In this document: piece by piece, positions 1-64,000 of the stretch
How positions within the stretch are numbered: the stretch's first letter is position 1
How the letters are laid out: each line of letters opens with the position of its first letter
NCBI GenBank assembly: GCA_035530655.1
Contig: DATKUK010000080.1
Span: forward strand, 4,534-68,533
Length of the DNA stretch: 64,000 bases
Reading direction: 5' to 3'
Source: Phycisphaerae bacterium
Lineage (GTDB): Bacteria > Planctomycetota > Phycisphaerae > UBA1845 > DATKUK01
Translations under genes and position numbers: made by a program
The notes under the pieces: generated by a model
Database searches by the model: none
Seen by the model: only the letters and a program-made list of their open reading frames with translations
Told to the model about the DNA's origin: nothing

Positions 1-221
1 GTCTTCATTGTCGTTTCCCAGCATCGTTATCTCATTAGATACGCCCGCCGTTCAGTCCTATATATCGTCACATAATCAAGACCGCTTCACAACCATAGTT
101 CACGTCGGTGTCGCGAAATGTCTCGAGGCCGCAGCGGGTTACCGTCATTGCGTAGTCGACGGCCCCAGCCAGCGCGGGCCGTTGCGGCACGGTCAACACT
201 GCGCTTCGGAACGTGGGCCCA

Positions 222-707
222 TCAGAACGGAAGGAACGGAATCTGCTTCATGCCCCATTGGCGCAGGGCAAGGACGATCTTGCCCCTGTGATGGACCTCG
301 TGGTCGGCCAGGTAGAGGACGCGGTTTCGGCCCGTCCATCGGCCCTGCCCTTCGCGTTTTTCGGGTATCAGCTCAAACGCAGCGCCCAACGGTGCGCCGT
401 CGTCGCGCTCGAAGAACTCCGTCAGGCGGTGCAGCGACGAGCGGAGCGCTTCGCCGATGGCATCCTTGTCGAAGGGGCCATAGCCGGGGTACTGCCAGCC
501 CTTTGAGTCCTGCATGCAGTGGTTCATCCACCAGTCGGGACCGTCGGCGATGTGCATGAAGAGCCAGCCAAGCGACCTGTCCTCGCCCGGCGCGGTTCGG
601 TCGAGCCAGTCGGGCGGGACTCGATCGAACAGCTTCAGTGTGGCTTCGCGCGTACGCACGAAGTGGTCCAGAATTTCCTTGTCTCCGGCGTTCATATCAT
701 GCTCCAT
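222..707 (-). CDS. DinB-family protein
   Basis: Track ORF 222..1055 trimmed to the internal ATG at 707 (MEHDMNAGDKEILDHF...). The C-terminal ADHEVHHRGK histidine motif and the length (161 aa) fit the DinB four-helix bundle. The upstream part of the track ORF runs through a hairpin repeat and the neighbouring gene. Confidence 0.7.
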   Translation of the reverse strand: MEHDMNAGDKEILDHFVRTREATLKLFDRVPPDWLDRTAPGEDRSLGWLFMHIADGPDWWMNHCMQDSKGWQYPGYGPFDKDAIGEALRSSLHRLTEFFERDDGAPLGAAFELIPEKREGQGRWTGRNRVLYLADHEVHHRGKIVLALRQWGMKQIPFLPF

Positions 708-747
708 TGGCCACGTGCTACAGGTTCGGGCAGACATCGAGTGGGTC

Positions 748-800
748 GGGCTCGCCTTTACCCCACCCTTTGCGTCTGCAAAGGATGGGGCACCCGGGCG
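748..800. repeat. Dispersed hairpin repeat, compact copy 1 (CCCCACCCTTTGC-gtct-GCAAAGGATGGGG)
   Basis: 13-bp inverted arms at 761-773 and 778-790, directly downstream of the stop of the minus-strand gene ending at 803. Near-identical copy at 1802-1852. Confidence 0.8.
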
Positions 801-802
801 TT

Positions 803-1768
803 CTATTTCCATCCCCACAGGCTCCACACCCAGAAGTCGCGGGCGAGGCGCCCGGCCTTGGCGGCCTTTTCCGTGCAGCGCTCGATCCAATCGCGCCAGT
901 TCGGGTTCTCCCATGCCTTCAGGCGCTCGGCCCAGACGAGCTCCTCGCTCAGGTCTGAACTCATAATATCGATCTGGGGGATGATTCGCTCGCGCGCGAT
1001 GTGCTCTTTGTACGAGGCGATGGCATGCTTGACCGCACGCAACTTCTCCTGCCACTCGGACGCCGTGACAGCAGCGTCGAGATAGCCGATGACATTCGTT
1101 GCCGATTCAGGCAGCCGGCCAAAGGCCCAACGTAGGTGAGTCCGCCAGGGGTAGTATCGCCCGTTCATCAGAAAACCGACATGCAGCAGATCGCGAAGCA
1201 CCTCACCCAGAAGGATGTAGGCTTCGGTGCGGCGATTTCTCCTGACGGTCATGTCGAGTTCGGTGGCGTCCTCATAAACAAGTTTCTTGAGCGTTAGGAT
1301 CAACCGCTTCTGCCACAGCCATTGGGGGCATTGGTCGGGCGCCGTCGCCTGTCTGAGTTGGTGCAGGAAGCCCTTGGGGTCGTATACGATGAGGTTCTCC
1401 TGGACCGTGAACAGGTCCTCGATGGATACCTGCTCCCAGGGCAATGTGTCTTTGCCCTCGGCAAAATCGTGCGCGTGCCCGTCGAGAAGCCACGAATGTG
1501 GGCAGACGGAGATGACGGATCCGGACGACCTGCACGGGCACGTGGCGCGAAGACGCTCATTCAGCAGCAGTTGCAGGTGCCCACCGTGCTCCCGCCACAG
1601 AGGGTCATCGAGGTAGACGGCCGCCTCCAGGTCTGAGAACTCGTCGGCCGTCCCCAGGCCTTGCGAGCCGAGCACGATGAGACTCATCTGGTCGGCCACC
1701 TTAGGGAACTTCTCGGTAATCGCCGGGACGATGGTGTCGTCAAAGTATTTCCGGATTTTGTGGCACAT
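803..1768 (-). CDS. Nucleotidyltransferase-domain protein (DUF4037-like), paralog 1
   Basis: 321 aa ORF. The N-terminal GS-x-G...D-x-E pattern (LGSQGLGTADEFSDLEAAVYL) is typical of the pol-beta-like NTase fold. A helical C-terminal domain follows. Paralog at 5897..6841. Confidence 0.65.
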   Translation of the reverse strand: MCHKIRKYFDDTIVPAITEKFPKVADQMSLIVLGSQGLGTADEFSDLEAAVYLDDPLWREHGGHLQLLLNERLRATCPCRSSGSVISVCPHSWLLDGHAHDFAEGKDTLPWEQVSIEDLFTVQENLIVYDPKGFLHQLRQATAPDQCPQWLWQKRLILTLKKLVYEDATELDMTVRRNRRTEAYILLGEVLRDLLHVGFLMNGRYYPWRTHLRWAFGRLPESATNVIGYLDAAVTASEWQEKLRAVKHAIASYKEHIARERIIPQIDIMSSDLSEELVWAERLKAWENPNWRDWIERCTEKAAKAGRLARDFWVWSLWGWK

Positions 1769-1801
1769 GTCTTATCACACTCTCCCGATGTCCGAACGGC
1801 T

Positions 1802-1852
1802 GGGCTTGCCTCTACCCCACCCTTTGCATCGGCAAAGGATGAGGCACGCGCG
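1802..1852. repeat. Dispersed hairpin repeat, compact copy 2 (CCCCACCCTTTGC-atcg-GCAAAGGATGAGG)
   Basis: Arms at 1815-1827 and 1832-1844, directly downstream of the stop of the minus-strand gene ending at 1865. Flanking bases are also shared with copy 1. Confidence 0.8.
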
Positions 1853-1864
1853 CCAGTTCATGCC

Positions 1865-2266
1865 TCAGATATCCTTTCCACACTTGGGGCAGTAGTCGAA
1901 CTCGTCAGTCACGCGGGCGCCGCAATAGGGGCAGAAGTCTCCTTCGACTCGCCGGGGTTTGGCAGCCTTGTCGGTGCTGGTCTGCTCGGGCTCGGTGTGG
2001 CCCAATGCCGTGGCGATCGGATCGGGCTCCTCGGCGCCGGTGGTAATGTCCAGGGCGCTCATGCGACGTTTCTGCGTGGCGTTGTACAGATTGTACGCCA
2101 CCCCGGCCGCAGCCACGCAGACAAAGAGGACTCCGAACGCGACGAAAAAGCCGGGCGCCCCCATCGACCTGGCTTGGAGCGTGAAGAACACACCGAACGC
2201 GAGAACCACGACCCCCCCGATAGCCCCCAGCAGCAAAGGCCCCCTGCCTGGTTTGATGCTGTACAT
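1865..2266 (-). CDS. Membrane protein with C-terminal zinc ribbon
   Basis: 133 aa. Two hydrophobic helices in the N-terminal half. C-terminal CPYCG-x13-CPKCG double CxxC motif. Confidence 0.65.
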   Translation of the reverse strand: MYSIKPGRGPLLLGAIGGVVVLAFGVFFTLQARSMGAPGFFVAFGVLFVCVAAAGVAYNLYNATQKRRMSALDITTGAEEPDPIATALGHTEPEQTSTDKAAKPRRVEGDFCPYCGARVTDEFDYCPKCGKDI

Positions 2267-2353
2267 GATGGCTCCTTGACGATGGCCTGACGTGACAGGT
2301 ACGGCGCCAAGTCCATCGAAGCGTCTCGACTCGTCAGTGGGTCGATTCCCTGT

Positions 2354-3463
2354 TCATATTGACCGCACGGCTCCATATGGATTGAGAAAATCCAGTTTCT
2401 TCAGGTACAGACCGACCAGCCACGACTTGGTCGGCGTGCGGTCACGCAATCTGCGATGGACGTCTGTCTCGACTTGCCCGTCTGGTTGCTGTTCGGCGAG
2501 CCATGAGCGCAGCCCCCTTACGAACGAGCCGACCCAGCGCTTCGCTTCACTGGAATGCGGGTACGTGTCCTGACACTGGAGAAAGGGGGGCACGGTGTCA
2601 CCGTCTGCCAGGGGGTGACTTGGCAGAGAGACACAGCGCTCTTGCTTGCCGATACACCAGAGCAGGCGTTCCAGGAAGCGGAAGGCCTTTGGCGCGCAGA
2701 GCCAGGAATCATGAATGAAACTTCGAAACCATGGCCAGTCCGGGCAGATTTCCGACAGCCGGTTTTCCATGTGCTCGACCTGTGGCACGTGAAGCTCTGC
2801 AAAGTACGGATCGCGGTAGTCCGGGTTACCGTAATGACCGTAACCATTTCCCGTGCAGTGGGCGTCGCCCAGAAACTGGTCGCGACAGTAGACATCACGG
2901 GCATCGTCGTCCCAAACGAGGCTCTTGAGCCACCAGCGTTGCCGATGCAGTGTCCTGCGAACCAGAAGCTCCTTCAGTTCCGAACGACGTCCGAGCACAT
3001 CCCAGAGCGCTGTGCATACCTGCCCCCAGTCCGGGCGGGGATGGTTCCCGCGCCCGCAAAGCTCAGCAGCTGCCTGGTCGGGAGTTGCTCCTGCCAGCCA
3101 TGCGTCGAGGCAGAAGATGTAATCCTGCATGCGCTCCTTCCGCTGGCGATTGGCCGTGTAGCAGCCGTGCACGAATGTTGGAGGAGCCTGCCTGCCCACA
3201 GCGTCGAGCACCTCCAGATAGGACTGCGGGAAAGCGCCGTGAGGGCAGAAAGGGGTGAAGTTGATCGACCTTTCCACGATAGCCCTTGCCCACGCCGGGA
3301 CGCCCGACAGCGACCGCTCCTGGGCTACGAGTTGCTGCAACGCATCGTCCGTCCGCAAGTCGGGGCAGCCATCCCAGCCCTGGTCATAGGGGGTGTACGT
3401 CCAGCATCGACTGGAGATGCTGCTCTCGTAGACGGCCTTGGACCAGTCGCCGGCATGTCCCAT
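2354..3463 (-). CDS. Hypothetical protein (Trp/Cys/His-rich, no domain recognised)
   Basis: 369 aa ORF starting at an ATG preceded by AAGGA. Non-repetitive composition, in contrast to the overlapping Arg/Pro-rich alternative frames. Confidence 0.5.
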   Translation of the reverse strand: MGHAGDWSKAVYESSISSRCWTYTPYDQGWDGCPDLRTDDALQQLVAQERSLSGVPAWARAIVERSINFTPFCPHGAFPQSYLEVLDAVGRQAPPTFVHGCYTANRQRKERMQDYIFCLDAWLAGATPDQAAAELCGRGNHPRPDWGQVCTALWDVLGRRSELKELLVRRTLHRQRWWLKSLVWDDDARDVYCRDQFLGDAHCTGNGYGHYGNPDYRDPYFAELHVPQVEHMENRLSEICPDWPWFRSFIHDSWLCAPKAFRFLERLLWCIGKQERCVSLPSHPLADGDTVPPFLQCQDTYPHSSEAKRWVGSFVRGLRSWLAEQQPDGQVETDVHRRLRDRTPTKSWLVGLYLKKLDFLNPYGAVRSI

Positions 3464-3479
3464 GTCTGTCGTCCTTTGC

Positions 3480-4292
3480 CTAGCGGTCTGCCTTGTGCGC
3501 CCGTGTGGCTATGAACGTGGCCATGTATTGGCCCAAGAGATCGTGATCCTTCGGCTGGCAGCGATCTTCGTAGAAGCCGACGATGACGAACCCCGCGTCG
3601 ATCTGCCCGCCGATCAGATCCTGTAGTGTGTGGCCAAACTCCAGAGGGACGCCGCGTTCTGCGAGTCGGGCCAGCTCGTCGCGCGACAGCTCGTCGGCCT
3701 GCGAGTAGGGCAGGGCATGGGCCACGCGCAGCTCGCCCTGCTCGTAGGCGGCTTCGTCAAAGACGTGCACCACGGGATTGTCGAACCCCGCCAGCAGCGA
3801 GCCGGCCGGCCGCAGCACGCGGTAGGCCTCCTGCCAGACGGGTCGGACCTGGGGCACGAACGTATTGGAGACCGGGTGCACGATCAGGTCGAACGTCGCG
3901 TCGCCGAAGGCTGACAGATCGCGCATGTCGCCCTCGACCGTTCGCAGCGTGAGGCCTTCGCTCTCGGCTGCCGAGCGATCCTGTTCGAGTTGGCGCGGCG
4001 AGTTGTCGAGCACCGTCACGTCGGCCCCGGCGGCTGCCAGGATCGGGCCTTGCTGCCCGCCGCCCGAGGCCAGACACAGCACGCTCGCCCCGGTGAGCTT
4101 GCCGAACCACTCTGTGGGCACGGGCCTGGTGGGCGTGAGAAAGATGTCCCACTGCCCCGCTCTGGCGGCGGCGACCTGTTCGGCCGACACGGGAATGGTC
4201 CAGCGGTTTCGCTGCTCGACCTGCCGGTCCCATGCCTGGCGGTTATATTCTCGTACGTCCATGGTTCCCATCCCGATGTGCGGCACGGTCAT
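3480..4292 (-). CDS. Class I SAM-dependent methyltransferase
   Basis: Motif [29 protein letters not shown]. Start set at the ATG at 4292, which forms an ATGA overlap with the stop of the upstream gene (4289-4291). Ends in TAG. Confidence 0.8.
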
Positions 4293-4942
4293 GGCAACGG
4301 GCGATCGCTGAACCACACGTCATTAGCTGTGCGACATAGAAGCAAGTCCTTGATGCGGAACTGCATAGTGAACACCTCTTCAGAGCTGGTCGGACGTAGT
4401 ATCACAGCCGCATCCGGCAGATCACAATAGGATGATGGCGTCGCAATCGCGATGCAATCGGCATCGAGCGGGAGCTGACCGGAATCTGCTGCGGCCAGCG
4501 CGATCTCGATACAGACCCTCGGCCCATCGCCAAAGAATTCGTTGAGGGCGTGGGACATGATGCGCACGAGATCCTCTGAGCGCGGAGGCGGTTCGTCTCC
4601 ACGACAGAATCGCCTGGCGTAGGCCCTGGCGACGGTCTTGTGTTGGGTCAGAGCCGCCTCGCACTTTGGCTCGCCCTGAAACAATGTTTGGTCACAAAGC
4701 ACCACGGATATACCCCGGCGCTCAAGTTCGGCCTTCTTTTCTGGACTGATCCCGTCGTGGAGGGAAATCTCCCTTTCGTGAGAGCTGACGGGATTACCGA
4801 CCGCAAAGAATTCGTATGCGGGACCGAATTCCTTCTGCGCCGCCGTTACCGAGGCGCCCGTGTTGGTGGCGACGACCACGTTCCGAACGCTGAACATCTG
4901 TGCCCGTTCGCGGGCGCGCTTCATTATGTCTGTCTTGAACAT
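4289..4942 (-). CDS. Pyruvate kinase alpha/beta (PK_C-like) domain protein
   Basis: Track ORF trimmed to [12 protein letters not shown] at 4942. [11 protein letters not shown] and [16 protein letters not shown]...IAIA segments resemble stand-alone PK C-terminal-domain proteins. Confidence 0.55.
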
Positions 4943-5022
4943 GGTGTCCTCCGGTGGTGCAAAGATGGGCACCAGCCGCGGGGTCTGGAACATCCCTTGG
5001 GTGCCATGGTTCGGCGCGCCAT

Positions 5023-5325
5023 TCAGTCGTCGCTCTGCGTGTATCCCTCCACAATCACTGAGCGGAAGTCGGCCCCCGCGTCGTGCAGGTGGACTGTTTC
5101 TTGGTACTCCGGCGACGAGAAGCAGCGGGTGATGTGTTCTGGGGACGGGAACTCCAGAACGATCATCCGCTCGGGCGTCCACCCGCCCGTCACGGGCGTG
5201 ACCCGGCCGCCTCGCACGAGATAACGGCCGCCGTACCGCGATATGATCGCAGGCACCTGCGCGATGTACTGGGCGTATGCTTCGGCGTCTTTTGTTTTGC
5301 TTTCGGCGATCATGTAGACAGGCAT
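5023..5325 (-). CDS. DUF1330 domain protein
   Basis: 100 aa, MPVYMIAE...GGRYLVRGG...MIVLEFPSPE...SPEYQ pattern characteristic of DUF1330. Confidence 0.75.
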   Translation of the reverse strand: MPVYMIAESKTKDAEAYAQYIAQVPAIISRYGGRYLVRGGRVTPVTGGWTPERMIVLEFPSPEHITRCFSSPEYQETVHLHDAGADFRSVIVEGYTQSDD

Positions 5326-5424
5326 CGGGTCTTGTGCTCCCGCAGGTTCGACTGAAAGTTCAACAGCGCATAGCCATGGGCGCGCATGCGCGGGAGATAA
5401 GCTGACACCCCAGCTCGTCGCGAC

Positions 5425-5781
5425 TCAGTCGGCATTATGCGACAAGGACTGCGGCAGGGCAAACGTGCCGTCAGGGCCTGGTTCAAATCTGCAAACCGTG
5501 GCCACGGCATCGAGGTTCAGGGGCCCGTAGACATGGGGGAAGAGCTTTTCACCGCCTTCAAGGTTCTCGTAGCGGATCTGAGGGACGACCTTGTCGGGAT
5601 CGATGCACAGCAGAACCAGGTCGGTCTGATTCCGGAACAAGAAGTTGGCCACGGCGACGACCTGGTCGGGCTTGGAGCAGTGGATGAAGCCCTGCGAGCG
5701 CAGTGTTTCGGCTTCATACCGGCCAGCCTTCTGTGCCTCCTCCCATTGGGATCGCTTCGTGATGTGCAGAATGATGCTCAT
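5425..5781 (-). CDS. DUF952 domain protein
   Basis: Trimmed to MSIILHITKRSQWEEA at 5781. GFIHCS and FPHVYGPLN motifs are typical of DUF952. Confidence 0.75.
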   Translation of the reverse strand: MSIILHITKRSQWEEAQKAGRYEAETLRSQGFIHCSKPDQVVAVANFLFRNQTDLVLLCIDPDKVVPQIRYENLEGGEKLFPHVYGPLNLDAVATVCRFEPGPDGTFALPQSLSHNAD

Positions 5782-5896
5782 GTGTGATGGCCTCGCTGCG
5801 GTTCTCGCGGGCTTTTTCGGCAGGTCCCAGAGCACGGGACCACGGTCGGCTGACGCCTTGCCCCGGCGCGGTGGGGCACCCGCGCTCCACGCCGCG

Positions 5897-6841
5897 CTAC
5901 TCTGGCGCAGGGCCGAGCCTGCCCAGTAGCAGGTCGTCGATGTTCTTAAAGTCGGCCTTCAGCCAGTCCGGCGGAACGCCTATCTCGGCCATTTTTGCGA
6001 AGAACGCGGCCTCAAATTGCTGACATTCCTGGCAGCCCTGGGAATCGTTGAACATGGCGAAGGCGCGGGCGACCCGGTCGCAGAAACTGTCCGTGTGTGC
6101 GGCTCTGCCGAGAACGAGATCGACGCCGCGCTGGAACATCGGCTTGAACTGCCGACCAAGCGTCGTCGAGTCGACCATCGCCATCAGCTTCCCCGCGTAT
6201 GGCAGCGGCTTGCCGTCCAGCAGGAAGCAGAGCTTCAACAGCTCGGTCACCGTGTTCAGGATGGCCGTCGACGCAGCCAGGGCACTGTCGTCGCTCGTGT
6301 CGTGCAGCGGCGTGACGCAGATAGACCAGTAACCCGCCAGCAGCCAGTGATACTTGACCTTCTTTACGAGCACGTCATGGGGGTAGCCGTCGAACGTCGA
6401 ACGTATCCGCTGGAATTGCCGGTCGGGATCGACGATCACCCGGGCGTTCAGCCACACCCAGAGCCATGGATCGGTGCAGGTGGCGATGTGGCGGTGCACA
6501 TCTGCCAGGCTCGTGACCGAGAAGTGCGGGCGTCCCCTGCTCGCGCCGAAGTACGCCTCCCACCCACACTCGGGTGCTGTTACGACCCCGAAGCTGTCGG
6601 GGCTCTCGATGATGCCGGCTGCGAGCGACTCACGGTGCACCGCTCGGTACACCGCGTCGGGACAGAGCACGTCTATGTCCACGTCGGAGGCGTCGGCATG
6701 GACCCCTCGGGCACGGCTGCCGGTCAGCAGCACCGTAAAGCATGCGCGAGGGTCGTCGACCCCGGGCAGCGTGTAGATCTGCTGCTCGACGTAGCGCATG
6801 AACGCGTCTTTGTCGATGCCTGTGGTCTTCCAGTCAGTCAC
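5897..6841 (-). CDS. Nucleotidyltransferase-domain protein (DUF4037-like), paralog 2
   Basis: 314 aa. NTase signature LLTGSRARGVHADASDVDIDVL followed by a helical domain. Same architecture as 803..1768. Confidence 0.7.
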   Translation of the reverse strand: MTDWKTTGIDKDAFMRYVEQQIYTLPGVDDPRACFTVLLTGSRARGVHADASDVDIDVLCPDAVYRAVHRESLAAGIIESPDSFGVVTAPECGWEAYFGASRGRPHFSVTSLADVHRHIATCTDPWLWVWLNARVIVDPDRQFQRIRSTFDGYPHDVLVKKVKYHWLLAGYWSICVTPLHDTSDDSALAASTAILNTVTELLKLCFLLDGKPLPYAGKLMAMVDSTTLGRQFKPMFQRGVDLVLGRAAHTDSFCDRVARAFAMFNDSQGCQECQQFEAAFFAKMAEIGVPPDWLKADFKNIDDLLLGRLGPAPE

Positions 6842-6899
6842 GGGTTTACGCCCCCGAGCAAGTGCCTATTGATTTTGGCTCGCATGCTACCCCCTTTGC

Positions 6900-9173
6900 T
6901 CAAAGCAGCGCCACGGGGTCGACGTCGATGGCGATTCCGCGGACGCGGGGCCTGAGCAAGTTCTCGTCGCGAAGGGCGGCCAGCAACGTCTGCATCGCCG
7001 GCGCCGACGGGGCCAGCAGCAGCACGTCGAAGCGATACTGGTTTCGCAGCCGTTCGATCGGGCTGGTCTGCGGGCCGATGCACTGAACTTTCGAGTCGGT
7101 TCGCTCGATCACCCCGCGAACGTTCTGGGCAACCAGGCCGGCCTGCTCGCGGCAGCGAGACTGACGCGCGTCGGACAAGGTGATGCGCGTCAGCCGTCCC
7201 CACGGCGGCAGCATGACCTTGCGACGCAGCAGAAGCTCCTCGCGGGCGAATCGGGGGTAGTCCTGCCGCATGGCGGCCTGCACCGACGGCTGATCGCAGT
7301 TGAGGCTCTGCACGATCACCTCACCCGGCACGTCGCCCCGCCCGGCGCGGCCGGCCACCTGCGTGATGAGCTGAAACGTCCGCTCGGCTGCACGAAAGTC
7401 GGGGATCGCCAGCGCCGTGTCGGCATTGACCACACCCACGAGCGAGACGAACGGAAAGTCGAGTCCTTTGGCGATCATCTGCGTGCCGATGATGACGTGG
7501 ATGCGATTGGCCTCGAAGTCGCCGATGATCTGCTGATATTGCGTCAATCGCTGCATGGTGTCGCTGTCGACGCGGGCGATGCGGGCCTGCGGGAACTTGC
7601 TCGCAAACTCCTCCTCGACGCGCTGCGTGCCCATGCCGAAACGGACCAGCTTGTGTCGGCCGCGACAGTGCGGACAATGCGCGGGCACGGCGAAATGGGC
7701 CGAGCAATGATGACACTGCGCCTGGCCGGTCGTCTTGTGGAACGTCATGTTCACCTTGCACTGCGGGCAGGTGATCACCGCCTGACAGCTCGGGCAGAAC
7801 AGGTAGTTGGCGTAGCCGCGACGGTTCAGCAGCAGAATCACCTGCTGGTTGGCGTCGAGCGCCCGGGCGATCTGCGCCTCGAGCTGGCGCGACAGCAGGT
7901 GGATGCCCTTGCGTGCAGCCGACTCGACCCGCATGTCGACCAGCGTGACGTGCGGCAGCGGCAGGTCGCGGACCCGCTGCGGCAGGGCGATGCATTCGTA
8001 GTGGTCGGCCCGCTCGGCGTTCAGCCACGTCTCGAGGCTGGGCGTGGCCGATCCGAGGATCACCGGCACCGACTCGAGCTGGCCGCGCTTCAGGGCCACG
8101 TCGCGCGTGTGATAGCGCGGCACCTGAATGTTCTTGTAGCTGGGCTCCTGCTCTTCGTCGACGACGATCAGGCCGAGGTTTTTGCACGGGGCGAAGACGG
8201 CGCTTCGCGTGCCGATCACCAGGCCGATCTGCCCGGCGGCGATCTGTCGCCAACTGGCGGCCCGCTGTGTGGATGTGAGTCCGCTGTGCAGCAGACAGAC
8301 GCGCTCGAACCGTTTGGCGAGCCGGTAGACGGTCTGGGTGGTCAGGGCGATCTCGGGCACGAGTAGGACGGCCTGTTTGCCGGTGGCCAGCACCGTGCGA
8401 ATGGCGTGGACGTACACCTCGGTCTTGCCGCTGCCGGTCACACCGAACAGCAGCAGGGCGCGAAACGCACCCGAGGCGATTACCGCGCGGGCCCGCTCGA
8501 CCGCCCGGGTCTGATCGGCGTTAAGCTGGAAGTCGGGATCGACGATTCGCCCGACGTCGGGCAATGTCTCGGTCGGCTCGCTGCGCTCGAACAGCTCGAT
8601 CAGCCCGCGCTGGGCGGCGGTGCGGATGGGGGCGTCGGTGCAGTCGGCCTGCCGGCGAAGCTCGTCGACGGGCAGGGGCGCTGCCGCCCGTTGGAGCACC
8701 TCGACGATTCGTTGCTGTTTCGGTCCGCGCTTGCGTTCCGACGTGTCCGGCTGCGCGTCGGGTAGCCGTGCATAGCGGCGCCGCACGATTCCCGCACGCT
8801 GTTTGACCGGCGCGGGTACCATCGCCTCCAGCGCCAGGCCCGTCGAGCAGCAGTAGTAGCGGCCGATCCACTGCCCCAATTGCAGCAGCGCCGGCGACAG
8901 CAGCGGCTCATCGTCGAGCACGGCCTGGATCGGCCTCAGGCGCGTCGACCACTCGCCCTCGTTCACGTCGATGCAGAAGCCGACCGTGCGCCGCGCCTTG
9001 GCGCCGACGGGCACCTCAACCCGCACGCCCGGCCGAACGCGCGGCGCCAACTCCGGCGTCACGGTGTAGCTGTAGAGGCGATCCACCGGCACGGCCAGCG
9101 CCACGCCTGCGATGGGTCCGCGGCGAGGCCGTTGCTCGTCGGGTATGAACAGTTCGTCCTGGGGTGTGGCCAT
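6900..9173 (-). CDS. priA: Primosomal protein N' (replication restart helicase PriA)
   Basis: 757 aa. Walker A GVTGSGKTEVY, DEEQ box (VVDEEQEPSYK), and Cys-rich zinc-binding insert CPSCQ...CPQCK...CHHC...CPHC. Confidence 0.95.
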   Translation of the reverse strand: MATPQDELFIPDEQRPRRGPIAGVALAVPVDRLYSYTVTPELAPRVRPGVRVEVPVGAKARRTVGFCIDVNEGEWSTRLRPIQAVLDDEPLLSPALLQLGQWIGRYYCCSTGLALEAMVPAPVKQRAGIVRRRYARLPDAQPDTSERKRGPKQQRIVEVLQRAAAPLPVDELRRQADCTDAPIRTAAQRGLIELFERSEPTETLPDVGRIVDPDFQLNADQTRAVERARAVIASGAFRALLLFGVTGSGKTEVYVHAIRTVLATGKQAVLLVPEIALTTQTVYRLAKRFERVCLLHSGLTSTQRAASWRQIAAGQIGLVIGTRSAVFAPCKNLGLIVVDEEQEPSYKNIQVPRYHTRDVALKRGQLESVPVILGSATPSLETWLNAERADHYECIALPQRVRDLPLPHVTLVDMRVESAARKGIHLLSRQLEAQIARALDANQQVILLLNRRGYANYLFCPSCQAVITCPQCKVNMTFHKTTGQAQCHHCSAHFAVPAHCPHCRGRHKLVRFGMGTQRVEEEFASKFPQARIARVDSDTMQRLTQYQQIIGDFEANRIHVIIGTQMIAKGLDFPFVSLVGVVNADTALAIPDFRAAERTFQLITQVAGRAGRGDVPGEVIVQSLNCDQPSVQAAMRQDYPRFAREELLLRRKVMLPPWGRLTRITLSDARQSRCREQAGLVAQNVRGVIERTDSKVQCIGPQTSPIERLRNQYRFDVLLLAPSAPAMQTLLAALRDENLLRPRVRGIAIDVDPVALL

Positions 9174-9415
9174 GATGGCGTCAGTCCCTATTGTCCGGCT
9201 GGGCCTGGTTGATCTTCACGTCGTCCTCATTGCGGCCACGACTGGCGTTGAGGTGGCAGGCGGTCGCCACGGTCGGTTCGTGCAGGTCGCTGACATTGCC
9301 GACGCTTTGGTCGGGAAGAAACAAACCCAGCGACTTGCGCATGGTGTTGCTCCGAACGTGCGAAGCGATTATAGGAAACACCCCTGTGTCCGGCAACGAA
9401 GGGAGGTCGCGCCGC

Positions 9416-11209
9416 ATGGATCAGGCATTCGTGAGAGTGTGTGACGACTGCTTCCGGGTCGGCGACTGGGCGGGCGGATACGTCATTCGCGTGGGCGACG
9501 TCGGCCTGTGCATCGATGCGCCGAGCGGCGCCTGGGTCGAACGACTCGACGAGATCGGCGTGAGCCGCGTCGAGTGGGTGCTGGCCACGCATCATCATCG
9601 TGACACGCTCGCTTCAGCCAGTGCGATGGTAGCCGGCGGTGCCCGGCTGGTCGTCCCGTCGGCGGAGTGCGAACTGGTCGCCGACGTCGAGCGATTCTGG
9701 CAGACGGCGCGGACTTATGTGCTGTATAACTGCGGATCCGAGTTCTTCTCCCTGCGGCAGAACGTGCCCGTCGAGCGCGGGGTGGCTGGCGGCGACGAGC
9801 TGAATCTTCTCGGTCTGACCGTGCGTGTGTTCGCCCTGCCGGGTCACACGCGAGGCAGCGTGGGCTACGGCGTGGAGGTCGGCGGCAAGAGGCTTTTCTT
9901 CGTCGGCGACAACATGGCCGGTCCGGGCCAGGTGCACAACTGGCACGACTTGCACTGGGACTACATGGATTTCAACACGGGGGCGAAGGCGCTGCGCGAC
10001 GCTTTGGCGAGGGTGCGGCCATTCAGGCCCGATATCCTCTGCCCGGCGCACGCACCGGCGATCGATCGGCCGGCGGAGGCGCTGGACGAGCTGGACGCGA
10101 ATCTGGCTCGCTTTATCGAAGCCGTCGAACCGAACCGTCTGCCCCGACCTTACGACGAGGCGCGCCAAATCACCGATCATCTGCATTATCTTGGCATGAC
10201 GACGTATGTGATTGTCGCCGACAGCGGCAAAGGGTTCGTCTGGGACTTCGGCTACGTGCCGGAAACCCGGGCGCGGCTCGAACAGCTCGGCCATGACGCC
10301 GGTTTGAAGCACATCGACGTGCTGAGTATGAGCCACTACCACGACGATCACATTCTGCGCATGGCTGAAGTGGCGTACGCCCTCGGCAAGGATCACACGC
10401 AGCCGAGATCGCAGATCTGGTGCCACCTCGTGCTCCACGATGTGTTGACGCGCCCGCACGCTTATCGACTGCCGTGTCTGATTCCCACGCCGCTGCCGAT
10501 CGACCGCGTCCTGGACGACGAGCGGTTTGCCTGGGAGGGCATCGAGATGGAGCTGCTGCACATGCCCGGCCAGACCTGGTGGCACGCGGGGCTGATCGCC
10601 CAACTCGACGGCAAGACGATGGCGTTCACCGGCGACGACATCTGGCATCCGGCTGATCGGGCGCACGCGATCAACGGGCCGATCATCTCGCGCAACCGGT
10701 ACGTGCCCGGCCACGGTCACGGCCTGATCGCTCAGCGCCTGATCGATCGCGGGGTGAACATGATCTGTCCGGCCCACGGCGAGCCGTTCGACGTGACGCG
10801 AGCCGACCTGGAGGGCTACCGCCAGTGGGGCGAAGAGGCCGACGCAGCCATTTGCGCGTTGGCCGGCGGCGCCCGGCTGGGGGTGGACGCGTGGTGGTGC
10901 CGAATCGATCCGTTCCATGTGGGCTACCTTCCCGGTCGGCGGTTTCGGGTGTCGGTGGTGGTCGAATCGCCGTTCGACCGGCCGGTCAGGATCGACGTGT
11001 CGCTGCGCATACCGGACGGCTTCGAGGTGGCGGTCATGCAGAACAGCATGTACCTGCAGCCCGGCGAACGTGACCGGGTGGATTTTGCCCTCCGCGCCGG
11101 CGACGAAGTCGATGCGACGCGGCGTGCTCCAGTCACTGCCGAGCTGACCGTTGACGGACGGTGTTGGGGCGAGCTTTGCGAGGGACTGCTGACTGCCCAG
11201 CGGGTGTGA
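9416..11209 (+). CDS. MBL-fold metallo-hydrolase with two MBL-like modules
   Basis: Track ORF trimmed to the ATG at 9416, preceded by GGGAGG. Two HxHxDH-type motifs (ATHHHRDT and SHYHDDH). Beta-rich C-terminal tail. Confidence 0.8.
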   Translation: MDQAFVRVCDDCFRVGDWAGGYVIRVGDVGLCIDAPSGAWVERLDEIGVSRVEWVLATHHHRDTLASASAMVAGGARLVVPSAECELVADVERFWQTARTYVLYNCGSEFFSLRQNVPVERGVAGGDELNLLGLTVRVFALPGHTRGSVGYGVEVGGKRLFFVGDNMAGPGQVHNWHDLHWDYMDFNTGAKALRDALARVRPFRPDILCPAHAPAIDRPAEALDELDANLARFIEAVEPNRLPRPYDEARQITDHLHYLGMTTYVIVADSGKGFVWDFGYVPETRARLEQLGHDAGLKHIDVLSMSHYHDDHILRMAEVAYALGKDHTQPRSQIWCHLVLHDVLTRPHAYRLPCLIPTPLPIDRVLDDERFAWEGIEMELLHMPGQTWWHAGLIAQLDGKTMAFTGDDIWHPADRAHAINGPIISRNRYVPGHGHGLIAQRLIDRGVNMICPAHGEPFDVTRADLEGYRQWGEEADAAICALAGGARLGVDAWWCRIDPFHVGYLPGRRFRVSVVVESPFDRPVRIDVSLRIPDGFEVAVMQNSMYLQPGERDRVDFALRAGDEVDATRRAPVTAELTVDGRCWGELCEGLLTAQRV

Positions 11210-11212
11210 CCT

Positions 11213-11743
11213 ATGGCCTCGGTGACCGTGACGGTGTTCGGCAGTTCGCGCCCGCAGCCGGGCGAGCCCCGCTATCAGCAGGCGTTCGAGCTGGGCGCGG
11301 CGATCGGACGGCGGGGCTGGGTGTTGGCCAACGGCGGGTACGGCGGGACGATGGCCGCCTCATCGGCCGGCGCGAAGCAAGCAGGGGGCACCACGATCGG
11401 GGTGACCTGCGAGGTGTTCGGGCGCGGTGGTGCCAGCGAGTTCACCGACCGCGAGATACGAACAGGCGATCTGCCGACGCGTCTGGCGAGGCTGATCGCG
11501 CTGGGCGACAGCTACGTGGTTCTGCCCGGCGGCACGGGCACGCTGTCGGAACTGGCCGAGGTGTGGGAACTGCTCAACAAAGGACTCGTCGCGGGCAAAT
11601 GCATCGTCCTGCTCGGCGACTGGTGGGAGCCGGTATGCCAGGCCGTGCAGCGTGACGATCCGCAGGCCCTGCGGCTTGTCCACAAGGCCGACACGCCCGA
11701 ACGCGCGGCAGAGATCATTGCCGGGCGTCTGGGCGTGCCGTGA
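11213..11743 (+). CDS. LOG-family / TIGR00725-type Rossmann protein
   Basis: 176 aa. VFGSS...GGYGGTM...PGGTGTLSELAE motif typical of the LOG (lysine-decarboxylase-like) family. Confidence 0.75.
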   Translation: MASVTVTVFGSSRPQPGEPRYQQAFELGAAIGRRGWVLANGGYGGTMAASSAGAKQAGGTTIGVTCEVFGRGGASEFTDREIRTGDLPTRLARLIALGDSYVVLPGGTGTLSELAEVWELLNKGLVAGKCIVLLGDWWEPVCQAVQRDDPQALRLVHKADTPERAAEIIAGRLGVP

Positions 11744-11766
11744 GCTTGCCGATGCGCACCTGTCGG

Positions 11767-12729
11767 CTAGGAGTGAAACAACTGGCTGACGCTGGTGCGC
11801 TCGTAGATATTGCGAATCGCGCGGGCGAACAGCTTGGCCGATGAGATAACCTTCACCTTGTCCGGCAGCTTTGCGAAGCGGTATTCGATCGTGTCGGTAA
11901 TCACTACCTCGGTGAGTCCGGAGTTGCCGATCAGTTCGGCGGCCCCTTCGCTCAGCACACCGTGCGACACGACGGCATGCACCTCGACGGCGCCCTTCTT
12001 CATCAGCAGGTCGCACGCCACCACCACGGTGCTGCCGGCGAAGATCACATCGTCGCAGATCAGCACCCGCTTGCCCTTGACCTCGCCAATGACGTCCATG
12101 GCCGATGCCCGCTCGTCGACCTCGCTGCGACTCTTGTCGACGATGGCCAGACTCGTCCCCAGCGCCTGGGCGTAGCCGCGGGCGTGCTTGGCGAACCCTG
12201 CATCCGGCGCCACGACCACCCAATCCTGCGGGTCTTTGATCATGGGCTTGAAGTGCTCGACGAACAGCGGCATGGCCAGCAGGTGGTCAACGGGCACGTG
12301 GAAGAAGCCCTGGATTTGGGCGGCGTGCAGGTCCATGGTCAGCACGCGGTCGACGCCCACCGCCTCCAGGCAGTCGGCGCAGGCCCGCGCGCGGATGCTG
12401 ACGCGGGGCTCGTCTTTCTTGTCGCCTTTGGCGTAGCTGAAGAACGGCACCACGGCGGTCACCTGGGCGGCTGAGGCCCGTCTGAACGCGTCAATCCAGA
12501 ACAGCAGCTCCACGAAGTTGTCGTTCACCGGCCAGCTCAGCGTCTGGATGATGAACACATCCTTGCCCCGGACGTTCTCCAGCACGCGGACCAGGGTGTT
12601 GCCCTCGCTGTAGATGCGGGCCTCGCAGCGGCCCGGCTCGATGCCCAAATGCTGACACACCCGCTGCGTCAGTTCCTGGCTGGCCGTTCCCCCGAAAACA
12701 CGAAGTCCGTTGCTCGGCTTTTCTGGCAT
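11767..12729 (-). CDS. prs: Ribose-phosphate pyrophosphokinase
   Basis: Trimmed to MPEKPSNGLRVFGG at 12729. DLHAAQIQGFF, VAPDAGFAKHA and the PRPP loop LICDDVIFAGSTV are present. Confidence 0.93.
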   Translation of the reverse strand: MPEKPSNGLRVFGGTASQELTQRVCQHLGIEPGRCEARIYSEGNTLVRVLENVRGKDVFIIQTLSWPVNDNFVELLFWIDAFRRASAAQVTAVVPFFSYAKGDKKDEPRVSIRARACADCLEAVGVDRVLTMDLHAAQIQGFFHVPVDHLLAMPLFVEHFKPMIKDPQDWVVVAPDAGFAKHARGYAQALGTSLAIVDKSRSEVDERASAMDVIGEVKGKRVLICDDVIFAGSTVVVACDLLMKKGAVEVHAVVSHGVLSEGAAELIGNSGLTEVVITDTIEYRFAKLPDKVKVISSAKLFARAIRNIYERTSVSQLFHS

Positions 12730-12839
12730 TGTCCTCCTCGCTCCACACACCGATGTGCCAAAGGTCGCGCCGGGCGGCAGCATAGCACAACCGGCCGCTG
12801 GAGGCACCCCCCTTGTTGCCGTCGCCGAGCGGCCCACCC

Positions 12840-12868
12840 TTGACCGCCTCCGGGCGTGGGGGTATAAA
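12840..12868 (+). promoter_or_regulatory. Candidate sigma70-like promoter (TTGACC-N17-TATAAA)
   Basis: Hexamers at 12840-12845 and 12863-12868 with a 17-nt spacer, about 140 nt upstream of the amidohydrolase ATG. Sequence match only. Confidence 0.3.
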
Positions 12869-13010
12869 GAGCACTTCCGTGGCCGCGGACCTCCCCGGCG
12901 GAGGCGTCCGTGGCCGCTGCTCTAAATCCGTTCGCGGCGAGGCTCCTGCCGGACAGACAGGGCGGTCCTTGCCGACAAGATGGGCTCTCCGGTTGGCGGC
13001 GCCTTTTCGC

Positions 13011-13910
13011 ATGATTGTTGATTGTCACACGCACATCTGGCAGTCACCCACGCAGCTCGGACTCGGTCGTGTCGGCGGGCGGCTCGCGCCAACGGAGACC
13101 AACGGACAGGCCACACCCCAGCAACACTACCAAGCCAGCCGGCCGGTCGATCTGACGCTTGTTCTGGGCTTCAAGAGCCTGCGCTTGGGCGTCGCGATGC
13201 CTGACAGCGTCATCGCCGGGTACGTGCGACAACATCCCGATCGCCTGATCGGTTTTGGGGGAGTCGACCCCACGGATCTGCCGAAGGCTCTCGATCAGAT
13301 GCATCGCGGCTGCACCGAGCTGGGGTTGAAGGGCGTGACGTTCTCGCCGGCCGCTCAGCAGATGCATCCGGCCGACACGCGCGCACTCCAGCTCTACGCC
13401 GAGGCCAGCCGTATGGGCCTGCCGATCATCTTCGACGCCGACGTACACCGCATGACGGCCGGCCGAATGGAGTTCGCCCAGCCCATGCTGCTCGACGAGG
13501 TTGCCAATCAGTTTCCACAGTTGCGGATGGTCGTGGCCCATATGGGCTATCCCTGGGTCGAGCAGACGATGGTGCTGTTGGGCAAGCACGCCCATGTGCT
13601 GGCCGACGTGTCCGGGCTGCTGCATCAGCCCTGGCAGGCGTACAACGCTCTGCTTTCGGCCTACCATCACGGGGTAATCGATAAGCTGCTGTTCGGCAGC
13701 GATTTCCCTTACGGTTCGGCCACATCGGTCATCGAGACGCTCTACAGCCTCAATCAGATCAGTCACGGCACGAACCTGCCGAGTATTCCCCGGTCGCTGT
13801 TGCGCGGCATTGTGGAACGCAACGCGCTGGCCCTGCTGGGCATTGCGGCGCCGAGCGATGCGCCAGCCCCTGTCGAACCTGAATCTGTCGTGCGGAATGA
13901 GCGGATTTGA
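13011..13910 (+). CDS. Amidohydrolase-family (TIM-barrel metal-dependent hydrolase) protein
   Basis: Trimmed to MIVDCHTHIW at 13011. The N-terminal HxH motif, a later AHMGYPW segment and the GSDFPY terminal motif fit amidohydrolase_2. Confidence 0.8.
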   Translation: MIVDCHTHIWQSPTQLGLGRVGGRLAPTETNGQATPQQHYQASRPVDLTLVLGFKSLRLGVAMPDSVIAGYVRQHPDRLIGFGGVDPTDLPKALDQMHRGCTELGLKGVTFSPAAQQMHPADTRALQLYAEASRMGLPIIFDADVHRMTAGRMEFAQPMLLDEVANQFPQLRMVVAHMGYPWVEQTMVLLGKHAHVLADVSGLLHQPWQAYNALLSAYHHGVIDKLLFGSDFPYGSATSVIETLYSLNQISHGTNLPSIPRSLLRGIVERNALALLGIAAPSDAPAPVEPESVVRNERI

Positions 13911-14535
13911 AGGCAATCAGTTCGTACGAATCGGCGCACAAGCCGGTCGCTGTCTGGCTGTTCTGACGGTGTGGCTGGCGACAGCTTCGGCCGGTTGCAG
14001 GCAGAACGACCCGTCCATCGAGATCGTCTCGTACGAGAACGCAGCCGATCCTCAGCGCTACACCAGCCGGTTTGAGGAAGCCTGTTACGCCGCGGACGGC
14101 GGGAGTACCTGGCAGTTCGTCATGCGAACGGTGCGACCGGCCGAGATCGACCCATCGCAGCAGATCGAACAGATTCTGTGCGCTCGCGTGTTCTGGCGGC
14201 CCGTCCCAGGCAGGACGGCGGCCGAACCCTCGATGACCGATGCGGTCGTCGACTACTACTTGATCTCCGGGGCGACGGGGATTCGCTATACAGGCTGCGG
14301 GTTCATCAGCTTTAAGAAAGCGACTTTCGGGGATCAGATCACAGGCCGAATCGAATCCTGCCAGCTTTGGCCCTATCAGACCTTCGGCGAAGCCGCCGAC
14401 CTGCTCGGGCGCTGCGAGCTGGCCGGCCGCTTTGTGGCCCAGCCGAATCGCGGTCGTTGCGTCGAGTTGTCGAACCGCATGAAGCGCATGTTCGGCCCAC
14501 CGCCGCCCTATCACCCGCGTCCGAGCGGACCGTAG
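13897..14535 (+). CDS. Putative lipoprotein, hypothetical
   Basis: Internal ATG at 13897 gives a signal peptide ending in the lipobox-like ATASAGC. Overlaps the upstream gene end by 14 nt. Confidence 0.5.
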   Translation: MSGFEGNQFVRIGAQAGRCLAVLTVWLATASAGCRQNDPSIEIVSYENAADPQRYTSRFEEACYAADGGSTWQFVMRTVRPAEIDPSQQIEQILCARVFWRPVPGRTAAEPSMTDAVVDYYLISGATGIRYTGCGFISFKKATFGDQITGRIESCQLWPYQTFGEAADLLGRCELAGRFVAQPNRGRCVELSNRMKRMFGPPPPYHPRPSGP

Positions 14536-14636
14536 ATGCCGAGCGGCTCGGGTCTTGAAAACCGAGCAGCCGCCGGCGATCATGCTCGCGTGCTCGTCCT
14601 GGCGCGGTTCGGTCGGGTTCGTACGGAGAGATTCTT

Positions 14637-16544
14637 TTGAGCGACCAGGTCCCGGCGCCGTCGCTGGCGCCACAGAAGGAAAACTGGACAGGCAGGCTGG
14701 GGGTGGTTCTTGCCGTGGCCGGTTCGGCCGTCGGGCTGGGTAATTTCCTGCGCTTCCCCGGACAAGCGGTCAACAACGGCGGCGGGGCCTTCATGATCCC
14801 GTATATCATCAGTTTCCTGCTGCTGGGCATTCCGATCTGCTGGTGCGAATGGACGTTGGGGCGCATGGGCGGGCGCTACGGGCAGAGCAGCGCCCCGGGC
14901 ATCTACCAGGCCCTTTGGCGGCATCCGCTCGCCCGCTACATCGGCGCCTTCGGCATGATGATCCCCATTGTCATCTTCATGTACTACGTCTTCCTCGAAG
15001 CCGTGTGCATGACCTACGCCGTCGAGTTCGCCCGCGGCACGTTCAGCGACCTGTTCGCCCAAGCCACCGCAGGTGTGAGTCAGCACGATCAGCAGGTAAG
15101 CGCCGTCACGGGTGCCGCCGGTCAACACCTCGGTGACACATGCGGGATGGCCAAAGACGGCTCGGTGTTCGCCGGCGGCATGGTCATATGGTGCGTGCTG
15201 ATTTGCTTTGCGGCCAACTTCTACATCATCTACCGTGGCATCACGCGAGGCATCGAGTGGTTCTGTACCTATGCGATGCCGCTGTTGATCGGCTGTGCCC
15301 TGATCGTGCTGGTGCGGGCGCTGACGTTGCCGAACATCACCGATGGGCTGGGGTTCATGTGGAACCCCGATTGGGCGAAGCTGAAAGACCCTCAGGTGTG
15401 GCTGGCCGCATCGAGCCAGATCTTCTTCAGCCTCAGCGTCGGTTTCGGACTGATCCTCACCTACGCCAGTTACCTGCGGCCGAATGACGACGTCGTGCTG
15501 TCGGGCCTGACGGCCTCCAGCTTGAACGAGTTTTGCGAGGTGATTCTGGCCGGACTGACCATCGTGCCGGTGGCCTTCATCTTCCTGGGCGCCGCCGCGG
15601 CCGCAACGCCCAGCGCGTTCGGTCTGGGGTTCGTGACGGTCCCGTCGATCATGCACTTCATGCCGGCTGGGCGCTTCTTTGGCACAATGTGGTTCGGGCT
15701 GCTCACGCTGGCGGCGATCACCAGTTCGCTGAGTATGCTCCAGCCGGCCATCGCGTTTCTGGAGGACGGCTTCGGTCTGCGGCGTCACGGCAGTACGATC
15801 CTCCTGGCCGCTGTTTCGCTGGCCGGCGCCGCGCCCGTTCTGTACTTCAGTCGCGACCTGCATGCGTTGGACGTAACCGACTTCTGGGTCGGCAACTTCA
15901 TGATCTTCGTTGCCGCGACGGCGATGGTTATCATCTTCGGGTGGGTGATCGGCGTGGATCGGGGACTCACGGAGGCTGCCCGCGGCGCCGAACTGGCGAT
16001 CCCACGGGTGTTTCGCTACCTGATTCGCTATGTCACGCCGGCCTTTCTGCTGGTGATCTTCGTGCTGTGGTGCAGGACGAACGCCCCGGAGCGCATCCAT
16101 GCGATGATGCCTGACGCGCAGGCCGACCAGGCCACCCGGGCTGTGTACGAGCAGGCAGCGTTCGATCACTTTGTCCGCGAGGCGCTGGGACCCGGATCGA
16201 CCGACCCAGGCGACCCCTTGCCCCCGCGCGAGCAACTCGATCCGGCCGTCGTCGCGTCCGCCGAGCGGCAGGTCGCTGCCGTGCTCGGCGATAATGAAGG
16301 GCTGCCGCTGGCCAACACGCTGCCCGCATGGCTGCTCGCCCACCAACCGAAGGCCGAGCAGGCCGGTGCCGACGGACGCCACCGCGCTGTGATCGCGCGC
16401 GGTGTGTTTGTCTGTCTCATCTGTTTTCTGCTGTCGCTGTTTGTTCTGTCCGAATGGGCGTACCGACATCGCATCCGCCACGCCATTTTCGCCGCCGACC
16501 GAGTCGAGCAGCTCCTGGCCGATCAGGAGGAGAACGACCAGTGA
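14637..16544 (+). CDS. Sodium-dependent transporter, NSS/SNF family
   Basis: 635 aa. AVGLGNFLRFP and GGGAFMIPY N-terminal signatures and multiple TM helices. TTG start preceded by GGAGAG. Confidence 0.9.
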   Translation: MSDQVPAPSLAPQKENWTGRLGVVLAVAGSAVGLGNFLRFPGQAVNNGGGAFMIPYIISFLLLGIPICWCEWTLGRMGGRYGQSSAPGIYQALWRHPLARYIGAFGMMIPIVIFMYYVFLEAVCMTYAVEFARGTFSDLFAQATAGVSQHDQQVSAVTGAAGQHLGDTCGMAKDGSVFAGGMVIWCVLICFAANFYIIYRGITRGIEWFCTYAMPLLIGCALIVLVRALTLPNITDGLGFMWNPDWAKLKDPQVWLAASSQIFFSLSVGFGLILTYASYLRPNDDVVLSGLTASSLNEFCEVILAGLTIVPVAFIFLGAAAAATPSAFGLGFVTVPSIMHFMPAGRFFGTMWFGLLTLAAITSSLSMLQPAIAFLEDGFGLRRHGSTILLAAVSLAGAAPVLYFSRDLHALDVTDFWVGNFMIFVAATAMVIIFGWVIGVDRGLTEAARGAELAIPRVFRYLIRYVTPAFLLVIFVLWCRTNAPERIHAMMPDAQADQATRAVYEQAAFDHFVREALGPGSTDPGDPLPPREQLDPAVVASAERQVAAVLGDNEGLPLANTLPAWLLAHQPKAEQAGADGRHRAVIARGVFVCLICFLLSLFVLSEWAYRHRIRHAIFAADRVEQLLADQEENDQ

Positions 16545-16732
16545 TGCCTCATACAGCGGTGATCGCGGCGACGCCACAGCAGGGCCTCACCCTCGCCGGC
16601 GCGGTCGTCATGATCGTCAGCGTGGCATGTGTGCTGGCTCTAGCCGGGTTCTGCGTTCGCCGCATCCTCAGCAAGCCGCGCACGCCGCAGCGCATGCACG
16701 CCCCGTTGGATATCGATACGCACGATACCTGA
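16544..16732 (+). CDS. Small single-pass membrane protein coupled to the NSS transporter
   Basis: ATG at 16544 overlaps the transporter stop (TGATG). 62 aa with one TM helix (LTLAGAVVMIVSVACVLALAGF). Confidence 0.45.
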   Translation: MPHTAVIAATPQQGLTLAGAVVMIVSVACVLALAGFCVRRILSKPRTPQRMHAPLDIDTHDT

Positions 16733-16794
16733 CGTGCGTCGACCCTTCGGTGCGACACGTACCGCCCGGGCCCGCCTAGCGGGCGCACCCGCCC

Positions 16795-17541
16795 TTATCG
16801 CTTCGGCCGCTCGGCTACTGCTATAACCCGCCGCGAGTGGCGCGTGAAACGGCTGGCCGGATAATTCCGATCGTACAATCGGATATTCGTATAGCCCGCC
16901 GCCCGCAGCATCGCTCGGATCTGGGCGCCGTTGAAGATCCACATCGTCAGCCTGTGCCGCTCGGTCGTGTGACCTTTTCGAAGCGTCCAGACCGAGCGAA
17001 AACGGTCGGCCCGTTTGTCGAAGCGCACGCGGTGTTCGATATGCACACCGCCGATCGTTTCGTCGCTGTGTGGCCGGAAGTGCGACATGATCCACGACTT
17101 GTTAGGCCCCTCGACCAGAAACCGCCCGCCGGGACGCAAGGCCCGCCACACCCGCCGGCAGAAGGCCAGATTGTCGGCGTCGCAGAAGTACCCGAAGCTG
17201 CCGAACCAGTTGAACGCCGCGTGAAACTCACCGTCGAAGTCAATCTCGCGCATGTCGGCGTGCACGAACCGGACATCAAGTCCTTCGCGCCGCGCCTAGC
17301 GTCGGGCCCTGCTCAAATACGGCGCGGTCAGATCCACGCCGGTCATCGCCAGCCCCGCTCGGGCGAGGGGAATCGTCAGCCGCCCTGCGCCGCACGGAAT
17401 GTCCAACACGCGCTGGCCTTTCCGCAGCTTCAGCAGCCGACGGACCAGCCATACCTGTTTGGCCGTCCTGCCTTCGTCAAAGGTCTTGGGTAGCACCTGA
17501 GCATAGAGCCCGCTGAAAAACGTTTCGAACCATCCAGCCAT
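16795..17541 (-). pseudogene. Class I SAM-dependent methyltransferase interrupted by one in-frame TAG
   Basis: Track ORFs 17296..17577 and 16795..17265 are in the same frame. Reading through cta at 17296-17298 gives ...TAPYLSRARR*ARREGLDVRFVHADMRE.... Motif I VLDIPCGAGRLT lies upstream of the stop and motif-II/post-I-like sequence lies downstream. Probable start is the ATG at 17541 (AAGGTG upstream). Confidence 0.8.
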
Positions 17542-17575
17542 CACCGCACCTTCTTTGAGCAGTGCCTGGGCCGAC

Positions 17576-17609
17576 AAAAAAACCCGCCGCCGTTTCGCTT
17601 GGCAGCGGG
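17576..17609 (-). terminator. Rho-independent terminator
   Basis: Minus strand reads CCCGCTGCC-aagcgaaac-GGCGGCGGG followed by TTTTTTT. 9-bp GC stem with one G-U pair. Confidence 0.7.
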
Positions 17610-17779
17610 CTTGGGTCGTCTGGTACTTCCTGGCTACCTACTCAGGCGATCCTCGTCCGCTGCCCGGTACGAGCCGGACCAGGACGCGCAGCATCGCACC
17701 AACCCACACACGGGCGTTTGTTGCGTCAGAAAGGATCGAGCGAATCTCGTTCACGGTAGTTGTCTCACCTGAGTCGGCG

Positions 17780-18283
17780 CTAGTTTATTTCGGTCTGGCT
17801 TGCCGCGTCAACATCGGCGCCGGCAGGCAGCGTCGCGTCCGGCGGCGCAGCGGACCCGTCGCCCGCGGGCTGGCCGGCTGACTTGCCCGGCCAGGTCAGC
17901 ATCACCAGCGCAACCACCGCCACGGCGATGCCGCCCCATTGCAGGCGCGTGGGGCGCTCTCCCAGCACAAACATCCCGGCAAGGATCGGAATCGACACGT
18001 ACAGCGAGGCCAGCGGCGCGGCGACGGTAATCGGCTTGCTCTGACAGAGCTTGTAAAACCCGAAGTTGGCCAGGATATAGACCGCACCCACCACCACCGC
18101 CACCAGGTGATAGCGACCCCAGGCGGGCTTGCACCAGGGAATCGCCCACAGCCCGATGATCAGGTAGCCCGGCAGGTTGAACACGATCGCCGTCAGCGGG
18201 TCGATCCCGCGTGTGGCCACCTTCATCAGGAATACGCCCAGACCCCAGCCGAGCATCGCGACCAGTAACCACACCCATGCCAC
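17780..18283 (-). CDS. EamA/DMT-like small membrane transporter
   Basis: 167 aa, about 5 hydrophobic helices with a low-complexity tail. Resemblance to a single EamA domain is by pattern only. Confidence 0.55.
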   Translation of the reverse strand: MAWVWLLVAMLGWGLGVFLMKVATRGIDPLTAIVFNLPGYLIIGLWAIPWCKPAWGRYHLVAVVVGAVYILANFGFYKLCQSKPITVAAPLASLYVSIPILAGMFVLGERPTRLQWGGIAVAVVALVMLTWPGKSAGQPAGDGSAAPPDATLPAGADVDAASQTEIN

Positions 18284-18383
18284 TTTGATTACTCCTTATG
18301 GTCAACCACGCGGGCGACGAAGCGCCGCGCCGGCCGATACGCAGTCCTGACGATGACCGATCGATGCGCAACCGATTGGCGTG

Positions 18384-18872
18384 TTACGCACTCTCGACGG
18401 CTGGTCGACCCGCCGCGAGCCGCCGACGATTGGCTATGATAATACCGACCGCGATCCCCATGAAGACAATATCGCGAATGAGCACCACCACCATCGGCGC
18501 GGTGTCATAGGATCCGAAGCAGCCGCAATGAATGTCGAACCCACGCGCCATGGCCGTCGAGATGCCCACAATGTAGACCACGAGGAAACCCATCAGCACC
18601 ACGGTTGCCTCTTCGGTCCAGCGCCCGATCACCAGGGCCCCCGCGCAGGCCAATTCGATCCACGGCAGCAGAATGGCCAACGCGTGCAGCGACCACCACG
18701 GCACGAGGCGATAGTTGCGGATGTCCCCGACGAACTTCATCGGATCCGCGATTTCCAGGTTGCCCGGGTCGAACAGTTTCAGGATTGCCGCGGCCGCAAA
18801 GATCAGCGCCAGCAGCCACCGCAGCACCCGCCACGTCCACAGCCAGCCGGTCTTGCCCATATCGCCACTCAC
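18384..18872 (-). CDS. MauE/DoxX-family membrane protein
   Basis: 162 aa, 4 TM helices, and the conserved CGCFG motif (DIHCGCFGS) of the MauE family. GTG start forms a GTGA overlap with the rhodanese stop. Alternative ATG at 18860. Confidence 0.75.
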   Translation of the reverse strand: MSGDMGKTGWLWTWRVLRWLLALIFAAAAILKLFDPGNLEIADPMKFVGDIRNYRLVPWWSLHALAILLPWIELACAGALVIGRWTEEATVVLMGFLVVYIVGISTAMARGFDIHCGCFGSYDTAPMVVVLIRDIVFMGIAVGIIIANRRRLAAGRPAVESA

Positions 18873-19363
18873 TCCACCGGCACGTTCGCTTCCTGCCAGG
18901 CAGGCCAGCCGCCCCGCAGAATGCGCACCGACTCGCGATAACCCAGCCCGGCCAGGAAGTCGAATACCAGCATGCTGTCGACGCAGCCGTGACCCTGACA
19001 GTATACGACAACCGTCATACCCTCCATGGCGTCCGGCGGCGGTAGTTGTGCCATCAGCGGCTCGGCGCTGCCCGGCAACGCCTGCGCCGGTGCGCTGATA
19101 GCGCCCGGAACGTGACCTTCGTCATATTCCTCGACGGGTCTGGCGTCGACCACGACGGCCTCGCCGGTTTGCACGAGTTCCCATACACGGTCGATGTCGA
19201 TCTCGGCTTCGCGCAGGACCTCGTCGCGAAGGCCTGAATTCGGATCGGGAACCCAGGCAATCCCCTTGGGCGAAAGCGCATTGAACAGGACCGCAATCAC
19301 TGCGCCCGCTACGCACAGTGCAGCCATACGAACCAGGAAACCCACGACCGCCCGAACAGACAT
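18869..19363 (-). CDS. Membrane-anchored rhodanese-domain protein
   Basis: N-terminal TM helix, then a rhodanese fold with DARPVEEYDEGHVPGAI and active-site loop YCQGHGC. Confidence 0.8.
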   Translation of the reverse strand: MSVRAVVGFLVRMAALCVAGAVIAVLFNALSPKGIAWVPDPNSGLRDEVLREAEIDIDRVWELVQTGEAVVVDARPVEEYDEGHVPGAISAPAQALPGSAEPLMAQLPPPDAMEGMTVVVYCQGHGCVDSMLVFDFLAGLGYRESVRILRGGWPAWQEANVPVE

Positions 19364-19365
19364 GG

Positions 19366-20871
19366 CTAGTCCGCTGGCTTGGCGCCCGTGCCGGTGCCGG
19401 GCTGCGCCTTTCTCCTGCTGACCGGGGCGGGCTCGCTCCGGCTGACCTGCACGATGGGAATGACGAACTCGCCGAACTCCTCGTCGTCGGTCTTGATCAC
19501 CAGCTTGTCCCCGCCCTTGGGCGGCTGGTAGTCCTCAGGCAGGGTCAGAGTGATGCGGTAGTTGTTGCGCTCCTGGCGGTGATCCAGCTCGACCTTGATG
19601 CGCTCGTCACTGGCCTGACACTCGAGAATCTTGACCGGCTCGTAGTGTAAGAATACATGATAGGGTGGGTGGCTTTCGCCCTCTGCGGGCGCGACAACCA
19701 ATATTTCGTGGGGTACGACACTGACCCGCTCCTGGGTGTTAGCCGATATGGGAGCGTTGGACTGGGTAATCTCTCGCTCGTTGGCCTTGGGGGCGACCTC
19801 ACTCCGACTGACCTGCACGATGGGAATGACCAACTCGGCGAACGCCTGCTCGTCCGTCTTGATCACCAGCTTGTCCCCGCCCTTGGGCGGCTGATAGTCC
19901 TCAGGCAGAGTTAGGGTGATGCGGTAGTCGTTATGCTCCGGGCGATGCTCCAGTTCGACCTTGATGCGCTCGTCACTGGCCTGACACTCGAGCACCGTGA
20001 CCGGCTCGTAGCGCATGAACGCATAGCGCGGACGGCTCTTGCCCTCCGTTGAAGAGAAAACCATGATCTTCCTGGGCACCACGGTAATCCGCTCGGGAAT
20101 GTAGGCCGACAGGGGTACCTTCAGTTGCGGCATCTTGGGCAGGTTGGTCTTGAGCAATACGTGGCCTTTGTGCATGCCTCGTTCGAGCGGCGGTTGAATC
20201 TGCGCCGTCAACAGAAAGCGCTTGCCTTCCTCCACCGTCTCCAGGGTCACGTTGAAGCCCTTCGGCGTGACCTCCACGATCTCCAATTCGAGAGGCTCAT
20301 CGGCGTTACTGGTCAGCTCCACCTGCTTATTCTGGCTTTGGGCCGGCTGGATTCTCCCGAATGTGAAACCGCCTTTGGGCTCCTTTTGAATGAGCTGCTT
20401 GACGGTTCCGTGGATCGACACCCGGGTCTGCTCGTTACTCGGGTCGTTCGTCCAGATGGTTACCGATTTGCGCACCGTGCCCTGCATCCCTTTGGTGTTC
20501 AGCGTGAAGGGCAGTTTTCCTTCCTTGCCCGGGGCAATCTGACGATCATAGGTCTTGATCACCGTACAGCCGCAACTGCCCTTGACCTTGGTGACCATCA
20601 GCGTGTCGTCACCGACGTTGCGCAGAATGATGGCGTGTTCCTTCTGCTGGTCGCCCCACATTTCGCCCAGGTCGAGCGACGCCTCGTCCACCTCGAGCTT
20701 CGGGCCCGTCTTGCCTGCCGCGACCGTGTCGGAGGCACCCGACGGCTGCGTCGAAGGTGCGTTTGTCTGCTGAGAACCAACCTGTACGGCCAGTACGACG
20801 GCCACCAACGCCGATAGGGCAACAATCCCCGCCGACGGCCAACCTGCCATCCGACTGCGTGACATAGTCAA
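19366..20871 (-). CDS. DUF1573 domain protein with duplicated C-terminal module
   Basis: Signal/TM N-terminus. DUF1573 signature ILRNVGDDTLMVTKVKGSCGCT. Two about 120-aa C-terminal repeats. Confidence 0.85.
   Translation of the reverse strand: MTMSRSRMAGWPSAGIVALSALVAVVLAVQVGSQQTNAPSTQPSGASDTVAAGKTGPKLEVDEASLDLGEMWGDQQKEHAIILRNVGDDTLMVTKVKGSCGCTVIKTYDRQIAPGKEGKLPFTLNTKGMQGTVRKSVTIWTNDPSNEQTRVSIHGTVKQLIQKEPKGGFTFGRIQPAQSQNKQVELTSNADEPLELEIVEVTPKGFNVTLETVEEGKRFLLTAQIQPPLERGMHKGHVLLKTNLPKMPQLKVPLSAYIPERITVVPRKIMVFSSTEGKSRPRYAFMRYEPVTVLECQASDERIKVELEHRPEHNDYRITLTLPEDYQPPKGGDKLVIKTDEQAFAELVIPIVQVSRSEVAPKANEREITQSNAPISANTQERVSVVPHEILVVAPAEGESHPPYHVFLHYEPVKILECQASDERIKVELDHRQERNNYRITLTLPEDYQPPKGGDKLVIKTDDEEFGEFVIPIVQVSRSEPAPVSRRKAQPGTGTGAKPAD
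19436..20167. repeat. In-frame tandem duplication, two units, period 366 nt
   Basis: 19436-19650 aligns with 19802-20016 at high identity (ctccgGctgacctgcacgatgggaatgac... vs ctccgActgacctgcacgatgggaatgac...). The remainder of each unit is more diverged. Confidence 0.85.
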
Positions 20872-21062
20872 ACCACCTTTCTGGATATCATCCGCAACGC
20901 CTCTTCACCCCGCCCATTCTGCGACGACCTCGGGCCAGATTCAACCGGGCGGCTTGGTCGCAGGACGCCTGCCCAAATGGGCCACAGTTGCCGTGCGTCG
21001 AGCGACGGCCGTGCCCTGCCGAGCTGCGGTTGCCGCATTGGCGGCGCTGTCGCCCTGTTGCT

Positions 21063-21860
21063 CTACGCTCGCGCCGCCGGTCGGTTCCCGCCGATGGTTG
21101 CTTCTTTCAGGGCGACCCCCCGTTTGTTGCCGTGCCCCAGCCGTATGTCCCCGTACAGGCGGAAAAGCTCACAAAATGCCCGCGCGATCACGCGCAAATT
21201 GGCCCCTGTCTGCTGGCCGATCTGCCGCGGGTAATGATGCACAGGCACCTGCCCGATACGGTAGCCCTTAAGTTTCGCTTTTGCAAGCACTTCCGCGTCG
21301 ATCAGGGCGCCTTCGCTTTGCGGGCTGATCTGGTCGAACAGCCGCCGAGGATACAGTTTGAACGCGCAGTCGATGTCGCGTAAGTTCATGCCAAATAAAA
21401 GGTTAACTAGCGTCGTCCAGGCCCAGGCGTTCAGCTTGCGGACGCCCGACTCCTTGCGGTCCACCCGATAGGCCGAGACGATGTCGTACTTCGCCAGCGC
21501 CGGCAGCAGCCCGGTGATCTCCTGCGGGTCGAACTGGCCGTCCCCATCGGTGTAGAACACCCACTCCTTGCGGGCCTCGGCGAACCCTCGCTGAAGAGCG
21601 CCGCCGTAGCCGCGGTTGGGTCGGTTGTGCACCGCCCGCACCTGCGGATGCTCGTGGGTTAGCCTCTCGGCGATCTCGCCGGTGCGGTCGGCGCTGCCGT
21701 CGTTGACGATGATCACCTCGAAGTCGTCGCTGACCTTCCGGCAGGCGTCCAGCAGGGCCAGCGTCGTCTGTTCGACGTTTCCCTCCTCGTTGTAGCAGGG
21801 CATGAAGGCAGAAAGGGAAAGGCGCTGGGGTACTGATCGCTGCCGTTTCGGACCGCTCAT
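21063..21860 (-). CDS. Family 2 glycosyltransferase (polyprenol-phosphate sugar transferase-like)
   Basis: Trimmed to MSGPKRQ at 21860. LSAFMPCYNEE, IIVNDGSAD and YTDGDGQ (DxD) motifs. Confidence 0.85.
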   Translation of the reverse strand: MSGPKRQRSVPQRLSLSAFMPCYNEEGNVEQTTLALLDACRKVSDDFEVIIVNDGSADRTGEIAERLTHEHPQVRAVHNRPNRGYGGALQRGFAEARKEWVFYTDGDGQFDPQEITGLLPALAKYDIVSAYRVDRKESGVRKLNAWAWTTLVNLLFGMNLRDIDCAFKLYPRRLFDQISPQSEGALIDAEVLAKAKLKGYRIGQVPVHHYPRQIGQQTGANLRVIARAFCELFRLYGDIRLGHGNKRGVALKEATIGGNRPAARA

Positions 21861-21989
21861 GCGCTCACCTGCCCGCCGTTGGCCGCAACGATGCATTATA
21901 CATCGCGACCTCGCCGCAGCGGGTGTACGCCAAGTCCTCTCGGGCCGCCTTGGTCCGGCCGAGCGGCCGGGCGCCCGCGCCGCGGGCGG

Positions 21990-23642
21990 CTAGGAGGGAG
22001 GCGACTCTTGTTGGATCGCGCTTCGAATCCGCTCAACCACCGAGGTCGTGGAGTAGGTGGCGCCTTCCCGCTCGACCATCGGCGCCAGCACGACACGGCC
22101 ACCCTGGGCTTCTATGATCTCACGTCCCACCACGCCCTCCATGCCCCATTGGGCGCCCTTGACCAGTATGTCCGGGCGGATGGCCCGCATGAGCCCGGTC
22201 GGGTCGCCGTCGTCGAAGATGCAGATGAAGTCCACCGCCTGCAAACCGCTGAGCATGCGGGCCCGCTCGTACTGATTGAAGATGGGTCGGCCGGAGCCCT
22301 TGCTGAGCGAGCGGACAGACTGGTCGGAATCCAGTCCGACGATCACCACGTCGCCCTGTCGGCTGCAGAACTCGAAGTAGTCGATGTGCCCCGGGTGCAG
22401 GACGTCGAAGCATCCGTTCGTGAAGACAACGGTGCGCCCCTGGTGTCGCAGCGCTTTCAACTCGACCAACAATTCGTCGAGGGTGCGGAGTTTGGCTGCG
22501 GGCCTACGCTGTCTGGCCAGAAGCTGCGAGACCACCTCTTCGCGCGTGATCGGGACGCAGCCGAACCGCTGTACCTCCAGGCCCGCGGCGACGTTGGCGA
22601 GTTCCACGGCGTCGAGCCAAGGGGCCTTGGCTGCAATGACGGCGGCGAGCCCGGCTGCGAATACCTCGCCGGCCCCCGTGTTGTCGTACACGTTCTGCGG
22701 TGTGGTGGGCACGTGTTCGGGCTGTCGGTCGCGCTCGACCAGCAACGCGCCTTCGCGGTCGAGCGTGACAACTAGCGCGCCGAGCCCGAGGTCGCCGACC
22801 AGCCTCGCAGCGGCCTCGCCCAGTTGCGCGATGCCGTCGAGGCTTTGCCCAGCAAGCCGTTGGATTTCGGTTCGGTTCAGTACCACGCCGGTCGCCCCGG
22901 CCAGCGCCTTGGGATCGCAGTCGGCCGACGGATCGACCAGGACCGGCCTGCCCGCGTCGGTGGCGGCTGCGATAACCTGCTCAGCCAACGGGCCCTCCAC
23001 GACCCCGCAGCCGGAGTCCGTCAGACAGACTGCCTCGACGCTGCCGGTGGCGTGGCGAACAGCCTCGACAAGCTGTGCGCGGGATTCGGGGTCAAGCGGT
23101 CGACGATGGACCTGATCGACGCGAATGAGCTGTTGCCGGTGTCGATGCTGGGCGAGCCCTACGAGCCTGGTTCGCTGGTCGGTAGGGCGCTGCGACGCAC
23201 CGATCAGCCCGTCGACGTTGCAGCCAGACGACTTGAGCAGCTTTCCCAGCCGTCGTCCAGGCCCGTCGGCCCCGACCACGCCGCAGCAGATCACCCGCAC
23301 TCCAAGGGCAGCCAGCGCCGCTGAGGTAGCGCCGGCTCCGCCCGGCCGGTCATCCTGACTGACGACTTTCAGCACTGGCACGGGGGCTTCGGGGCTGACG
23401 CGTTCGGCGTCGCCGACCATGTAGCTGTCCAGCAGAAAATCCCCGATGACCAGCACCCGCAGGCGGTTGAAGGCATCCAACAAGTCTATTAGGGTATTCC
23501 CCAAGACTGGCGGCTCCAACGACAGGGTCGGGGGCACGACCCAGGCGATGGTAGGGCGGTTTTTCAGTGCTGTCAACAGATTCGTGCGGTAGCTGCGCAA
23601 GCAGGCAGCTAAAGTTCCCAACTCTGATAGACCGATAACCAC
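21990..23642 (-). CDS. hldE: Bifunctional heptose 7-phosphate kinase / heptose 1-phosphate adenylyltransferase
   Basis: N-terminal pfkB-type kinase domain plus a C-terminal cytidylyltransferase with FTNGCFDVLHPGHIDYF. The true start may be a downstream TTG/GTG around 23500, because the N-terminal extension is unusually long. Confidence 0.88.
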   Translation of the reverse strand: MVIGLSELGTLAACLRSYRTNLLTALKNRPTIAWVVPPTLSLEPPVLGNTLIDLLDAFNRLRVLVIGDFLLDSYMVGDAERVSPEAPVPVLKVVSQDDRPGGAGATSAALAALGVRVICCGVVGADGPGRRLGKLLKSSGCNVDGLIGASQRPTDQRTRLVGLAQHRHRQQLIRVDQVHRRPLDPESRAQLVEAVRHATGSVEAVCLTDSGCGVVEGPLAEQVIAAATDAGRPVLVDPSADCDPKALAGATGVVLNRTEIQRLAGQSLDGIAQLGEAAARLVGDLGLGALVVTLDREGALLVERDRQPEHVPTTPQNVYDNTGAGEVFAAGLAAVIAAKAPWLDAVELANVAAGLEVQRFGCVPITREEVVSQLLARQRRPAAKLRTLDELLVELKALRHQGRTVVFTNGCFDVLHPGHIDYFEFCSRQGDVVIVGLDSDQSVRSLSKGSGRPIFNQYERARMLSGLQAVDFICIFDDGDPTGLMRAIRPDILVKGAQWGMEGVVGREIIEAQGGRVVLAPMVEREGATYSTTSVVERIRSAIQQESPPS

Positions 23643-23739
23643 AACAGGGTTGAGGACGTTATCGGCCTTTGGGGCGTAGACTAGGGGCGGACGTGGTTCA
23701 CTTCAGGTCTTGGACTTCGGGGGCAACGAGGGACGTTTT

Positions 23740-24957
23740 ATGAGGACCATCGCCATCGCGAACCAGAAGGGCGGCTGTGGCAAGACGACGGTCGCTATCA
23801 ACCTGTCGGCAACACTGGCAAGGGAGGGTCAGCGCGTACTTCTGGTGGATATGGACCCGCAGGGTCATTGCGCCCTCGGGTTGGCCGTCCCGGAAGAGCA
23901 GCTCGAACTGACCATCGCCGACGTACTGATGGGTACCGACTCAGGCGAGCAGGTCGAGTTGAACCGGATCATCTGGCAGATCGCCACGAACTTCGACCTG
24001 GCGCCGTCGCGGATCGACCTGGCCGGTTTCGAGCAACGGATGGCCGGCGCGGACGATCGCGACCTGCGTCTCAAGAACACCTTGGCGGGCGTCGCCGAAC
24101 AGTATGACGTGGTCGTGATCGACTGCCCGCCGCACGTCGGTCTGCTGACGTTCAATGCGCTGCGGGCAGCCGGCGAGGTGATCGTGCCCGTGGACACGGG
24201 TTACTTCTCGCTGCACGGTCTGGGCCGCCAGTTGGAGACGATCGAGCACATCCGGCGCGAGGTGGATCAGGACTTGGTCGTCAAGGTCGTGGCCAATCTC
24301 TACGACGTGCGCACCAAGCTCGGGCGGGAGATGCTGGCCGAACTGCGGAAGCGCCACGGGAAGGTCATGTTCGAGACGTTTGTCAACTTCAACACGAAGT
24401 TGAAGGAGGCGGTCAGCCTGGGCCAGGCGATCACCGAGTACGATCCGTCGAGCATGGGTATGCGTGACTTCACAAAACTGGCGCGGGAGATGCTGGGGCA
24501 CGAGGCCGCGGCGGCGGCGGCGCGTCCCGCGGTCAAGGAGCTTCCAGCCGGGATACTGGATCGGGCCAATGAACTGGCCGCCAAGGCCGAGCAACTGCTG
24601 GCGACCTCTGCTCCGCTGGTGGGCGGTGAGAACATTCCGTCGGCCCCGGCGACCGACGAGGAGATCCAGCAGCGCATCGACCGGATCTACGGCGTCCGTC
24701 GTACCCCGGAGGGGGTCGAGTTCAGCACGCACGCGCCTGGGGCGAGCGAGGTGATGCTCGCCGGCGACTTCAACGATTGGCAGCCCGAGCGGATGACCGA
24801 ACGAGGCGAGCATGATTTCGCCGCGTTGCTGTCGCTCGAGCCGGGTAGGTATCAGTACCGCCTGGTGGTCGACGGGCGGTGGCAGCAGGATCCCTGCAAC
24901 CGTACGGTGGAGACCAACCCGTACGGGGAACTCAACAGCGTTGTCGAGGTCGATTGA
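23740..24957 (+). CDS. ParA/Soj-type ATPase fused to a C-terminal CBM48/AMPK-beta-like glycogen-binding module
   Basis: Trimmed to MRTIAIANQKGGCGKTT (deviant Walker A with signature Lys). The C-terminal 90 aa (VEFSTHAPGASEVMLAGDFNDWQPERM...GRYQYRLVVDGRWQQDP) match the CBM48/E-set pattern. Confidence 0.88.
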   Translation: MRTIAIANQKGGCGKTTVAINLSATLAREGQRVLLVDMDPQGHCALGLAVPEEQLELTIADVLMGTDSGEQVELNRIIWQIATNFDLAPSRIDLAGFEQRMAGADDRDLRLKNTLAGVAEQYDVVVIDCPPHVGLLTFNALRAAGEVIVPVDTGYFSLHGLGRQLETIEHIRREVDQDLVVKVVANLYDVRTKLGREMLAELRKRHGKVMFETFVNFNTKLKEAVSLGQAITEYDPSSMGMRDFTKLAREMLGHEAAAAAARPAVKELPAGILDRANELAAKAEQLLATSAPLVGGENIPSAPATDEEIQQRIDRIYGVRRTPEGVEFSTHAPGASEVMLAGDFNDWQPERMTERGEHDFAALLSLEPGRYQYRLVVDGRWQQDPCNRTVETNPYGELNSVVEVD

Positions 24958-26372
24958 TGCCGGTGCGACCGGGTCATGGCGGCAAGAGCATAGCCGACAT
25001 CGCCCATCTGTACCTTTCGGGGGCGAAGAATGATCCTGCCGCGGACGCATCGGCAGGCGGCGACGGGCAGCGGCCTGCTCTGCGCCTGGCTGGCGCAGTT
25101 GAACCAGCGAACGGCGCTGACTGTGTGGATGTGGTGGCGGTGGTCTGGGAGCATTTGGGGGCGGCTGCCACCAATGGCGCCCATGTATACGCGGAGCACC
25201 TTGCCCGGGCGGGTAAGAGAGTAGCGTTGTTGACGGTCGACGCGGCTGGGGCGGCGCTTCGAGTTTTGCACCGTACCGACGAGGCGCCGCTCCACACGTC
25301 GAAGGGCGCCGTCGAAGAGGGACTGACCGACCCGGAACATCTCGACTGCCTGGTTGGCGTGGTGGACCGTTTGGTCCTGCGGGTAGGGGGATCGGCCAGC
25401 CAGCACGCCGGCGCGCTGGCGGAAGGGGCGGGCAGCGTTTGCGTGCTGGGCCGCTGCGACGCCAACGCCTTGACGTTGAGCTACCAGGCGCTCAAGGCCA
25501 CTGTCCAGCGCTATCCCGACAAAAAGGTGTCGGTGTTCCTGCTGGATGCGGTCTCGGTCCAGGAGGCAGAAGAAGCCGCGCGGAAACTCACCGACCTGGG
25601 TGAGCGGTTCCTGGGTCGACGGCTGGCCTGCGAAGGCTGGTCTTTGCGCAATGGGGCGGTCGATTCGCGGATGATCCAGCATTGTGAAGCCACCGACGGG
25701 CAGTGGGCGCAACGGTGGATCGAGAAGCTGGGTCACTTTGTGGCGCGGTCGCGGTCGGCGTCGAATGGCGGCCATCTAAACGATGGTGTGGTCGCAGTCG
25801 CATCGAGTGGGCAGGAGAAAAGCGCGGCGGCTGGGGATGGGCCGTCCGCGCCGGGCCAGGCTGCCGAAGGGCCCGAAGAAAGTCCATCGCAGGCAGACGC
25901 GGCATCGGGCAACGGGGTGACGACCCTGGAGCCGGTCGACCGTCCCATTGCGTCGGCGGAGGACCTTTACCGGTTCGTATGCAGTCGGGTCCGAGGGATC
26001 GAAGCCGGCCGGGAGGACACGGTGCTCAACGTGGCCTGTGCACCAGCCGGCCAACTCGCCCGTGTGGTGGTCACCCGGGATGGCTGGCGTATCGCAACAG
26101 TGTCCGTCTGCGGAGACGGCGGTGCGGCCGTGCAGACGGCTCGCGAGGCCCTGGACTGGGCCGATCAGGTACTCAGCCAGCCGCCGGCGCGGGGGCGCCA
26201 AATCGTGGTCGCATGCACGCACGGCGGTCTCGAGGCGAAAGTACAGGCCGAGAGGGTGGGGCTGCCGGCACGGGTGGTCCAGGTGCGTCACTTCTCGCTG
26301 GGTTCGCGACTGGGGGTTCTTGTGGATGATTGGAGTTGCGGGGCGTTGGGCGTCGATCCGACCTTTCGCTGA
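24957..26372 (+). CDS. Hypothetical protein, possible degenerate ParA/MinD-like partner
   Basis: ATG at 24957 overlaps the ParA stop (TGATG). The segment VVAVVWEHLGAAATNGAHVYAEHLARAGKRVALLTVD has the beta-strand/P-loop/helix layout of MinD/ParA but lacks the GKT lysines. Acidic, disordered middle. Confidence 0.55.
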   Translation: MPVRPGHGGKSIADIAHLYLSGAKNDPAADASAGGDGQRPALRLAGAVEPANGADCVDVVAVVWEHLGAAATNGAHVYAEHLARAGKRVALLTVDAAGAALRVLHRTDEAPLHTSKGAVEEGLTDPEHLDCLVGVVDRLVLRVGGSASQHAGALAEGAGSVCVLGRCDANALTLSYQALKATVQRYPDKKVSVFLLDAVSVQEAEEAARKLTDLGERFLGRRLACEGWSLRNGAVDSRMIQHCEATDGQWAQRWIEKLGHFVARSRSASNGGHLNDGVVAVASSGQEKSAAAGDGPSAPGQAAEGPEESPSQADAASGNGVTTLEPVDRPIASAEDLYRFVCSRVRGIEAGREDTVLNVACAPAGQLARVVVTRDGWRIATVSVCGDGGAAVQTAREALDWADQVLSQPPARGRQIVVACTHGGLEAKVQAERVGLPARVVQVRHFSLGSRLGVLVDDWSCGALGVDPTFR

Positions 26373-27205
26373 CGATCCATCAAGAAGTGTATCTTGCCCA
26401 TAATCTGGTCCGGCAGGATTTTGCCGAGAAGCTTTTTGGCATGCCGCAGGCTCGTTCGGCGCGTCAGGTGGGCCAGCAGGATGGCTTTGTTATCGAGCCG
26501 GCTGAGGATTCCGGGCAGGTCGGCGGCGTGGAGATGATAGCCGGCGCGGGCCCGCCGGACGTGGTCGGGCTCGAAGAAAGTGCACTCGAGCACCAGCACC
26601 TTGGCGCTGCGGACGTGAGGCAGGTCGAAGAAGTCGCCCTTGGCGGTATCGCCGCAGAACGCCACCAGCGGCACCTCCAGCGGATATTGAATCTGCACGC
26701 CTTTGTTCTTGAGGGCTACCAGCTCGTGCTGCGGCTTGCCGAGCAGCTCGGGCTTGAGCTTGTGGCGGAGTTCGATCAGGCCGAAACCCAGCGAGGGACA
26801 TCCGTGATTGACCGCAAACGCCCTTACGAACAGGCCTTTGCGCAACGTGTAGTCCTGCCCGGGTTCGAGCCCAACGATGTTGGCCGGCGAGGGATGGCCC
26901 TCCATGGCGGCCCAACCGGCCATGATAGCCTTGGCGGGCCCGACCAGTGGGGTCGGCATGAGCATGGTGCCCGGGGCGGCGCCGACGAAGGCCCGCTGGC
27001 TGAAGTAGTAGGCCAGCCCCGCTGCATGATCCATGTGGCCATGGCTTAGCAGGACGTGGTCCAGGGCGACGATCTCGCGCGGGGCCCGGCCGACGTCGAA
27101 GCAGACGTTCAGCTCGGGCAGGCCCACCACCGTCTCCTCGCCTGCCAGCGAGAAGCCGACGAACTTGATGCCTTCGACGGTGAGCTGGTTCAGTCGTGAC
27201 GCCAT
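26288..27205 (-). CDS. MBL-fold hydrolase, RNase Z-like
   Basis: Trimmed to MASRLNQ at 27205. HxHxDH motif LSHGHMDHAAG. Length and layout resemble short RNase Z/ElaC-type proteins. Confidence 0.75.
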   Translation of the reverse strand: MASRLNQLTVEGIKFVGFSLAGEETVVGLPELNVCFDVGRAPREIVALDHVLLSHGHMDHAAGLAYYFSQRAFVGAAPGTMLMPTPLVGPAKAIMAGWAAMEGHPSPANIVGLEPGQDYTLRKGLFVRAFAVNHGCPSLGFGLIELRHKLKPELLGKPQHELVALKNKGVQIQYPLEVPLVAFCGDTAKGDFFDLPHVRSAKVLVLECTFFEPDHVRRARAGYHLHAADLPGILSRLDNKAILLAHLTRRTSLRHAKKLLGKILPDQIMGKIHFLMDRQRKVGSTPNAPQLQSSTRTPSREPSEK

Positions 27206-27260
27206 GGCTCCCGGCACGTTATCAGTATTGCCACAGCGGACCCCGCCGGGCGGTTGCGGC

Positions 27261-27289
27261 TTGACACTCTACATGTGGCCTCTTAGCTT
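27261..27289 (+). promoter_or_regulatory. Candidate sigma70-like promoter (TTGACA-N17-TAGCTT) upstream of nrdR
   Basis: Hexamers at 27261-27266 and 27284-27289, about 95 nt upstream of the nrdR ATG. Sequence match only. Confidence 0.3.
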
Positions 27290-27384
27290 TTCAACGGCTC
27301 CTGAATGGTGCGTATCGGGGTGGATGGGCCAGGTCGGTTGGTTGGGGGGAGGTATTGTCGGGCGCGTCGTATGGAAGCGAGGCT

Positions 27385-27900
27385 ATGCGCTGTCCATTCT
27401 GCCGTGTTGACGACGATCGGGTGATCGACTCGCGGGCCAGCGAGGGTGGCAGCGTGGTCCGCCGCCGTCGGCAGTGCAACGCCTGCGGCAAGCGGTTCAC
27501 CACCTATGAGCGGATCGAGGAGGCGATCAAGCTGGCGGTGATCAAGCGTGACGGCACGCGCCTGCCGTACGACCGGCGGAAGATTTTGGCGGGCTTGCAG
27601 CGTGCGTGCTGGAAGCGGCCGGTGGGCACGCCGGCGCTGGAGGCGCTGGCCGACCACGTGGAGGAGGAGATCTTCCGGCGGTTCGACCGCGAGGTGCCCA
27701 GTCACTTCATCGGCGAGCAGTGCGCCAAGAGGCTGCGGCGGCTGGATCAGGTGGCCTACGTGCGGTTCGCCAGCGTGTATCATCAGTTCAAGGACGTGGG
27801 GCAGTTCATCGACGAAGCCAAACAGGTCCTCGAATCATCACGCGAGGAGACGCCCGGTCAGGGCGGCCTGTTCGATCAGGGGGCGGAAGGCGAGCAGTGA
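27385..27900 (+). CDS. nrdR: Transcriptional repressor NrdR
   Basis: MRCPFCRVDDDRVIDSR...QCNACGKRFTTYE zinc ribbon followed by an ATP-cone. Confidence 0.95.
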   Translation: MRCPFCRVDDDRVIDSRASEGGSVVRRRRQCNACGKRFTTYERIEEAIKLAVIKRDGTRLPYDRRKILAGLQRACWKRPVGTPALEALADHVEEEIFRRFDREVPSHFIGEQCAKRLRRLDQVAYVRFASVYHQFKDVGQFIDEAKQVLESSREETPGQGGLFDQGAEGEQ

Positions 27901-28319
27901 GGGCCGATTGATGGGCGCTGCGATCCGGGGTCAGTTTTTGTGGGGCAGGCTTTCCACACCTCGGGGGCATAGTCCGCAAGCTGCATGCCCACGTCTTACA
28001 AAGGCGTGATGACCCCTTGCGGGCGGCTTTTCCACAGGTCATAATTAGGATGTAGGCAAGAGCGGCGATTTGCAGTTCAGGTATGGGGATCGAATAAGCC
28101 TGGGGCAAGGCCCGCGAGGCGCGAATGGGAAGCTTCCCCCGTAGGTGGCGGGCGTCCTTTTGGGAAGGTGCTGCTGCAATCGCGGATGGATCAGCAAGCC
28201 CCGCTTGAGCGGACGGGTGCGCCCTTGGGTAATCGCATGGCGCGCCTTGCGGCACGCTCCGAGTGGTGCATAAACTGTTGTGTAGGCGCTGTTGTTGGGG
28301 CAAGTGGAGATTGGGAACG

Positions 28320-28913
28320 ATGCAAGCCGGGGCAAGACGCATCGACAATCGTCGGGATATACTACTGTTGCTTCTGTATTCACCGGGGCGAACGGACGAA
28401 GTAAATGAACCTATCGTGGGGCGCACGCGTTTTATGAAGATGCTCTATTTGTTCAAAGAGGAAGCCCTCACGCATTTCCGCAAGGGCACGAGCATCGATA
28501 GCGAGAGTTTTTACCAGTTTTTCCCGTGGCACTTTGGCCCCTTCTCGCGGGATGTCTACGATGATCTAATGTTCTTTGAACTGCGCGGCTTTGTGAAGCC
28601 ACAAGATTCGGAGGAAGAAACGCTCCCTGAATCTGCCGCCGAGTGGGAGGAGTGGGTTGCCCTTTCGCGCTCAGATACGGGCGAAAGTCCTGTCACCGAA
28701 TATGATGAGCAGACGTTTCGCCTTACGAAGAGGGGCGCAGATTTCGCCGCGGATCTGTATGCAAGTCTGACCGGGGAGCAAAAGCGCCTCTTACGGGAGT
28801 TCAAAGGGCGTCTGCAGACCGTACCGCTTCGGGCACTTCTGCGGTACGTATACGAGAATTATGAGGGAATGACTGCCAAGTCGAAGATCAGGGAGGAGGT
28901 GGTAGGCGGTTAG
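28320..28913 (+). CDS. SocA/Panacea (DUF4065)- or YwgA-like wHTH protein
   Basis: ATG at 28320 preceded by GGAGA. DILLLLLYSPG...IVGRTRFMKMLYLF...FFPWHFGPFSRDVYDDLMFFELRGFV matches the Panacea/YwgA pattern (KLQKLLYL..., y.yGPyS..l..dl). AT-richer than the flanks. Confidence 0.65.
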   Translation: MQAGARRIDNRRDILLLLLYSPGRTDEVNEPIVGRTRFMKMLYLFKEEALTHFRKGTSIDSESFYQFFPWHFGPFSRDVYDDLMFFELRGFVKPQDSEEETLPESAAEWEEWVALSRSDTGESPVTEYDEQTFRLTKRGADFAADLYASLTGEQKRLLREFKGRLQTVPLRALLRYVYENYEGMTAKSKIREEVVGG

Positions 28914-28980
28914 TAATGTACCTGACTCAGTATGGCCTTCGCTTGTCGCTTCGGCGATTCCAATCGTACTCGGCGCTGCC

Positions 28981-29433
28981 GTGACCTACCTTCGGCCTTT
29001 CGTTGAATCGCAGAAGGACCTCCGGTCGCGTATCAGACTGCGCCGCGAGGCGTTGTTGGAGCAGTTGGCTGGCACGCACACCAAACTACTTCAGCATGTC
29101 CGGCGCATAGCGTCTGAGGATCGCTACGCTATGCTTCGTGGCGATGGCAAGGAAAACCCGGACCTCGTTGGCGAACTAACTCGGGAGACGTTCCGATTGT
29201 TCACCGTCTTTCATCATTTGGAACTCCTGAAAAGAGTGGTTCGACTTGCCTATACAGGACTCTTGATCACCGTGTGCATTGGCATAGTCGGTGCGCTATT
29301 GGCATGGCTACAGATTCAGGCGCGCACATGGGTTCTGATGGTCGGCATCGTCCTTGTAGTTGTGCAAATCGCACTTATTGCCCTGCTCTATTGGTCATCG
29401 TGCCGACTCGAAACATATGAAGACGTTACATAG
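28981..29433 (+). CDS. Coiled-coil protein with two C-terminal transmembrane helices (candidate membrane effector)
   Basis: GTG start at 28981 as in the track. Helical N-terminal half, then LLITVCIGIVGALLAWL and WVLMVGIVLVVVQIALIALLYW. The open frame extends upstream to 28906 and encodes another hydrophobic stretch but has no canonical start there. Confidence 0.55.
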   Translation: MTYLRPFVESQKDLRSRIRLRREALLEQLAGTHTKLLQHVRRIASEDRYAMLRGDGKENPDLVGELTRETFRLFTVFHHLELLKRVVRLAYTGLLITVCIGIVGALLAWLQIQARTWVLMVGIVLVVVQIALIALLYWSSCRLETYEDVT

Positions 29434-29437
29434 CACA

Positions 29438-29851
29438 ATGAGCGAACCGGGCGAGGCGCACATTATCAGGTCTCTGATTCAGTTTCTCCGAGGCGAGGGC
29501 TACCGCGTACGCCTCGAGGTGCCTAACATGGGCCAAAGCGCGGATCTTGTCGCGACCCGGAGTCGATGGGTAACCTTTGTGGAGGCGAAGCGGCGGGACT
29601 GGCGACGAGCTATGGAACAATGCCGAGCTCACGAGCCGGTCGCTGATTTCATCTGCATCGCGCTGTCACTTGGCAAACTCTCGGATACGTTGTTGGGCGA
29701 GGTACGGGAATGTGGATACGGGCTCATCCAATGTGACGCTGAAACCCTATCGTGCCAGTGGGTTGTCGAGCCAACGCGTAATGGGAAGGTGTGGGGACCG
29801 CAGCGGCGCCGCGTTGCGATCGCGATGAGGGCAATCGAGTATGCAGATTGA
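29438..29851 (+). CDS. Minimal PD-(D/E)xK nuclease-fold protein
   Basis: ATG at 29438 (alternative ATG at 29417 overlapping the upstream gene). Helix-strand layout with SADLVA...WVTFVEAKR gives D-x13-E-x-K. The stop overlaps the start of the next gene. Confidence 0.6.
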   Translation: MSEPGEAHIIRSLIQFLRGEGYRVRLEVPNMGQSADLVATRSRWVTFVEAKRRDWRRAMEQCRAHEPVADFICIALSLGKLSDTLLGEVRECGYGLIQCDAETLSCQWVVEPTRNGKVWGPQRRRVAIAMRAIEYAD

Positions 29852-31184
29852 CCATTGGATGCTATTCAGCACATTTGCTGAGCAACGGCACTTTGAATAC
29901 CCGAGGACGGGTACATACAAAGGCGTCGTTATTAACGCCAACATGGCGGCGCACGCACCAGCGGGGCTTGCGGCATTCCTGTTGGGCAAGACCGCAGGCA
30001 TGGAATACATTGTTGATCCGCTCACTCATGCTTTTCAGCACGACCCGGAAGTGATATGCGACGACACAGGCAAGCCGAGGTCCTCGATTAAGGGTCTGGC
30101 AGAGCACTACGGCGAACCTATTGATGCGCTCGTCGGATCGCGCCCTGTCCTTCCGAGACATTTCATCAAAGACAACGTGCTCCGAAGCTTCACAGAACGG
30201 TGCGTTGAATTTCAGCTGAATCACCTCAGGCGTTTCATGGCGGCGGACGACGCGGCGAAGTACCTAGAGGAGGACGAGGTCGATGTCCCACCTTACGCTG
30301 TGGTGGCGCCCTACTTCTTCCTCACAGAAACGACATACGGGAATTGGCTTCCCATTTGCCGAGGCGCTGCCCAATACGCGCTTGAAAAGGTGCGGCGCCA
30401 CAACAGGGAGGTCAGAGTGTTCGGCGCAGTTGTCGTCAGTCAAGGCATCTTGCTTGACAATGCGGCCCAGGATGAGATCGCAAGGGAGTTCAATGCAGTC
30501 GAGTTGGACGGATACCTGCTATGGATTGACAATCTGGACGAACAGACCGCCAGCAGGGGTGAGTTGGCGGGTCTGCTGGCGCTGGTGCGCAGGCTCCGAA
30601 TGGACGGACGGCGAGAAGTAGTAAACCTTCATGGCGGGTACTTTTCGATCCTCGCAGCTGGCGTCCTCGCCCAGAATGCTCTATCAGGGGTGACACACGC
30701 GCCCGAATTCGGGGAGTTTCGCCCGGTGATTCCGGTTGGGGGGGGAATTCCAATTGCGCGGTATTACATTCCAACTCTGCATGCGCGCGTGCGGTACCGA
30801 GACGCGCTTCGCGTGTTTCAGGCGAAAGGTTGGCTTGAGGATGCAGCAACCTTTTACTCGAACATCTGTGATTGCGATGCATGTAAGGACGTGCTCAGTG
30901 GTGACATAGCCAACTTTCGCCTTTTTGGCCAGAGCAACGTAAGGAGCGTGCGTCGCGCGCATAACATTGTGCGTATCGATTTTCCAACAACGGAAGCGAA
31001 GCTGCGATGCCTTCGTCACTATCTGCAACGAAAGCACATAGAGTACGTCAGAGCTGCGACAGCATCGAAAGACGAGCTACAATCCGATTTGCGTGAGGGG
31101 AAGACGTCTTTGGAAGAGGTGGTCGGTCTCGAAGGCGTAGCCCATCTTGATCGATGGAGATTAGTTTTGGGTAGTGCGGATTGA
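29841..31184 (+). CDS. tRNA-guanine transglycosylase (TGT)/DpdA-like TIM-barrel protein
   Basis: 447 aa. CDCDAC followed by His 26 residues after the last Cys (..RRAHNIV) reproduces the TGT zinc site CxCxxC-X25-H (E. coli Tgt CDCYTC...IHNL). Alternating strand/helix pattern upstream. ATG overlaps the nuclease gene end by 11 nt. Confidence 0.7.
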   Translation: MQIDHWMLFSTFAEQRHFEYPRTGTYKGVVINANMAAHAPAGLAAFLLGKTAGMEYIVDPLTHAFQHDPEVICDDTGKPRSSIKGLAEHYGEPIDALVGSRPVLPRHFIKDNVLRSFTERCVEFQLNHLRRFMAADDAAKYLEEDEVDVPPYAVVAPYFFLTETTYGNWLPICRGAAQYALEKVRRHNREVRVFGAVVVSQGILLDNAAQDEIAREFNAVELDGYLLWIDNLDEQTASRGELAGLLALVRRLRMDGRREVVNLHGGYFSILAAGVLAQNALSGVTHAPEFGEFRPVIPVGGGIPIARYYIPTLHARVRYRDALRVFQAKGWLEDAATFYSNICDCDACKDVLSGDIANFRLFGQSNVRSVRRAHNIVRIDFPTTEAKLRCLRHYLQRKHIEYVRAATASKDELQSDLREGKTSLEEVVGLEGVAHLDRWRLVLGSAD

Positions 31185-31353
31185 CCGACCACCTGACCGA
31201 CCTCATTGCCTTAACGCGCGGGGCAAGTCTTGTCAGCGTCTCCGGTGCGCAGGCTGGCCGAAGGAAGGAGCACGCGCTCCCGTTACTTCGTTGGCCGGCA
31301 AGGAAAGGATGCTGACGGCTTCCGATGCCCCGGAACCGGTAGCATACAACGAC

Positions 31354-31410
31354 GATCGAGTCCCCCGCCCGGTGCCCCATCCTTGCGGAGCAAGGTTGAG
31401 GGATGAATGC
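31354..31410. repeat. Dispersed hairpin repeat, long-form copy (tail-head junction)
   Basis: gatcgagtcccccgccc ... CCCCATCCTTGC-gga-GCAAGGTTGAGGGATG. Shares the GCAAGG-TG-GGATG arm and the GATCG-GTC-CCGCCC block with 31629-31700 and 36551-36626. Confidence 0.7.
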
Positions 31411-31628
31411 ACAAGCAAGAAGAACATGCCCACGCGGAGATGCTGGGTGTATGATCGTTCACACGTCGTAAGTGGTGCGCGAAGCAGAGACAACCGTCTT
31501 TGCACAAGGGGCGTGGGCATGCCACCCGGGGCAGACGAATAAGACAAAGGATGGCGGGTGAAACCCGCCCTACGTGTCTGGTGCAACACAAGACACTGCT
31601 CAAGAGCCCGCCGCGGCGGGTCACACCC

Positions 31629-31700
31629 GCGCAGCAAGGGTGAGGGATGAAAGATCATCGTGTCCCCCGCCCTCGAAGAGGGCGGGCCACCCACCCGACG
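31629..31700. repeat. Dispersed hairpin repeat, long-form copy
   Basis: gcgcagcaagggtgagggATGaaagatcatcgtgtcccccgccc + stem-loop CCCGCCC-tcgaaga-GGGCGGG + ccacccaccc. About 80% identical over the first 45 nt to 36551-36593. Confidence 0.75.
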
Positions 31701-31861
31701 TGTCTTGAACTTGCAGGCAGGAGCCTCGATGAGGTATACGAGTATCATGACGACCGGTCGGTCTTGTCTGGCATGTCACCGGCCGTGCTGCACCCGTGGC
31801 GTAAGCAAGAGCCGTCCGGCTGCGGGCGACGTTCATTCGGGGCCAGCAAGTGGTGGTGCCC

Positions 31862-34630
31862 ATGCTTTGGCGCAGGCGTTGGCTTCTACACGGCGTGATG
31901 GGCTTGGCCTTTGCGCAGACGGCTTGGGCGGCCGCGACGAGCAGCAATGACAGGCAGGTGGTCATTTCGGTTCAGGGCCTGCCCCTTCCGGGCGAAACGA
32001 GCGTGGTGGCGACGGCCTACCGCACCGTGCTGAAAGCTTTTCTCGAGGAGTATCCGGCCTACAAGGTTGAGCCGTTCGTGATGCCGGACGTCGCCGGGCT
32101 GGGGATGGATACCGGTCCGCTCATGGCGATTGCCGCGGGCACACCACCACATGCCATCTACGTCAACTTCCGTCAGTCGTCGAGCTACATCGCGCAGGGG
32201 TTCGTCGAGCCGATGGAGAGCCTGCTGGCGCGGATCCTCAGCGACGACGAGCGCGTGCGCCGGACGGACGCCGCGGGTGGGTGGTTGGCCGACCCGACCG
32301 AGCGGGAGATCGCTCACGCGCTGGAACTCATCCGACAGCGCGTGGCCGGGCCGGTCTGGCCGGTGGTCTACCGCGTCGATGACACCAGGCCGGAATCGGG
32401 CAGACACGTGTGGGCCATTCCCATCAACACGTTTGTGATGGCCCTGTTGTACCGCAAGGACCTGTTCTTTGAGGCAGGGCTGGACCCCGATCGTCCGCCG
32501 ACCACCTGGGAAGAGTTTCGCCAGTACGCCAAAACACTCACGCGAGGCCGCCAGTACGGGCTGATGCTATTTCGCGTGCCCATCAGTTGGAGCATCTACA
32601 GCTTTCTGGTCTCCAACGGCGCGCAGGTTCTGGAGCAGGCGACCGACGGGAGCTGGCGCGCCATTTACGACACGCGTGCCGCGGCTGAGGCAATTTACTA
32701 CGTCTGGCAACTGGTGAGCGGCGATAAGTCGGTCAGCCTGAGCGCGGCCGAGCTGGAGTGGCAGCGGGGCGAGATCGCCATGCGCTTCAACTACCTGGAC
32801 GACGAGCAACTCAGCGGCATCAACCCTCAACTGGTGGGCATCGCACCGGTGCCCCTGTCGCCGCTAGGCGCTCGCAACAGCGAGTTGAATTGCCGGATGC
32901 TGGGCGTCTTCAGCGACTCGACGCCGGAGCAGAAGCTGGCGGTGATGCGCTACATCTGGTTCACCACGGGTGAGCGAGCCCAGCAGATTCGCACGCGAGT
33001 TTTGGTGGAGAACGGGTTTGGGCGATTCGTGAATCCGGACTTGCTGCGGAAGTTCGGCTACGAACACGCGCTGCGGCAGGTGCCCGAGGGCTGGCGCGAG
33101 ACCTTTGGGATCGCCTTGGCGAATGGCATCCCCGAGCCCTACGGCCGCAACACGCAGAACATCTATCGGTATATGGCCGAGCCGATCGACGCGGCGCTGG
33201 AGTTGCCGTTGGGCGACCTGCCGCGCGAGGATGCACTGGACGTGATCGAAAGTCTTCTGCGCGAATCGGCGCGCGAGGTCAACACGAAGGTTCTGGGTCA
33301 CCTGACCGCACAGGAGATGCGGAAGCGTCGGATCATCGGTGGCGCGGTCCTCGCATTGGTGCTGTTAGGGTTCGCTGTGAGTCTGGGCCGGGTGTGGCGG
33401 TCTTTCAGCCGTGGCAGTGCCGCCGCCATCGAGAATCCAAGGTGGCGGAAGTTCATCTGGGGCTACATCTTGCTGGTTCCGGCGCTGGTGCTGTTGGTGC
33501 TGTGGCACTACGTGCCGCTGGTCGGGGGTTTGGGTATCTCGCTGACCGATTATCAGCTCGTACGCGACAGCACGATCGTGTTCGTGGACAACTTCGCCAA
33601 CGTACTGTTCGACGAAAAGGTATGGGCAGCTCTGGGGCGGACGTTTTACTTCGTGGCGCTGATGCTTGGTCTGGGCTTCTGGCCGCCCATCGCGCTGGCG
33701 ATCCTGCTACAGGAGGTGCTCACGAGCACGGCGAAGTATGTGTACCGCACGATTTTCTACCTGCCGGCGGTGGTCAGCGGCGTGCTCATGATGTTCTTGT
33801 GGAAGCAGCTTTACGCACCGACCTCCGACGGCGTGCTCAACCAGTTGCTGCTGAGCCTGAACTCGCTGGGCCCGCTGTCGGCGACGCTGCTGAAGTGGTT
33901 TCTGCTGGGTGTGTGGCTGTCGCTGATCGGCCTGCTGATCTGGCTGCCCATCAAGCTGCGCGAGGTGAGCTGGCGGCTTCGGCTGAGCCTGTGGATGGTG
34001 GCGGCGGCGCTGGTGGGGGTAACGGTCTGGCCGCTGGCGGAGGCCTACCTGGGACCCTCGGCCCTGGAGGTGCAGGCGCGGGGGCTCGACCCGGCGAACG
34101 TCGGCGGTTTGGGCGCGCTGCTCGCGTCGCTGGCGCATCTTGTCGGGCCCTTCGGGCTGGAGCCGTTGGGGTGGATTCAGTCGCCGCGCATGGCGATGTT
34201 GTGCGTGGTCATCCCGTTCGTCTGGGCGAGTATGGGGCCTGGGTGCATCCTTTACCTGGCCGCCCTTAAGACCGTGCCGGACGAGCTTTATGAGGCCGCC
34301 GACATCGACGGCGCCGGCATCTGGAACAAGTTGTTTTACATCACGCTGCCGACGCTGAAGTATCTGATCGCGATCCAGTTCATCTTCGCCGTCATCATGG
34401 CCTTTCGGGGTGGTACCGACATGATCCTGGCGCTGACGGGCGGCGGCCCGAGCAACGCGACGCAGATTCTGGCGTTGGAGATTTTCTTTCGCACCTTTTT
34501 GGAGTTGAAGTTCGGAATCGGTGCAGCCATGGCCTGGCTGCTGGGCGGGCTGCTGATCGGCTTGACGGCTCAGCAACTCAAGATGCTTTCGCGAGCCGAG
34601 TTCAGAACGGCCGCCCGCACCGACGGCTGA
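31862..34630 (+). CDS. Fused extracellular solute-binding protein / ABC transporter permease (carbohydrate type)
   Basis: Signal peptide MLWRRRWLLHGVMGLAFAQTAWA and an approximately 450-aa SBP-like domain. Next comes a TM anchor and a MalF-type permease with EAADIDGAGIWNKLFYITLP (EAA loop). GTG codons at 31850-31858 are alternative starts. Confidence 0.82.
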   Translation: MLWRRRWLLHGVMGLAFAQTAWAAATSSNDRQVVISVQGLPLPGETSVVATAYRTVLKAFLEEYPAYKVEPFVMPDVAGLGMDTGPLMAIAAGTPPHAIYVNFRQSSSYIAQGFVEPMESLLARILSDDERVRRTDAAGGWLADPTEREIAHALELIRQRVAGPVWPVVYRVDDTRPESGRHVWAIPINTFVMALLYRKDLFFEAGLDPDRPPTTWEEFRQYAKTLTRGRQYGLMLFRVPISWSIYSFLVSNGAQVLEQATDGSWRAIYDTRAAAEAIYYVWQLVSGDKSVSLSAAELEWQRGEIAMRFNYLDDEQLSGINPQLVGIAPVPLSPLGARNSELNCRMLGVFSDSTPEQKLAVMRYIWFTTGERAQQIRTRVLVENGFGRFVNPDLLRKFGYEHALRQVPEGWRETFGIALANGIPEPYGRNTQNIYRYMAEPIDAALELPLGDLPREDALDVIESLLRESAREVNTKVLGHLTAQEMRKRRIIGGAVLALVLLGFAVSLGRVWRSFSRGSAAAIENPRWRKFIWGYILLVPALVLLVLWHYVPLVGGLGISLTDYQLVRDSTIVFVDNFANVLFDEKVWAALGRTFYFVALMLGLGFWPPIALAILLQEVLTSTAKYVYRTIFYLPAVVSGVLMMFLWKQLYAPTSDGVLNQLLLSLNSLGPLSATLLKWFLLGVWLSLIGLLIWLPIKLREVSWRLRLSLWMVAAALVGVTVWPLAEAYLGPSALEVQARGLDPANVGGLGALLASLAHLVGPFGLEPLGWIQSPRMAMLCVVIPFVWASMGPGCILYLAALKTVPDELYEAADIDGAGIWNKLFYITLPTLKYLIAIQFIFAVIMAFRGGTDMILALTGGGPSNATQILALEIFFRTFLELKFGIGAAMAWLLGGLLIGLTAQQLKMLSRAEFRTAARTDG

Positions 34631-34646
34631 GCGGAGACGCTGCCCC

Positions 34647-36521
34647 ATGCCCATCATCTCCCGCATCGAGACTCAGAGCCGTCGAGGCAGGTGTATTCAC
34701 GCGGCCATTTTCCTCGTGCTGACGGTCGGCGGTCTGACCATGGTATATCCGTTCGTGGTCATGATCGGCGGCTCGCTGCGCAGCGAGATGGACGAGACCG
34801 AGATGACGGCGGTTCCGCGCTACCTGGTGGATCAGGACGTGCTCTATCGGCGCTTCCTGGAGGCCAAGTACAACCAGGACGTATCGGCGCTGAACGTCGC
34901 GCACGTGCAGCGGAACTTCAGCTTTCGGTCGGTCCGTGCACCTCTCCCGCTGGTGGATCGGCGGGTGGAGGACTTCCGGCAGTTCCTGGAGGCGACGCCG
35001 CTGCCGGACCACTGGCAGGTCCTGGGCGCCGCCTATGGGGTCAAGCGCATCGCGCCGCGGTACATGCGTCAGCTTCAGGATCGGCTGAAGGAGCGCTTCC
35101 GGGGCGACATCGTTGCACTCACCCGGCAGACGGGCCTGACCTTGTCGAGTTGGAGCGAGGTGGTCCTGCCGCCGCCGGCGTGGCTCAAGCAGGGCTACGA
35201 CTACCAGGACAACATCCTCTACGAGACCTATCTGGCGCTCCTGGCCCAGGCGCCGCCGGTGGAGCGGCAGCTCGTCAGTGTCAGCGGCTACTTCGTCGAG
35301 ACGGTCATCGTGCCGCGCTACGGGCAGTCGTCGATCGAGCTGTACAACAAAGCACACCGCCGGACGATCGAATCACTGGACCACTTCGTTCTGCCCTGTA
35401 CGGTGCCGGGGCTCGACCAGCCGCAGCTTCGCGCGGAATGGATCACGTTCGTCCAAGAGGAGTTGAACGCCTCCTTCGTGCTGCTGCCGTCGGAGCTGGC
35501 ACCGAGTTACCGCGAGTGGCTGCGGCGGCGCTACCAGGCGATCGGCCAGCTCAATCGCACGTGGGGAACCACGCATGCAAACTTCCGGCTCATCCCACTG
35601 CCGGCCGGCGAGTGGCTTCGCGGCGCCCGCCGCATGGACTACCGGCAGTTCCTATTGGAGCAGCCGGTCGAGCGCTATCGGCTCGCCGGTCCGGAGTACG
35701 CCTGGCGGCAGTGGCTGACAGGCCGCTACGGTTCGGTTGAGCGTCTCAATGACGCCTATCAGAGCCGCCACGCCGACTTCCGGCACGTCCCGATGCCGGT
35801 GGCCGAGTACGAGTATCGCTACACGGTGGATAACTCCGCGTCGCTGCGGAGACAGTTCGCCGCGCGCAACTTCATCACCGTCCTGCGGGAGTTGTTCGTT
35901 CAGGGCCGGGCCTTCGTAAACACGGCCATCTTCTGCGCGTTGGCGATCGCAGCGTCGCTGCTGATCAACCCCCTTGCCGCGTACGCACTGTCGCGGTTCC
36001 AGCTACCCGGCACGTACAAGATCCTGCTGTTGCTGATGGCGACGATGGCCTTCCCACCGATGGTGGCCATGATCCCCCAGTTCATCCTGCTGCGGGAACT
36101 CCACCTCCTCAACACGTTTGTTGCCCTGCTGCTGCCGGTGGCTGTTAACGGCTACCTGATCTTCCTGCTGAAGGGATTCTTCGACTCGCTGCCCCGCGAA
36201 CTGTATGAGGCCGCCCGCGTCGATGGCGCTTCGGAGGTGCGGATGTTCTTCCAGATCACGATGTCGTTGAGCAAGCCGATCCTGGCCGTGGTGGCGCTGC
36301 AAGCCTTCAACATCGCCTATATGATGTTTCTGTACGCCCTCGTGGTGTGCCCGCGCCCGGATATGTGGCTGCTGAGCGTGTGGCTGTATCAGTTCCAGCG
36401 GGATGCGTGCAGTTCGGTGGTCTTCGCGTCGGTACTGGTGGCGAGCGTCCCCAGCCTACTGGTCTTCGTGTTCGCCCAGAACATCATCATGCGGGGCATC
36501 GTGGTGCCGTCGGAGAAGTAA
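34647..36521 (+). CDS. ABC transporter permease (MalG-type) with an approximately 380-aa extracytoplasmic insertion
   Basis: One N-terminal TM, a large soluble segment, then a permease core with EAARVDGASEVRMFFQITM (EAA loop). Confidence 0.82.
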   Translation: MPIISRIETQSRRGRCIHAAIFLVLTVGGLTMVYPFVVMIGGSLRSEMDETEMTAVPRYLVDQDVLYRRFLEAKYNQDVSALNVAHVQRNFSFRSVRAPLPLVDRRVEDFRQFLEATPLPDHWQVLGAAYGVKRIAPRYMRQLQDRLKERFRGDIVALTRQTGLTLSSWSEVVLPPPAWLKQGYDYQDNILYETYLALLAQAPPVERQLVSVSGYFVETVIVPRYGQSSIELYNKAHRRTIESLDHFVLPCTVPGLDQPQLRAEWITFVQEELNASFVLLPSELAPSYREWLRRRYQAIGQLNRTWGTTHANFRLIPLPAGEWLRGARRMDYRQFLLEQPVERYRLAGPEYAWRQWLTGRYGSVERLNDAYQSRHADFRHVPMPVAEYEYRYTVDNSASLRRQFAARNFITVLRELFVQGRAFVNTAIFCALAIAASLLINPLAAYALSRFQLPGTYKILLLLMATMAFPPMVAMIPQFILLRELHLLNTFVALLLPVAVNGYLIFLLKGFFDSLPRELYEAARVDGASEVRMFFQITMSLSKPILAVVALQAFNIAYMMFLYALVVCPRPDMWLLSVWLYQFQRDACSSVVFASVLVASVPSLLVFVFAQNIIMRGIVVPSEK

Positions 36522-36550
36522 CGACGCCTGCGCGGCGGAGTGGCGACGTT

Positions 36551-36626
36551 GCGGAGCAAGGGTGGGCATGAGTGATCATCGAGTCGGCCGCCCTCCAACG
36601 CAAAGGGTGGCTACCCATCCCTCACC
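36551..36626. repeat. Dispersed hairpin repeat, long-form copy upstream of cls
   Basis: gcggagcaagggtgggcATGagtgatcatcgagtcggccgccc ... gcaaagggtgg ... cccatccctcacc. Collinear with 31629-31700. Confidence 0.75.
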
Positions 36627-36666
36627 GAGTATCATCATGCCGCAGGTTCTGTTGGTGGAACGGTGA
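36568..36666 (+). other. Repeat-borne 32-codon uORF overlapping the cls start
   Basis: ATG at 36568 lies inside the repeat (MSDHRVGRPPTQRVATHPSPSIIMPQVLLVER). Its TGA (36664-36666) overlaps the cls ATG (36666-36668). The sister repeat at 31647 begins MKDHRVPRPRRGRATHPT. Confidence 0.4.
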
Positions 36667-38111
36667 TGTTCTCTGTTGTCGAGTGGCTGATCCTTGGCGC
36701 GGTCGTGGTGGCTTGGCTTGTGGTGACCGCTTTGGCGGTGGGTCATGCCATCATGTACAGGCGCGATCCGCGCAGCACGGTCATCTGGATGTCGGTGAGT
36801 CTGGCGTTGCCGATCGTGGGGCCGTGGCTGTACTGGGTGTTGGGCATCAACCGGATCGAGCGCAGGGCCATCCGTCGTCTTGGGAAGCGCGAGAAGCCTT
36901 TCGAGACGTTCGATCACAGTCATGTCGACGCCGAGAGCAATCACCATCGCGAGGCCGTGGGCCACCTGATGAGCCTGCGGAAGATCGCCGATCGCGTTAC
37001 GCGAATGCCGCTGTTGTCCGGCAACGCGATCGCGCCTCTGCAGAACGGCGAGCAGGCCTATCCGCGGATGCTGGAGGCGATCGCTCGTGCCGAACGGTCG
37101 ATCACGCTGGTCAGCTACATCTTCGATTGGGACGACGTCGGGCGCGAGTTTGTGGCCGCCCTGGATGCGGCGGCCGAGCGCGGGGTCCGCGTGCACGTTC
37201 TGGTGGACGGGGTCGGCGTGCTGGGGTCGTTCTCGCGCATGGGTCGGCTGTTGCTTGAATCGGGGGCGGAGGTGGCGACGTTTTTCCCGGTTCGGTTTCC
37301 CTTGGGTCGCATCCGCCTCAACCTTCGCAACCACCGGAAGATTCTGGTGGTTGACGGAAAGGTTGGCTTTACCGGTGGTATGAACATCTCGTCGCGATAC
37401 CTGACCAGCGGCGGCAGCGCGAACCGCGTGGAGGATCTGCATTTCGAGCTGGCCGGGCCGGTGGTGGCAGAGATGCAGCACGCGTTTGTCGAAGACTGGG
37501 CGCTGGCCACGGGCGAGGTGCTGCACGGAGAGGCTTACTTCCCTCGGCTGACGCCGATCGGACCGGCGCTGTGTCGCGGGATTTCAAGCGGTCCGGACGA
37601 GGACTTCGAGAAGATTCATTGGATCCTGCAGGCCGCTCTGACCTCCGCTGATTTCGACCTGCAGATCGTCACGCCCTATTTCGTTCCCACAGCCGCGCTG
37701 GTGACGGGATTGGCGATGGCTGCTTTGCGGGGTGTGAGGATCCGGTTGGTTCTGCCGTCGGTGGTGGATTACCGCTTCATGCGTTGGGCGGCCGACGCCT
37801 ATCTCTGGCAACTGTTGGAGCATGGCATCGAGGTTTACCGTCGTCCGCCTCCGTTCGTGCACACCAAGCTGCTCATCGCTGATCGGCGGTGGCTGCTGTT
37901 CGGCTCGGCCAATCTGGATCCGCGAAGCTTCCGGCTGAACTTCGAGTTCAATGTCGAGGCGTACGATGCGACGTTGGCAGACAGGCTCTCGGCGTGGCTG
38001 GATGAGCGCATCGCCGAGTCGCAGCGCGTCACGCTCGAGCAGATGGACGCTCGTCCGACGTGGCGGCGCCTGCGAGATGGAGTGGCGAAGGTCTTTTCGC
38101 CGTATCTGTGA
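36663..38111 (+). CDS. cls: Cardiolipin synthase (PLD superfamily)
   Basis: Two N-terminal TM helices and two HKD motifs (HRKILVVDGKVGFTGGMNIS and HTKLLIADRRWLLFGSANLD). Start is GTG at 36663 or ATG at 36666. Confidence 0.92.
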   Translation: MMFSVVEWLILGAVVVAWLVVTALAVGHAIMYRRDPRSTVIWMSVSLALPIVGPWLYWVLGINRIERRAIRRLGKREKPFETFDHSHVDAESNHHREAVGHLMSLRKIADRVTRMPLLSGNAIAPLQNGEQAYPRMLEAIARAERSITLVSYIFDWDDVGREFVAALDAAAERGVRVHVLVDGVGVLGSFSRMGRLLLESGAEVATFFPVRFPLGRIRLNLRNHRKILVVDGKVGFTGGMNISSRYLTSGGSANRVEDLHFELAGPVVAEMQHAFVEDWALATGEVLHGEAYFPRLTPIGPALCRGISSGPDEDFEKIHWILQAALTSADFDLQIVTPYFVPTAALVTGLAMAALRGVRIRLVLPSVVDYRFMRWAADAYLWQLLEHGIEVYRRPPPFVHTKLLIADRRWLLFGSANLDPRSFRLNFEFNVEAYDATLADRLSAWLDERIAESQRVTLEQMDARPTWRRLRDGVAKVFSPYL

Positions 38112-38115
38112 GATG

Positions 38116-38174
38116 TGAAAGGTGGGTCACGTCCCGCCTCGCGTTTTTTCCGATTTGAAAGGTGGGTCATGCCC
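38116..38174. repeat. Two direct copies of TGAAAGGTGGGTCA(C/T)G(T)CCC, 40 nt apart
   Basis: 38116-38135 and 38156-38174 in the 66-nt gap between convergent cls and oxidoreductase genes. The core AAGGTGGG-CATG resembles the arm of the dispersed repeat family. A T6 run lies at 38144-38149. Confidence 0.7.
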
Positions 38175-38177
38175 TAT

Positions 38178-39203
38178 TCATGAAAGGCTGCCGGATGTCA
38201 AGAGCCGCCGCTGGGGCTGGCCGGTGGCGGCGGCTTCGTCGGCGGCGATGCATGCAGCCAGTGAGTCGAACGCGTCGCGGCCGGTGATCTCCACCGGTGC
38301 GCCGTTGGCAATCGATCGCAGGAACGACGCAACGCAGCCTCGCGTGCCGGTCACGATGGGCGACTCGTCGTCGGGCAACACCTGCCAGTCGTCCCGCCCG
38401 TCGATCGCGACCCGGTCGCCGACAACCATTCCCTTCGTGCCCACCAAACGGAAATGATCGTCAATCGCGCCGGCCTTGGGCCAACGGGCTTCGTACGTGA
38501 CCGTGACCTGCCCGATCGGGCCGCCTTCGAATCGATAGACAGCAGCGGTCGTCTTGGCCTTGGGGAACGCTAGGGTGCCCATATCGTTGCTGGCTGCCCA
38601 CACAGCCGCGATGGGCCTGCCGATCAGGTAGCGCAGCAGGTCCACCTCGTGAATGCCCGACCCGACCAGCGCCGTCCGACCCGCCTCGGCCGAGGCGTAC
38701 CATGGCGCCCGTCGGAACTGCCCGCGCTTGTCCTGAATCGCGTCGATCCGAAGGTGGATGATCTGGCCCAGATCGCCCGAATCGATCAGACTGCGAATCG
38801 CCCGGTACCGCGATCGATACCGGCGCTCATGCGCCACCATCAGAAGGCGAGATGCCTGCTCGGCTGCGTCCACAATCGCCCGGCCATCGGTCAGGTTCGT
38901 CGCCAGCGGCTTGGTCAGCAGCACGTGGCAGCCGGCCGCAAGACACTGCGCGGCGTGCTTGCGATGCAGATGGTCGGGCGTGACGACACTCACCGCGTCC
39001 AGGCGCTCGGCCGCAAGCATCGCGTCCACGTCGGCGTAGCCCTCAGCCACCGACGGACACGCTGCACGGACGGCGCTGACGCGCTCGGCATCCGGGTCGC
39101 ACACGACCAACCGCCCGACCACACCGTGCTGCGCGTACGCCTCAACGTGGTGCCGCCCAAGGCCCAGCCCGATCACGCCGACGTTCAGCTTCTCTGCGCT
39201 CAC
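38178..39203 (-). CDS. Gfo/Idh/MocA-family oxidoreductase
   Basis: In-frame GTG at 39203 (AGGTGGA upstream) gives MSAEKLNVGVIGLGLGRHH, the canonical N-terminal Rossmann start. The track ORF extends to GTG at 39233. Confidence 0.85.
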   Translation of the reverse strand: MSAEKLNVGVIGLGLGRHHVEAYAQHGVVGRLVVCDPDAERVSAVRAACPSVAEGYADVDAMLAAERLDAVSVVTPDHLHRKHAAQCLAAGCHVLLTKPLATNLTDGRAIVDAAEQASRLLMVAHERRYRSRYRAIRSLIDSGDLGQIIHLRIDAIQDKRGQFRRAPWYASAEAGRTALVGSGIHEVDLLRYLIGRPIAAVWAASNDMGTLAFPKAKTTAAVYRFEGGPIGQVTVTYEARWPKAGAIDDHFRLVGTKGMVVGDRVAIDGRDDWQVLPDDESPIVTGTRGCVASFLRSIANGAPVEITGRDAFDSLAACIAADEAAATGQPQRRLLTSGSLS

Positions 39204-39343
39204 TCGACATCCACCTGCGTTAACAACTCCCACATCTGACGGCCAAGCCCCAGGCCCAAGCTACTGCTCGTCGGTCACGTCGCCCTGAAGCGCAATGGGC
39301 TGGAGCTTACCCGTCGGACGGGCGACAACGTCTCGAGCCGCCG

Positions 39344-40693
39344 TCAGTCGACGTCCGGCAGATACGCCCCTTCCTCCTTCAGTCGCTGTCGCAGGCGATT
39401 GGTGTCGACGCTGTGCACATCGACATCGGCTGTTGTCGCCGCGTGTGCAGCCGCCATGCCGGCCGCCTCGCCCATCGCCAGGCATACCGGCATGACACGT
39501 ACGCTGCCCTGCACCGTGCGATCACAAGAGACAGAGCGTCCAGCCACCACCACGTTCCGAATGCCCTTCGGCGTGAGACATCGGTAGGGAACGCCGTGCG
39601 ATTCGCCTTCTTCGTAACGTATCGTCTGTTCGTCCAGTTGCTGGAGTTTCTCCGGGCTTCGCTGCCGGTTGGTGAACGCATGATGGATATCGACGTAGTA
39701 GCAGTTCCGGCAGATCTCGTCGGCGAAGCTTCGTCGCGCCAGGTAATCCTCTACGGTCAGTGTGTAATCGCCCACAATCCGCCGCGTCTCGCGAATGCCC
39801 ATCAGCCCGCCGGTGGCGACCAGAAACGCGTTGCCGAATGCTCTCGGGTAGAACTCAGCCAGTCCGTCACGGTAAGCGGCGGCCATCTTACGGCCCTCGA
39901 CCAGCGCCCGGCTGACACTGACTGGATCGGTGTTGTCCACATTCCAGATATGTCCGGCGTTGAAGCCCACCGTACCCGGGCCGATCAGGCTGTTGCAGCT
40001 ATGATCGTCGGGTATCTGCGGGTACTTGCCGGACCTGAGGATATCCCATATCGGGCTTTTCGGATGGTTCGCGTGTACTCGTGGCCCGGTGCGGTAGGCG
40101 TACTCATCCACGTTGGTCAGGACGAAGCAGTGCGTAGCCGGCTGTAAGTCGCCGCTTTCGTTGCCTTGCTGATACTGCGCGCCCGCCCAGACGGCCAGAT
40201 CGGCATCGCCCGTGCAGTCGACGTAGACCTTTGCCTTATAGGCTGACAGTCCTGACTTGCTGGCCACGACAATCGTCGACACGGTGTCGTTGTCCGGCTC
40301 GACCGCGCACAGTGTGGTGTTAAACAGCACCGACGCGCCGGCCTCCAGCACCAGATCGTCGTAGATGCGTTTGAGCAGCTCCGGGTCGATGGCTACCCAG
40401 TCGAGCGCATCCTCGTCGATATGGGGCATGCCCCGCTTGCACGCGTTGAGGACCCGCTCGGCCAGACCTCGGTAGATGATCTTTTCCTTGTCCGAGAACG
40501 GGCACCACGCCGGCACCAGCCCGTTGGTGCCCATCCCGCCCAGGGCGCCGGTTGTTTCGATCAGCAGTGTCTTGGCGCCTTCGCGAGCGGCTGCCGCTGC
40601 CGCCGTGCAACCGGCCGGCCCGCCGCCGGCGACGATCACCTCCCAGGTGTCATCCAAGTCAACCGTCCTGTTTTTCAGTGTGTACTCAGCCAT
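39344..40693 (-). CDS. FAD-dependent oxidoreductase (FAD_oxidored-type)
   Basis: 449 aa. Dinucleotide-binding motif VIVAGGGPAGCTAAAAAAREGAKTLLIE. Confidence 0.85.
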   Translation of the reverse strand: MAEYTLKNRTVDLDDTWEVIVAGGGPAGCTAAAAAAREGAKTLLIETTGALGGMGTNGLVPAWCPFSDKEKIIYRGLAERVLNACKRGMPHIDEDALDWVAIDPELLKRIYDDLVLEAGASVLFNTTLCAVEPDNDTVSTIVVASKSGLSAYKAKVYVDCTGDADLAVWAGAQYQQGNESGDLQPATHCFVLTNVDEYAYRTGPRVHANHPKSPIWDILRSGKYPQIPDDHSCNSLIGPGTVGFNAGHIWNVDNTDPVSVSRALVEGRKMAAAYRDGLAEFYPRAFGNAFLVATGGLMGIRETRRIVGDYTLTVEDYLARRSFADEICRNCYYVDIHHAFTNRQRSPEKLQQLDEQTIRYEEGESHGVPYRCLTPKGIRNVVVAGRSVSCDRTVQGSVRVMPVCLAMGEAAGMAAAHAATTADVDVHSVDTNRLRQRLKEEGAYLPDVD

Positions 40694-40745
40694 CGTCCGA
40701 CCTCAGCTGCCACGCGATTGGAGGGAAACTCCGCGTGCCCGAAAT

Positions 40746-41294
40746 TCAACCTTCCACCACCTCGCCCGGCAGTACATACAGCGGCTGGGGATATTTGAAG
40801 TCCTTGATCACCCTGGCCTTGAAGATGTTGATTTTGCCGTCGGCGTCCACGGCGCTCTGCCGGATCCAGCCGCCGACCACCTTGCCGATGATCAGGGCGT
40901 GGTGGCCGATCGGCACCTCCTGCTCGAACGCAAACTCGACCGCCGCTTGGCACTCGGCAATCGACGGCGTCTTCAGGGTGATCCCGGCCTTGGCGGTCAG
41001 GGCGGCCTCGTCCAGTTCGCTGCGCGTCTCGGGGATCTGGTCGGCGAGCACGGCCAGCGCCTTGACCAGATCGGCCCCGGGAATGTTGATGACGAACTCG
41101 CGGCCACGCAGGATATTCGCGTAGGTGTGGCTGGTCACGGAGATGGCTGCCCCGATTTGCGTGCCTGACAGGTTTGTATAGGCACCGAACACTCCGGCAT
41201 TGATAATGCCCGACGCGTGCAGCGTAGTGATGATCATGGTGGGCTTGGTCGAAAGGTAGCCCATCGCCTCGTGGCCTCGTGTTTCGTTGTACAT
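40746..41294 (-). CDS. Flavin reductase-like (split-barrel) protein
   Basis: Trimmed to MYNETRG at 41294. Size and pattern (PTMIITT...NAGVFGAYT...INIP) resemble the flavin reductase-like domain. Confidence 0.6.
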   Translation of the reverse strand: MYNETRGHEAMGYLSTKPTMIITTLHASGIINAGVFGAYTNLSGTQIGAAISVTSHTYANILRGREFVINIPGADLVKALAVLADQIPETRSELDEAALTAKAGITLKTPSIAECQAAVEFAFEQEVPIGHHALIIGKVVGGWIRQSAVDADGKINIFKARVIKDFKYPQPLYVLPGEVVEG

Positions 41295-41558
41295 GTCACA
41301 CCGCTCCATTCTGAGCCTGGGGGCATCAAGCTACCCGAACCGTTCGGGTAAGGCAAAGAATCGCCGTCCCTGCTGCATTCGCGGCACTGCAAGCATGCTA
41401 CGCGGCTGGTCGTCGCGCCGAAGACTTGCCGCCATCACGCTTTACGGCGATGATGGCTGGCTCTGTTGGCTTCCGGAAGGATACTGGATGGATCAGGCAA
41501 CCTCTTACGCACTCATAGCAGCCCCTGTCGCCGGTGGCGCGCACGGTGAGAACCCGCG

Positions 41559-43886
41559 ATGATCGAACTCAAGCAGTCGAAAGACGCCCCACTTATTGAC
41601 CTGAACGACTCATGGTCCTTTGCCTTCTGTCATGAAGCGCCTGCCGACGAGTACCGCACGGAGGATGACGTTCGTCGAGCCGGCCTGACCGTGCGTCCCG
41701 CAGCGGTGCCGGGCAACTTCGAGCTGGACCTTCAGGCAGCGGGGCTGATCGGCGACCCATTCGTCGGTGTCAACGCGCTGGACGTCCGAAAGTTCGAAGC
41801 GTGCCACATCTGGTACTGGCGGCGCTTTGCGGCCGATGACCGCCCTGGCCACGATGCGTGTCTGCTCTTCGAAGGAATCGACTGCTTCGCGGACATCTTC
41901 CTTAACGGCCAGCCGATCGGTTCGACCGACAACATGCTGACCGAGCACGTCTTGGACGTGACCGGACGTCTCCGCGGCGACAACGAACTGCTCGTGCACA
42001 TCCGCCCGGCGGCGGAGGAGGCAACGCGATTTGAGTATCCGCCGGGAACGTGCGCCAACCTCATCAACGTCGAGTCCGTCCAGGTGCGCAAGGCGCCTCA
42101 CATGTACGGGTGGGACATCATGCCGCGGATAGTCTCGGCGGGCATCTGGCGAGCCGTGAGTCTGGCTTGCAGGCCCACCGAACGTCTCGACAGTGCGTTT
42201 CTGGAAACGCGCCGCGTCGCAGAGGATCGTCAAACGGCAGACCTTGTGCTGCATTACCGTGCGAGCACCTCTTGCCGCTCCAACGACAGCTATGAGATTT
42301 CCGTCGAAGGTGCATGCGATGATTCGCACTTTGCTGCTTCTCAGCCGCTGGTGTTCGAGGCCGGTCGACTGGTGATACCGGTCGAACAGCCGTGTCTCTG
42401 GTGGCCTCGCGGACGGGGACAACCGAATCTCTACGATGTGACCGTGCGGCTGGCAAAGAACGGGCAGCACGTCGATGAGCTTCGTTTTCGCCACGGCATC
42501 CGCACCGTTCAGCTCGACCGCACCAGCGTCACCAACTCCAACGGCGAGGGCGAATTCTGCTTCCGCGTTAACGGCGAGCGCATCTTCGTTCGCGGCACCA
42601 ACTGGGTTCCACTGGACGCTCTGCACTCACGCGACCTGGTGCGGACGCAGCGCGCCCTCGAAATGGCTGAAGACCTCGAATGCAACATGCTTCGCTGCTG
42701 GGGCGGGAATGTGTACGAAAGCGACCTGTTCTTTGATCTGTGCGACCAGAAGGGCATCCTCGTCTGGCAGGACTTCGCCATGGCCTGCGCGCTGTACCCA
42801 CAGGATGAGGACTTCCAGAAGCGACTGGCGGCTGAGGCGCAGAAGGTCATCCGCCGCCTGCGTCAGCACCCGTCGCTGGCCTTATGGTGCGGCGACAACG
42901 AGTGCGATTGGGCCTACGGATGGTTCGGACGCGGCGACCCCAACCGCAACGTGCTGACGCGCCACGTGCTGCCTGCAATCCTGCAGCAGGAAGATCCAAC
43001 ACGCCCCTATTTGCCGAGTTCGCCCTACGTCGATGCAACAGCCTACAAGGCCGGACAGGACCTCGTACCCGAGAATCACCTCTGGGGTCCGCGAGGCTAC
43101 TTCAAGAGCAAGTTCTATACCGCCGCATGCTGCCACTTCGTCAGCGAGATCGGCTATCACGGCTGCCCTGCTCCGGAGTCGCTGCGCAAGTTCCTCTCGC
43201 CCGACAAGGTCTGGCCATGGCGCGACAACGACGAATGGCGTCTTCATGCCACCAATCCCGTGCCCGAGGTTAACCTGTATGGCCGCCGCGTCGAGCTGAT
43301 GGCCAACCAGATCCGCGAGTTGTTCGGCCAGGTGCCCGATACTCTGGAGGAGTTCGCCTTCGCCAGTCAGGTAACCCAGGCCGAAGCCAAGAAGTTCTTC
43401 ATCGAGAGGTTTCGGTGCGGCAAGTGGCGGCGGACCGGAATCCTGTGGTGGAATCTATTGGACGGCTGGCCCCAATTCTCCGATGCGGTGGTCGACTACT
43501 ACTTCACCAGGAAGCTTGCCTACTACACCATTCGCACGTCGCAGCAGTTGCTCTGCCTCATGTTGGGCGAGCCGCAGGACGGGCGGCAGCACCTGCTGGC
43601 GTGCAACGACACCAACGGCGATATCCCGATCGACTTTGCCGTGCGCGACGTCCAGGCCGGCCGGATCGTGCTGGACGGCCGCGCCACGGCCGCAGCCGAC
43701 AGCGCAACCCGCCTGGGGCAGATCGCGTCCGACCCGAACGGCCAGACCTTCTACCTGATTGAGTGGCAGTACCCCGGCGGCCAATCCCGCAATCACTACC
43801 TGGCAGGATCGCCGCCCTTTTCGTTGGACGAGTATCACCGGTGGCTGCACACCGCCGACCTCTATCCCCAGACCGTCACAGGATAG
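41559..43886 (+). CDS. Glycoside hydrolase family 2 (beta-mannosidase-like)
   Basis: 775 aa. Sugar-binding, Ig-like and TIM-barrel order, with NMLRCWGGNVYESDLFFDLCDQKGILVWQDF typical of GH2 beta-mannosidases. Confidence 0.85.
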   Translation: MIELKQSKDAPLIDLNDSWSFAFCHEAPADEYRTEDDVRRAGLTVRPAAVPGNFELDLQAAGLIGDPFVGVNALDVRKFEACHIWYWRRFAADDRPGHDACLLFEGIDCFADIFLNGQPIGSTDNMLTEHVLDVTGRLRGDNELLVHIRPAAEEATRFEYPPGTCANLINVESVQVRKAPHMYGWDIMPRIVSAGIWRAVSLACRPTERLDSAFLETRRVAEDRQTADLVLHYRASTSCRSNDSYEISVEGACDDSHFAASQPLVFEAGRLVIPVEQPCLWWPRGRGQPNLYDVTVRLAKNGQHVDELRFRHGIRTVQLDRTSVTNSNGEGEFCFRVNGERIFVRGTNWVPLDALHSRDLVRTQRALEMAEDLECNMLRCWGGNVYESDLFFDLCDQKGILVWQDFAMACALYPQDEDFQKRLAAEAQKVIRRLRQHPSLALWCGDNECDWAYGWFGRGDPNRNVLTRHVLPAILQQEDPTRPYLPSSPYVDATAYKAGQDLVPENHLWGPRGYFKSKFYTAACCHFVSEIGYHGCPAPESLRKFLSPDKVWPWRDNDEWRLHATNPVPEVNLYGRRVELMANQIRELFGQVPDTLEEFAFASQVTQAEAKKFFIERFRCGKWRRTGILWWNLLDGWPQFSDAVVDYYFTRKLAYYTIRTSQQLLCLMLGEPQDGRQHLLACNDTNGDIPIDFAVRDVQAGRIVLDGRATAAADSATRLGQIASDPNGQTFYLIEWQYPGGQSRNHYLAGSPPFSLDEYHRWLHTADLYPQTVTG

Positions 43887-43908
43887 GCGTGGGCGTTGAA
43901 AAACCTCT

Positions 43909-45054
43909 TTACACCTTCGCCAGCGCCTGTTCCAGATCCCCCAACAGCAGTTCGGTGTTCTCGATCCCAGCCGATAGTCGCACGGTGTTGGGTAGCACAC
44001 CGAACAACATCCGGCGCTCCGGCGGAAGGTAGAGCATCGTCGTCAAATGGGGGATGCAGATCAGCGACTCGGTGGCCCCAAGGCTCACCGCATGGTAGAT
44101 CGTGTTCAACGCATTGATGAGCCGCTTGGCGTCTTCCTGGTTCTCGCCCACGTTGAACGCCAGCACGCCGCCAAACCCGCCCTCCATCTGCTTGCACGCG
44201 ACCTGGTGGCCCGGGTCGGACTTGAGCCCTGGATAGTTGACTTGCGACACCTTCGGGTGAGCCGCCAGGTACTCGGCCATGGCCTGCGCGTTGGCCGCCA
44301 TCTTCTCGGCCCGCAAATCCAGCGTTTTCAGGCCCCGTTCAAGCAGAAACGCCGAGTGAGGGTCCAGAGTCGTGCCGATCGCCTGGCGCGTGAACCATAG
44401 CTCGTCATAGTCATCCTTAGGGCCGGCGATAGCCCCCGCCATCAGGTCGTTGTGGCCGCCCAGGCCTTTCGTGGCGCTGTGCACCACCAGATGCGCGCCG
44501 AGTGACAAAGGCTTCTGGTGATACGGCGTGGCGAACGTGTTGTCGACAACCAGCATGGCCCCGACCCGATCGGCATGACGGCGAGTCGCCGCGATGTCGA
44601 CGATCTTGCACAACGGATTGCTGGGTGTCTCACAAAAGATCATCTTTGTGTTCGGCTTGACGTGCTCGCCGACCGCGTCGCTGTCGGATGCGTCCAGCCA
44701 GGTGATCTCCACGCCCATCCGTTCCAGAATGAGTGAGACCTTGTAGTTGGCACCGTAGACGTCATGGAAAATGATCAGGTGGTCGCCTGCGCTCAGATAC
44801 GTCAGGTACACCATGGTGCATGCCGCCATCCCCGTCGTGCAGATGACGGCGTCGTCGGCCCCCTCCAACCTGGCGATGGCCTTCTCCACCGTGCGTACCG
44901 TCGGGTTGTCGTCGCGATGATAGGTGTAGCCGTCGATTTCGCCGTCGGTGATCTGCCGCAGCACCTCGAACGAAGCGTACTCATAATTGACGGCGTTGAC
45001 GATGGGAGTAACCATCGGCCGGTTGCCGTAGGGGGTCAAAGGATCGTTACCCAT
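43909..45054 (-). CDS. Cys/Met-metabolism PLP-dependent enzyme (cystathionine gamma-synthase/lyase family)
   Basis: Trimmed to the ATG at 45054, preceded by AAGGAG. PLP-lysine motif HSATKGLGGHNDLMAG. Confidence 0.85.
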   Translation of the reverse strand: MGNDPLTPYGNRPMVTPIVNAVNYEYASFEVLRQITDGEIDGYTYHRDDNPTVRTVEKAIARLEGADDAVICTTGMAACTMVYLTYLSAGDHLIIFHDVYGANYKVSLILERMGVEITWLDASDSDAVGEHVKPNTKMIFCETPSNPLCKIVDIAATRRHADRVGAMLVVDNTFATPYHQKPLSLGAHLVVHSATKGLGGHNDLMAGAIAGPKDDYDELWFTRQAIGTTLDPHSAFLLERGLKTLDLRAEKMAANAQAMAEYLAAHPKVSQVNYPGLKSDPGHQVACKQMEGGFGGVLAFNVGENQEDAKRLINALNTIYHAVSLGATESLICIPHLTTMLYLPPERRMLFGVLPNTVRLSAGIENTELLLGDLEQALAKV

Positions 45055-45112
45055 TTCAACTCCTTCATATCTCCACACATTCTCAAGCTTGCATCCGCAG
45101 CAACGCCGAGAA

Positions 45113-46255
45113 TCAGTACCAACTCTCCTCATAAGCCGTGTCAAGCATCGCCACTACGTTCTCCGGCGGCACGTTGCCCATGATGTTGTGCACCTGATTG
45201 AATACGAAGCCACCGCCCGGCTTGAAGGTGCCGACCAGCCCGCGAACCGACTCGGATACTTCCGACGGACTTTTCACGCCCAGAATGTTCTGCGTGTCGC
45301 ACCCGCCGCCCCAGAAAACGATGCGGTCGCCGAACTCCGCCTTCAGCTCGCGCGGATCCATGTTGTCGGCCGAGATCTGAACGGGGTTCAGCACGTCCAC
45401 CCCGCAATCGATCAACATGGGAATCAGCGGCTTGATCGAGCCGCAACAGTGATGGAACACCTTGCAGTCGCTGTGACGATGAATGAAATCGCATAACCGC
45501 TTGATGAACGGCGCCGTGATCTGCTCCATCAACGACCGCCGGCAGAACGGACCTGTCTGAAGGCCCATATCCGCGTTGATGCAGATCATCTGGATGTACG
45601 GGCCCATTGCGTCGATGATCCTGCCTGCCTGCTCGATATCCCGCCGGCAGCACCGGCGGTTGGCCTCGATCAGCTCATCAGGGCCGGTCAGCATCTTGCA
45701 GAGCCAATCGGGGTCTTCACTGAAATAGGCGCCGAACCCCATGTACATCGTGGCGTACTCGGTTTCCTTGTAGATTCTCTCCGCCTCGCGAGCCGTAGCC
45801 GCCAGCCACTCCTGCTCGCTGCGCCCATGCCAGTCCGACAGCCACGAACCGTCAAAGAAGAATCCACCGGCCGGCATGCGCATCCGCGCTAGCGTCCCGT
45901 CCGGGCGTGTCTGCTGGATAGACCACTCCCCGTCGACGCTTCGTTGCGGCTGGAAGGCGGCCGGCACGACAAACTCGTAGTCGTCCCGCGGACGCCACCT
46001 CGCCGTCTGCGGCCACCCGGGATGCAGAAGCATGCAGTCACAATGGAACCGCTGGAGAACGTCTTCGTCCACCCGCGCCAGGAATTGCACCACATCGGGA
46101 ACCGTGATTTGATGGGTTGCCAGACCCAGACGCTTGCGAAGGTTCCAGTACGCAAACGCCGAAATGCCCGTCGAGTAGTGACAGCCCAGGTCAATCGGCA
46201 TGCGGTCCGTCGGCTGGCGGTTCAACGTGCGAATGACCCGCTCTCGCGAGGTCAT
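45113..46255 (-). CDS. Uroporphyrinogen decarboxylase (URO-D)-family protein
   Basis: Trimmed to MTSRERVIRTLNRQPTDRMPIDLG at 46255, the typical N-terminus of URO-D/MtaA-like TIM-barrel proteins. Confidence 0.7.
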   Translation of the reverse strand: MTSRERVIRTLNRQPTDRMPIDLGCHYSTGISAFAYWNLRKRLGLATHQITVPDVVQFLARVDEDVLQRFHCDCMLLHPGWPQTARWRPRDDYEFVVPAAFQPQRSVDGEWSIQQTRPDGTLARMRMPAGGFFFDGSWLSDWHGRSEQEWLAATAREAERIYKETEYATMYMGFGAYFSEDPDWLCKMLTGPDELIEANRRCCRRDIEQAGRIIDAMGPYIQMICINADMGLQTGPFCRRSLMEQITAPFIKRLCDFIHRHSDCKVFHHCCGSIKPLIPMLIDCGVDVLNPVQISADNMDPRELKAEFGDRIVFWGGGCDTQNILGVKSPSEVSESVRGLVGTFKPGGGFVFNQVHNIMGNVPPENVVAMLDTAYEESWY

Positions 46256-46487
46256 CGTCTCAGATTGGTGTGGCCTATCCCTGCTCATTCCGCCTCGCAT
46301 CTGTCGCCTGGCTTGCCCAAGTGGTAACCCATGGACGGCTGTTCCACAAGGGCGCACCGCCTTTCTGTCGAACCGAACGAACCACGTCCAACTGGCGGGC
46401 AGGACCTTCGCGCCTTGCGTTGGGCTCGGTATGCTGCCATCTAAAATGGGATACGCCCGACGCCCGCTAGCGGCAGGAGACGGGACC

Positions 46488-48230
46488 ATGAATCCGACGC
46501 TCGCCCTGACGGTCATGACCGCTTTGGCATGTTGGGTAGGCGCTGCGCCCACGACACAGACGCAGCCAGCGGACGCGCCCGCCCGCCTTCAGGCTTTCTA
46601 TCGAGAGGGCCAGACCTTCATCACCTGGGCCGAGGCCGACGACGTCGACCACGAGCAGTACGTCCTCTACCGCAGTGATGCGCCCATCGAGCCCGACACG
46701 CTGACCCGCGCCGTCAAGATGGCCGTCGTCGGCGAAGGTTCCGGGGCGTACCCAAGAGAGGCCGGCCTGAAAGTTCTGGCCGAGAAGACCGGAATCGCCG
46801 AGTACGGCCAGCGATTCATCATCCGTGACAACCCAACCAACGATCCCAATGCCCAGTTGCCCGACCGCGTCGGGCTCTTTGTCAGAACGGTCAAGAAGCC
46901 CGGCAAGCGCTACTACGCCGTGCTGCCGACCGTCGAAGGCAGGGCGCTGCCCGACCGCTTCGCCGCCTTGTCCGAGCCCGTCGTCGAAAGCGTGCAGCTT
47001 CCCGGTGCCGTACTTGTGTGGAAGCACCCGGACGGCAAAGCGGCCGTCTACACACACTTCACCGACGGCGAGACCTGGGACCCGTCCAAGGAAGGCAACG
47101 CCTACAATTTCGGCATCGCCGTCCCCACCGACTACGACGGCAGCAGGCCGCTGCCGGTTGTCATCGGCGCCCACGGGATGAGCGGAAGCTACCGCGCCGC
47201 CGATTTCTCACGCTATTGGGGCGCGCTGTGGGCATGGCCTTGCGACCACTCGGGATCGTGGTTCTTCGGCATGACCAATCGCGATGGCACCAAGGTCGCT
47301 AACTACACCGAGCAACGCGTACGCTGGCTTATCACTTGGCTGGGCGCCGAACGAAATAACCAGTTCTGGCGGATCGATCCGCGGTTCGTGCATGGGCATG
47401 GCCACTCGATGGGCGGCACGGCCTGTATTGCCTGGGCTTTGCGGATGGGCGACCTCTTCTGCACCACCGTAAGCTCGGCCGGCGCGACCATCCACCGACG
47501 AAACGGCAAGTGGGTCAAACAGGCCGAAGGTCTGTGGGGTGCGGTCGACACCAATCTGCCCACGGCCGATGGAACAGGTGTCTGGGATCATCAGGACTAC
47601 GCCCAATGGTCGCTCGCTCACATCGGTGCCGAAACCGCCTTCCTGTTGCTCAGCCACGGCAAGCAGGATGAATCCGTGCCGTTCGATCCTTTTCCGGATT
47701 TCGTCGACGCCTTGCAGCAGTCGAAGCGGCCCTTCGTCGCTCATTGGGACCAGCGCGGGCACGGCGAGGCCAACTTCCTTGCCGTCCGCAACGACTGGGC
47801 GGGCGGGTTCAAGATTTCCATCGATCAGTCGCTGCCGGCCTTCGCCAATGCCTCCAACAACGACGACCCGCGACACGACGATGAAGGTATGGTCAACGGC
47901 TACCTGGAGTGGTCCGCCCCCGGCAACGACTTCGACGCCCGCAACGCCGAAGATGATTTGATCGACACGCCTTCGCTCTATGCGGTAAACATCCGGTCAC
48001 GCAAGGGACAGGCTACCGTCGATGTAACACCGCGCAGGCTCCAGCGGTTTCGACCCGTTTCGGGCAGACTCTATAAGTGGGAGAACGTCGACTTCACTGA
48101 CCCGACCCGGTCGGCCATAATCGACTCCGGCCAGGTCGAAGCCGATCCCTACCGACTAATCACCGTGCGCAACTTCCGCGTCGGCGATCGTGGCTGGGGC
48201 AACCGACTACGACTGATTCCCGTTCGCTAA
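46488..48230 (+). CDS. Secreted alpha/beta-hydrolase-like protein
   Basis: ATG at 46488 (GGAGA upstream). Signal peptide MNPTLALTVMTALACWVGAAP. Nucleophile-elbow-like GHGHSMGG. Confidence 0.6.
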   Translation: MNPTLALTVMTALACWVGAAPTTQTQPADAPARLQAFYREGQTFITWAEADDVDHEQYVLYRSDAPIEPDTLTRAVKMAVVGEGSGAYPREAGLKVLAEKTGIAEYGQRFIIRDNPTNDPNAQLPDRVGLFVRTVKKPGKRYYAVLPTVEGRALPDRFAALSEPVVESVQLPGAVLVWKHPDGKAAVYTHFTDGETWDPSKEGNAYNFGIAVPTDYDGSRPLPVVIGAHGMSGSYRAADFSRYWGALWAWPCDHSGSWFFGMTNRDGTKVANYTEQRVRWLITWLGAERNNQFWRIDPRFVHGHGHSMGGTACIAWALRMGDLFCTTVSSAGATIHRRNGKWVKQAEGLWGAVDTNLPTADGTGVWDHQDYAQWSLAHIGAETAFLLLSHGKQDESVPFDPFPDFVDALQQSKRPFVAHWDQRGHGEANFLAVRNDWAGGFKISIDQSLPAFANASNNDDPRHDDEGMVNGYLEWSAPGNDFDARNAEDDLIDTPSLYAVNIRSRKGQATVDVTPRRLQRFRPVSGRLYKWENVDFTDPTRSAIIDSGQVEADPYRLITVRNFRVGDRGWGNRLRLIPVR

Positions 48231-48507
48231 TGCAGGTGTGCGACCGAGTTCGTCCACCATGACCTGTCCGGACGCCGCCGGCGTGCATGACATACCGGCG
48301 GCGTCTACGGATTGTCTACGGTTTAGTGGGCGTACGATTACCCATGTTGCTCTTGACTACGCTGTAGTCGGCGGTGGTCACGCGCTTGCCGCCGTTCAGG
48401 TCATACCGAATGCACTCATCTGTTTCGATGCGGCGCTTGCCTGTCTGACCGCAATCCCCTGAACACGAACGTGCAGAGGGATTGAGTGGCTGCCTCTTCG
48501 CGACAGT

Positions 48508-49980
48508 TCAGCCTCCGTCGTGGAGAAGCTGCTCAAGCAGCTCGGGCACCGACACCGCGGCAAACGTGGTGGCCAGATCGGACATCGCGTATGGGATGAT
48601 AAGCCGTTCGTTGTGTATGATCGAGCCACATGAGTATACGACGTTGGGCACGTAACCTTCGCGCTCCTCGGAACTCGGCACAAGCAGCGGCTCGCGGAGG
48701 CGCCCGACGATGCGCAGCGGGTCGTCACGGTCGAGCAACATGGCGCCGATGCAATACTGCCGCATCGGCCCTACTCCGTGTGTGAGCAGCAGCCAGCCGG
48801 CGTCGGTTTCAAGCGGCGAGCCGCAGTTACCGATCTGCACCAGTTCCCAAGGCTCGCGCGGCCCCTGCAATGTCTGCGCGTGGTTCCACGTGTAGATACT
48901 GTCGGATCGGAGCAGGTAGAGGCTCTCCCCGTCGTGGCGGGATATCATCATGTAGCACCCGTCGACTCGGCGAGGAAACAAGGCCATCCCTTTGTTCCTG
49001 ACATACCTGCCGTTGAGTGTGCGCACGTGGAACGTCAGGAAATCGCTCGTCTCCAGCAGCATCGGCAGCATCCGCGAACCGTTGTACGCCGTGTAGGTGC
49101 CGCAGTAGCGGGCGGTCCCATCTTCATGATGGAAGGTCACCAGGCGCAGATCCTCCATCCCCTGCCGTTCGTACTCGGTGGCAGGAAAGATGACGATCTC
49201 GGCCGGAAGGCAGTCTGAAGGGAAGGAGAGTTCGTAGTTGGCCTCGGCCAGCCAGAGCATGTCTGCTGCCATGGCTCTGAAGCGCGGCCGCGTGCCGGCG
49301 TGCCGTCGCGCCTCGTTGACCGCCTGACGCAACTGCATGGAGCTGAACGTGTCGGGGAGCAACCCAAGAACCGTCGCATCCACGCTCTCATAGGCGCCGA
49401 GTTCGCCAAGCTGTCGCCGGAACAGCTCCTTCTCGAAGAGCCTGTCAGGCTGCGGTTTGGTCGAGTATGCGTATCGCGGCGGCAAATCAAACGTGATTCC
49501 GCCCTCCGCGTCGATGACACCGCGCCGGAAAACGATCGATGAAACATGACCCTCGCCGGTAGCCCGAAGACTCAACAGAAAGCGCATCGATCCCGCCGGC
49601 AGCCCGCTCTGGTCGGGATGGACGACAATGGACGGGTTGAACAGGGCTGCTGACTCGATGGAGTACTCGAAAGTGAAATACGCGCCGATCAGTAGCTGAC
49701 GCTGCTCGGATAGAGCCTTCTCCAGCCGCACCTGACGGCCCACATTTCGATAGTTATCGGTCAAGGCCGCCCGGATATCGCGGTGACGGGCGGCAAAGTT
49801 CTCCATCACTTCGGACAGTTCGCGCTCAACTTGCTCGTCGGTCAGGGCCATGATGCGGTTCAGGATGGAGCGTATGCGGCGCGGACTGCGGAAGTCGAGG
49901 TAGCGCGTGATCACCCTCCTGTCGTCCGACTCAAGCCGCTGAGCGCCGCGTATCACACGCACGACCGAAGCCTCCATCAC
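48508..49980 (-). CDS. Long-form GH130-like glycosidase-related protein
   Basis: 490 aa. The C-terminal approximately 250 aa carry GH130-like beta-propeller motifs (YNGSR..., LTHGVG, EGYVPNVVYSCG). The N-terminal approximately 230 aa are unassigned. Confidence 0.75.
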   Translation of the reverse strand: MMEASVVRVIRGAQRLESDDRRVITRYLDFRSPRRIRSILNRIMALTDEQVERELSEVMENFAARHRDIRAALTDNYRNVGRQVRLEKALSEQRQLLIGAYFTFEYSIESAALFNPSIVVHPDQSGLPAGSMRFLLSLRATGEGHVSSIVFRRGVIDAEGGITFDLPPRYAYSTKPQPDRLFEKELFRRQLGELGAYESVDATVLGLLPDTFSSMQLRQAVNEARRHAGTRPRFRAMAADMLWLAEANYELSFPSDCLPAEIVIFPATEYERQGMEDLRLVTFHHEDGTARYCGTYTAYNGSRMLPMLLETSDFLTFHVRTLNGRYVRNKGMALFPRRVDGCYMMISRHDGESLYLLRSDSIYTWNHAQTLQGPREPWELVQIGNCGSPLETDAGWLLLTHGVGPMRQYCIGAMLLDRDDPLRIVGRLREPLLVPSSEEREGYVPNVVYSCGSIIHNERLIIPYAMSDLATTFAAVSVPELLEQLLHDGG

Positions 49981-49999
49981 GCTGCACCCTGTCTTGCGA

Positions 50000-52852
50000 T
50001 CACCAGTAAATATAGCGCTCGAACAGACGACGGTCCCGCTGCGGCAGGGCCGTCACTTCCGGAATGAGGTAGCGGTTCTCCTCCAGATCCAGAAGGATCT
50101 TCCCGTTCCGCCCGTAGTCCAGAGCCGCATCCTGCGCGTACCGGATGATGAACTCCAGATCTCCCAGGTCCGTCCTCGCTTTGAACGTGAGGAAGTTGTG
50201 CCAGGAGTTGATCGAGTCGATACGCTCGATGGTATGCACGAAGTAACGGCGCAAGAGGGCCTCGCGAATGAGCTGCCGCGCCTCGGCCGGCCAATCTTCG
50301 AGATTGCGAACGAGCCCGATCTCCTGTTCCCGGTCCTCGATATCGACGTAGCGCAGACTGATATAACGCGTGGGATGCCGAACCGGCAGGCAGCGCAGGG
50401 CAAACACGCCATGGTAGATTCTCTCATTCATCACCGTTACGTGCAGTGCGCCATGGTTGCCCAGATGCACCGCGGCAATTCGCGGCGTGAGCCATCGAGC
50501 ATGGTGGCTCGTGATCGGCGGCAGGTGAGTATCCGGGTCCACGCCTGACTCGATCGCAGATTCGCCTGTGCCCGCCAGGGGCCTTAACGCGTACGAATGG
50601 TCCACGTCGCTGTGAGCTGGTGTGGTCGACTGAAGTCGGACGAACTTCGCATATCGGCCGTTGCGCTTCATCAACTCCATGTGATGGCCCTGCTCGACAA
50701 CTCGCCCTTCCTCGACCACAAGTATGTTGTCACAATTGCGCAGCGTGGATAGGCGATGAGCGATCAGGATGCTGGTGCGGCCGCGGACCAGCTCCTCCAA
50801 AGCTTTCTGGATTGCCAGTTCCGACTCGCTATCCACGCTGCTGGTGGCTTCGTCCAGAATCAGAATCCGGGGATCACACAACAGCGCGCGGGCGATGCTC
50901 AACCGCTGACGCTCACCGCCCGACAGGCCGGCTCCGCGCTCGCCCACCCACGTGTCGTAGGCATGGTATCGCCTCAAAATGAAGTCATGGGCGTTGGCCG
51001 CACGGCAAGCGGCGATGACCTGCTCCTCCGTGGCATCTCGCCGGCCGTAGACCATGTTGTCCCAGAGCGTACCCCGAAACAGAAACGGTTCCTGAAGAAC
51101 CACACCCATCTGGCGTCGCAGATCCGACATTGGAGCGTCGCGAACATCGTTGCCGTCGACCAGGATCTGCCCTTCGTCCACGTCATAATAACGTGAAAGA
51201 AGGTTGATAATGGTCGTCTTCCCCGAACCGCTGCGACCCACGATCCCCAGAGTCTGGCCCGCTTCAATCGTGAAACTGACGTTCTTGAGCACGGGCGCCT
51301 GCCGACTGTATCCGAAGGTGACGTTGCGGAACTCGATGCGGCCCTGAAGCGCCGGTAGCGCGACGGCGGCATGCGTCTCGCGTATCGCAATGGGCGTGTC
51401 GAGCACTTCGAAGATACGATGGACTTGCGTGCTGAACTGCGTCACCCACGTAGTCAAGTTCGTCAAACTGGCCAGCGGACCGTAGAACATGGCCAGGTAT
51501 CCGAAGAACGCCATCAGCGTCCCCAGCGTGAGCTGCTGACCGAGCACGCGCCCGCCGCCGACATACCAGACCACCCAACCGCCTACCTGAAAAACAATAC
51601 CCATCAACGGATAGAAGGTGGCGGCCGAGCTGTCCACCTTGCGCCGGGCATCGCGCAGGCTGCCGCTGGATTCCATGAAGCGACTCAACTCGCGCTCCTC
51701 CTGAGCGAAGGCCTTGACCACACGTATGCCCGACAAAATGCCACTGAGCATGCCCGCCTGCTTGGAGGACCGATCGTAAAACCGGCGGTAATGCGGGTGC
51801 ACAACCCGGTAGAAAAGCAACGATCCCAGCACAACAAACGGCGCAGGAATGAACGTCCACACCGCCAGTTTCGGTTCCAGGCTGAACATAAGGACCGCGG
51901 AGAAAATGACCAGGAGAAGTTGCACGAAAAAGCCGGCCGTCAACTGACCCATGAAACCCTGTACCGCCTCGGTGTCGTAGGCGACCCGGCCCACCAGCGA
52001 ACCGACCTGCTGCTTGTCGTAGTAACTCAGATCCAATTGCTCGAGGTGCTCGACCAGGCGGCCGCGAATGTCATAGGTGATGGATGTGCCGACGCGGCTG
52101 GACAGGCGCCCGTTCAAAGCGTTGATGATGGCCCGTACCATTTGCACCAACGCCAGCACCGCAACGACCGACACCAGCAGGTGCACCCCCTGCGCCAGCG
52201 TCTGGCTCGTTGCAGCCGTTGCCTGCGGGACCGACCCGGCGCGCAGCACGTTGTCCACCAGGTATCGTGTCAGCAGCGGCCCGATCATGTCGCACGCGAT
52301 GCCCACCAGCAGCAGTCCCATCATGAGCATCGCCCACGCCCGGTACGGCCGCATCAGATGAAGTACGCGGATGATCGCCCTGCCCGGGCGAATGCAGCGT
52401 GGGCACGTTTCGCCGGCGAACTGGAGCATCAAGTCGCACTTCGGACATCGCCGCGGGTCCTGCTCGTCCTCGGGTCCCAGCTCGACCCGGACACCCTCGC
52501 GGAGCTGCTGCAAATGTCGGGCCAGCCGGCCGAACCAGTACTTCATGCGGTTCGAATAACGAATCAAATCGACCCAGATCCCGCCAACCTTGGCCTGGAG
52601 CAGTCCCGAACCAACGGCTGGAATCGTGCGAAACTCCTCGATCTGGTGCATGGCGACGTTCACACGCGGGGCCGATGGTCCCCCCTGGTCGAACACGCAG
52701 ACCACGTCGCGCGTGGCGATGATCCATTGCGGATCGTAGCTACCTCGCAGGTCAATATCACTGGACAGCGCCAGCACCACGTCTTCCGGCCGAACTCCCA
52801 AGGCCGCCAGACGCGTAACCACGGCTGGCGGAATGTCAGATCGCAACCGCAT
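50000..52852 (-). CDS. ABC exporter (TMD+NBD) with N-terminal extra domain plus zinc ribbon and C-terminal DUF1854 fusion
   Basis: 950 aa. CPKCD...CPRC ribbon and a six-helix TMD. Walker A GRSGSGKTT, signature LSGGERQR, Walker B ILILDEATS. The C-terminal 150 aa (LRCLPVRHP...YISLRY...FIIRY...ERYIYW) match the DUF1854 pattern. Confidence 0.88.
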   Translation of the reverse strand: MRLRSDIPPAVVTRLAALGVRPEDVVLALSSDIDLRGSYDPQWIIATRDVVCVFDQGGPSAPRVNVAMHQIEEFRTIPAVGSGLLQAKVGGIWVDLIRYSNRMKYWFGRLARHLQQLREGVRVELGPEDEQDPRRCPKCDLMLQFAGETCPRCIRPGRAIIRVLHLMRPYRAWAMLMMGLLLVGIACDMIGPLLTRYLVDNVLRAGSVPQATAATSQTLAQGVHLLVSVVAVLALVQMVRAIINALNGRLSSRVGTSITYDIRGRLVEHLEQLDLSYYDKQQVGSLVGRVAYDTEAVQGFMGQLTAGFFVQLLLVIFSAVLMFSLEPKLAVWTFIPAPFVVLGSLLFYRVVHPHYRRFYDRSSKQAGMLSGILSGIRVVKAFAQEERELSRFMESSGSLRDARRKVDSSAATFYPLMGIVFQVGGWVVWYVGGGRVLGQQLTLGTLMAFFGYLAMFYGPLASLTNLTTWVTQFSTQVHRIFEVLDTPIAIRETHAAVALPALQGRIEFRNVTFGYSRQAPVLKNVSFTIEAGQTLGIVGRSGSGKTTIINLLSRYYDVDEGQILVDGNDVRDAPMSDLRRQMGVVLQEPFLFRGTLWDNMVYGRRDATEEQVIAACRAANAHDFILRRYHAYDTWVGERGAGLSGGERQRLSIARALLCDPRILILDEATSSVDSESELAIQKALEELVRGRTSILIAHRLSTLRNCDNILVVEEGRVVEQGHHMELMKRNGRYAKFVRLQSTTPAHSDVDHSYALRPLAGTGESAIESGVDPDTHLPPITSHHARWLTPRIAAVHLGNHGALHVTVMNERIYHGVFALRCLPVRHPTRYISLRYVDIEDREQEIGLVRNLEDWPAEARQLIREALLRRYFVHTIERIDSINSWHNFLTFKARTDLGDLEFIIRYAQDAALDYGRNGKILLDLEENRYLIPEVTALPQRDRRLFERYIYW

Positions 52853-53115
52853 CAGACACTTCCTCGACAGCGGCGCACTGATTTACCGGGAGGTGCGCTT
52901 GTCGTGCCGACCACCTTTCAGACGACCGGCGCCCCGACCCGGCTGCGCTGCCTGTCCGCTATTCTTGCCCGATGTTGTTCGGACGGCCAGTGGCCAGACC
53001 CAAGACCGCCCTATACCCGTCCAAGCCGGGTTCGTGCAACCCAACAGCCATGGCCGCCCTGCGAGCCCAGCCGACCATCCAATCGGTAGCCCTCGTTTAT
53101 CTTATGGCCACATCA

Positions 53116-53252
53116 TCACTTCATCATCTTGCGGAAAGAATCCCGGGCGTCGCCGACCTGACGCCGAATCCGCCGGACGAGGCGACGGGCCCAGACGAAC
53201 TCGGTCCCCAGCAGGGCCAGACCTGCCGGTAACACGACAAACGCCGGCCCGG
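53116..53252. repeat. Displaced copy of the terC 3' end (left boundary repeat of islet)
   Basis: 137 bp, 10 mismatches against 56732-56868. The minus-strand translation PGPAFVVLPAGLALLGTEFVWARRLVRRIRRQVGDARDSFRKMMK* differs from the TerC C-terminus at only 2 residues. Confidence 0.9.
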
Positions 53253-53307
53253 TTTCCACACCCTTGACGCCCACCTACCGCCGCGTACACTGAACGTCGA
53301 GGTTTAG

Positions 53308-53646
53308 GACTGGGAGGACTGGCCGACGCCCATCAAATACGCCCTGTTCGAGAACAACATCACTGCCGATCCCGACGACTACGCAGCCATGGTCCAGATC
53401 AGCGGCAGCGCCGACGGCGACGATCTGGTCCAGGACATCATCGACCAGGGCACGACGGTGAACAAGCCGGACATCCTGGCGGTGACCGCCGCCCTCAAGC
53501 TGGCCTGCCAGCGGCGGGTTGAGCAGGGCCAGCGGGTCAACTACTTCGGCATGATGGACTTCTTCCCGCGGATCAAGGGCGTCTTCACCGGCCCGACCGA
53601 CAGCTTCGACCAGGCCTGCTACCGCGTGGACATCGGGGCCAATGCG
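53308..53646 (+). pseudogene. N-terminal fragment of an HU_HIG / DUF4469-type DNA-binding protein
   Basis: The open frame after the TAG at 53305 reads ..IKYALFENNITADPDDYAAMVQISGSADGDDLVQDIIDQGTTVNKPDILAVTAAL...GVFTGPTDSFDQACYRVDIGANA, matching the N-terminal domain of Bacteroidota-type DUF4469 proteins. There is no start codon at the expected position, and homology breaks at about 53646. Confidence 0.7.
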
Positions 53647-53698
53647 TTTTCTACCTCTGGGTTGATTGGCAATGTTTTGCCGGTTAGAATTCGTAAGA

Positions 53699-54016
53699 AT
53701 GGACGTACTGCTCCAGATCAAGCGGCTGGTGGTGCAAGGACGGATACGGTTCACCGAAAAGGCTCGCGAGGAAATGGAGGCCGACGGATTGAGCGCGGGC
53801 GAGGTGATCGAATCGATCGCCAACGCCCAGGCCATCGCGAAGACTCTTCGGTCACGCAGCCGCACCAAGCGCTATTCAGGTGAGAAACTCTATGTCATCA
53901 AAAGCTTCAGCTACGACGGGACGCTCATCTATACGAAGGGGGCCATCGTCCGCCAAGCGAAACAAGAAGTCTTCTACGTCTTCGTCTCCGCGAAGATCGC
54001 CACGCTCGGTGGGTAA
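53699..54016 (+). CDS. MqsR-like type II toxin
   Basis: ATG at 53699. 105 aa. LLQIKRLVVQGRIRFTEKAREEMEADGLS...KLYVIKSF...IYTKGAIV...VFVSAK follows the MqsR-family pattern. AT-rich leader. Confidence 0.6.
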   Translation: MDVLLQIKRLVVQGRIRFTEKAREEMEADGLSAGEVIESIANAQAIAKTLRSRSRTKRYSGEKLYVIKSFSYDGTLIYTKGAIVRQAKQEVFYVFVSAKIATLGG

Positions 54017-54206
54017 ACACCCTGGGCTGAAGGTTTGCGTCTCGTGTGGATCACGACGCGTCCAATCCAAAAGGGTGTCGGTTCGCCTGCGGGACGGACG
54101 GAGGGTGACCGGTGTCAAAGCTGATGTGTGTGCCGCGTGCGGCGAGCGTTACTTCGACCTGGAAGCGATGCGACAGCTCGAAGCCGAGCGCACGGACGAC
54201 GAATGA
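54009..54206 (+). CDS. YgiT-type zinc-finger antitoxin (MqsA N-terminal-domain-like, no HTH)
   Basis: GTG at 54009 overlaps the toxin end by 8 nt. 65 aa with CVSCG...x27...CAACGERYFD, the YgiT zinc-ribbon signature. Confidence 0.65.
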   Translation: MGKHPGLKVCVSCGSRRVQSKRVSVRLRDGRRVTGVKADVCAACGERYFDLEAMRQLEAERTDDE

Positions 54207-54457
54207 CCGGCAACCGCTTGAAGTTCGACCCCAACGAGGCTGACGAGGGCCTCTACTTCGTGGCCGACGCCAGCGGCGAGACCAAGGTGTCCACCGTCCA
54301 GAAGAACAAGCCCTCACAGCTCGTCTTCCTGGTCCCGGCGGGACTGGCAGCGGGCACATACCACCTGGAAGTCCGGGCCAGGATGGGCAGCGGCACATCG
54401 GCCCGCGAACTGCGTATGGGACGTCTGGACTCGACGCTGACGGTCCTGCCGATGTAG
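54203..54457 (+). pseudogene. C-terminal DUF4469 (Ig-like) fragment, possibly still translated
   Basis: MTGNRLKFDPNEADEGLYFVADASGETKVSTVQKNKPSQLVFLVPAGLAAGTYHLEV...LTVLP matches the DUF4469 C-terminal domain. Its ATG overlaps the antitoxin stop (ATGA). Different frame from the N-terminal fragment. Confidence 0.6.
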
Positions 54458-54916
54458 GGTAGGCTGGCAAATCGGCGGTCGGGTATTCGTGGCACAGGCG
54501 TCTCGCCTGTGGGTCAATCAGCGCGATCGCCGGTCCGAAAAGCGGTTTTCGGACCTTCGGGTCTGGCAAAATGGGCAATTTGGATAAGTTGTGCGGTGTT
54601 ATGAACTCCGGAAAAACCGTTTCCAAGCTAAGATCGATTACCACGCCTTACTTGGCGCGGGCGCCCGCATCCAAGCTGGGAGTCGGTGTCGGCCTCAACA
54701 GGAGTCGGGACCGCGTAAGCTGCCTACTCGGTCCCGATACCGTGCTTACTCGGTCCCGACCTCACCGAGGTCCGAACCGGACTTCACTGAGGTGCGCGGC
54801 CGACTTCAAGCTGGTGGTCTGCGCACCCAACCCTACGGGACTCCAAGCATAGGAGGACAGTCGGTGACAACAATGACTTACGATCTTGACACGGCTCACT
54901 TCATAGGAGCTTCATT

Positions 54917-55381
54917 GTGAACACAAGACTGATCGGCTCAATATTTCTTGTCTTTGCCACAGTGTGCCCATCTTCGGCCTTCGCTGATGATACCGATGAC
55001 CTGCCCGTCGCTGCCTACCGCGGAGACTTAAACCGCGTGCGGTCTCTTCTGTCCGCCGGTGCCGATGTGAACGCCAAAGCCACTGCCGGCGTGACGGCCT
55101 TGTGGCAGGCGGCCGCAAATGGTCATACTGAGATTGTCAAGGCCCTGCTGGAAAGCAAAGCTAATGTGAACGTGCAACGGAAAACCGATAGCTCTACTCC
55201 GTTATTCGTGGCTGCAGTATATGGCCACGCTGATATAGTCAAGGTCCTGCTGGAGGCAGCGGCGGATGTGAATGCCAAGGTACATGCCGCCGGCGAGGAC
55301 CATACACCTTTGAGCATCGCCACACAGAGGGGCCACACGGAAGTTATCAAGCTCTTGACGGAATATGGAGCCAAGGATTAG
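54917..55381 (+). CDS. Secreted ankyrin-repeat protein
   Basis: GTG start preceded by AGGAG. Signal peptide MNTRLIGSIFLVFATVCPSSAFA. Three to four ANK repeats (G.TALW.AA.NGH.EIVKALLE..A.VN). About 52% GC in a hand-counted line. Confidence 0.85.
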   Translation: MNTRLIGSIFLVFATVCPSSAFADDTDDLPVAAYRGDLNRVRSLLSAGADVNAKATAGVTALWQAAANGHTEIVKALLESKANVNVQRKTDSSTPLFVAAVYGHADIVKVLLEAAADVNAKVHAAGEDHTPLSIATQRGHTEVIKLLTEYGAKD

Positions 55382-55588
55382 CGCTCCGTGCCCGGTGATC
55401 GGCCGCCCCATCCCCGCTTGCGAAAGCGACCCGATCTCGCGTGAGCAGCAGGCGCCGGGTGCCACTGCTCTGTGAGCAGTGTTTGGCGCATCGACTGTGT
55501 CCCATGGCGGAGCACTGCTGACCCTTCGGCTGCGCTCAGGGCAGGCGCCGCAGCAGCACACCGACCCTATTAAGCAAGGAGCAAGAAG

Positions 55589-55912
55589 ATGGCAGAAAAG
55601 ACGATCATGTAGCCGGGCGCATCCGGGAAGGAGTACAAGTACTGGATCTACCCGATCGGTGCTTCTTTCAAGGATACCCCAGGGAATTACATCTTCGCAA
55701 AGCAGACGTCTCCTGACCGTTGGGCTCCCGTCTACATCGGAGAGACAGGTACTTTGAAGGACCGTCTGTCGAATCATGAGAAGATCCCCTGTCTCAAGCG
55801 TTACGGCGGCACGCATGTCCATGTGCACACGAGCTCCGCAGACGAGGAGACGCGAAGGGCAGAGGAGTCGGACCTCCTCGCGAAGTGGGATCCGCCCTGC
55901 AATAAGGAGTAG
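55589..55912 (+). pseudogene. GIY-YIG-like small nuclease-family gene with in-frame TAG at codon 8
   Basis: Not in the ORF track. AAGGAG-N7-ATG at 55589, then MAEKTIM-TAG(55610-55612)-PGASGKEYKYWIYPIGASFKDTPGNYIFAKQ...PVYIGETGTLKDRLSNHE..., a GIY-YIG-like core (NYIF...VYIGET...R). Stop at 55910-55912. Confidence 0.6.
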
Positions 55913-55992
55913 CCGCGTAGGGTGCGTCGAGGACACACCTTCTCCTGCTGACGCACGTCAAGCCGGTTCGGCAGAACGAGATTCTCACGGCG

Positions 55993-56325
55993 ATGAAGCG
56001 CTACAAGGACTACAGCGTGGCGTTCGCCCGGACCCTGATCCTGAAGACGCCGCCACCCTTGCGTGCGACCCGGAAGGGGCGAAAGCGCAATCCATGGAAC
56101 AAAACGGCCCAGCGCAAGAATGACCTGCTCAAGAAGCTGGCCGAGGCCGAGCAGAAGCACGACTTCTACTCCCGTTTGTATAGGCAGTACACGATCGACC
56201 TGCTGCGGCTAGCCATCCACGCGCGTGGCCTGCTGACCAACAGCCGGATTCGTGAGCACCTGCATCAACACCGCCCGGATATCGTGGCGCGTTTCGGGAC
56301 AATCATCGCGGATGCACGAGGATAG
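55993..56325 (+). CDS. Hypothetical protein
   Basis: 110 aa ORF in the islet, basic and helical, with no domain recognised. The next small ORF starts 5 nt after its stop. Confidence 0.35.
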   Translation: MKRYKDYSVAFARTLILKTPPPLRATRKGRKRNPWNKTAQRKNDLLKKLAEAEQKHDFYSRLYRQYTIDLLRLAIHARGLLTNSRIREHLHQHRPDIVARFGTIIADARG

Positions 56326-56329
56326 CACC

Positions 56330-56500
56330 ATGGCCAAGTGGACAGGCGAGAAGACCATCCGCCAGATTCTGCGGCGTGAGGCAGCGGGGCTGCCGCTGTC
56401 TCCCGGTGGCAGCAGGGAGGGAGTAGAATCGAAGCTGCAAATGGCCGGATCGCGTGTGGTCTATGCCCGTGATGTACGCTCCGGCAGGCCTTACGAATGA
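56330..56500 (+). CDS. Hypothetical small protein
   Basis: ATG at 56330 preceded by GAGGA. 56 aa (MAKWTGEKTIRQILRREAAGLPLS...). Confidence 0.3.
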   Translation: MAKWTGEKTIRQILRREAAGLPLSPGGSREGVESKLQMAGSRVVYARDVRSGRPYE

Positions 56501-56512
56501 AGGAGGTTCCCG

Positions 56513-56902
56513 GTGCGCAGACAAGTCGCGACGATCTTCGTGCTGGCCATGTTGCTGGCCGCCAACAGTTGGGGACAGGCTGCGAACCGGGCAGCCGCGC
56601 CGCCGGGAGGCTGGTCGAGCGAATCAACGTCAGCTGCGCTCGGCCAGCAGGGTCGCAGGCAACGCGCGACTGCTCGCGGGCCGGACCGCCGGCCCGGCGC
56701 CCCACGGACTCTGATCGCTCGGGACGCGCCGTCACTTCATCATGTTGCGGAAAGAATCCCGTGCGTCGCCGACCTGACGCCGAATCCGCCGGATGAGGCG
56801 ACGGGCCCAGACGAACTCGGTGCCCAGAAGCGCCAGCCCCGCCGGCAGCACGACAAACGCCGGCCCGGGAAGCACGATCATCGCCACGCCGACGATCAGT
56901 AG
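56513..56902 (+). CDS. Possible small secreted protein (3' part doubtful)
   Basis: GTG at 56513 preceded by AAGGAGG. Signal-peptide-like MRRQVATIFVLAMLLAANSWGQAA. The rest is low complexity and runs antisense into the terC 3' end, so the true extent is unclear. Confidence 0.25.
   Translation: MRRQVATIFVLAMLLAANSWGQAANRAAAPPGGWSSESTSAALGQQGRRQRATARGPDRRPGAPRTLIARDAPSLHHVAERIPCVADLTPNPPDEATGPDELGAQKRQPRRQHDKRRPGKHDHRHADDQ
56732..56868. repeat. terC 3' end copy in functional position (right boundary repeat of islet)
   Basis: 137 bp matching 53116-53252. Begins exactly at the terC stop codon. Confidence 0.9.
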
Positions 56903-57958
56903 GCTCGTACCAACCACCAGAATCACGATTCGCCTGGCCTGTCTGAGCGTGAGTTCGGCCAGGTCACTCGTTTGGTCGATCAGGGTCGCTGCCAGGGCCG
57001 CCGTGTCGCGCTTCGCGCCGAAGACCGAGGCCAGCACCCCCACCGACAGCATGCCGCCGATGACCGCCAACGAGACCGGCGTGGGAATAGGGTGATGATG
57101 CACCAGCATCATCTTCACCCCCACGAACGCCAGCACAAACACGAGGCTCATCTTCAGGTAGCGGAACTTGCCGATCAAAGCGGCCAGCGCGAAGTACAGC
57201 GAACGCAGACCCAGAATCGCGAATACGTTGGACGTGAACACCAGAAACGGATCCTGCGTTACGGCGAAGATCGCGGGAATCGAATCGACAGCGAACAGAA
57301 CGTCCGTGCTTTCGACGACCAACAGAACCAGAAACAAGGGCGTGATCGCACGGCGACCGTCGACGCGCGTAAAGAAACGCTCGCCCTCGAATGTCCTGCT
57401 TACCGGATAGACACGCCGCGCGAGCTTCACCAGCGGATTCCGCTCCGGCTCCAAATTGTCGTGCCGTACGATCAGCATCTTGACGGCGGTGAGCATCAGC
57501 AGACCACCGAAGACGTAGACCATCCACGAGAATCGGGACAACAGCACGCTTCCGCCGGCGATCATCGCGCCGCGCATCACCAACGCCCCCAGTATGCCCC
57601 AGAAGAGCGTCCGGTGCTGATACGCCGCCGGTACCTGAAAATAAGTGAAGATCAGAGCGATGATGAAAATGTTGTCAACGCTCAGGCTCTTCTCCAAGAC
57701 ATAGCCCGTGAGGAACTGAAGGCAGGCATGGTATCCCGTCAGAGTGTCGGTCGTGGGCAGGCGGATGTGCGCCCAGTGACCTTCGTAGAGGTAATACACC
57801 AGGACCGTAAAGCCCAGCGATACCGCCACCCACATCCCTGTCCATGCCAATGCCTCGCTCGCGCTGATGACCCGGGCCCGGCGATTGAACACGCCCAGGT
57901 CAGCCGCCAGCATCAACAGCACCAGCAGCACAAAGCCGACCCAAACCCAGATCGTCAT
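56732..57958 (-). CDS. TerC-family membrane protein with C-terminal PGPGW-like extension
   Basis: 408 aa. TerC-type helices (EKSLSVDNIFIIALIF, ESTDVLFAVDSIPAIFAV). The C-terminal extra TM pair contains LPGPAFVVLPAGLALLG. Confidence 0.88.
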   Translation of the reverse strand: MTIWVWVGFVLLVLLMLAADLGVFNRRARVISASEALAWTGMWVAVSLGFTVLVYYLYEGHWAHIRLPTTDTLTGYHACLQFLTGYVLEKSLSVDNIFIIALIFTYFQVPAAYQHRTLFWGILGALVMRGAMIAGGSVLLSRFSWMVYVFGGLLMLTAVKMLIVRHDNLEPERNPLVKLARRVYPVSRTFEGERFFTRVDGRRAITPLFLVLLVVESTDVLFAVDSIPAIFAVTQDPFLVFTSNVFAILGLRSLYFALAALIGKFRYLKMSLVFVLAFVGVKMMLVHHHPIPTPVSLAVIGGMLSVGVLASVFGAKRDTAALAATLIDQTSDLAELTLRQARRIVILVVGTSLLIVGVAMIVLPGPAFVVLPAGLALLGTEFVWARRLIRRIRRQVGDARDSFRNMMK

Positions 57959-58182
57959 GGCAGGTATCCACCGCTGCGGCGGCGCCGGGCGAACCCGGCC
58001 GTAGTCTTCGCCCTTCCGATGAGCCGGAAGCTTACATCACTCGCACCGCGCACGTCCACCCACGCCGCTTGCTCGGTCTCAAGCGACCGGCCCGCGTGGC
58101 CACGGTTTGCAGCCGGGTGGCCCTGGCCGCTAAACTGGTGTGGCCGGTACAACTTTGCTGGTTTGTCGCCAAGGAATTGCGT

Positions 58183-58878
58183 ATGCGGGGATCTCCAGTC
58201 TCCGGATCGAGCCCATGGTGGCGTCGGCTGTTCGGTGGGTCCAAGGCCGCGAGGTCGGCTGCCGTCATCGTTGCGCACCCGGATGACGAGACGCTCTGGG
58301 CTGGTGGGCAAATCCTCGCGCATCCACGGTGGGATTGGTTTGTGGCGTCGATCTGCCGGGCGAGCGACAAGGACCGATCGCCGCGATTCTTCAAGGCCCT
58401 CGAGCGCCTCGACGCGATCGGGGCGATCGCCGATCTGGATGACGGGCCCGACCAGCATCCCCTCGACACGCATATGATCCAGGAGACGGTGCTCCGGCTG
58501 CTTCCCCAGACCCACTATGACGTCATCCTGACCCACGGGCCCAGCGGCGAGTATACGCGTCATCGGCGGCACGAGGAGCTGTCCAGAGCGGTCACCGAGT
58601 TGTGGCAAAGCAAAAGGATTGCAGCGAAATCTCTCATGCTTTTTGCCTACGAAGACGGTGGCGGGCAGTATCTGCCCCGTGCGCGGCAGGATGCCCATTC
58701 GCGCCACAAACTGCCCGAGCCCGCGTTCCGGGAGAAGTCGCTGATCATCCGCCAAAGCTATGGATTCGCGAGTGATAGCTGGGAGGCCCGCGTGACGCCG
58801 CGGATCGAGGCGTTTTGGTGTTTCCAGTCACCCAGGCAGCTGGGGCACTGGCTGCTGAAGACGGGAGGACAGAGATGA
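58183..58878 (+). CDS. PIG-L/LmbE-family deacetylase
   Basis: ATG at 58183 (AAGGAA upstream). VIVAHPDDETLWAGG motif and a later HRRH histidine cluster. Confidence 0.82.
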   Translation: MRGSPVSGSSPWWRRLFGGSKAARSAAVIVAHPDDETLWAGGQILAHPRWDWFVASICRASDKDRSPRFFKALERLDAIGAIADLDDGPDQHPLDTHMIQETVLRLLPQTHYDVILTHGPSGEYTRHRRHEELSRAVTELWQSKRIAAKSLMLFAYEDGGGQYLPRARQDAHSRHKLPEPAFREKSLIIRQSYGFASDSWEARVTPRIEAFWCFQSPRQLGHWLLKTGGQR

Positions 58879-60017
58879 AGGTTCTGGTGCTCTACGACTA
58901 CCCGCCCTCGCCGGGGGGGCTCGCTACGCAAGGCGACCTGCTCTACAAAGGTCTGCTGCATCTGGGCATCGAGGCTCATGCCGTGCACTTTGAATCGGCC
59001 CAGGAAAAGGAGTGGTACTACCGATGGTTTAAGCCGGACGTGGTGGCGGGAATTGGCTACTGGGGGCATGCGGCCCACCTGATTCTTCATCCGCAGCGGT
59101 TCGGCATTCAAGCCGTGCCCTGGCTGGTGGCTGACGGATACGTGGCCAACTACCGAGAGGTTCTCGACGCCCTGCCCCTGATTCTGGTCACCTCAAACTG
59201 GGTCAAGGAGGTATACGTTCGCGACGGCATCAAGCCGGAGAACATACAGGTCCTGCCCGTCGGGTGTGATACCGACGCCTTCACCCCCAGGGACGCCAGC
59301 GACCTCAAGGTGGCCGTCGTTCGTGAGGCGCTGGGCGTGGCCCCGGATGAGTTGATGATCCTGACCGTCGGCGGCGACGCCACCTCCAAAGGAGCCCAGG
59401 AGGTCATGCAGGCCCTGGCCCTGCTGGGACGCAAGATTCCCCCCTGGAAGTATGTGTGCAAAGTGTGGCCCCAGCCCCGCACCGAACTGCAAAACCTGGC
59501 GGACCTGCAGCTGGCCACCCAGTTGGGACTGGAGAAGAACGTCGTCTTCACCACCAACGTCGTGTCCCGCAACTTCATGCCTTATCTGCTGGCCGCCTGC
59601 GACATCTACGCCGCCCCGTCCAGGTTGGAGGGCTTCGGGATGCCGCAGATTGAGGCCGGCGCCTGCGGCAAACCGGTCGTCGGGATTAAGGCCATGGCCA
59701 TGCTGGAGACACTCGTGCACGAGGAAACCGCCCTGCTGGCCGGTGTGGCGCAGGAGGTTCGCATCGGCGAAGCGATCCTGGGCGAGGAGTCGGGCTTCGA
59801 GGACGGCCATCGTGTCGTGTTCGAAAGTTTTCGTACCGCCGATTATCGGGCCAGTGTATACGATATTGCCGACCATCTGCTGCGACTCATGGAAGATGCC
59901 GATTTGAGAAGACAATTGGGTCAGAACGCGCGTAAGAGAGTGATCGAAAACTACGATTACCGGGTTGTCGCACAAAAATTCTGCGACATCCTAAGTGGGA
60001 CTTTGGGAATCCAATAG
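58875..60017 (+). CDS. Family 4 (GT-B) glycosyltransferase
   Basis: ATG at 58875 overlaps the upstream stop (ATGA). SRLEGFGMPQIEAGACGKPVV E-x7-E motif. Confidence 0.85.
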   Translation: MKVLVLYDYPPSPGGLATQGDLLYKGLLHLGIEAHAVHFESAQEKEWYYRWFKPDVVAGIGYWGHAAHLILHPQRFGIQAVPWLVADGYVANYREVLDALPLILVTSNWVKEVYVRDGIKPENIQVLPVGCDTDAFTPRDASDLKVAVVREALGVAPDELMILTVGGDATSKGAQEVMQALALLGRKIPPWKYVCKVWPQPRTELQNLADLQLATQLGLEKNVVFTTNVVSRNFMPYLLAACDIYAAPSRLEGFGMPQIEAGACGKPVVGIKAMAMLETLVHEETALLAGVAQEVRIGEAILGEESGFEDGHRVVFESFRTADYRASVYDIADHLLRLMEDADLRRQLGQNARKRVIENYDYRVVAQKFCDILSGTLGIQ

Positions 60018-60020
60018 TCG

Positions 60021-61259
60021 ATGAGCCCTCGGAAGTCCGATCCAATCGTCACCGCAAAAAGGGCCGCGATCGAGGTTCTGCGGCACAACCGGCGAGGCCC
60101 CTACCGTTCGCTGCCCCGCACGGCGGGCTGGGGATATCCCGAGCCTTACACGCGCGACCTGATGATCTCCGCCTTGGGCTTCCTGGTATCCGGCGACGAG
60201 CATCTGGTCGTATCGCTTCGTCGGGTGCTTGAGTCGCTGGCACACAACCAGAGTCGATTGGGGCATATCCCGTCCCTGGCGCACAACCCGAACGACCGCG
60301 GGGCCAGCGATACCACCCCGCTTTTCCTCTTGGGTCTGGCGATGTATCGCCAGGCCACCGGTGAGGCCGACTTCCTACAGGAGGCGGCCGGCAAGGCCCT
60401 CTGCTGGATGGATTACCAGAGCCCCGACGATCTGGTCATGGTCGCGCAGCAACCGACCAGCGACTGGCGCGACGAGCACTGGGTCCTGGGCTACGGCCTG
60501 TACGTCAACACCATTGTTCACGCATACCTGCACTTGCTGGGTTTGCACGACAAGGCTCGCGATCTGAGATCACTCATGAACCGGTTCGACGTCCGCGGAC
60601 GGAAGCGCAATCGCCATGTCCACGAAGGTCTGGTGGTTCCCTACAAACCCTATTACGCGATGTGGTCGTACAAGATGGACAACAACGAGCGATTTGACCT
60701 GCTGGGCAACAGTCTGGCGATCCTGACGGGGGTGGCTTCGCCGTCGCGCGCGGCCAGCCTCGTGGCCTGGATCGAGGCCGAGTGCGACGCCCTACGCCAG
60801 AAGGGCCATCTGGCTCTGCCGCTTTCGCCCTGCCTGTTTCCCTATCTGCAGCCCGGCGACCCGGACTGGAGACCGCGCTACGAAAGGTTCAACCAGCCCG
60901 GCGAGTATCACAACGGCGGCATCTGGCCCTTCATCTGCGGCTTTCACGTGGCGGCGCTCGTCGCAGCCGGGCGCCCCCGGTTGGCTGAGCAAAAACTGAT
61001 GGCATTGACCCACTTGGTTCGCTCCGCAAGCAACGCTGATCTGGGCTATGGATTCAACGAATGGTTCAAGGCCCAAGACGGCTCGCCCCGGGGGCAGGAT
61101 TGGCAGACCTGGTCGGCAGCCATGTATCTCTATGCCTGTGCGTGTGTCGAACAGGGCTGTACGCCGTTCTTTGATGACATCAGGCGGGCTGCCGCCACAC
61201 CGGCCGAAGCGATCGAAGCCCGCCGGGCGCATGCGCCCTCCTCCACTGAGACAGAATGA
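60021..61259 (+). CDS. Six-hairpin glycosidase (amylo-alpha-1,6-glucosidase / GH100 invertase-like)
   Basis: 412 aa. GYPEPYTRDLMISALGFL, TSDWRDEHW and YHNGGIWPFICGF resemble the GDE_C / neutral-invertase family. Confidence 0.65.
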   Translation: MSPRKSDPIVTAKRAAIEVLRHNRRGPYRSLPRTAGWGYPEPYTRDLMISALGFLVSGDEHLVVSLRRVLESLAHNQSRLGHIPSLAHNPNDRGASDTTPLFLLGLAMYRQATGEADFLQEAAGKALCWMDYQSPDDLVMVAQQPTSDWRDEHWVLGYGLYVNTIVHAYLHLLGLHDKARDLRSLMNRFDVRGRKRNRHVHEGLVVPYKPYYAMWSYKMDNNERFDLLGNSLAILTGVASPSRAASLVAWIEAECDALRQKGHLALPLSPCLFPYLQPGDPDWRPRYERFNQPGEYHNGGIWPFICGFHVAALVAAGRPRLAEQKLMALTHLVRSASNADLGYGFNEWFKAQDGSPRGQDWQTWSAAMYLYACACVEQGCTPFFDDIRRAAATPAEAIEARRAHAPSSTETE

Positions 61260-61336
61260 CGTCGCGGACACCCCTGTCTGTACAAGACTGCCGCAGGCAC
61301 GGCGACCAATTTACCCCGCAGCACGTAGCGAGGCGC

Positions 61337-62869
61337 TCAATCTTCTGCTCTCTGGGATCGGCTAGTGGCGTGCTTGGTCGGCGATTCAAACGACTCGTCA
61401 GCACCATCATTGTCGCCTCTGCCGTTTCGCAGGCGGTAGGTGGCTCTGACCGGCCAGCCCACCATCCGGATCGGCATGAGGACAAACGAGCGAGTCGCGT
61501 TGAAAACGTTGCCCGCAGTTAATCGCAGTACGTCACGCGCCGGGCGGGCGCCGGGTTCCTCGAGTCGCCGCGCCAACGGCACCACCAGGCAACGCAGCAA
61601 CGAGGAGAGCAGAAACAGTACGTGGTAGTTCACCAGGGTCAGCGGCCCGATCCGCACCGACCAACCTGTCAGGACCTGCGCGATCGTGCCGGCCAGAAGC
61701 GGACCGCACACCCCACCGATCCCTGCCACGATCGAACCGATAGCCTGGTAGCTGCTCAGTCGACCACCCTCGGCGAATCCCAGCATGATGTTGGTGCTGG
61801 CCAACTCGAGCCCGCTCCAGGCCATGCCTCCCGCCAGCGGGATCAGCGGACCCACCCACCAGAGTCCCGGCGTGATCAGACACCACATGGCCGCCAGTGG
61901 AATAACGCACGTAGACGCCACAATCAGCACCGGCCGGTTGCCCCACCTGTCGCACGCCCGACCCCACCAGCCACACGAGAGGTACCAGCCCACCGACGGG
62001 GCGATCAGAAGCACCACGTTGACGGTCATGTTGCTCATCTGTACCACTTCGCGAAGGTTGCGCTGGAGGAAGTGTCCTATCATGCCGCCCGTCGAGAACA
62101 GTAAGAGCGTGCTGAAGTACAGATAACGTCGAAACGAGCGATCGCGCAGCGGCGAAAGCACCAGGTTCGTCCAGGTCAGTCGAACCTCGGAGGGCTGCTT
62201 GGGAATCTCCGGCACCAACGCGAACAGCAGGATGTCGATCGTGCCGCAAATCGCGGCCACCGTAAAGACGATGGCCAGTCCGTTCGGCAGGCCCAGGCTG
62301 CCCGAACTGGCCCGGTCGATGAACCAGCCGCTCAGCAAAGCCGTCGGCACGCTGACCAAAAGCCCCACGCGCCGCCGGAAGGCCCAGTATCGGCCGCGAA
62401 TTCGCGGTGGAATCAGGTCGGCCATCCATCCCATCCAGGTCGGGTTGCCCACCGCACCCAGCGAAAAGGCCAGGAAGTACACCAGTAACAATGTCGCCAG
62501 GCGAACGTCGCGCCACTCAGGACCGCTCGGAAGCAGCAGAGGCAGAGCCGCTACCGCAAGCCATAGCAGTCTCTGTAAGCCCACGCAGCATACGAACAGC
62601 CACTTGCGGCGGCGGGTCCGCTCGATGATCCAGCAGACAGGAAGCTGTATGCCCGTCGCCAGAAAGGGCACGGCGCCAAGTAGCCCGTAGAAAAACGGCG
62701 TGCCTCCCAACTCCTTGGCCAACTCCGGCAGGGCCGTTCCGCCCGTTGCAGCAAAGAAAAACGCGCCGAACCCCCATGCAGCGGTCACCAGTTGCAGCGA
62801 CCTGCGAAGCCGCGGGCCACGCAGCCGCTCGGCTTCTTCAAACACAGTACCGAATATTCGGGAAACCAC
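61337..62869 (-). CDS. MFS-type transporter
   Basis: 510 aa, about 12 hydrophobic helices with a central loop and a hydrophilic C-terminal tail. Confidence 0.75.
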   Translation of the reverse strand: MVSRIFGTVFEEAERLRGPRLRRSLQLVTAAWGFGAFFFAATGGTALPELAKELGGTPFFYGLLGAVPFLATGIQLPVCWIIERTRRRKWLFVCCVGLQRLLWLAVAALPLLLPSGPEWRDVRLATLLLVYFLAFSLGAVGNPTWMGWMADLIPPRIRGRYWAFRRRVGLLVSVPTALLSGWFIDRASSGSLGLPNGLAIVFTVAAICGTIDILLFALVPEIPKQPSEVRLTWTNLVLSPLRDRSFRRYLYFSTLLLFSTGGMIGHFLQRNLREVVQMSNMTVNVVLLIAPSVGWYLSCGWWGRACDRWGNRPVLIVASTCVIPLAAMWCLITPGLWWVGPLIPLAGGMAWSGLELASTNIMLGFAEGGRLSSYQAIGSIVAGIGGVCGPLLAGTIAQVLTGWSVRIGPLTLVNYHVLFLLSSLLRCLVVPLARRLEEPGARPARDVLRLTAGNVFNATRSFVLMPIRMVGWPVRATYRLRNGRGDNDGADESFESPTKHATSRSQRAED

Positions 62870-63356
62870 GGTTCAGTCTTGCGCTTCTGGCACCCGCCAC
62901 GGTCGACCCACTGCCCGCCCGGAGCAGAGTTACAATGGGTCGACCCGGTCGACGACGGACCTCGACATGATAGGGGTGGTTGGCCCGGCGGCAACTCTCT
63001 GGCCCGTGGCTCCCGGTTTGCCAGTTGGCCTCTTGTGTGGGGCTGACCCGCGCATTAGAAGTATCCTCGCGTCGGCGTGTGCCGGCGGGGTGGTGAGGAG
63101 TTCTGCCACCCGAATGTGTACCCGCTGCATAGGGGCAGGCAGATATGCACAGATTCGGGCAAATCGGTTTCGTGTTGGCTGTCGGTCTGCTGCTGGCCGC
63201 CTCGTCAGGGTGCTCGGTGGGCCGCGCGATATACGTGATCTTGTTCCCCTGGACGTTGTGGACCTGAGCGTCTCCATCCTCAGGGCGAGCGAACGGCCCG
63301 ATAGGGCGTCGTGCCCCATCCAGGCCGACATACGCCTTGATCTGTGAGTCGCAATC

Positions 63357-64000
63357 GTGTCGCCTGCCTCGCCAACAGACAAGTTGGTCGTCAGCCCGTG
63401 CAGCAACCCCGAGATGTCGCTCGACGAGGCGCTGGCCGCCTACGGTCGGATCGGGTTCACTCGGTTCGAGGTTTTCACCAGTTGGGCCAAGTCGGCTTTT
63501 GACGTCGATCGCGATCCTGCCGGCTACGTGGAGCACGGGCGGCGCTACGGCATGAGCTTCGCATCGATGCACCTGCCGCCGGTGGGCGACGATCTGGCCG
63601 ATTCGCTGGATACGGCCGTTCGGGCCGCCCGCTTCGCCGAGGCCATCGGCGCCGGTGTGGTGCTCTTCAAGGCCACCAGTCGGCCCAACTACATCCGCGC
63701 CGCCGGACAGTTCCTCGATGCGATCGAACGCATCCAGGTCACCCCCGTGCTCCAGAACCACGCGGGCAGCCCCATCAGTTCGTTGGACGACTTCCGCGAG
63801 GTCATCGAGGGCATCGGCGATCCGCGGATGAGGTCGCTCCTGGAAGTGGGGCACTTCCACGCGGTCGGCGTGGGGTGGCGCGAGGCCGCCGACCTGCTGG
63901 GCGACAGCATCGCCCTGGTCCACATCAAGGATCAGATCGCAGCCCAGTCGGTCCCCTTCGGTACGGGCCAGATCGATCTGCCCGCATTGTTCGCCCATAT
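63357..64000 (+). CDS. Sugar phosphate isomerase/epimerase (xylose isomerase-like TIM barrel), 3'-truncated by window end
   Basis: Not in the ORF track because it has no stop in the window. The frame opens after the TGA at 63345. GTG at 63357 or ATG at 63414. ...SLDEALAAYGRIGFTRFEVF...MHLP...VLQNHAG...LEVGHFH...VHIKD are the family's metal/catalytic motifs. The 386-aa antisense track ORF is rejected. Confidence 0.75.
   Translation, partial: MSPASPTDKLVVSPCSNPEMSLDEALAAYGRIGFTRFEVFTSWAKSAFDVDRDPAGYVEHGRRYGMSFASMHLPPVGDDLADSLDTAVRAARFAEAIGAGVVLFKATSRPNYIRAAGQFLDAIERIQVTPVLQNHAGSPISSLDDFREVIEGIGDPRMRSLLEVGHFHAVGVGWREAADLLGDSIALVHIKDQIAAQSVPFGTGQIDLPALFAH

What the first reader, a model, noticed from the sequence alone, without database searches (positions are those of the whole stretch)
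23740..26372. ParA ATPase fused to a glycogen-binding (CBM48) module, coupled to a degenerate ParA-like partner
The ParA has an intact deviant Walker A (KGGCGKT) and ends in a clear AMPK-beta/CBM48-type carbohydrate-binding domain. The next gene starts on the ParA stop (TGATG). Its N-terminal 250 aa look like a MinD/ParA fold whose P-loop has lost the catalytic Lys/Thr (EHLGAAATNGA), followed by an acidic disordered region. ParA-family ATPases position diverse cargos such as plasmids, carboxysomes and chemoreceptor arrays through a partner protein. A polysaccharide-binding ParA suggests positioning or partitioning of glycogen or polyglucan granules, or tethering to a glycan structure. As far as I know, this has not been characterised.
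Basis: partly seen in the sequence, partly recalled or inferred. Interest (0 to 1): 0.55.

Follow-up and report, generated by a model that had tools for sequence, protein, structure and literature searches.

The report
Glycogen-binding ParA with pseudo-ATPase partner
A Phycisphaerae bacterium carries a cargo-positioning ATPase of the ParA family fused to an intact-looking glycogen-binding module, followed by a catalytically dead ParA/MinD-like partner; this uncharacterised pair is widespread in its bacterial class and may be a system for positioning sugar-storage granules.

Summary
Gene 1 (23740-24957, +) is a Soj-type ParA. All catalytic residues are intact, and 3 of 4 Soj DNA-binding basic residues are kept. 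Its C-terminal AMPK-beta/CBM48 module keeps the residues needed for glycogen binding in all 69 relatives examined.

Gene 2 (24957-26372, +) overlaps the ParA stop (TGATG). It is a real, selected gene (dN/dS 0.22) with no Pfam or NCBIfam match. It has four parts:
- a conserved basic N-terminal helix
- a MinD/FlhG-fold domain with no P-loop (hhalign 98.8%; Foldseek E 2.7e-8)
- an acidic disordered linker

The fusion occurs in at least 516 species genomes; all 80 retrieved loci are labelled Phycisphaerae or other Planctomycetota, apart from two unclassified 'bacterium' records. It never has a ParB nearby. The partner lies directly downstream in about 24 of 80 loci, spread over several deep clades. 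Every partner homologue whose upstream DNA could be read follows a ParA-CBM48.

I infer, but have not shown, that a nucleoid-bound ParA holds alpha-glucan granules directly and that the partner's N-terminal helix acts as the ATPase activator. No paper in the searched library describes this. It is a new variant of a known kind, of moderately high interest.

The parts
23740..24957 (+). parA-CBM48 gene (405 aa plus stop); public accession HUW83209.1, named 'AAA family ATPase [Phycisphaerae bacterium]'
   Evidence: ORF and Pfam matches; identical gene call in public assemblies; public name
23740..24513 (+). Soj-type ParA ATPase core (aa 1-258)
   Evidence: Closest solved structures are ParA 8ray (2e-48) and Thermus Soj (9e-44). 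The signature Lys, Walker A Lys and Thr, Asp40 and the Walker B Asp are invariant in 69/69 relatives. Bacillus subtilis (Bs) Soj DNA-binding positions R189, K201 and R218 are kept as R, R/K and K/R; R215 is Phe (residue list from PMC6393308).
23767..23787 (+). Deviant Walker A motif KGGCGKT (aa 10-16); the Cys is a family signature
   Evidence: Read from the sequence; KGGCGKT is found in nearly all of the 80 related loci
24553..24618 (+). Conserved amphipathic helix in the ParA-CBM linker (aa 272-293, ILDRANELAAKAEQLLATSAPL)
   Evidence: Invariant A, L, A, LLAT and L columns in the 9-sequence alignment A2 and in 14 further relatives. Its function was not tested.
24688..24954 (+). CBM48 / AMPK-beta-type carbohydrate-binding module (aa 317-405)
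   Evidence: Pfam PF16561 and PF02922; phmmer against AMPK beta1 CBM 1z0n gives 6e-13. Equivalents of W100, K126, W133 and G147 are W, R, W and G in 69/69 relatives, L146 is Y/F and N150 is N in 65/69. Mutations W100G and K126Q abolish glycogen binding in AMPK (PMC6274970).
24957..26372 (+). Partner gene (471 aa plus stop), translationally coupled through TGATG; public accession HUW83210.1, 'hypothetical protein'
   Evidence: dN/dS is 0.22 against the 85%-identical orthologue: 0.16-0.17 in the two folded domains and 0.44 in the linker. No Pfam, NCBIfam or PADLOC match.
24981..25019 (+). Conserved N-terminal peptide GKSIADIAHLYLS (aa 9-21; family consensus K/R-S-L-S-E-I-S-H-L-F-L-S), modelled as a helix at aa 12-20, basic, followed by a flexible spacer (aa 21-56)
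   Evidence: Column counts over 103 sequences: H 80, L 92, F/Y 91, L 100, with R/K just upstream. Helix in both AF2 models. pI 9.7 for aa 1-25. The motif lies right after the ParA stop in related loci.
25125..25766 (+). MinD/FlhG-fold pseudo-ATPase domain (aa 57-270)
   Evidence: hhalign against the FlhG-like alignment: probability 98.8%, E 7.9e-17. Foldseek: FlhG 4rz2 at 2.7e-8, followed by FleN, HypB, MinD and ParA. pLDDT is above 90 over most of the domain.
25146..25172 (+). Degenerate P-loop position (aa 64-72, WEHLGAAAT) in place of S-G-K-G-G-V-G-K-T
   Evidence: Column-by-column alignment to FlhG. None of the 400-620-aa family members carries GK[ST] at the P-loop position. The family consensus at this position is x-S-H-L-G-x-x-A.
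25767..25922 (+). Acidic disordered linker (aa 271-322)
   Evidence: pLDDT is mostly below 50 (39-50 per 10-residue block). D+E is 7 against K+R of 1, with pI 4.05. dN/dS is 0.44.
25923..26339 (+). Folded C-terminal domain of unknown kind (aa 323-461; strand, then alpha-beta-beta-beta-alpha-beta-alpha-beta-beta)
   Evidence: pLDDT is about 90 or above. It is conserved across the family (alignment A4). It has no Pfam or PDB sequence match.

Best explanation
This is a two-gene module of the ParA/MinD positioning type. The ATPase itself carries the domain that holds the cargo.

**Shown by sequence**
- ParA-CBM48 has every residue needed to bind and hydrolyse ATP as a sandwich dimer.
- It keeps three of the four basic residues that Soj uses to bind non-specific DNA.
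- It ends in an AMPK-beta-type CBM48 with a conserved alpha-glucan binding site.
- It has no ParB next to it.
- The downstream protein descends from a MinD/FlhG-type ATPase but cannot bind nucleotide through a P-loop.
- That protein begins with a short, basic, highly conserved helix on a flexible tether.

**Inferred**
- ATP-bound ParA-CBM48 dimers coat the nucleoid and hold cytoplasmic glycogen (alpha-glucan) granules through two CBM48 modules per dimer.
- The partner's N-terminal helix docks at the ParA dimer interface and stimulates ATP hydrolysis, as the N-terminal peptides of ParB, MinE, PomX and FlhG do for their NTPases.
- Its pseudo-ATPase and C-terminal domains give it a location or an oligomeric state.
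- Cycles of binding and release then spread the granules over the nucleoid, so that both daughter cells inherit them.
- In lineages without an adjacent partner, the activator is encoded elsewhere, is a different protein, or is absent.
For: - **ATPase.** Catalytic residues are invariant in 69/69 family members, and BsSoj R189, K201 and R218 equivalents remain basic (with PMC6393308).
- **CBM.** It matches the AMPK beta1 CBM at 6e-13. The equivalents of W100, K126, W133 and G147 are W, R, W and G in 69/69. W100G and K126Q abolish glycogen binding in AMPK (PMC6274970).
- **No ParB.** No ParB-like ORF lies within 6 kb in 81 loci or anywhere in the 64-kb window.
- **Partner fold.** It has the MinD/FlhG fold without a P-loop.
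- **N-terminal helix.** It is the most conserved stretch of the aligned N-terminal regions of an otherwise fast-evolving protein.
- **Coupling.** The genes show overlapping or abutting stop/start coupling in the window and in the P0005, P0130 and P0153 loci.
- **Linkage.** All 7 partner homologues with readable upstream DNA follow a ParA-CBM48. About 24 of 80 genome loci have the partner directly downstream, in several deep clades.
- **Selection.** Both genes are under purifying selection.
Against: - Nothing here shows binding to glycogen, DNA or the partner.
- If ParA itself holds the cargo, the classic ratchet geometry does not apply directly. In that geometry the activator sits on the cargo and ParA on the matrix.
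- About two thirds of ParA-CBM48 loci have no partner within 6 kb. The partner therefore cannot be an obligatory adjacent component.
- No glycogen-metabolism gene is linked to the locus. Recurring neighbours are HldE, GT2, a Glyco_trans_1_2 protein, an MBL-fold protein and NrdR.
- One Soj DNA-binding Arg (R215) is Phe throughout the family.
- I could not check whether these genomes also carry a canonical Soj/ParB pair.
Confidence: 0.45

Rival explanations
1. The CBM48 is a sensor, not a cargo handle, so this would be a glycogen-sensing regulator. As in AMPK, it would report the state of the glycogen store to the ATPase. The ParA would then tune chromosome segregation, replication initiation or cell division to energy reserves. 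Phycisphaerae lack FtsZ (my own knowledge), so division control is open there. The partner would modulate the switch.
For: - The CBM is of the AMPK-beta type, whose known role is regulatory.
- The ATPase core is closest to chromosomal Soj/ParA, and Soj has regulatory roles in Bacillus (my own knowledge).
- nrdR lies about 1 kb downstream in the window clade and in about 6 other loci.
- A published integrative Soj-NrdR model exists in PDB (9a6n, listed).
Against: - No regulatory target was identified.
- The nrdR linkage is confined to a minority of loci.
- Nothing distinguishes sensing from tethering at the sequence level.
Confidence: 0.2
2. This is the ordinary chromosome-partition ParA of these bacteria, working with a ParB encoded elsewhere. 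The CBM48 is an accessory anchor, for example to polar glycogen or a scaffold. The partner is a lineage-specific regulator.
For: - The best structural relatives are chromosomal ParA/Soj.
- The DNA-binding residues are largely kept.
- There is one copy per locus, and the gene is very widespread in the class.
Against: - No ParB-like ORF lies within 6 kb in 81 loci or in the 64-kb window, whereas chromosomal parA and parB are normally adjacent (my own knowledge).
- The score against the NCBIfam ParA partition model is 121.9 bits, below its cut-off of 180.
- The neighbourhood is not origin-proximal in character and varies between loci.
Confidence: 0.15
3. This is a positioning or assembly factor for an envelope-polysaccharide machine, analogous to BcsQ for cellulose synthase. 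The CBM48 would bind a nascent non-glycogen glycan or a protein, not storage granules.
For: - Recurrent neighbours are sugar-nucleotide and glycosyltransferase genes. HldE is divergent upstream in the window, in two closely related loci (L082, L083) and in about 11 genome loci; L084 has only a cytidylyltransferase gene at that position. A GT2 gene is also nearby. A 600-aa Glyco_trans_1_2 protein lies directly upstream in 7 loci.
- Pfam also reports a BcsQ match, though it is weaker than the ParA matches.
Against: - The binding-site residues match those of alpha-glucan binders precisely.
- The ParA-CBM48 architecture leaves no room for a secretion signal or membrane segment: the ParA core begins at residue 1 and Pfam domains cover most of the 405 aa. 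The CBM would therefore meet cytoplasmic polymers only.
- None of these neighbours is universal.
Confidence: 0.12

Closest known systems
Chromosomal ParA/Soj of ParABS systems (e.g. Thermus Soj 1wcv, ParA 8ray, H. pylori Soj 6iuc)
   Same: The ATPase core is the best sequence match (E 2e-48 to 9e-44). It has the same deviant Walker A and catalytic Asp, and most of the non-specific DNA-binding basic residues.
   Different: It carries a C-terminal linker helix and a CBM48. No ParB gene is nearby. Its Walker A has Cys (KGGCGKT). The downstream partner is not a ParB but a MinD-fold pseudo-ATPase.
McdA/McdB carboxysome positioning and other orphan ParA cargo systems (PomXYZ, PpfA, ParC)
   Same: An orphan ParA-type ATPase is encoded with a small operon partner. 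That partner evolves fast, is partly disordered and has a conserved N-terminus. The proposed role is to distribute a cytoplasmic body over the nucleoid.
   Different: In those systems the cargo is recognised by the partner, not the ATPase. Here the cargo-binding domain is fused to the ATPase, the cargo would be a polysaccharide, and the partner has a MinD fold. Membership of any of these families was not shown; McdA matches only weakly (1e-11).
FlhG/FleN (MinD-like regulator of flagellar number) and its N-terminal activator helix for FlhF
   Same: The partner's central domain is most similar to FlhG/FleN in sequence profile and in fold. The layout is the same: a short N-terminal helix, a flexible spacer, then the MinD-like domain. 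In FlhG, that helix activates another SIMIBI NTPase (my own knowledge).
   Different: The partner has no Walker A at all. Its N-terminal motif is LSEISHLFLS, not DQAxxLR. It has an extra acidic linker and a C-terminal domain. It is genomically tied to ParA-CBM48, not to flagellar genes.
AMPK beta-subunit CBM / CBM48, and plant PTST proteins (coiled coil plus CBM48 that target proteins to starch)
   Same: The domain family is the same and passes the Pfam gathering threshold. The key glycan-contact residues are the same. In PTST, a helical segment precedes a CBM48 that brings a partner to a glucan granule (my own knowledge).
   Different: This is a bacterial cytoplasmic protein fused to a ParA ATPase. 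It has no kinase or starch-synthase context. K126 is Arg.

Membership tests
ParA/MinD (deviant Walker A) ATPases - gene 1 | Deviant Walker A KGGxGK[ST] with the signature N-terminal Lys | tested here: met
   KGGCGKT in the window. The signature Lys, Walker A Lys and Thr are invariant in 69/69 relatives.
ParA/MinD (deviant Walker A) ATPases - gene 1 | Catalytic Asp after strand 2 (Bs Soj D40) and Walker B Asp (D125) | tested here: met
   Both are Asp in 69/69 relatives.
ParA/MinD (deviant Walker A) ATPases - gene 1 | ATP-dependent sandwich dimer and ATP hydrolysis stimulated by a partner | not testable with these tools
   This needs biochemistry or multimer modelling.
Chromosomal ParABS (Soj/Spo0J) | Non-specific DNA-binding basic patch (Bs Soj R189, K201, R215, R218) | tested here: inconclusive
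   Three of the four positions remain basic in 68-69 of 69 relatives; R215 is Phe in 68/69 (residue list from PMC6393308). Binding itself was not tested.
Chromosomal ParABS (Soj/Spo0J) | Adjacent parB (spo0J) gene | tested here: not met
   A phmmer search with Spo0J found no hit (E <= 1e-3) among the ORFs of 81 loci (6 kb on each side) or of the 64-kb window. A ParB elsewhere in the genome is not excluded.
CBM48 / AMPK-beta glycogen-binding module | Match to the family model above the curated threshold | tested here: met
   PF16561 scores 53.8 bits against a cut-off of 26.8, and PF02922 scores 28.7 against 22.4. The 1z0n match is 6e-13.
CBM48 / AMPK-beta glycogen-binding module | Carbohydrate-contact residues (AMPK beta1 W100, K126, W133, G147, N150) | tested here: met
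   The equivalents are W, R, W, G and N. W, R, W and G are invariant in 69/69 relatives and N is present in 65/69. The role of these residues is taken from PMC6274970. K to R is a conservative change.
CBM48 / AMPK-beta glycogen-binding module | Actual binding of glycogen or alpha-glucan | not testable with these tools
   This needs a pull-down or ITC experiment.
MinD/FlhG/FleN ATPases - gene 2 (partner) | MinD-type fold and detectable homology | tested here: met
   hhalign gives 98.8% probability and E 7.9e-17. Foldseek gives FlhG at 2.7e-8, and 47 of the top 50 hits are MinD/ParA-type or related SIMIBI NTPases.
MinD/FlhG/FleN ATPases - gene 2 (partner) | Walker A P-loop (GKGGxGK[ST]) | tested here: not met
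   The window has WEHLGAAAT at that position. No family member has GK[ST] there. The partner is therefore a pseudo-ATPase derivative and not a member of the active family.
MinD/FlhG/FleN ATPases - gene 2 (partner) | FlhG N-terminal DQAxxLR activator motif; C-terminal amphipathic membrane-targeting helix | tested here: not met
   The N-terminal motif differs: (K/R)SLSEISHLFLS. No terminal amphipathic helix is present; a folded domain sits there instead. The helix at aa 250-269 (W..W..KLG.F) was not analysed further.
McdAB-type carboxysome positioning | McdA-like ATPase plus McdB, next to carboxysome genes | tested here: not met
   McdA matches only weakly (1e-11 against 2e-48 for Soj-type ParA). 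Among the window ORFs that were scanned against Pfam, none is a carboxysome gene.

The most novel reading that the evidence does not exclude
This would be a dedicated partitioning machine for glycogen granules. A nucleoid-riding ParA grips a polysaccharide cargo directly through a fused CBM48. It is driven by an activator that evolved from an FlhG/MinD ATPase by losing its P-loop while keeping an 'N-terminal activator helix on a tether' design. It would be the first ParA/MinD system for a carbohydrate storage body, and the first with the cargo handle on the ATPase.
Probability: 0.35. Interest if true: 0.78.

Novelty: new variant of a known kind. Interest (0 to 1): 0.62.

Why it matters
ParA/MinD ATPases are the general bacterial solution for placing chromosomes, plasmids, carboxysomes, chemoreceptor arrays, flagella and division sites. 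In the characterised systems I know of, a separate adaptor recognises the cargo.

- **A new cargo class.** A ParA with its own glycogen-binding module, conserved in at least 516 species genomes of one bacterial class, would add a polysaccharide storage granule to that list.
- **A different geometry.** The cargo handle would sit on the ATPase itself, which the usual models do not describe.
- **An open question made testable.** It would show directly whether and how bacteria control the number, spacing and inheritance of glycogen granules.
- **Pseudo-enzyme evolution.** The partner is a clear case in the SIMIBI class: a MinD/FlhG fold that lost nucleotide binding throughout a whole family yet stays under selection.

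Both proteins are currently annotated only as 'AAA family ATPase' and 'hypothetical protein'.

Tried and rejected
- **Single-sequence searches with the partner.** They gave only 5 close homologues, no Pfam or NCBIfam match and a marginal Soj hit. The exhaustive profile search was needed to reveal the family.
- **Third word-indexed search.** I ran it with the 103-sequence alignment and it returned only 6 proteins, so it was wasted.
- **First AF2 model.** Built from 6 sequences, it was poor (pLDDT 54). I replaced it with the 103-sequence model.
- **C-terminal domain of the partner.** A profile search against PDB and Pfam scans of 18 members gave nothing. Foldseek against viral structures gave nothing useful. 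PDB Foldseek lists were filled by hits to the N-terminal domain. My idea of a degenerate PD-(D/E)xK-like fold rests only on the alpha-beta-beta-beta-alpha-beta order and a DxR...LLAVA pattern, and it is untested.
- **Hidden partners in partner-less loci.** I tried a relaxed HMM search, an N-terminal motif scan in three frames and inspection of downstream ORFs. None was found.
- **ParA residues that distinguish partner-bearing from partner-less loci.** I found none.
- **A universally conserved neighbour.** There is none; several apparent 'clusters' were antisense shadow ORFs typical of high-GC DNA.
- **Defence-system reading.** PADLOC gave only trivial P-loop matches, so I rejected it.
- **Artefact or non-coding reading of gene 2.** Its GC3 (0.74) is lower than its neighbours' (0.79-0.85). 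I rejected this reading because of dN/dS, the conserved synteny and the confident fold.
- **Literature.** Six full-text searches combining ParA with CBM48, glycogen granules, AMPK1_CBM, Phycisphaera, glycogen-binding domain or orphan ParA found no description of this fusion.
Full report
**1. The observation**

The region holds two co-directional genes exactly as described. Gene 1 runs from ATG 23740 to TGA 24955-24957 and encodes 405 aa. Gene 2 starts at the ATG that shares a base with that stop (TGATG) and ends at 26372, encoding 471 aa. SD-like GAGG motifs precede both starts. Public assemblies that carry the identical proteins call the same two genes. NCBI names them 'AAA family ATPase' and 'hypothetical protein' of a Phycisphaerae MAG.

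The wider window looks like ordinary chromosome. It carries PriA, NrdR, HldE, transporters and glycoside hydrolases.

**2. Gene 1 is an intact Soj-type ParA with a competent-looking CBM48**

Pfam gives AAA_31 at 1e-51, AMPK1_CBM at 2.3e-14 (above the gathering score) and CBM_48 at 1.7e-6. The closest solved structures to the ATPase core are chromosomal ParA/Soj proteins: 8ray at 2e-48 and Thermus Soj at 9e-44. McdA and MinD are far weaker.

I aligned 69 family members with Bacillus subtilis (Bs) Soj.
- The signature Lys, the Walker A Lys and Thr, Asp40 and the Walker B Asp are invariant.
- Three of the four Soj non-specific DNA-binding residues stay basic: R189 is R, K201 is R/K and R218 is K/R.
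- R215 is Phe.

The C-terminal module matches the AMPK beta1 CBM at 6e-13. The positions whose mutation abolishes or weakens glycogen binding in AMPK are W100, K126, W133 and G147 (PMC6274970). In the family they are W, R, W and G in 69/69 sequences. N150 is N in 65/69, and L146 is Y or F.

Between the core and the CBM lies a conserved amphipathic helix, consensus LLRQADxLAxxAExLLATSxPL. The Walker A is KGGCGKT in almost every relative.

**3. Gene 2 is a real, selected gene for a four-part protein**

Its GC3 (0.74) is lower than that of its neighbours. However, dN/dS against an 85%-identical orthologue is 0.22 overall: 0.16-0.17 in the two folded domains and 0.44 in the linker.

An exhaustive profile search found 199 representatives at E <= 1e-3. 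Most are proteins of 400-620 aa without any Walker A. The weaker hits are true FlhG/MinD proteins with KGGVGKT and the DQAxxLR N-terminus. With a 103-sequence alignment, AlphaFold reached a mean pLDDT of 79.5.

| Part | Residues | Evidence |
|---|---|---|
| Basic N-terminal helix, GKSIADIAHLYLS (family consensus K/R-S-L-S-E-I-S-H-L-F-L-S) | 9-21 | The best-conserved stretch of the aligned N-terminal regions; a disordered spacer follows |
| MinD/FlhG-fold domain | 57-270 | pLDDT above 90 over most of it; hhalign against an FlhG-like alignment 98.8%, E 7.9e-17; Foldseek FlhG 4rz2 at 2.7e-8; 47 of the top 50 hits are MinD/ParA-type or related SIMIBI NTPases |
| Acidic disordered linker | 271-322 | pI 4.05, pLDDT mostly below 50 |
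| Confident alpha/beta domain of unknown kind | 323-461 | No Pfam or PDB sequence match |

In the MinD/FlhG-fold domain, the P-loop position reads WEHLGAAAT where FlhG has SGKGGVGKT. The family consensus there is xSHLGxxA.

**4. Distribution and linkage**

I scanned one genome per species with patterns from the CBM region. The 80 best are Phycisphaerae/Planctomycetota MAGs, apart from two records labelled only 'bacterium'. They include Tepidisphaerales, Sedimentisphaerales, Phycisphaerales and a Phycisphaera mikurensis bin. All 120 best protein hits share the fused architecture.

A family HMM finds the partner immediately downstream in about 24 of 80 loci, and nowhere else in those loci. On a ParA tree, these loci form several deep clades, including the window's own clade. 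Other clades have no co-directional downstream gene.

In the other direction, the linkage is strict. The window partner and six homologues (P0005, P0155 at two sites, P0153, P0260, P0130, P0226) all lie directly downstream of a ParA-CBM48, or of its C-terminal end at a contig edge. In the window and in the P0005, P0130 and P0153 loci, the two genes overlap or abut at the stop/start.

No other neighbour is universal.
- An MBL-fold gene and nrdR follow the pair in the window clade and in a few other loci.
- HldE is divergent upstream in about 11 loci.
- A Glyco_trans_1_2 protein of about 600 aa precedes the pair in 7 loci.
- No ParB-like ORF occurs within 6 kb in any locus, or anywhere in the window.

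**5. Mechanism**

*Shown:*
- an ATP-competent orphan Soj-type ParA with a conserved alpha-glucan-binding module;
- a translationally coupled MinD-fold pseudo-ATPase with a conserved basic N-terminal helix on a tether.

*Inferred from established knowledge of ParB, MinE, PomX and FlhG activator peptides, and of nucleoid-matrix ParA systems:* ATP-bound dimers bind the nucleoid and hold glycogen granules through the CBM48. The partner's helix triggers hydrolysis. Cycling then spreads and partitions the granules.

I put this at about 0.45. Three weaknesses limit it:
- The geometry is unusual, with the cargo handle on the ATPase.
- Two thirds of loci lack an adjacent partner.
- No glg genes are linked.

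*Rivals:*
- a glycogen-sensing regulatory ParA (0.2);
- the ordinary chromosomal ParA with an accessory anchor (0.15);
- a BcsQ-like factor for an envelope-glycan machine (0.12).

**6. Comparison and novelty**

The module works like an orphan ParA cargo system of the McdAB or PomXYZ kind, but it belongs to none of those families. Its ATPase is a Soj-clade ParA that fails the 'adjacent ParB' criterion. Its partner passes the fold test for MinD/FlhG but fails the P-loop and DQAxxLR tests, so it is a pseudo-ATPase derivative. The CBM passes both tests that could be run for AMPK-beta/CBM48.

Six full-text searches found no description of a ParA-CBM48 fusion or of ParA-dependent glycogen granule positioning. 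The library does not include most subscription journals. I rate the finding a new variant of a known kind, with interest 0.62.

**7. Limits**

- There is no experimental evidence of any binding or activity.
- Whole genomes could not be searched, so three questions stay open: whether a canonical parAB co-exists, whether glg genes co-occur, and whether partner genes sit unlinked in the 'partner-less' clades.
- The fold of the partner's C-terminal domain is unnamed.
Soj was verified at eight positions; Spo0J was not.

Noticed in passing
window 28000-31800: This segment has lower GC (0.56-0.58 against 0.63-0.66 around it) and starts right after nrdR. It holds four co-directional ORFs (216, 150, 163 and 447 aa) with no Pfam match. 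The first weakly matches the PADLOC candidate defence gene PDC-M19A (2e-11) and a type I specificity model. It may be an inserted island. There is no tRNA in the window.
   Followed up: partly
window 26288-26372: The 3' ends of the partner gene (+) and of the convergent MBL-fold gene (-) overlap by 85 nt. A similar overlap of 79-85 nt is seen in relatives L082, L084, L085 and L086, so it is conserved and not an annotation accident.
   Followed up: partly
L001 9252-9650: On a 4.6-Mb contig, the partner gene is broken across three reading frames between the N-terminal peptide (MADSRSSGIEKIAHLFIAG) and the MinD-like domain. This is either assembly indels or a pseudogene. The close relatives L003 and L004 have it intact.
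   Followed up: no
window 27355-27900; also L001, L084-L086: nrdR lies about 1 kb downstream of the ParA operon in the window clade and in about 6 other loci. The Foldseek hit list for the partner contains a published integrative model of a Soj-NrdR complex (9a6n). This may be coincidence, or it may hint at a ParA-NrdR connection.
   Followed up: no
window 19366-20871 (-): The DUF1573 / HYDIN-type Ig protein carries an internal tandem duplication of about 100 aa. The two copies are near-identical: ...ERITVVPRKIMV...IVQVSRSE and ERVSVVPHEILV...IVQVSRSE.
   Followed up: no
window 31850-36521: ABC transporter genes show unusual fusions. One 926-aa protein combines a solute-binding domain with a permease. 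The next gene combines a permease with a GH42-like fragment.
   Followed up: no
window 50000-52852 (-): An ABC exporter (transmembrane plus ATPase domains) is fused to a C-terminal DUF1854 domain, giving a 950-aa protein.
   Followed up: no
L002 3251-5071; L091 287-2119; also L005, L008, L012, L013, L038: In a sister clade, a protein of about 600 aa with a C-terminal Glyco_trans_1_2 domain sits directly upstream of ParA-CBM48 and is co-directional with it. In L091 it occurs together with the partner. It is a possible additional component in some lineages.
   Followed up: partly

Follow-up and report, generated by a model that had tools for sequence, protein, structure and literature searches.

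The window (the whole 64,000-nucleotide stretch analyzed here, from an uncultured Phycisphaerae bacterium) carries an intact terC gene that is separated from an ABC-transporter gene, its conserved downstream neighbor in related genomes, by a 3.6-kb islet bounded by two direct copies of the terC 3′ end: copy R, which is attached to terC, and copy L, which lies at the far side of the islet. The features of this interval are as follows.

50000..52852, minus strand: ABC transporter (ABC_membrane, ABC_tran, DUF1854), the conserved downstream neighbor of terC in empty-site genomes
53116..53252, minus strand: repeat copy L, a displaced terC 3′ fragment directly abutting the resident ABC-side flank
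53264..53664, plus strand: HU-like DNA-binding N-terminal fragment at 53326-53664 (Pfam HU-DNA_bdg 2.1e-16, profile positions 2-101 of 124)
53666..54206, plus strand: two-gene toxin-antitoxin-like module, inside the HU/DUF4469 gene, which it splits
53666-54016, plus strand: DUF4258-like ORF, first gene of the module (weak DUF4258 match, 0.0081)
54009-54206, plus strand: YgiT-type zinc-finger ORF, second gene of the module (TIGR03831 YgiT_finger, 28.7 bits vs. cutoff 20.2)
54203..54457, plus strand: DUF4469 C-terminal fragment of the split HU/DUF4469 gene (Pfam DUF4469 4.5e-16, profile positions 23-98 of 101)
54917..55381, plus strand: ankyrin-repeat protein, 154 aa here (Pfam Ank families), with an N-terminal signal-peptide-like segment
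55589..55912, plus strand: GIY-YIG-like ORF (motif by eye), with an in-frame TAG at 55610-55612
55948..56325, plus strand: C-terminal ~40% of a ParB_N+RepB partition-like protein, 5′-truncated (called as a 110-aa ORF, 55993-56325)
56330..56500, plus strand: 56-aa ORF, a remnant whose first ~25 codons match the N-terminus of an HNH_repeat protein of a serine-recombinase module
56589..56731, plus strand: 3′-end stump of a GntR/periplasmic-binding-type regulator (74% identity over 140 nt to genome L084, E 6e-22)
56732..56868, minus strand: repeat copy R, the final 44 codons plus stop, terC-attached, a resident-looking allele
56732..57958, minus strand: terC, 408 aa, intact (Pfam TerC 5.4e-52, C-terminal PGPGW 6.6e-18)

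Aligned over their 137 nt, the two terC 3′ ends show no gaps and 10 differing positions (93% identity). The alignment and a codon analysis agree with the earlier note, which had reported the terC 3′ end twice in direct orientation with 10 differences in 137 nt and two amino-acid changes; the 45 codons given there are 44 full codons plus the stop codon. Eight of the differences are synonymous and two non-synonymous (I/V and N/K; pS 0.22, pN 0.021, dN/dS ~0.08; Fisher p = 5.9e-4), and the I-to-V and N-to-K replacements are both carried by copy L, the peptides of copy R and of the terC genes of genomes L171 and L084 being identical. On the 5′ side, homology breaks off sharply at CCCGG; on the 3′ side, it probably extends 10 nt beyond the stop codon, the post-stop sequence being TGATGTGGCC in the left copy and in L171 and TGATGCGGCC in L084. 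Copy L lies within a 52-aa ORF with a GTG start (53116..53274) and matches only positions 23-53 of the Pfam PGPGW profile.

In four related genomes (L171, L001, L168, and the P0001 contig), terC runs directly into the flank that is found to the left of copy L in the window. The closest of these relatives, L171, is 95.9% identical in terC and 94.1% identical across 4.9 kb of the ABC side. Because terC adjoins the ABC-transporter flank in these four genomes, we conclude that the islet is an insertion at the ancestral junction between terC and the ABC transporter. Comparison of related terC loci was a check named beforehand, and the empty sites bear out the earlier suggestion that the enclosed DNA is inserted. 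The interval between terC and the ABC transporter contains no genes in L171, L001, and L168, two genes in L164, and, in L084, a regulator next to terC plus a gene of at least 701 aa. Independent assemblies of two or more JGI samples contain the full terC-to-ABC structure of the window, and the identical TerC protein is present on 10 contigs. Among ~160 other terC loci examined, none contained a recombinase or a comparable repeat-bounded island, and no copy-L-type terC fragment was found outside the window's own population. We conclude that terC is not a recurrent insertion target.

The cargo of the islet, 3.6 kb in the window and ~4.8 kb in the JGI assemblies, is mostly decayed mobile-element debris; the only genes of intact appearance are the toxin-antitoxin pair and the ankyrin gene. 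The HU/DUF4469 gene is without a start codon (ACG stands in the expected place of ATG, behind a GGGAGGA Shine-Dalgarno sequence, as read from the sequence) and is interrupted by the toxin-antitoxin pair; a promoter scan placed promoter-like sites ahead of the HU-like fragment (53264-53291) and at the toxin-antitoxin-like module itself (53662-53690), and the JGI annotation has an 84-aa gene at the DUF4469 fragment. In type II toxin-antitoxin systems of the MqsRA type, the antitoxin combines an N-terminal YgiT zinc finger with a C-terminal HTH and is partnered by the MqsR toxin; the YgiT-type ORF of the islet, at 65 aa, scores 20.3 against the full MqsA model, below the cutoff of 61.8, and its partner is weakly DUF4258-like, not MqsR. 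The ankyrin gene encodes 554 aa with ~16 repeats in the JGI assemblies (L172/L173 comparison) vs. 154 aa in the window, where the repeats are collapsed. The GIY-YIG-like ORF has no Pfam, NCBIfam, PHROG, or PDB match, its in-frame TAG is identical in the JGI assembly, and it is probably a pseudogene. Of the inventory in the earlier note, the "GIY-YIG gene" is therefore a pseudogene-like ORF. The note's description of the enclosed DNA as AT-richer is marginal for the islet (GC 0.608 vs. 0.630 for the window) and applies clearly only to the ankyrin gene (GC 0.557).

As that note had observed, no integrase or recombinase is visible: neither the ORFs of the islet nor the genes called across the window contain such a domain, and tblastn searches with a serine recombinase and a tyrosine integrase gave no match. 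The islet does carry the stump, truncated on both sides, of a large-serine-recombinase module. The complete module, found on IMG/VR contigs L183-L188 and metagenome contig L179, consists of a large serine recombinase, a ParB-like protein, a ParB_N/RepB protein, and an HNH_repeat protein; window positions 55951-56395 are 73-76% identical at the nucleotide level to the 3′ half of RepB and the start of the HNH_repeat gene. In contrast to the complete module, the islet keeps only ~450-550 nt, corresponding to the C-terminal ~125 codons of RepB (full-length homologues have ~285 aa, and the match begins at about residue 157) and ~25 codons from the gene after it, with neither the recombinase nor the first ParB gene left. 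The 56-aa ORF has no family match of its own in Pfam, NCBIfam, or PHROG; its tblastx/blastn similarity to L183-L188 reaches window positions 56395-56407, and the homologue in L185 carries Pfam HNH_repeat. None of the complete elements adjoins terC. The regulator stump at the opposite end of the islet from copy L is preceded by 10 nt of post-stop sequence, and the corresponding regulator is full length beside terC in L084 (GntR/periplasmic-binding type, by Pfam).

Most variable sites of the repeat have both of their alleles represented among intact terC genes from other lineages, and a single change is private to copy L. This distribution of alleles supports the proposal of the earlier note that the two copies accumulated their differences in separate lineages while each was still functional coding sequence; the inter-lineage origin of copy L is shown. 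Because copy L has only the one private change and no indels or stops, it would have become a displaced fragment recently. At repeat positions 21, 23, 29, and 32, copy L has T, A, A, and T, which it has in common only with L084 (the TTA/GCA/GGT haplotype); at positions 107 and 125, it departs from L084 and agrees with the distant L168. The distance to L171 is 3 of 137 positions for copy R and 9 of 137 for copy L, the latter falling within the background divergence of 5-6%. In the genomes compared, the CTG-type haplotype is paired with the ABC flank (L171, L001, L168) and the TTA-type haplotype with the regulator flank (L084, the single TTA genome behind the comparison). The window pairs the CTG type with the regulator flank and the TTA type with the ABC flank, so that both of its combinations are recombinants. 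L084 is the only other genome with the sequence of the copy-R flank after terC, and the L084 junction (terC 3′ end, 10 nt, regulator 3′ end) is regenerated when the two ends of the insert are connected; nothing else in the islet was matched in the 3.6 kb of L084 sequence compared.

Taking the resident allele as L171-like, a label that presumes that L171 never carried the islet, and the foreign allele as L084-like, a parsimony analysis of 10 informative sites, with the foreign flank known from one genome (L084), gives a cost of 15 changes if the crossover lay at the 5′ edge of the repeat, compared with 7 if it lay anywhere 3′ of position 41; with the labels swapped (L171 having lost the islet via repeat recombination), an e14-like replacement end also costs 7. 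Under the first labeling, the insert could have supplied at most the last 96 nt of terC, a segment in which there is no detectable difference. The proposal that the element brings a replacement end has only partial support: with L171 as the resident allele, it fails for repeat positions 1-41 (15 vs. 7), whereas the sites at positions 42-137 fit either origin, and it holds only if the L171 allele is itself element-derived.

The reading that we favor, with moderate confidence, is that the islet is a recent Campbell-type insertion: a circular DNA with the terC end of a sister lineage would have integrated where terC met the ABC-transporter flank. A single reciprocal crossover would have joined the resident terC 3′ end to a circle bearing 137-147 bp of terC 3′ end from an L084-like sister lineage of Phycisphaerae in which terC is followed by a GntR-type regulator. 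The crossover would have fallen 3′ of repeat position 41, within the last ~100 bp of shared sequence, and would have been carried out by the host homologous-recombination system, not by a dedicated integrase acting in trans. terC would thereby have retained its reading frame and, as far as is visible, its own sequence, and the foreign terC end would have been left as a dead fragment at the far side, adjoining the resident flank. Against this reading, the regulator stump is 26-31% divergent from L084 vs. 5% for copy L, which excludes L084 itself as the donor; moreover, no circular form was seen, and neither was a donor genome or a polymorphic empty site in the same population. Spontaneous circularization and homologous insertion of chromosomal DNA are, in nature, much rarer than integrase-mediated insertion.

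An integrative element of the e14/icd type, its recombinase lost or supplied in trans and its attP bearing a substitute terC 3′ end, is a less probable but serious rival as the source of the same structure; at least in their 3′ parts, copy R would then be derived from the element and copy L would be the displaced resident end. Direct repeats formed from the 3′ end of a gene that itself stays intact, with mostly synonymous differences, are the classic architecture of such elements, relatives have unoccupied sites, the islet contains the stump of a large-serine-recombinase module, and the distance of copy L from L171 equals background divergence. Moreover, the site pattern is fitted equally well if the labels are exchanged or if the crossover lay between positions 48 and 74, and a chimera of sites 1-7 of copy L and sites 8-10 of copy R agrees with L084 at 9 of 10 sites. 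However, islet and window are without a recombinase, terC is not recurrently targeted among the ~160 other loci, a 5′-edge crossover costs 15 changes vs. 7 with the resident taken as L171-like, and the identity that remains after the action of large serine recombinases is normally just a few bp long, far short of 137 bp. In addition, the terC-attached copy of L084 is foreign-type from position 21, whereas that of the window is resident-type to at least position 41, and one fixed crossover point therefore cannot explain both.

Distinctly less probable is an old island predating the split of the window's lineage, L171, and L084, lost by repeat recombination in L171 and others, with copy L later overwritten from a lineage in which terC adjoins the ABC transporter. 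The heavy decay of the islet genes and the near-neutral divergence of the regulator stump from L084 (26-31%, vs. 12-35% for intergenic DNA) agree with great age, and deletion through 137-nt repeats would be easy, as in the loss of e14, which recombines icd with icdC (PMC13626634). Such an island would nevertheless have to be lost precisely and independently several times (in L171, L001, and the P0001 contig, possibly also in L168), and copy L would have to be converted later; the one private change of copy L and its lack of indels and stops contrast with the seven or more changes expected on the branch since the L171 split alone. That copy L is a small functional gene for a 52-aa PGPGW protein, or what is left of a second terC paralogue maintained by selection in the same genome, is very unlikely: although a GTG-start ORF matches PGPGW and the differences are mostly synonymous, only half of the profile is covered, nothing more of terC lies beyond CCCGG, where homology stops abruptly, fragments of this kind were found in this population alone, both amino-acid changes are on copy L where three intact genes share one peptide, and the alleles of copy L are those of terC genes of other lineages. 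An assembly chimera of co-occurring strains is, in our judgment, scarcely credible. The data are assembled from metagenomes, short contigs terminate within the repeat (L175 and L176 at window position 56792), and the ankyrin repeats are collapsed in the window; but contigs from two JGI samples span the full structure, the longest identical run between copies R and L is 31 nt, and some real DNA must contain the junction of copy L with the HU promoter.

Among known systems, the cryptic prophage e14 of E. coli resembles the islet in that the icd 3′ end is duplicated as direct repeats (icd/icdC), with the gene intact and the far copy a C-terminal pseudogene fragment with few conservative differences (PMC13626634, citing Hill et al., 1989). 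Unlike e14, a 15-kb prophage that encodes an integrase and supplies the new 3′ end of its gene, the islet has no recombinase, its gene-attached copy is resident-looking over at least the first 41 nt, and its cargo is 3.6-4.8 kb of debris. Campbell-type integration, as of suicide plasmids, proceeds by one crossover in a shared segment and yields direct repeats that each join a resident and a foreign flank; most known cases come from laboratory work or involve plasmids sharing IS or rRNA homology. The islet shows that pattern of haplotypes and flanks, the difference being that the homology would be a 137-147-bp piece of a sister-lineage chromosome and the circle is hypothetical. With flexible genomic islands the locus shares a variable interval (no genes, two genes, regulator plus large gene, or islet); such islands, at synteny breaks, usually arise by double-crossover exchange in flanking genes without a duplicated gene end, whereas the islet has a duplicated terC end.

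The kind of event is ordinary. A further reading, which we regard as doubtful, is that the islet is a non-autonomous element that uses a portable last ~147 bp of terC as its attachment site and moves between genomes of related Phycisphaerae, with no recombinase of its own, by host homologous recombination. Movement of this kind would explain the mixture of L084-like and L168-like states in copy L. If this reading were correct, the islet would be excised and re-inserted through a repeat made of coding sequence, and its terC copy would turn into a patchwork of alleles taken from the genomes that it had occupied before.

The terC 3' end is present twice in direct orientation, as the earlier note on this DNA had claimed, and the differences between the copies are mostly synonymous. 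The terC-attached copy (R, 56732-56868) and the displaced copy (L, 53116-53252), both on the minus strand, form a gap-free alignment of 137 nt with 10 mismatches, 8 synonymous and 2 non-synonymous (I/V and N/K; pS 0.22, pN 0.021, dN/dS about 0.08, Fisher p 5.9e-4). In frame, the repeat comprises 44 codons plus the stop codon; the stop had been given correctly, the codon count of 45 had not. Homology ends sharply on the gene's 5' side, at CCCGG|, which argues against L being part of a longer second terC paralog, and the 52-aa ORF that contains L matches only the second half of the Pfam PGPGW profile. On the 3' side, homology probably extends 10 nt beyond the stop, where L and L171, the closest relative lacking the islet, both read TGATGTGGCC, and L084, a sister lineage, reads TGATGCGGCC. 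The window belongs to a metagenome-assembled Phycisphaerae genome (source samples JGI 3300031539, JGI 3300031669, SRR8554503 and SRR8554504). In two JGI samples, single contigs likewise reach from terC through the repeat structure into the ABC transporter, and an assembly chimera is therefore rejected. The features of terC and of the islet, that is, of the roughly 3.6 kb between the copies, are as follows.

Features of terC and the islet
56732..57958, minus strand: terC, 408 aa, with Pfam TerC at residues 83-285 and C-terminal PGPGW at 343-395
56589-56731, plus strand: regulator stump, ~140 nt, 74% identical (E 6e-22) to the L084 sequence after terC
55589-55912, plus strand: GIY-YIG-like ORF, interrupted in frame by a TAG at 55610; no profile matches it
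54917-55381, plus strand: ankyrin-repeat gene with a signal-peptide-like N-terminus, 154 aa in the window
54203-54457, plus strand: DUF4469 C-terminal part, in a different frame from the HU-like part
53326-53664, plus strand: HU-like N-terminal part (HU-DNA_bdg), with ACG for the expected ATG and a GGGAGGA Shine-Dalgarno and promoter-like site upstream

Comparison of terC loci, a check that the earlier note had proposed, reveals empty sites in four relatives (L171, L001, L168 and the P0001 contig), in which terC runs directly into the flank left of L and then into an ABC-transporter gene (window 50000-52852); an empty site in the window's own population would have the terC stop joined to TGATGTGGCCATAAG.... 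L171 is 95.9% identical to the window in the final 318 nt of terC and 94.1% identical across 4.9 kb on the ABC side, L001 about 89% and L168 about 82%; for P0001, gene calls give TerC, a 260-nt gap and the ABC gene. The more distant L164 keeps the TerC...ABC-GH130 synteny, with two unrelated genes between and terC end not duplicated. The four empty sites and the L164 synteny indicate that terC followed by the ABC gene is the ancestral arrangement, with a variable intervening space. With empty sites in four relatives, the insertion can be dated to after a split at about 5% divergence. No second terC 3' copy was found in the L084 or L164 DNA searched, and about 160 other terC loci that were retrieved show neither a recombinase in the vicinity nor a similar island between repeats. 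Two distant terC loci also have direct repeats starting in or at the terC 3' end, one in L110 (2151-2250 and 2398-2496; 100 nt, 97%, 247 nt apart, at the contig end) and one in L014 (1527-1600 and 2264-2337; 74 nt, 95%, 737 nt apart), which could be small insertions at a similar type of site, or assembly artefacts.

States at the ten variable repeat positions (21, 23, 29, 32, 38, 41, 47, 75, 107 and 125, terC sense)
R (terC-attached copy): CGGGGTC AAC
L (displaced copy): TAATCGG GCG
L171: CGGCGAG AAC
L084: TAATGGG AAC
L001: CGAGCAA AAC
L168: CGGGGGG CCG

Across the 137-nt repeat, R differs from L171 at 3 nt and L at 9, and differences to L084 number 7 for L and 9 for R. R, L171 and L084 encode identical 44 residues, and both amino-acid changes lie on L, which has one private change (position 75) and shares each remaining state with some intact terC. 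This occurrence of L states in intact genes elsewhere bears out the view that the copies diverged as coding sequence in different lineages before being joined, and indicates that most R/L divergence arose within working genes of those lineages. In-situ tandem duplication followed by decay was rejected, L having alleles of other lineages' intact genes apart from that one change. We also dropped any reading of polarity from distance to L171 alone, because the window and L171 differ by 5-6% as a background level, against which L's 9 differences are not anomalous by themselves.

The three empty-site genomes with DNA combine the ABC flank with a CTG...GCG/GCA...GGG/GGC haplotype, and L084, the one genome with a regulator flank after terC, combines that flank with a TTA...GCA...GGT haplotype. 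The window carries two recombinant combinations: CTG-type with the regulator stump at terC, and TTA-type with the ABC flank at L. When the two insert ends are joined, the L084 order reappears: terC 3' end, 10 nt, regulator 3' end. In the predicted circle, ...GGGTGTGGAAA on the side of the HU promoter would be followed by CCGGGCCGGCG... and, past the stop, by CGGCGCGTCCCGAGCG.... The stump's counterpart in L084 forms the 3' end of a regulator gene that is full length and encodes GntR and periplasmic-binding domains. The L084-type region comes from JGI 3300028920 and 3300030616, and both L084-type contigs (n=2) end within a gene of at least 701 aa without a Pfam domain.

For a crossover at each possible repeat position, we added up two distances, one between the resident chimera and L171 and one between the foreign chimera and L084. 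The cost is 15 at the 5' edge, corresponding to full replacement of the terC end by the element, vs 7 anywhere beyond position 41. With L171 as resident, the claim that the element brought a replacement end is therefore not supported for at least the first 41 nt, and the allele-flank combinations point to the opposite polarity or, failing that, to a crossover some way into the repeat. The recombinant pattern is the expected outcome of one reciprocal crossover between a resident chromosome, with terC next to the ABC gene, and a circle with an L084-type terC end and regulator flank, the crossover lying 3' of the distinguishing sites. Our preferred reading, at about even odds, is such a Campbell-type single-crossover insertion of sister-lineage circular DNA after the L171 split. 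With the stop codon inside the shared segment, terC would have kept its reading frame. Host homologous recombination would fit both the variable crossover and the missing recombinase; alternatively, the insertion may have been made by a site-specific enzyme that acted in trans or has been lost since. By analogy with the pick-up of neighbouring chromosome by specialised transducing phages, the circle could be an aberrantly excised element with captured neighbouring chromosome (regulator stump and terC end). The states of L at positions 75, 107 and 125 may be three post-insertion mutations in a dead copy (2 non-synonymous and 1 synonymous, a neutral ratio), may be the resident 3' part, if the crossover fell in the 27-nt identical block 48-74, or may be donor-derived.

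The labels can be swapped. If L171 formerly had the islet and recombination between the repeats removed it, the L171 allele would be the element's and a 5'-edge crossover would also cost 7. This reading needs an older insertion, which is mildly favoured by the neutral-level divergence of 26-31% between the regulator stump and L084, and mildly disfavoured by the 1-4 changes of L's own vs about 7 expected since the L171 split. The terC-attached copy is foreign-type from position 21 in L084 and resident-type to position 41 in the window, and therefore a single fixed crossover point cannot explain both. An imperfect 23-nt palindrome, CGCCTCATCCG-G-CGGATTCGGCG, read by eye in both copies at repeat positions 69-91 (window 56778-56800 and 53162-53184), falls inside the permitted crossover interval; it encodes RRL(I/V)RRIRR, and its arginine codons may explain it.

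All islet genes are on the plus strand, opposite terC. The HU/DUF4469 gene (53326-54457) is interrupted by two genes that resemble a toxin-antitoxin module and bring a promoter-like site of their own. The pair matches DUF4258 weakly and contains a YgiT-type zinc finger that exceeds the NCBIfam cutoff; it takes the place of about 45 codons in the middle of the gene. The ankyrin protein has 554 aa and about 16 repeats in two JGI assemblies of the same population (L172 and L173), and the window lacks, at 55061-55172, 1.2 kb of near-identical 99-nt repeat units, reflecting either assembly collapse or real length polymorphism. The toxin-antitoxin pair and the ankyrin gene are the only components that look intact; of the cargo previously listed, these two stand, but the GIY-YIG gene is a pseudogene-like ORF. 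The stretch 54460-54916 (457 nt) is non-coding, with no ORF family match, and neither it nor the rest of the islet has an Rfam match at E <= 1. A 129-aa ORF at 56513-56902 (plus strand), with a signal-peptide-like start, crosses the regulator stump and runs antisense into the terC 3' end; called by one assembly's gene caller and matching no family, it is probably spurious. The islet is lower in GC than the window, as the earlier note had it (0.608 vs 0.630), but this signal is only marginal.

The earlier note had seen no integrase or recombinase, and indeed the gene calls covering the window include none with a domain of an integrase, serine recombinase or transposase, nor do alternative ORFs of the islet, searched for recombinase or transposase remnants, give any Pfam hit. 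The window contains no tRNA or tmRNA that could be the target. INPHARED and PLSDB yielded no DNA similarity indicating phage or plasmid origin, ankyrin repeats are the sole PHROGs match of the islet, and a degenerate pattern for a phage with the terC 3' end as attP gave 0 hits in IMG/VR.

Two further ORFs of the islet derive from a recognizable module. A 110-aa ORF, where homology begins at 55948, retains the C-terminal ~40% of ParB_N+RepB proteins that are ~285 aa long, and the first ~25 codons of a 56-aa ORF match the module's next gene, an HNH_repeat protein. In a metagenome contig (L179) and IMG/VR contigs (L183-L188), to which window 55951-56395 is 73-76% identical in nucleotides, these genes are preceded by a large serine recombinase and another ParB-like gene; no remnant of that recombinase is left in the islet. 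The four-gene module recurs in conserved form (L179 2722-6844; L185 1714-7020, followed in L185 by an AAA_16 ATPase), and P0131 is a deletion derivative in which the recombinase C-terminus is fused to the RepB C-terminus. A literature search yielded no specific description of this module. Outside the window's own population, searches with the 110-aa ORF or the 52-aa fragment returned one ordinary truncated terC at a contig start.

Other differences adjoin the locus. A 4.9-kb block upstream of terC (window ~58095-63027; PIG-L deacetylase, GT1 glycosyltransferase, GH100, MFS) is absent from L001, where positions 3412/3484 join window 63028 and 58094; present in L084 and partly (GT1, PIG-L) on the short P0001 contig, it is a second presence/absence difference adjoining terC. 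The L001 ABC-transporter gene appears rearranged at the contig end (5583-5741), with a 96-nt inverted match to window 52284-52379 followed by sequence from just past the ABC stop (window 49988-49946); this MAG has either undergone a deletion or been misassembled there. In L164, whose ABC transporter is 69% identical to the window's, a Phage_integrase-family gene (12624-13679, 351 aa) lies just past GH130, where the window has a Peptidase_S9 gene.

Of known systems, e14 at the E. coli icd gene, together with the icdC fragment, comes closest and has the same architecture as the islet (PMC13626634). Unlike e14, the islet has no recombinase, and, if L171 is taken as resident, its gene-attached copy does not look element-derived at repeat positions 1-41. 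We do not class the islet as a member of this family, because the recombinase is missing and an element-derived gene-attached copy is either contradicted or undecided.

We conclude that the observation is genuine and that its basic evolutionary interpretation is right. The islet, small and mostly dead, belongs to a familiar kind of insertion and is of modest importance. It is a clean natural case in which inserted DNA is accompanied by a duplicated 3' end of a protein-coding gene, from a phylum that has received little study (Planctomycetota, Phycisphaerae). The useful lesson is methodological: synonymous differences in a duplicated gene end show that the alleles of two lineages have been joined, but they do not alone establish that an element supplies the working end. 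If the islet were a non-autonomous element that moves, with no recombinase of its own, by its portable terC end and host homologous recombination, then short coding-sequence homologies could act as attachment sites, with junk DNA spreading among close relatives.

Follow-up and report, generated by a model that had tools for sequence, protein, structure and literature searches.

A complete toxin-antitoxin (TA) cassette was found to occupy the middle of a DUF4469-type gene in the 64,000-nucleotide stretch of Phycisphaerae DNA analysed here (the window), in agreement with a preliminary description of this DNA. The cassette appears to be a travelling selfish element that carries scraps of its host gene, and not a one-off, because the same junctions were recovered in other Phycisphaerae genomes. 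One old insertion, followed by spread of the resulting composite and then by re-entry into an intact DUF4469 allele (or gene conversion of the arms), probably accounts for the arrangement in the window, the features of which are as follows.

53116 to 53252, minus strand: direct-repeat copy A, the orphan last 137 nt (including the stop codon) of a TerC/PGPGW gene, from a repeat search
53264 to 53291, plus strand: promoter-like site of the DUF4469 gene, TTGACG-16-TACACT, from a promoter scan; a ribosome-binding site (RBS) at 53312-53317 follows
53326 to 53643, plus strand: N-terminal fragment of the HU-DNA_bdg/DUF4469 gene, codons 1-106, pseudogene
53644 to 54206, plus strand: inserted TA cassette, 563 bp, from alignment with intact L002 and L001; G+C below that of the flanks
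53662 to 53690, plus strand: promoter-like site within the cassette, TTGATT-17-TAGAAT, ending 8 nt before the toxin ATG
53699 to 54016, plus strand: toxin gene, 105 aa, ATG to TAA, predicted RelE/ParE (BECR)-type fold
54009 to 54206, plus strand: antitoxin gene, 65 aa, GTG to TGA, YgiT/MqsA-N-type zinc ribbon, no HTH domain
54203 to 54457, plus strand: C-terminal fragment ORF, 84 aa, ATG at 54203, TAG at 54457
54458 to 54796, plus strand: non-coding tail, conserved and also present beside DUF4469 genes of other genomes, containing the hairpin GGTCCGAAAAGCGGTTTTCGGACC
56732 to 56868, minus strand: direct-repeat copy B, forming the 3' end of the TerC/PGPGW gene (56732-57958) as it now stands, from a repeat search

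The intact host gene encodes a 238-aa HU-DNA_bdg/DUF4469 protein, the two ends of which are represented at 53326-53643 and 54207-54454. DNA alignment to the approximately 90% identical intact homologue L002 (GCA_030612785.1), with L001 as a further intact reference, was the check that the preliminary description had suggested, and it placed the breakpoints between 53643 and 53644 and between 54206 and 54207. The 563-bp segment thus delimited stands in place of 151 bp of the intact gene (L002 positions 2165-2315), or approximately 50 codons (107-156), and since 151 is not a multiple of three, the two fragments lie in different frames, as had been described. In profile searches the N-terminal fragment matched Pfam HU-DNA_bdg (PF14848) with an E-value of 7.6e-16 and 58.7 bits (cut-off 30) over profile positions 2-100 of 124, and scored 20.9 bits with PF18291, under the cut-off of 26.2; the C-terminal fragment matched DUF4469 (PF14734) with an E-value of 4.5e-16 and 59.1 bits (cut-off 22.6) over positions 23-98 of 101, the first 22 positions of this Ig-domain profile being missing. 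The identification of both fragments therefore withstood the profile searches. At the DNA level the fragments were 92% and 88.6% identical to L002, respectively, and omega for the C-terminal fragment was 0.15 relative to L001.

The reported absence of a start codon from the N-terminal fragment was borne out, with ACG CCC ATC read where ATG CCC ATC is expected (ACG at 53326-53328), ahead of which the RBS GGGAGG is intact at 53312-53317. A promoter scan returned two sites against 0.3 expected, one belonging to the DUF4469 gene and the other to the cassette; the DUF4469 promoter region, from approximately 53258, is some 90% conserved in L002, L007, L084 and L085. The non-coding tail is 86-88% identical to its counterparts in L002 and L084 and 79% identical to that in L017. 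As the host gene has no continuous ORF with a start codon here and its two halves lie in different frames, it was classed as a pseudogene, and the two DUF4469 pieces are best explained as dead remnants. An assembly artefact was ruled out by four independent assemblies (JGI 3300031539, ENA ERZ27256847, Logan SRR8554503 and SRR8554511) that are identical base-for-base where they cover 53200-54600; three of the four span all of this interval, and the ACG is present. No second copy of DUF4469 or of the TA genes was found in the 64-kb window.

The 105-aa toxin was identical (100%) to P0121, and 178 homologues were retrieved, nearly all of 105 aa, which form a family without Pfam annotation in the protein database. 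It scored 17.2 bits with Pfam DUF4258, under the gathering score of 25, and 18 of 35 homologues matched DUF4258 weakly (best E-value 0.0017); with MqsR_toxin (PF15723) it scored 13.7-14 bits against a cut-off of 26.2, and weak matches were seen in just four of the 35. An AF2 model of the toxin (pLDDT 88.6) comprises three helices and four or five strands, and its top Foldseek match was the TA toxin 7vd7_A (E-value 2e-3, TM 0.53-0.58), followed by BrnT 3u97 (TM 0.51-0.65) and YoeB/ParE 6n90, none of the matches reaching an E-value of 0.001 or lower. Nothing useful was found in a sequence-profile search of the PDB with the toxin. To judge from its sequence, the toxin would resemble DUF4258 and MqsR only distantly; of the earlier designation 'MqsR-like toxin and YgiT antitoxin', the YgiT zinc ribbon was upheld, whilst 'MqsR-like' holds at the superfamily level only, the Pfam cut-off having been missed.

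The antitoxin gene overlaps the toxin stop by 8 nt, as had been described, and GTG 54009 was the only in-frame start found by reading the sequence, though gene callers vary in this respect on related loci. Its product matched TIGR03831 (YgiT_finger) with 28.7 bits, above the cut-off of 20.2, and contains the CxxC pairs CVSC and CAAC; it scored 20.3 with TIGR03830 (full MqsA; cut-off 61.8) and covered only positions 3-56 of the 131 of PF15731. The antitoxin thus appears to be the counterpart of the toxin-binding N-domain of MqsA, without the DNA-binding domain. Both genes showed signs of purifying selection, with an omega of 0.12 for the toxin relative to L007 and of 0.33-0.38 relative to L010 and L059, and of 0.22 for the antitoxin. 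Of the 63 related loci fetched, nearly all retain the order of toxin then antitoxin, and relatives often carry a pseudogenised toxin gene, with stops or frameshifts in L016, L017, L058, L022 and L047. The pattern TTGATT...TTAG(A/G)AT of the cassette promoter is kept in the closest cassettes; the palindrome GGCAA-N4-TTGCC in its spacer was considered as an operator and dropped, as it is not conserved in these. The cassette is best explained as a self-contained type II TA module with its own sigma-70-like promoter, in which the toxin would presumably be an mRNA-cleaving RNase that the antitoxin would neutralise, rendering the module addictive.

In several respects the cassette resembles MqsR/MqsA (YgiU/YgiT) of E. 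coli, in that the toxin gene comes first and is overlapped by the antitoxin gene, and in that a CxxC...CxxC zinc ribbon of the YgiT type (above the TIGR03831 cut-off) is present in the antitoxin; the predicted fold of the toxin may also match those of RelE/ParE-type TA toxins. It differs in that the toxin falls under the MqsR Pfam cut-off (14 versus 26.2 bits) and in that the 65-aa antitoxin has no C-terminal XRE-HTH domain, which in MqsA serves DNA binding and autoregulation. The pairing of a toxin family of approximately 105 aa not in Pfam with a minimal, HTH-less MqsA-type zinc ribbon prompts one to ask how modules of this kind are controlled. MqsA-type antitoxins are known to pair with DUF4258 toxins, DUF4258-MqsA fusions being on record, and the modules tabulated in the same source have the antitoxin before the toxin (PMC11980606). 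The BECR-fold DUF4258 toxins (PF14076) gave the best, though weak, Pfam match for the present toxin and have the same type of partner; here, however, the toxin is first and the match is below the gathering score. The activity of the DUF4258 family is uncharacterised, as is that of the toxin family described here.

The cassette segment recurs in more than 60 other loci, and both its left and right junctions with DUF4469 sequence were found beside related cassettes at at least seven other Phycisphaerae/Planctomycetota loci (L007/L015/L068, L010, L017, L047, L053, L058 and L059) with unrelated neighbours, hence the junction is old and shared. These findings do not bear out the earlier view of an uncommon event directly visible in this genome. 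The toxins at these loci are approximately 87-88% identical where full length, one copy being badly degraded. In L007/L015/L068 the left junction consists of GGGGCTAAT directly followed by GCGCTTTCT, and the right junction of GACGACGAATGA directly followed by CTGGCAGCCGCCTGAAGTTCGAC. In a shuffle test, DUF4469 remnants on the right side in L007, L053, L058 and L059, and on the left side in L007, L017 and L047, scored better than all 2000 shuffles, and the L010 remnant gave p = 0.012; remnants in L022 were marginal (p approximately 0.02 on both sides), and those sought at the more distant cassettes L016, L060, L018, L019 and L020 were not significant. Most related cassettes have no N-terminal fragment. 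At other loci the C-terminal fragment is reduced to 2-26 codons, runs into unrelated sequence (L007) or has given way to a hicBA remnant, namely hicB with a truncated hicA (L017). The N-terminal fragment of L007 keeps its ATG, and an ORF in the same locus begins at the same ATG as the C-terminal fragment ORF of the window.

Many MAGs of Phycisphaerae and other Planctomycetota contain intact homologues, and comparison with the 70 intact proteins points clearly to the intact 238-aa gene as the normal state, the split copies being derived and decaying. An ancestral split arrangement with an intervening TA pair had been named in the preliminary description as a result that would refute it; the shared junctions come near to this, except that the normal state is the intact gene. 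Every intact homologue examined has different neighbours. An empty site was sought in the intact loci L001, L002, L084 and L085, where all neighbours differ from those in the window and homology starts at the promoter (approximately 53258). A sister strain with an intact DUF4469 gene at the same TerC-ABC locus was not found, so that recent allelic replacement is inferred and not seen. Five proteins consisting of the N-terminal part only were considered as further TA-split copies and rejected, having other causes: P0074 is a frameshift, P0104 has a MITE-like insert, P0114 ends at a PIN-cassette junction, and P0084 and P0106 are apparently incomplete gene calls, ending inside normal sequence. 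A tblastn match suggesting DUF4469 homology in the antitoxin 3' end ('GSDAT...') was attributed to chance, the DNA not being alignable.

Relative to the window, the toxin gene showed a dS of 0.15-0.27 in the nearest cassettes and of 0.46 in L007, values which derive from approximately 75 synonymous sites per gene, with only four intact DNA sequences for comparison, such that differences are noisy. The N-terminal fragment of the window carries eight private sites (five synonymous, three non-synonymous) in 318 bp, and intact genes carry 5-10. That of L007 carries 23 (five synonymous, 18 non-synonymous), a neutral ratio, with several changes at otherwise invariant positions. Relative to the 70 intact proteins, the window has only four private residues (M1T, R98C, H99Y and G129S), and over codons 2-95 its N-terminal fragment is identical to intact P0001 at 90 of 94 residues (approximately 96%), versus only 80 of 94 with the L007 fragment. 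The C-terminal fragment carries 14 private sites, about twice the number in intact genes (7-8), an excess which fits either an older, donor-derived right arm or simple relaxed selection. Only three sites unite the window and L007 to the exclusion of intact L002 and L001, all in codons 99-101 and within 24 bp of the junction; H99, in particular, is invariant in the 70 intact proteins and is Y in both split copies. We propose that these sites may represent a co-transferred arm; the remnants in L017, L010 and L047 do not have H99Y, which as a C-to-T transition could have arisen twice. On these sequence comparisons, the pattern is best explained by flanks that would be younger than the cassette lineage.

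We therefore favour a history in which a TA module would once have taken the place of 151 bp between the two domains of an HU-DNA_bdg/DUF4469 gene of Phycisphaerae, and would since have persisted as a composite of DUF4469 left arm, TA genes and DUF4469 right arm that spread among Phycisphaerae genomes, the arms eroding to a differing extent in each. In the window, a cassette with short old arms may have entered a resident intact DUF4469 allele fairly recently, by what we infer to be homologous recombination, or its arms may have been refreshed via gene conversion from an intact copy; the host start codon would have changed to ACG afterwards. Recent recombination into an intact allele is favoured because the arms here are almost pristine. 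Against re-entry, the implied left arm is short (approximately 24-40 bp) and near the lower limit for RecA-type recombination, and the same pattern would result if an intact paralogue elsewhere in the genome had served as the donor for gene conversion. The addictive, selfish behaviour usual for TA modules would account for retention of the cassette. The identical junctions in all loci are simplest as a single event, and it could be argued that one ancient insertion was followed by vertical inheritance and local rearrangement only, with no re-entry into intact alleles; flank loss elsewhere may be deletion and not point decay, and dS differences between such small genes are noisy. This history would, however, predict approximately 0.08-0.25 substitutions per site on the window branch at a neutral ratio, whereas the private sites of the N-terminal fragment are no more numerous than those of intact genes and are of a purifying-type ratio; the L007 fragment does show the neutral pattern, and that of the window is nearer to intact alleles than to L007. 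Purely vertical descent is accordingly considered unlikely. Independent insertion of different TA cassettes (MqsR-like/YgiT, PIN and HicAB) at a hot spot where the HU domain ends is less likely again. A second DUF4469 N-terminal piece in L059 ends in ...IDVGA followed by VGTGGG, 3 bp from the TA junction, and then continues into a PIN-domain cassette; P0114 shows the same ending, in L081, the PIN protein of which is 92% identical, a remnant of the DUF4469 C-terminal end lies approximately 110 bp downstream, L017 has hicB and truncated hicA replacing the C-terminal fragment, and MITE-like inserts are found inside otherwise intact DUF4469 genes (P0018 and P0104). The MqsR-like cassette junctions are nonetheless base-identical in all loci with the same 151 bp gone, a pattern in favour of descent from one event; the junctions show no recombinase, attC-like site or target duplication, and the PIN evidence consists of three short contigs, more distant PIN loci being without DUF4469 remnants. 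Should the right junction of the PIN cassette run into CCGGCAGCCGCTTGAAG, the slot would be common to different TA types.

The preliminary description had proposed a recent and unique insertion that remodelled a gene of Bacteroidota origin and captured its C-terminal fragment as a coupled third cistron, a combination that the comparative data largely refute and that we regard as very improbable. The start of the C-terminal fragment ORF at an ATG overlapping the antitoxin stop (ATGA) was verified, the 84-aa ORF is intact and well preserved, and the ORF in L007 begins at the same position. Nevertheless, the ATG and the first base of codon 2 belong to the conserved cassette end GAATGA, DUF4469-derived sequence beginning only at 54207 (codon 157 of the intact gene); because the ATG is supplied in this way, such an ORF would be expected to arise in about a third of junction frames, and it may be a by-product of the cassette end. 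The beginning of the Ig domain is missing, and at all other loci that share the junctions the fragment is truncated, fused or replaced. The 84-aa product may still be expressed, although nothing in the sequences points to selection for it. Inter-phylum transfer from Bacteroidota is not borne out: close intact homologues are abundant in Phycisphaerae, and the DUF4469 fragments have a G+C content of 0.62-0.68, which equals or slightly exceeds the surrounding genome (mostly 0.58-0.67), the cassette being poorer (0.56-0.59). Hardly credible is a functional four-gene operon of HU domain, toxin, antitoxin and Ig domain, in which the DNA binding for which the antitoxin has no domain would come from the HU-like fragment; the fragment does lie directly upstream with its own promoter, and retains its ATG in L007, but neither the window nor any of the four assemblies of its population has kept the start codon, 18 of the 23 private changes in the neutral L007 fragment are non-synonymous, several of them at otherwise invariant positions, and the N-terminal fragment is absent from most related cassettes.

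How chromosomal TA modules move without a recombinase of their own is still debated, and the present locus offers a clean natural example; the element itself is ordinary in kind, its history instructive. For compact chromosomal TA islets, spread via homologous recombination at flanking genes, followed by erosion, has been proposed, the flanking core genes staying intact (Belot et al. 2026, PMC13617665). The present cassette is likewise without its own recombinase, lies in unrelated neighbourhoods, often has a pseudogenised toxin in relatives, and is joined at the same spot by other TA genes (hicBA in L017 and PIN in L059); unlike the islets, its arms are the two halves of one disrupted gene that move with the cassette, and the same base-exact junction recurs across genomes. 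The pattern of near-undecayed flanks around an older cassette lineage can be used to test this model of spread and erosion. A looser analogy may be drawn with homing inserts (inteins, and group I introns with homing endonucleases), which similarly occupy one exact site in a conserved gene in many genomes and with which near-junction polymorphisms travel, as the sites in codons 99-101 may do here. In the present case there is no endonuclease and no splicing, the host gene is destroyed, and spread would need general recombination together with post-segregational killing. It is conceivable, as a tentative extension of the re-entry account, that the cassette acts as a gene-targeted selfish allele, turning any intact DUF4469 into DUF4469::TA via its built-in homology arms, that is, by homing-like spread without an endonuclease and kept by addiction, with DUF4469 also a landing pad for PIN and HicAB modules. 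In architecture the host gene itself is closest to the HU-HIG proteins that bear an Ig-like domain at the C-terminus (Burroughs et al. 2017, PMC5499826; PDB 4FMR, Bacteroides vulgatus), with which it shares an HU-like DNA-binding domain, a DUF4469 Ig-like domain and the absence of conserved operon partners. It differs in that the homologues here are from Phycisphaerae, are of 238 aa and score better on PF14848 than on PF18291, and in that the window copy is a pseudogene. A sequence search of the PDB with P0001 did not reach 4FMR, and no mention of DUF4469 was found in the literature searched.

Direct repeats of a target gene 3' end that bracket an insert are a hallmark of integrative islands, and are present here. 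Copies A and B are 93% identical over 137 nt, begin exactly at the TerC stop codon and bracket approximately 3.5 kb holding the DUF4469::TA locus. No integrase or recombinase was found between the repeats, the ORFs in 54571-56735 giving only ankyrin repeats in Pfam searches, and the 64-kb window contains no tRNA genes as an island target. With regard to integron cassettes, no inverted repeat was reported at either cassette end and no integrase was found among the ORFs scanned between the repeats; the cassette ends exactly at the antitoxin stop codon, with host sequence directly after. Copy A abuts the DUF4469 promoter region and translates to GPAFVVLPAGLALLGTEFVWARRLVRRIRRQVGDARDSFRKMMK followed by a stop, and in L003 it has been called as a 52-aa PGPGW gene. 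Both this 'PGPGW' ORF and the 84-aa 'DUF4469' ORF called in the population are gene fragments and not genes, a point of relevance for annotation.

Four successive reading frames were found on the + strand between positions 53300 and 54460 of the window, with a toxin-antitoxin (TA) pair lying between the two ends of a gene encoding a two-domain HU-DNA_bdg/DUF4469 protein (238 aa when intact). This is the anatomy claimed in the preliminary description, and it was borne out, both host domains being matched in Pfam and in different frames; the reading placed on that anatomy was supported only in part. A promoter scan returned two sites, against 0.3 expected.

Features of the DUF4469::TA locus and its surroundings
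53116-53252 and 56732-56868, direct repeat of the TerC/PGPGW 3' end (137 nt, 93% identical; repeat search)
53264-53291, + strand, host-gene promoter-like site (promoter scan)
Read from 53308, + strand, N-terminal frame (Pfam HU-DNA_bdg PF14848, E 7.6e-16, profile positions 2-100/124)
53662-53690, + strand, promoter-like site of the insert, TTGATT-17-TAGAAT (promoter scan)
ATG 53699 to TAA 54016, + strand, toxin ORF, 105 aa, between the two DUF4469-gene fragments
GTG 54009 to TGA 54206, + strand, antitoxin ORF, 65 aa, between the two DUF4469-gene fragments
54203-54457, + strand, C-terminal fragment ORF, 84 aa (Pfam DUF4469 PF14734, E 4.5e-16, profile positions 23-98/101)

A database search with both fragments concatenated retrieved 233 homologues; among the matches listed, nearly all were ~238 aa with both domains. 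The intact locus L002 (GCA_030612785.1) shared ~90% DNA identity with the window, non-coding flanks included, and aligned in two blocks (window 53258-53643 to L002 1778-2164, and window 54207-54759 to L002 2316-2865), with breakpoints at 53643/53644 and 54206/54207. By these blocks, 563 bp (53644-54206, here termed the cassette) have been substituted for 151 bp spanning codons 107-156 in the intact gene, in agreement with the earlier estimate of ~50-60 missing middle codons. As 151 is not divisible by three, the DUF4469 halves are out of frame with each other. The cassette has 55 bp preceding the toxin ATG and ends exactly at the antitoxin stop, so that the ATG of the C-fragment ORF lies within its last six bases, GAATGA. 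The start codon previously noted as missing from the N-fragment was found as ACG CCC ATC at 53326, versus ATG CCC ATC in intact genes, with GGGAGG upstream intact. Four independent assemblies of the window population were identical over the covered parts of 53200-54600, three of them across the whole interval including the ACG, and the arrangement is therefore genuine and fixed in this population.

The pair had been described as an MqsR-like toxin with a YgiT antitoxin. The second assignment held, the antitoxin passing the NCBIfam YgiT zinc-finger model (28.7 bits, cut-off 20.2), but the first only at superfamily level, the toxin scoring 14 bits for MqsR and 17 bits for DUF4258, under the Pfam cut-offs. 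For want of an HTH domain, the antitoxin failed against the full-length MqsA model (20.3 bits, cut-off 61.8). The module is thus like MqsRA in architecture but lies below the MqsRA family thresholds and is without the regulator domain. The toxin was 100% identical to a hypothetical protein from a Phycisphaerae MAG, and 178 members of its family were detected, almost all 105 aa long and none carrying a Pfam annotation. A confident AlphaFold2 model (35 homologues, pLDDT 88.6) best matched a Salmonella TA toxin (7vd7_A; E 2e-3, TM 0.53-0.58), BrnT (3u97) and a YoeB/ParE toxin (6n90) in the PDB, and points to a RelE/ParE (BECR) fold, with none of the matches strong. DUF4258 is a BECR-fold family of uncharacterised activity, for which fusions to MqsA are on record (PMC11980606). 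The zinc-ribbon gene almost always came next after the toxin at 63 related loci drawn from genomic and metagenomic data; in nearly every case that carried a taxon name, the source was Phycisphaerae or another group of Planctomycetota. Both genes were under purifying selection (omega 0.12 for the toxin and 0.22 for the antitoxin, each against locus L007 of another Phycisphaerae MAG), and the module looks like a functional type II TA system. Lying within a pseudogenised DUF4469 gene, it is probably a new addition, so far unannotated, to the RelE/ParE-plus-MqsA-N class, and belongs to a composite recurring across Phycisphaerae genomes. At five loci (L016, L017, L022, L047 and L058) the toxin ORF was broken by premature stops or frameshifts and the antitoxin ORF was open, as has been reported for the erosion of chromosomal TA systems.

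Inter-phylum transfer of the host gene from Bacteroidota, as first suggested, is not indicated, since close intact homologues occur in Phycisphaerae and fragment G+C fits the genome. Compared with the joined fragments, intact homologues from Phycisphaerae and related MAGs showed 57-72% identity across the gap, rising to as much as 96% when the N-fragment was taken by itself; the fragments equalled or slightly exceeded the surrounding genome in G+C, and the cassette was G+C-poorer. Ig-fused HU-HIG proteins without conserved neighbours are known from Bacteroidetes (PMC5499826), and the DUF4469 gene shares both their architecture and this absence. Every intact locus examined began to match the window at the promoter (~53258), and the homology extended at least 240-350 bp beyond the stop where the contig permitted. 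As this homology spans promoter to tail across differing neighbourhoods, the DUF4469 gene itself looks able to relocate as a unit together with its short tail.

The replacement had been presented as an uncommon, directly visible event, but the same junctions or remnants were recovered at L007, L010, L017, L047, L053, L058 and L059. At L007/L015/L068, where the toxin is 88% identical to that of the window and the adjacent genes encode a GAF histidine kinase and RNase II, the DUF4469 promoter and entire N-fragment lie upstream of the cassette, as in the window. The left (...GGGGCTAAT / GCGCTTTCT) and right (GACGACGAATGA / CTGGCAGCCGCCTGAAGTTCGAC) junctions are identical to those of the window, and the C-fragment is replaced by unrelated sequence after ~30 bp. 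Other cassettes retained left remnants (41 bp at L010, 32 bp at L017, and one at L047) or right remnants (76 bp at L059, ~47 bp at L058, ~51 bp at L053). In shuffle tests, p was below 0.0005 for the right remnants of L007, L053, L058 and L059 and the left remnants of L007, L017 and L047; values were weaker for L010 (0.012) and L022 (~0.02 on each side), and cassettes at 80% identity or less had no significant DUF4469 remnant. Remnant-bearing loci had different neighbours in every case. Junctions and remnants shared among cassettes with differing neighbours argue for the 151-bp replacement as a single event in an ancestor of this cassette clade, and not one peculiar to the window genome. MAG CSMAG_1437 carried two cassette copies on separate contigs (L016, L053), of which one has a toxin gene interrupted by a stop and the second, though badly degraded, keeps a 51-bp C-fragment remnant.

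The N-fragment cannot be translated from the normal start; the first in-frame start (ATG, GTG or TTG counted) is ATG 53389, giving a product minus 21 residues that would read on through the toxin gene in the wrong frame. The 84-aa C-fragment ORF could be translated by coupling, but no evidence was found for its supposed capture as a third cistron. Its ATG is cassette-derived, from an end conserved in L007, L010, L053, L058 and L059; its Ig domain is incomplete, without the first 22 of 101 profile positions; and the C-fragment was retained at none of the other loci, being reduced to 4 codons at L010 and, ahead of a REP-like element, to 26 codons at L059, joined to unrelated sequence at L007, and replaced by hicB and a truncated hicA at L017. 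Positions differing from all intact comparators numbered 14 in the C-fragment versus 7-8 in intact genes, roughly twofold. In L007, a 135-aa ORF (5505-5912) starts from an ATGA overlap matching that of the window, shares its first ~9 codons with the C-fragment, and then enters unrelated sequence (...GKTAHYMLRWIATTGEKGLWSETA...), forming a chimeric ORF.

Had the window flanks simply descended with the cassette, dead since the shared junction arose, neutral divergence comparable to that of the toxin would be expected in them. Toxin dS between the window and other remnant-bearing cassettes was 0.15-0.27, and 0.46 against L007. The L007 N-fragment does behave that way, with 23 sites unlike all four intact DNA sequences, 18 of them non-synonymous, and several changes at positions invariant among 70 intact proteins. 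In the window N-fragment, sites of this kind numbered only 8, of which 5 were synonymous and 3 non-synonymous, within the 5-10 of intact genes, and the only residues private to the window against the 70 proteins were M1T, R98C, H99Y and G129S; its flanks thus seem too well kept for simple descent. Over codons 2-95, 90/94 residues equalled those of the intact homologue P0001 and 80/94 those of the L007 fragment. The window and L007 agreed against intact genes at three nucleotide sites only, all in codons 99-101 and within 24 bp of the junction. The simplest reading, weakened by few sites, only four intact DNA comparators and a short left arm, would be a mosaic, with a short junction-proximal arm from the cassette and the remainder from a recently disrupted resident allele. 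A cassette with arms would have entered an intact DUF4469 gene by homologous recombination or, equivalently, its flanks would have been gene-converted; no intact allele was observed at the window locus. We consider it rather probable that the cassette reached the window by recombination through its own host-gene arms. It has been proposed that compact TA islets erode after spreading through homologous recombination at the genes that flank them (PMC13617665); the window cassette agrees with this proposal, and erosion is likewise visible in related toxins.

Other elements were also encountered at DUF4469 genes. In L059 (849-1682) and the P0114 homologue, a PIN cassette lies 3 bp from the left junction of the MqsR-like cassette; it comprises a PIN_3-domain protein and a small downstream ORF, preceded by a second DUF4469 N-piece ending ...IDVGA/VGTGGG. 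In L081 (1339-1398), the C-terminal end of DUF4469 survives as a remnant ~110 bp downstream of a closely related PIN cassette. In L017 (3472-3750), a HicB-like ORF (MRAVVLHRGEDGYWVVECPSLPGCISQ...) immediately past the antitoxin stop is followed by the start of a HicA-like ORF (SKLPIISGRGY...) and then by the conserved DUF4469 downstream tail. As these ORFs lie between antitoxin stop and tail, a second TA module has taken the place of the C-fragment at L017. This thin evidence hints that the DUF4469 locus may be a landing pad, or shared slot, for several TA types. Short REP/MITE-like elements (AATCCGCAATC repeats and TGGCACAGGC...GCCTGTG hairpins) were scattered around and even within DUF4469 genes, at P0018, P0104, L059 733-848, L081 ~1300-1340 and window ~54489-54560; the insert of P0018 (282 aa) is 44 aa, in frame and follows DEGLYF, and that of P0104 is in the linker.

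The 137-nt direct repeat starts exactly at the TerC/PGPGW stop codon, and its copies bracket ~3.5 kb in which the DUF4469::TA locus is accompanied by an ankyrin gene and by ORFs that match no Pfam family. The repeats resemble the att sites that an island, since decayed, would have left on integrating at the TerC/PGPGW 3' end; a Pfam scan of the ORFs found no integrase remaining in the bracketed segment. The final 9 bp of the repeat (CGCCGGCCC) recur upstream of the L007 DUF4469 promoter. The ankyrin-repeat gene, which is signal-peptide-like, encodes 154 aa in the window (54917-55381) versus 554 aa in L003 (7219-8883; JGI 3300031539), a contig otherwise 99.7-99.99% identical to the window; the difference, ~1.2 kb of repeats at about 55061-55172, is either genuine population variation or assembly collapse of repeats. 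Window segments 55454-55563 and 55936-56081 were 79-92% identical to non-adjacent stretches in L002 (6992-7240) and L058 (4087-4191), and are probably dispersed repeat elements common to Phycisphaerae genomes.
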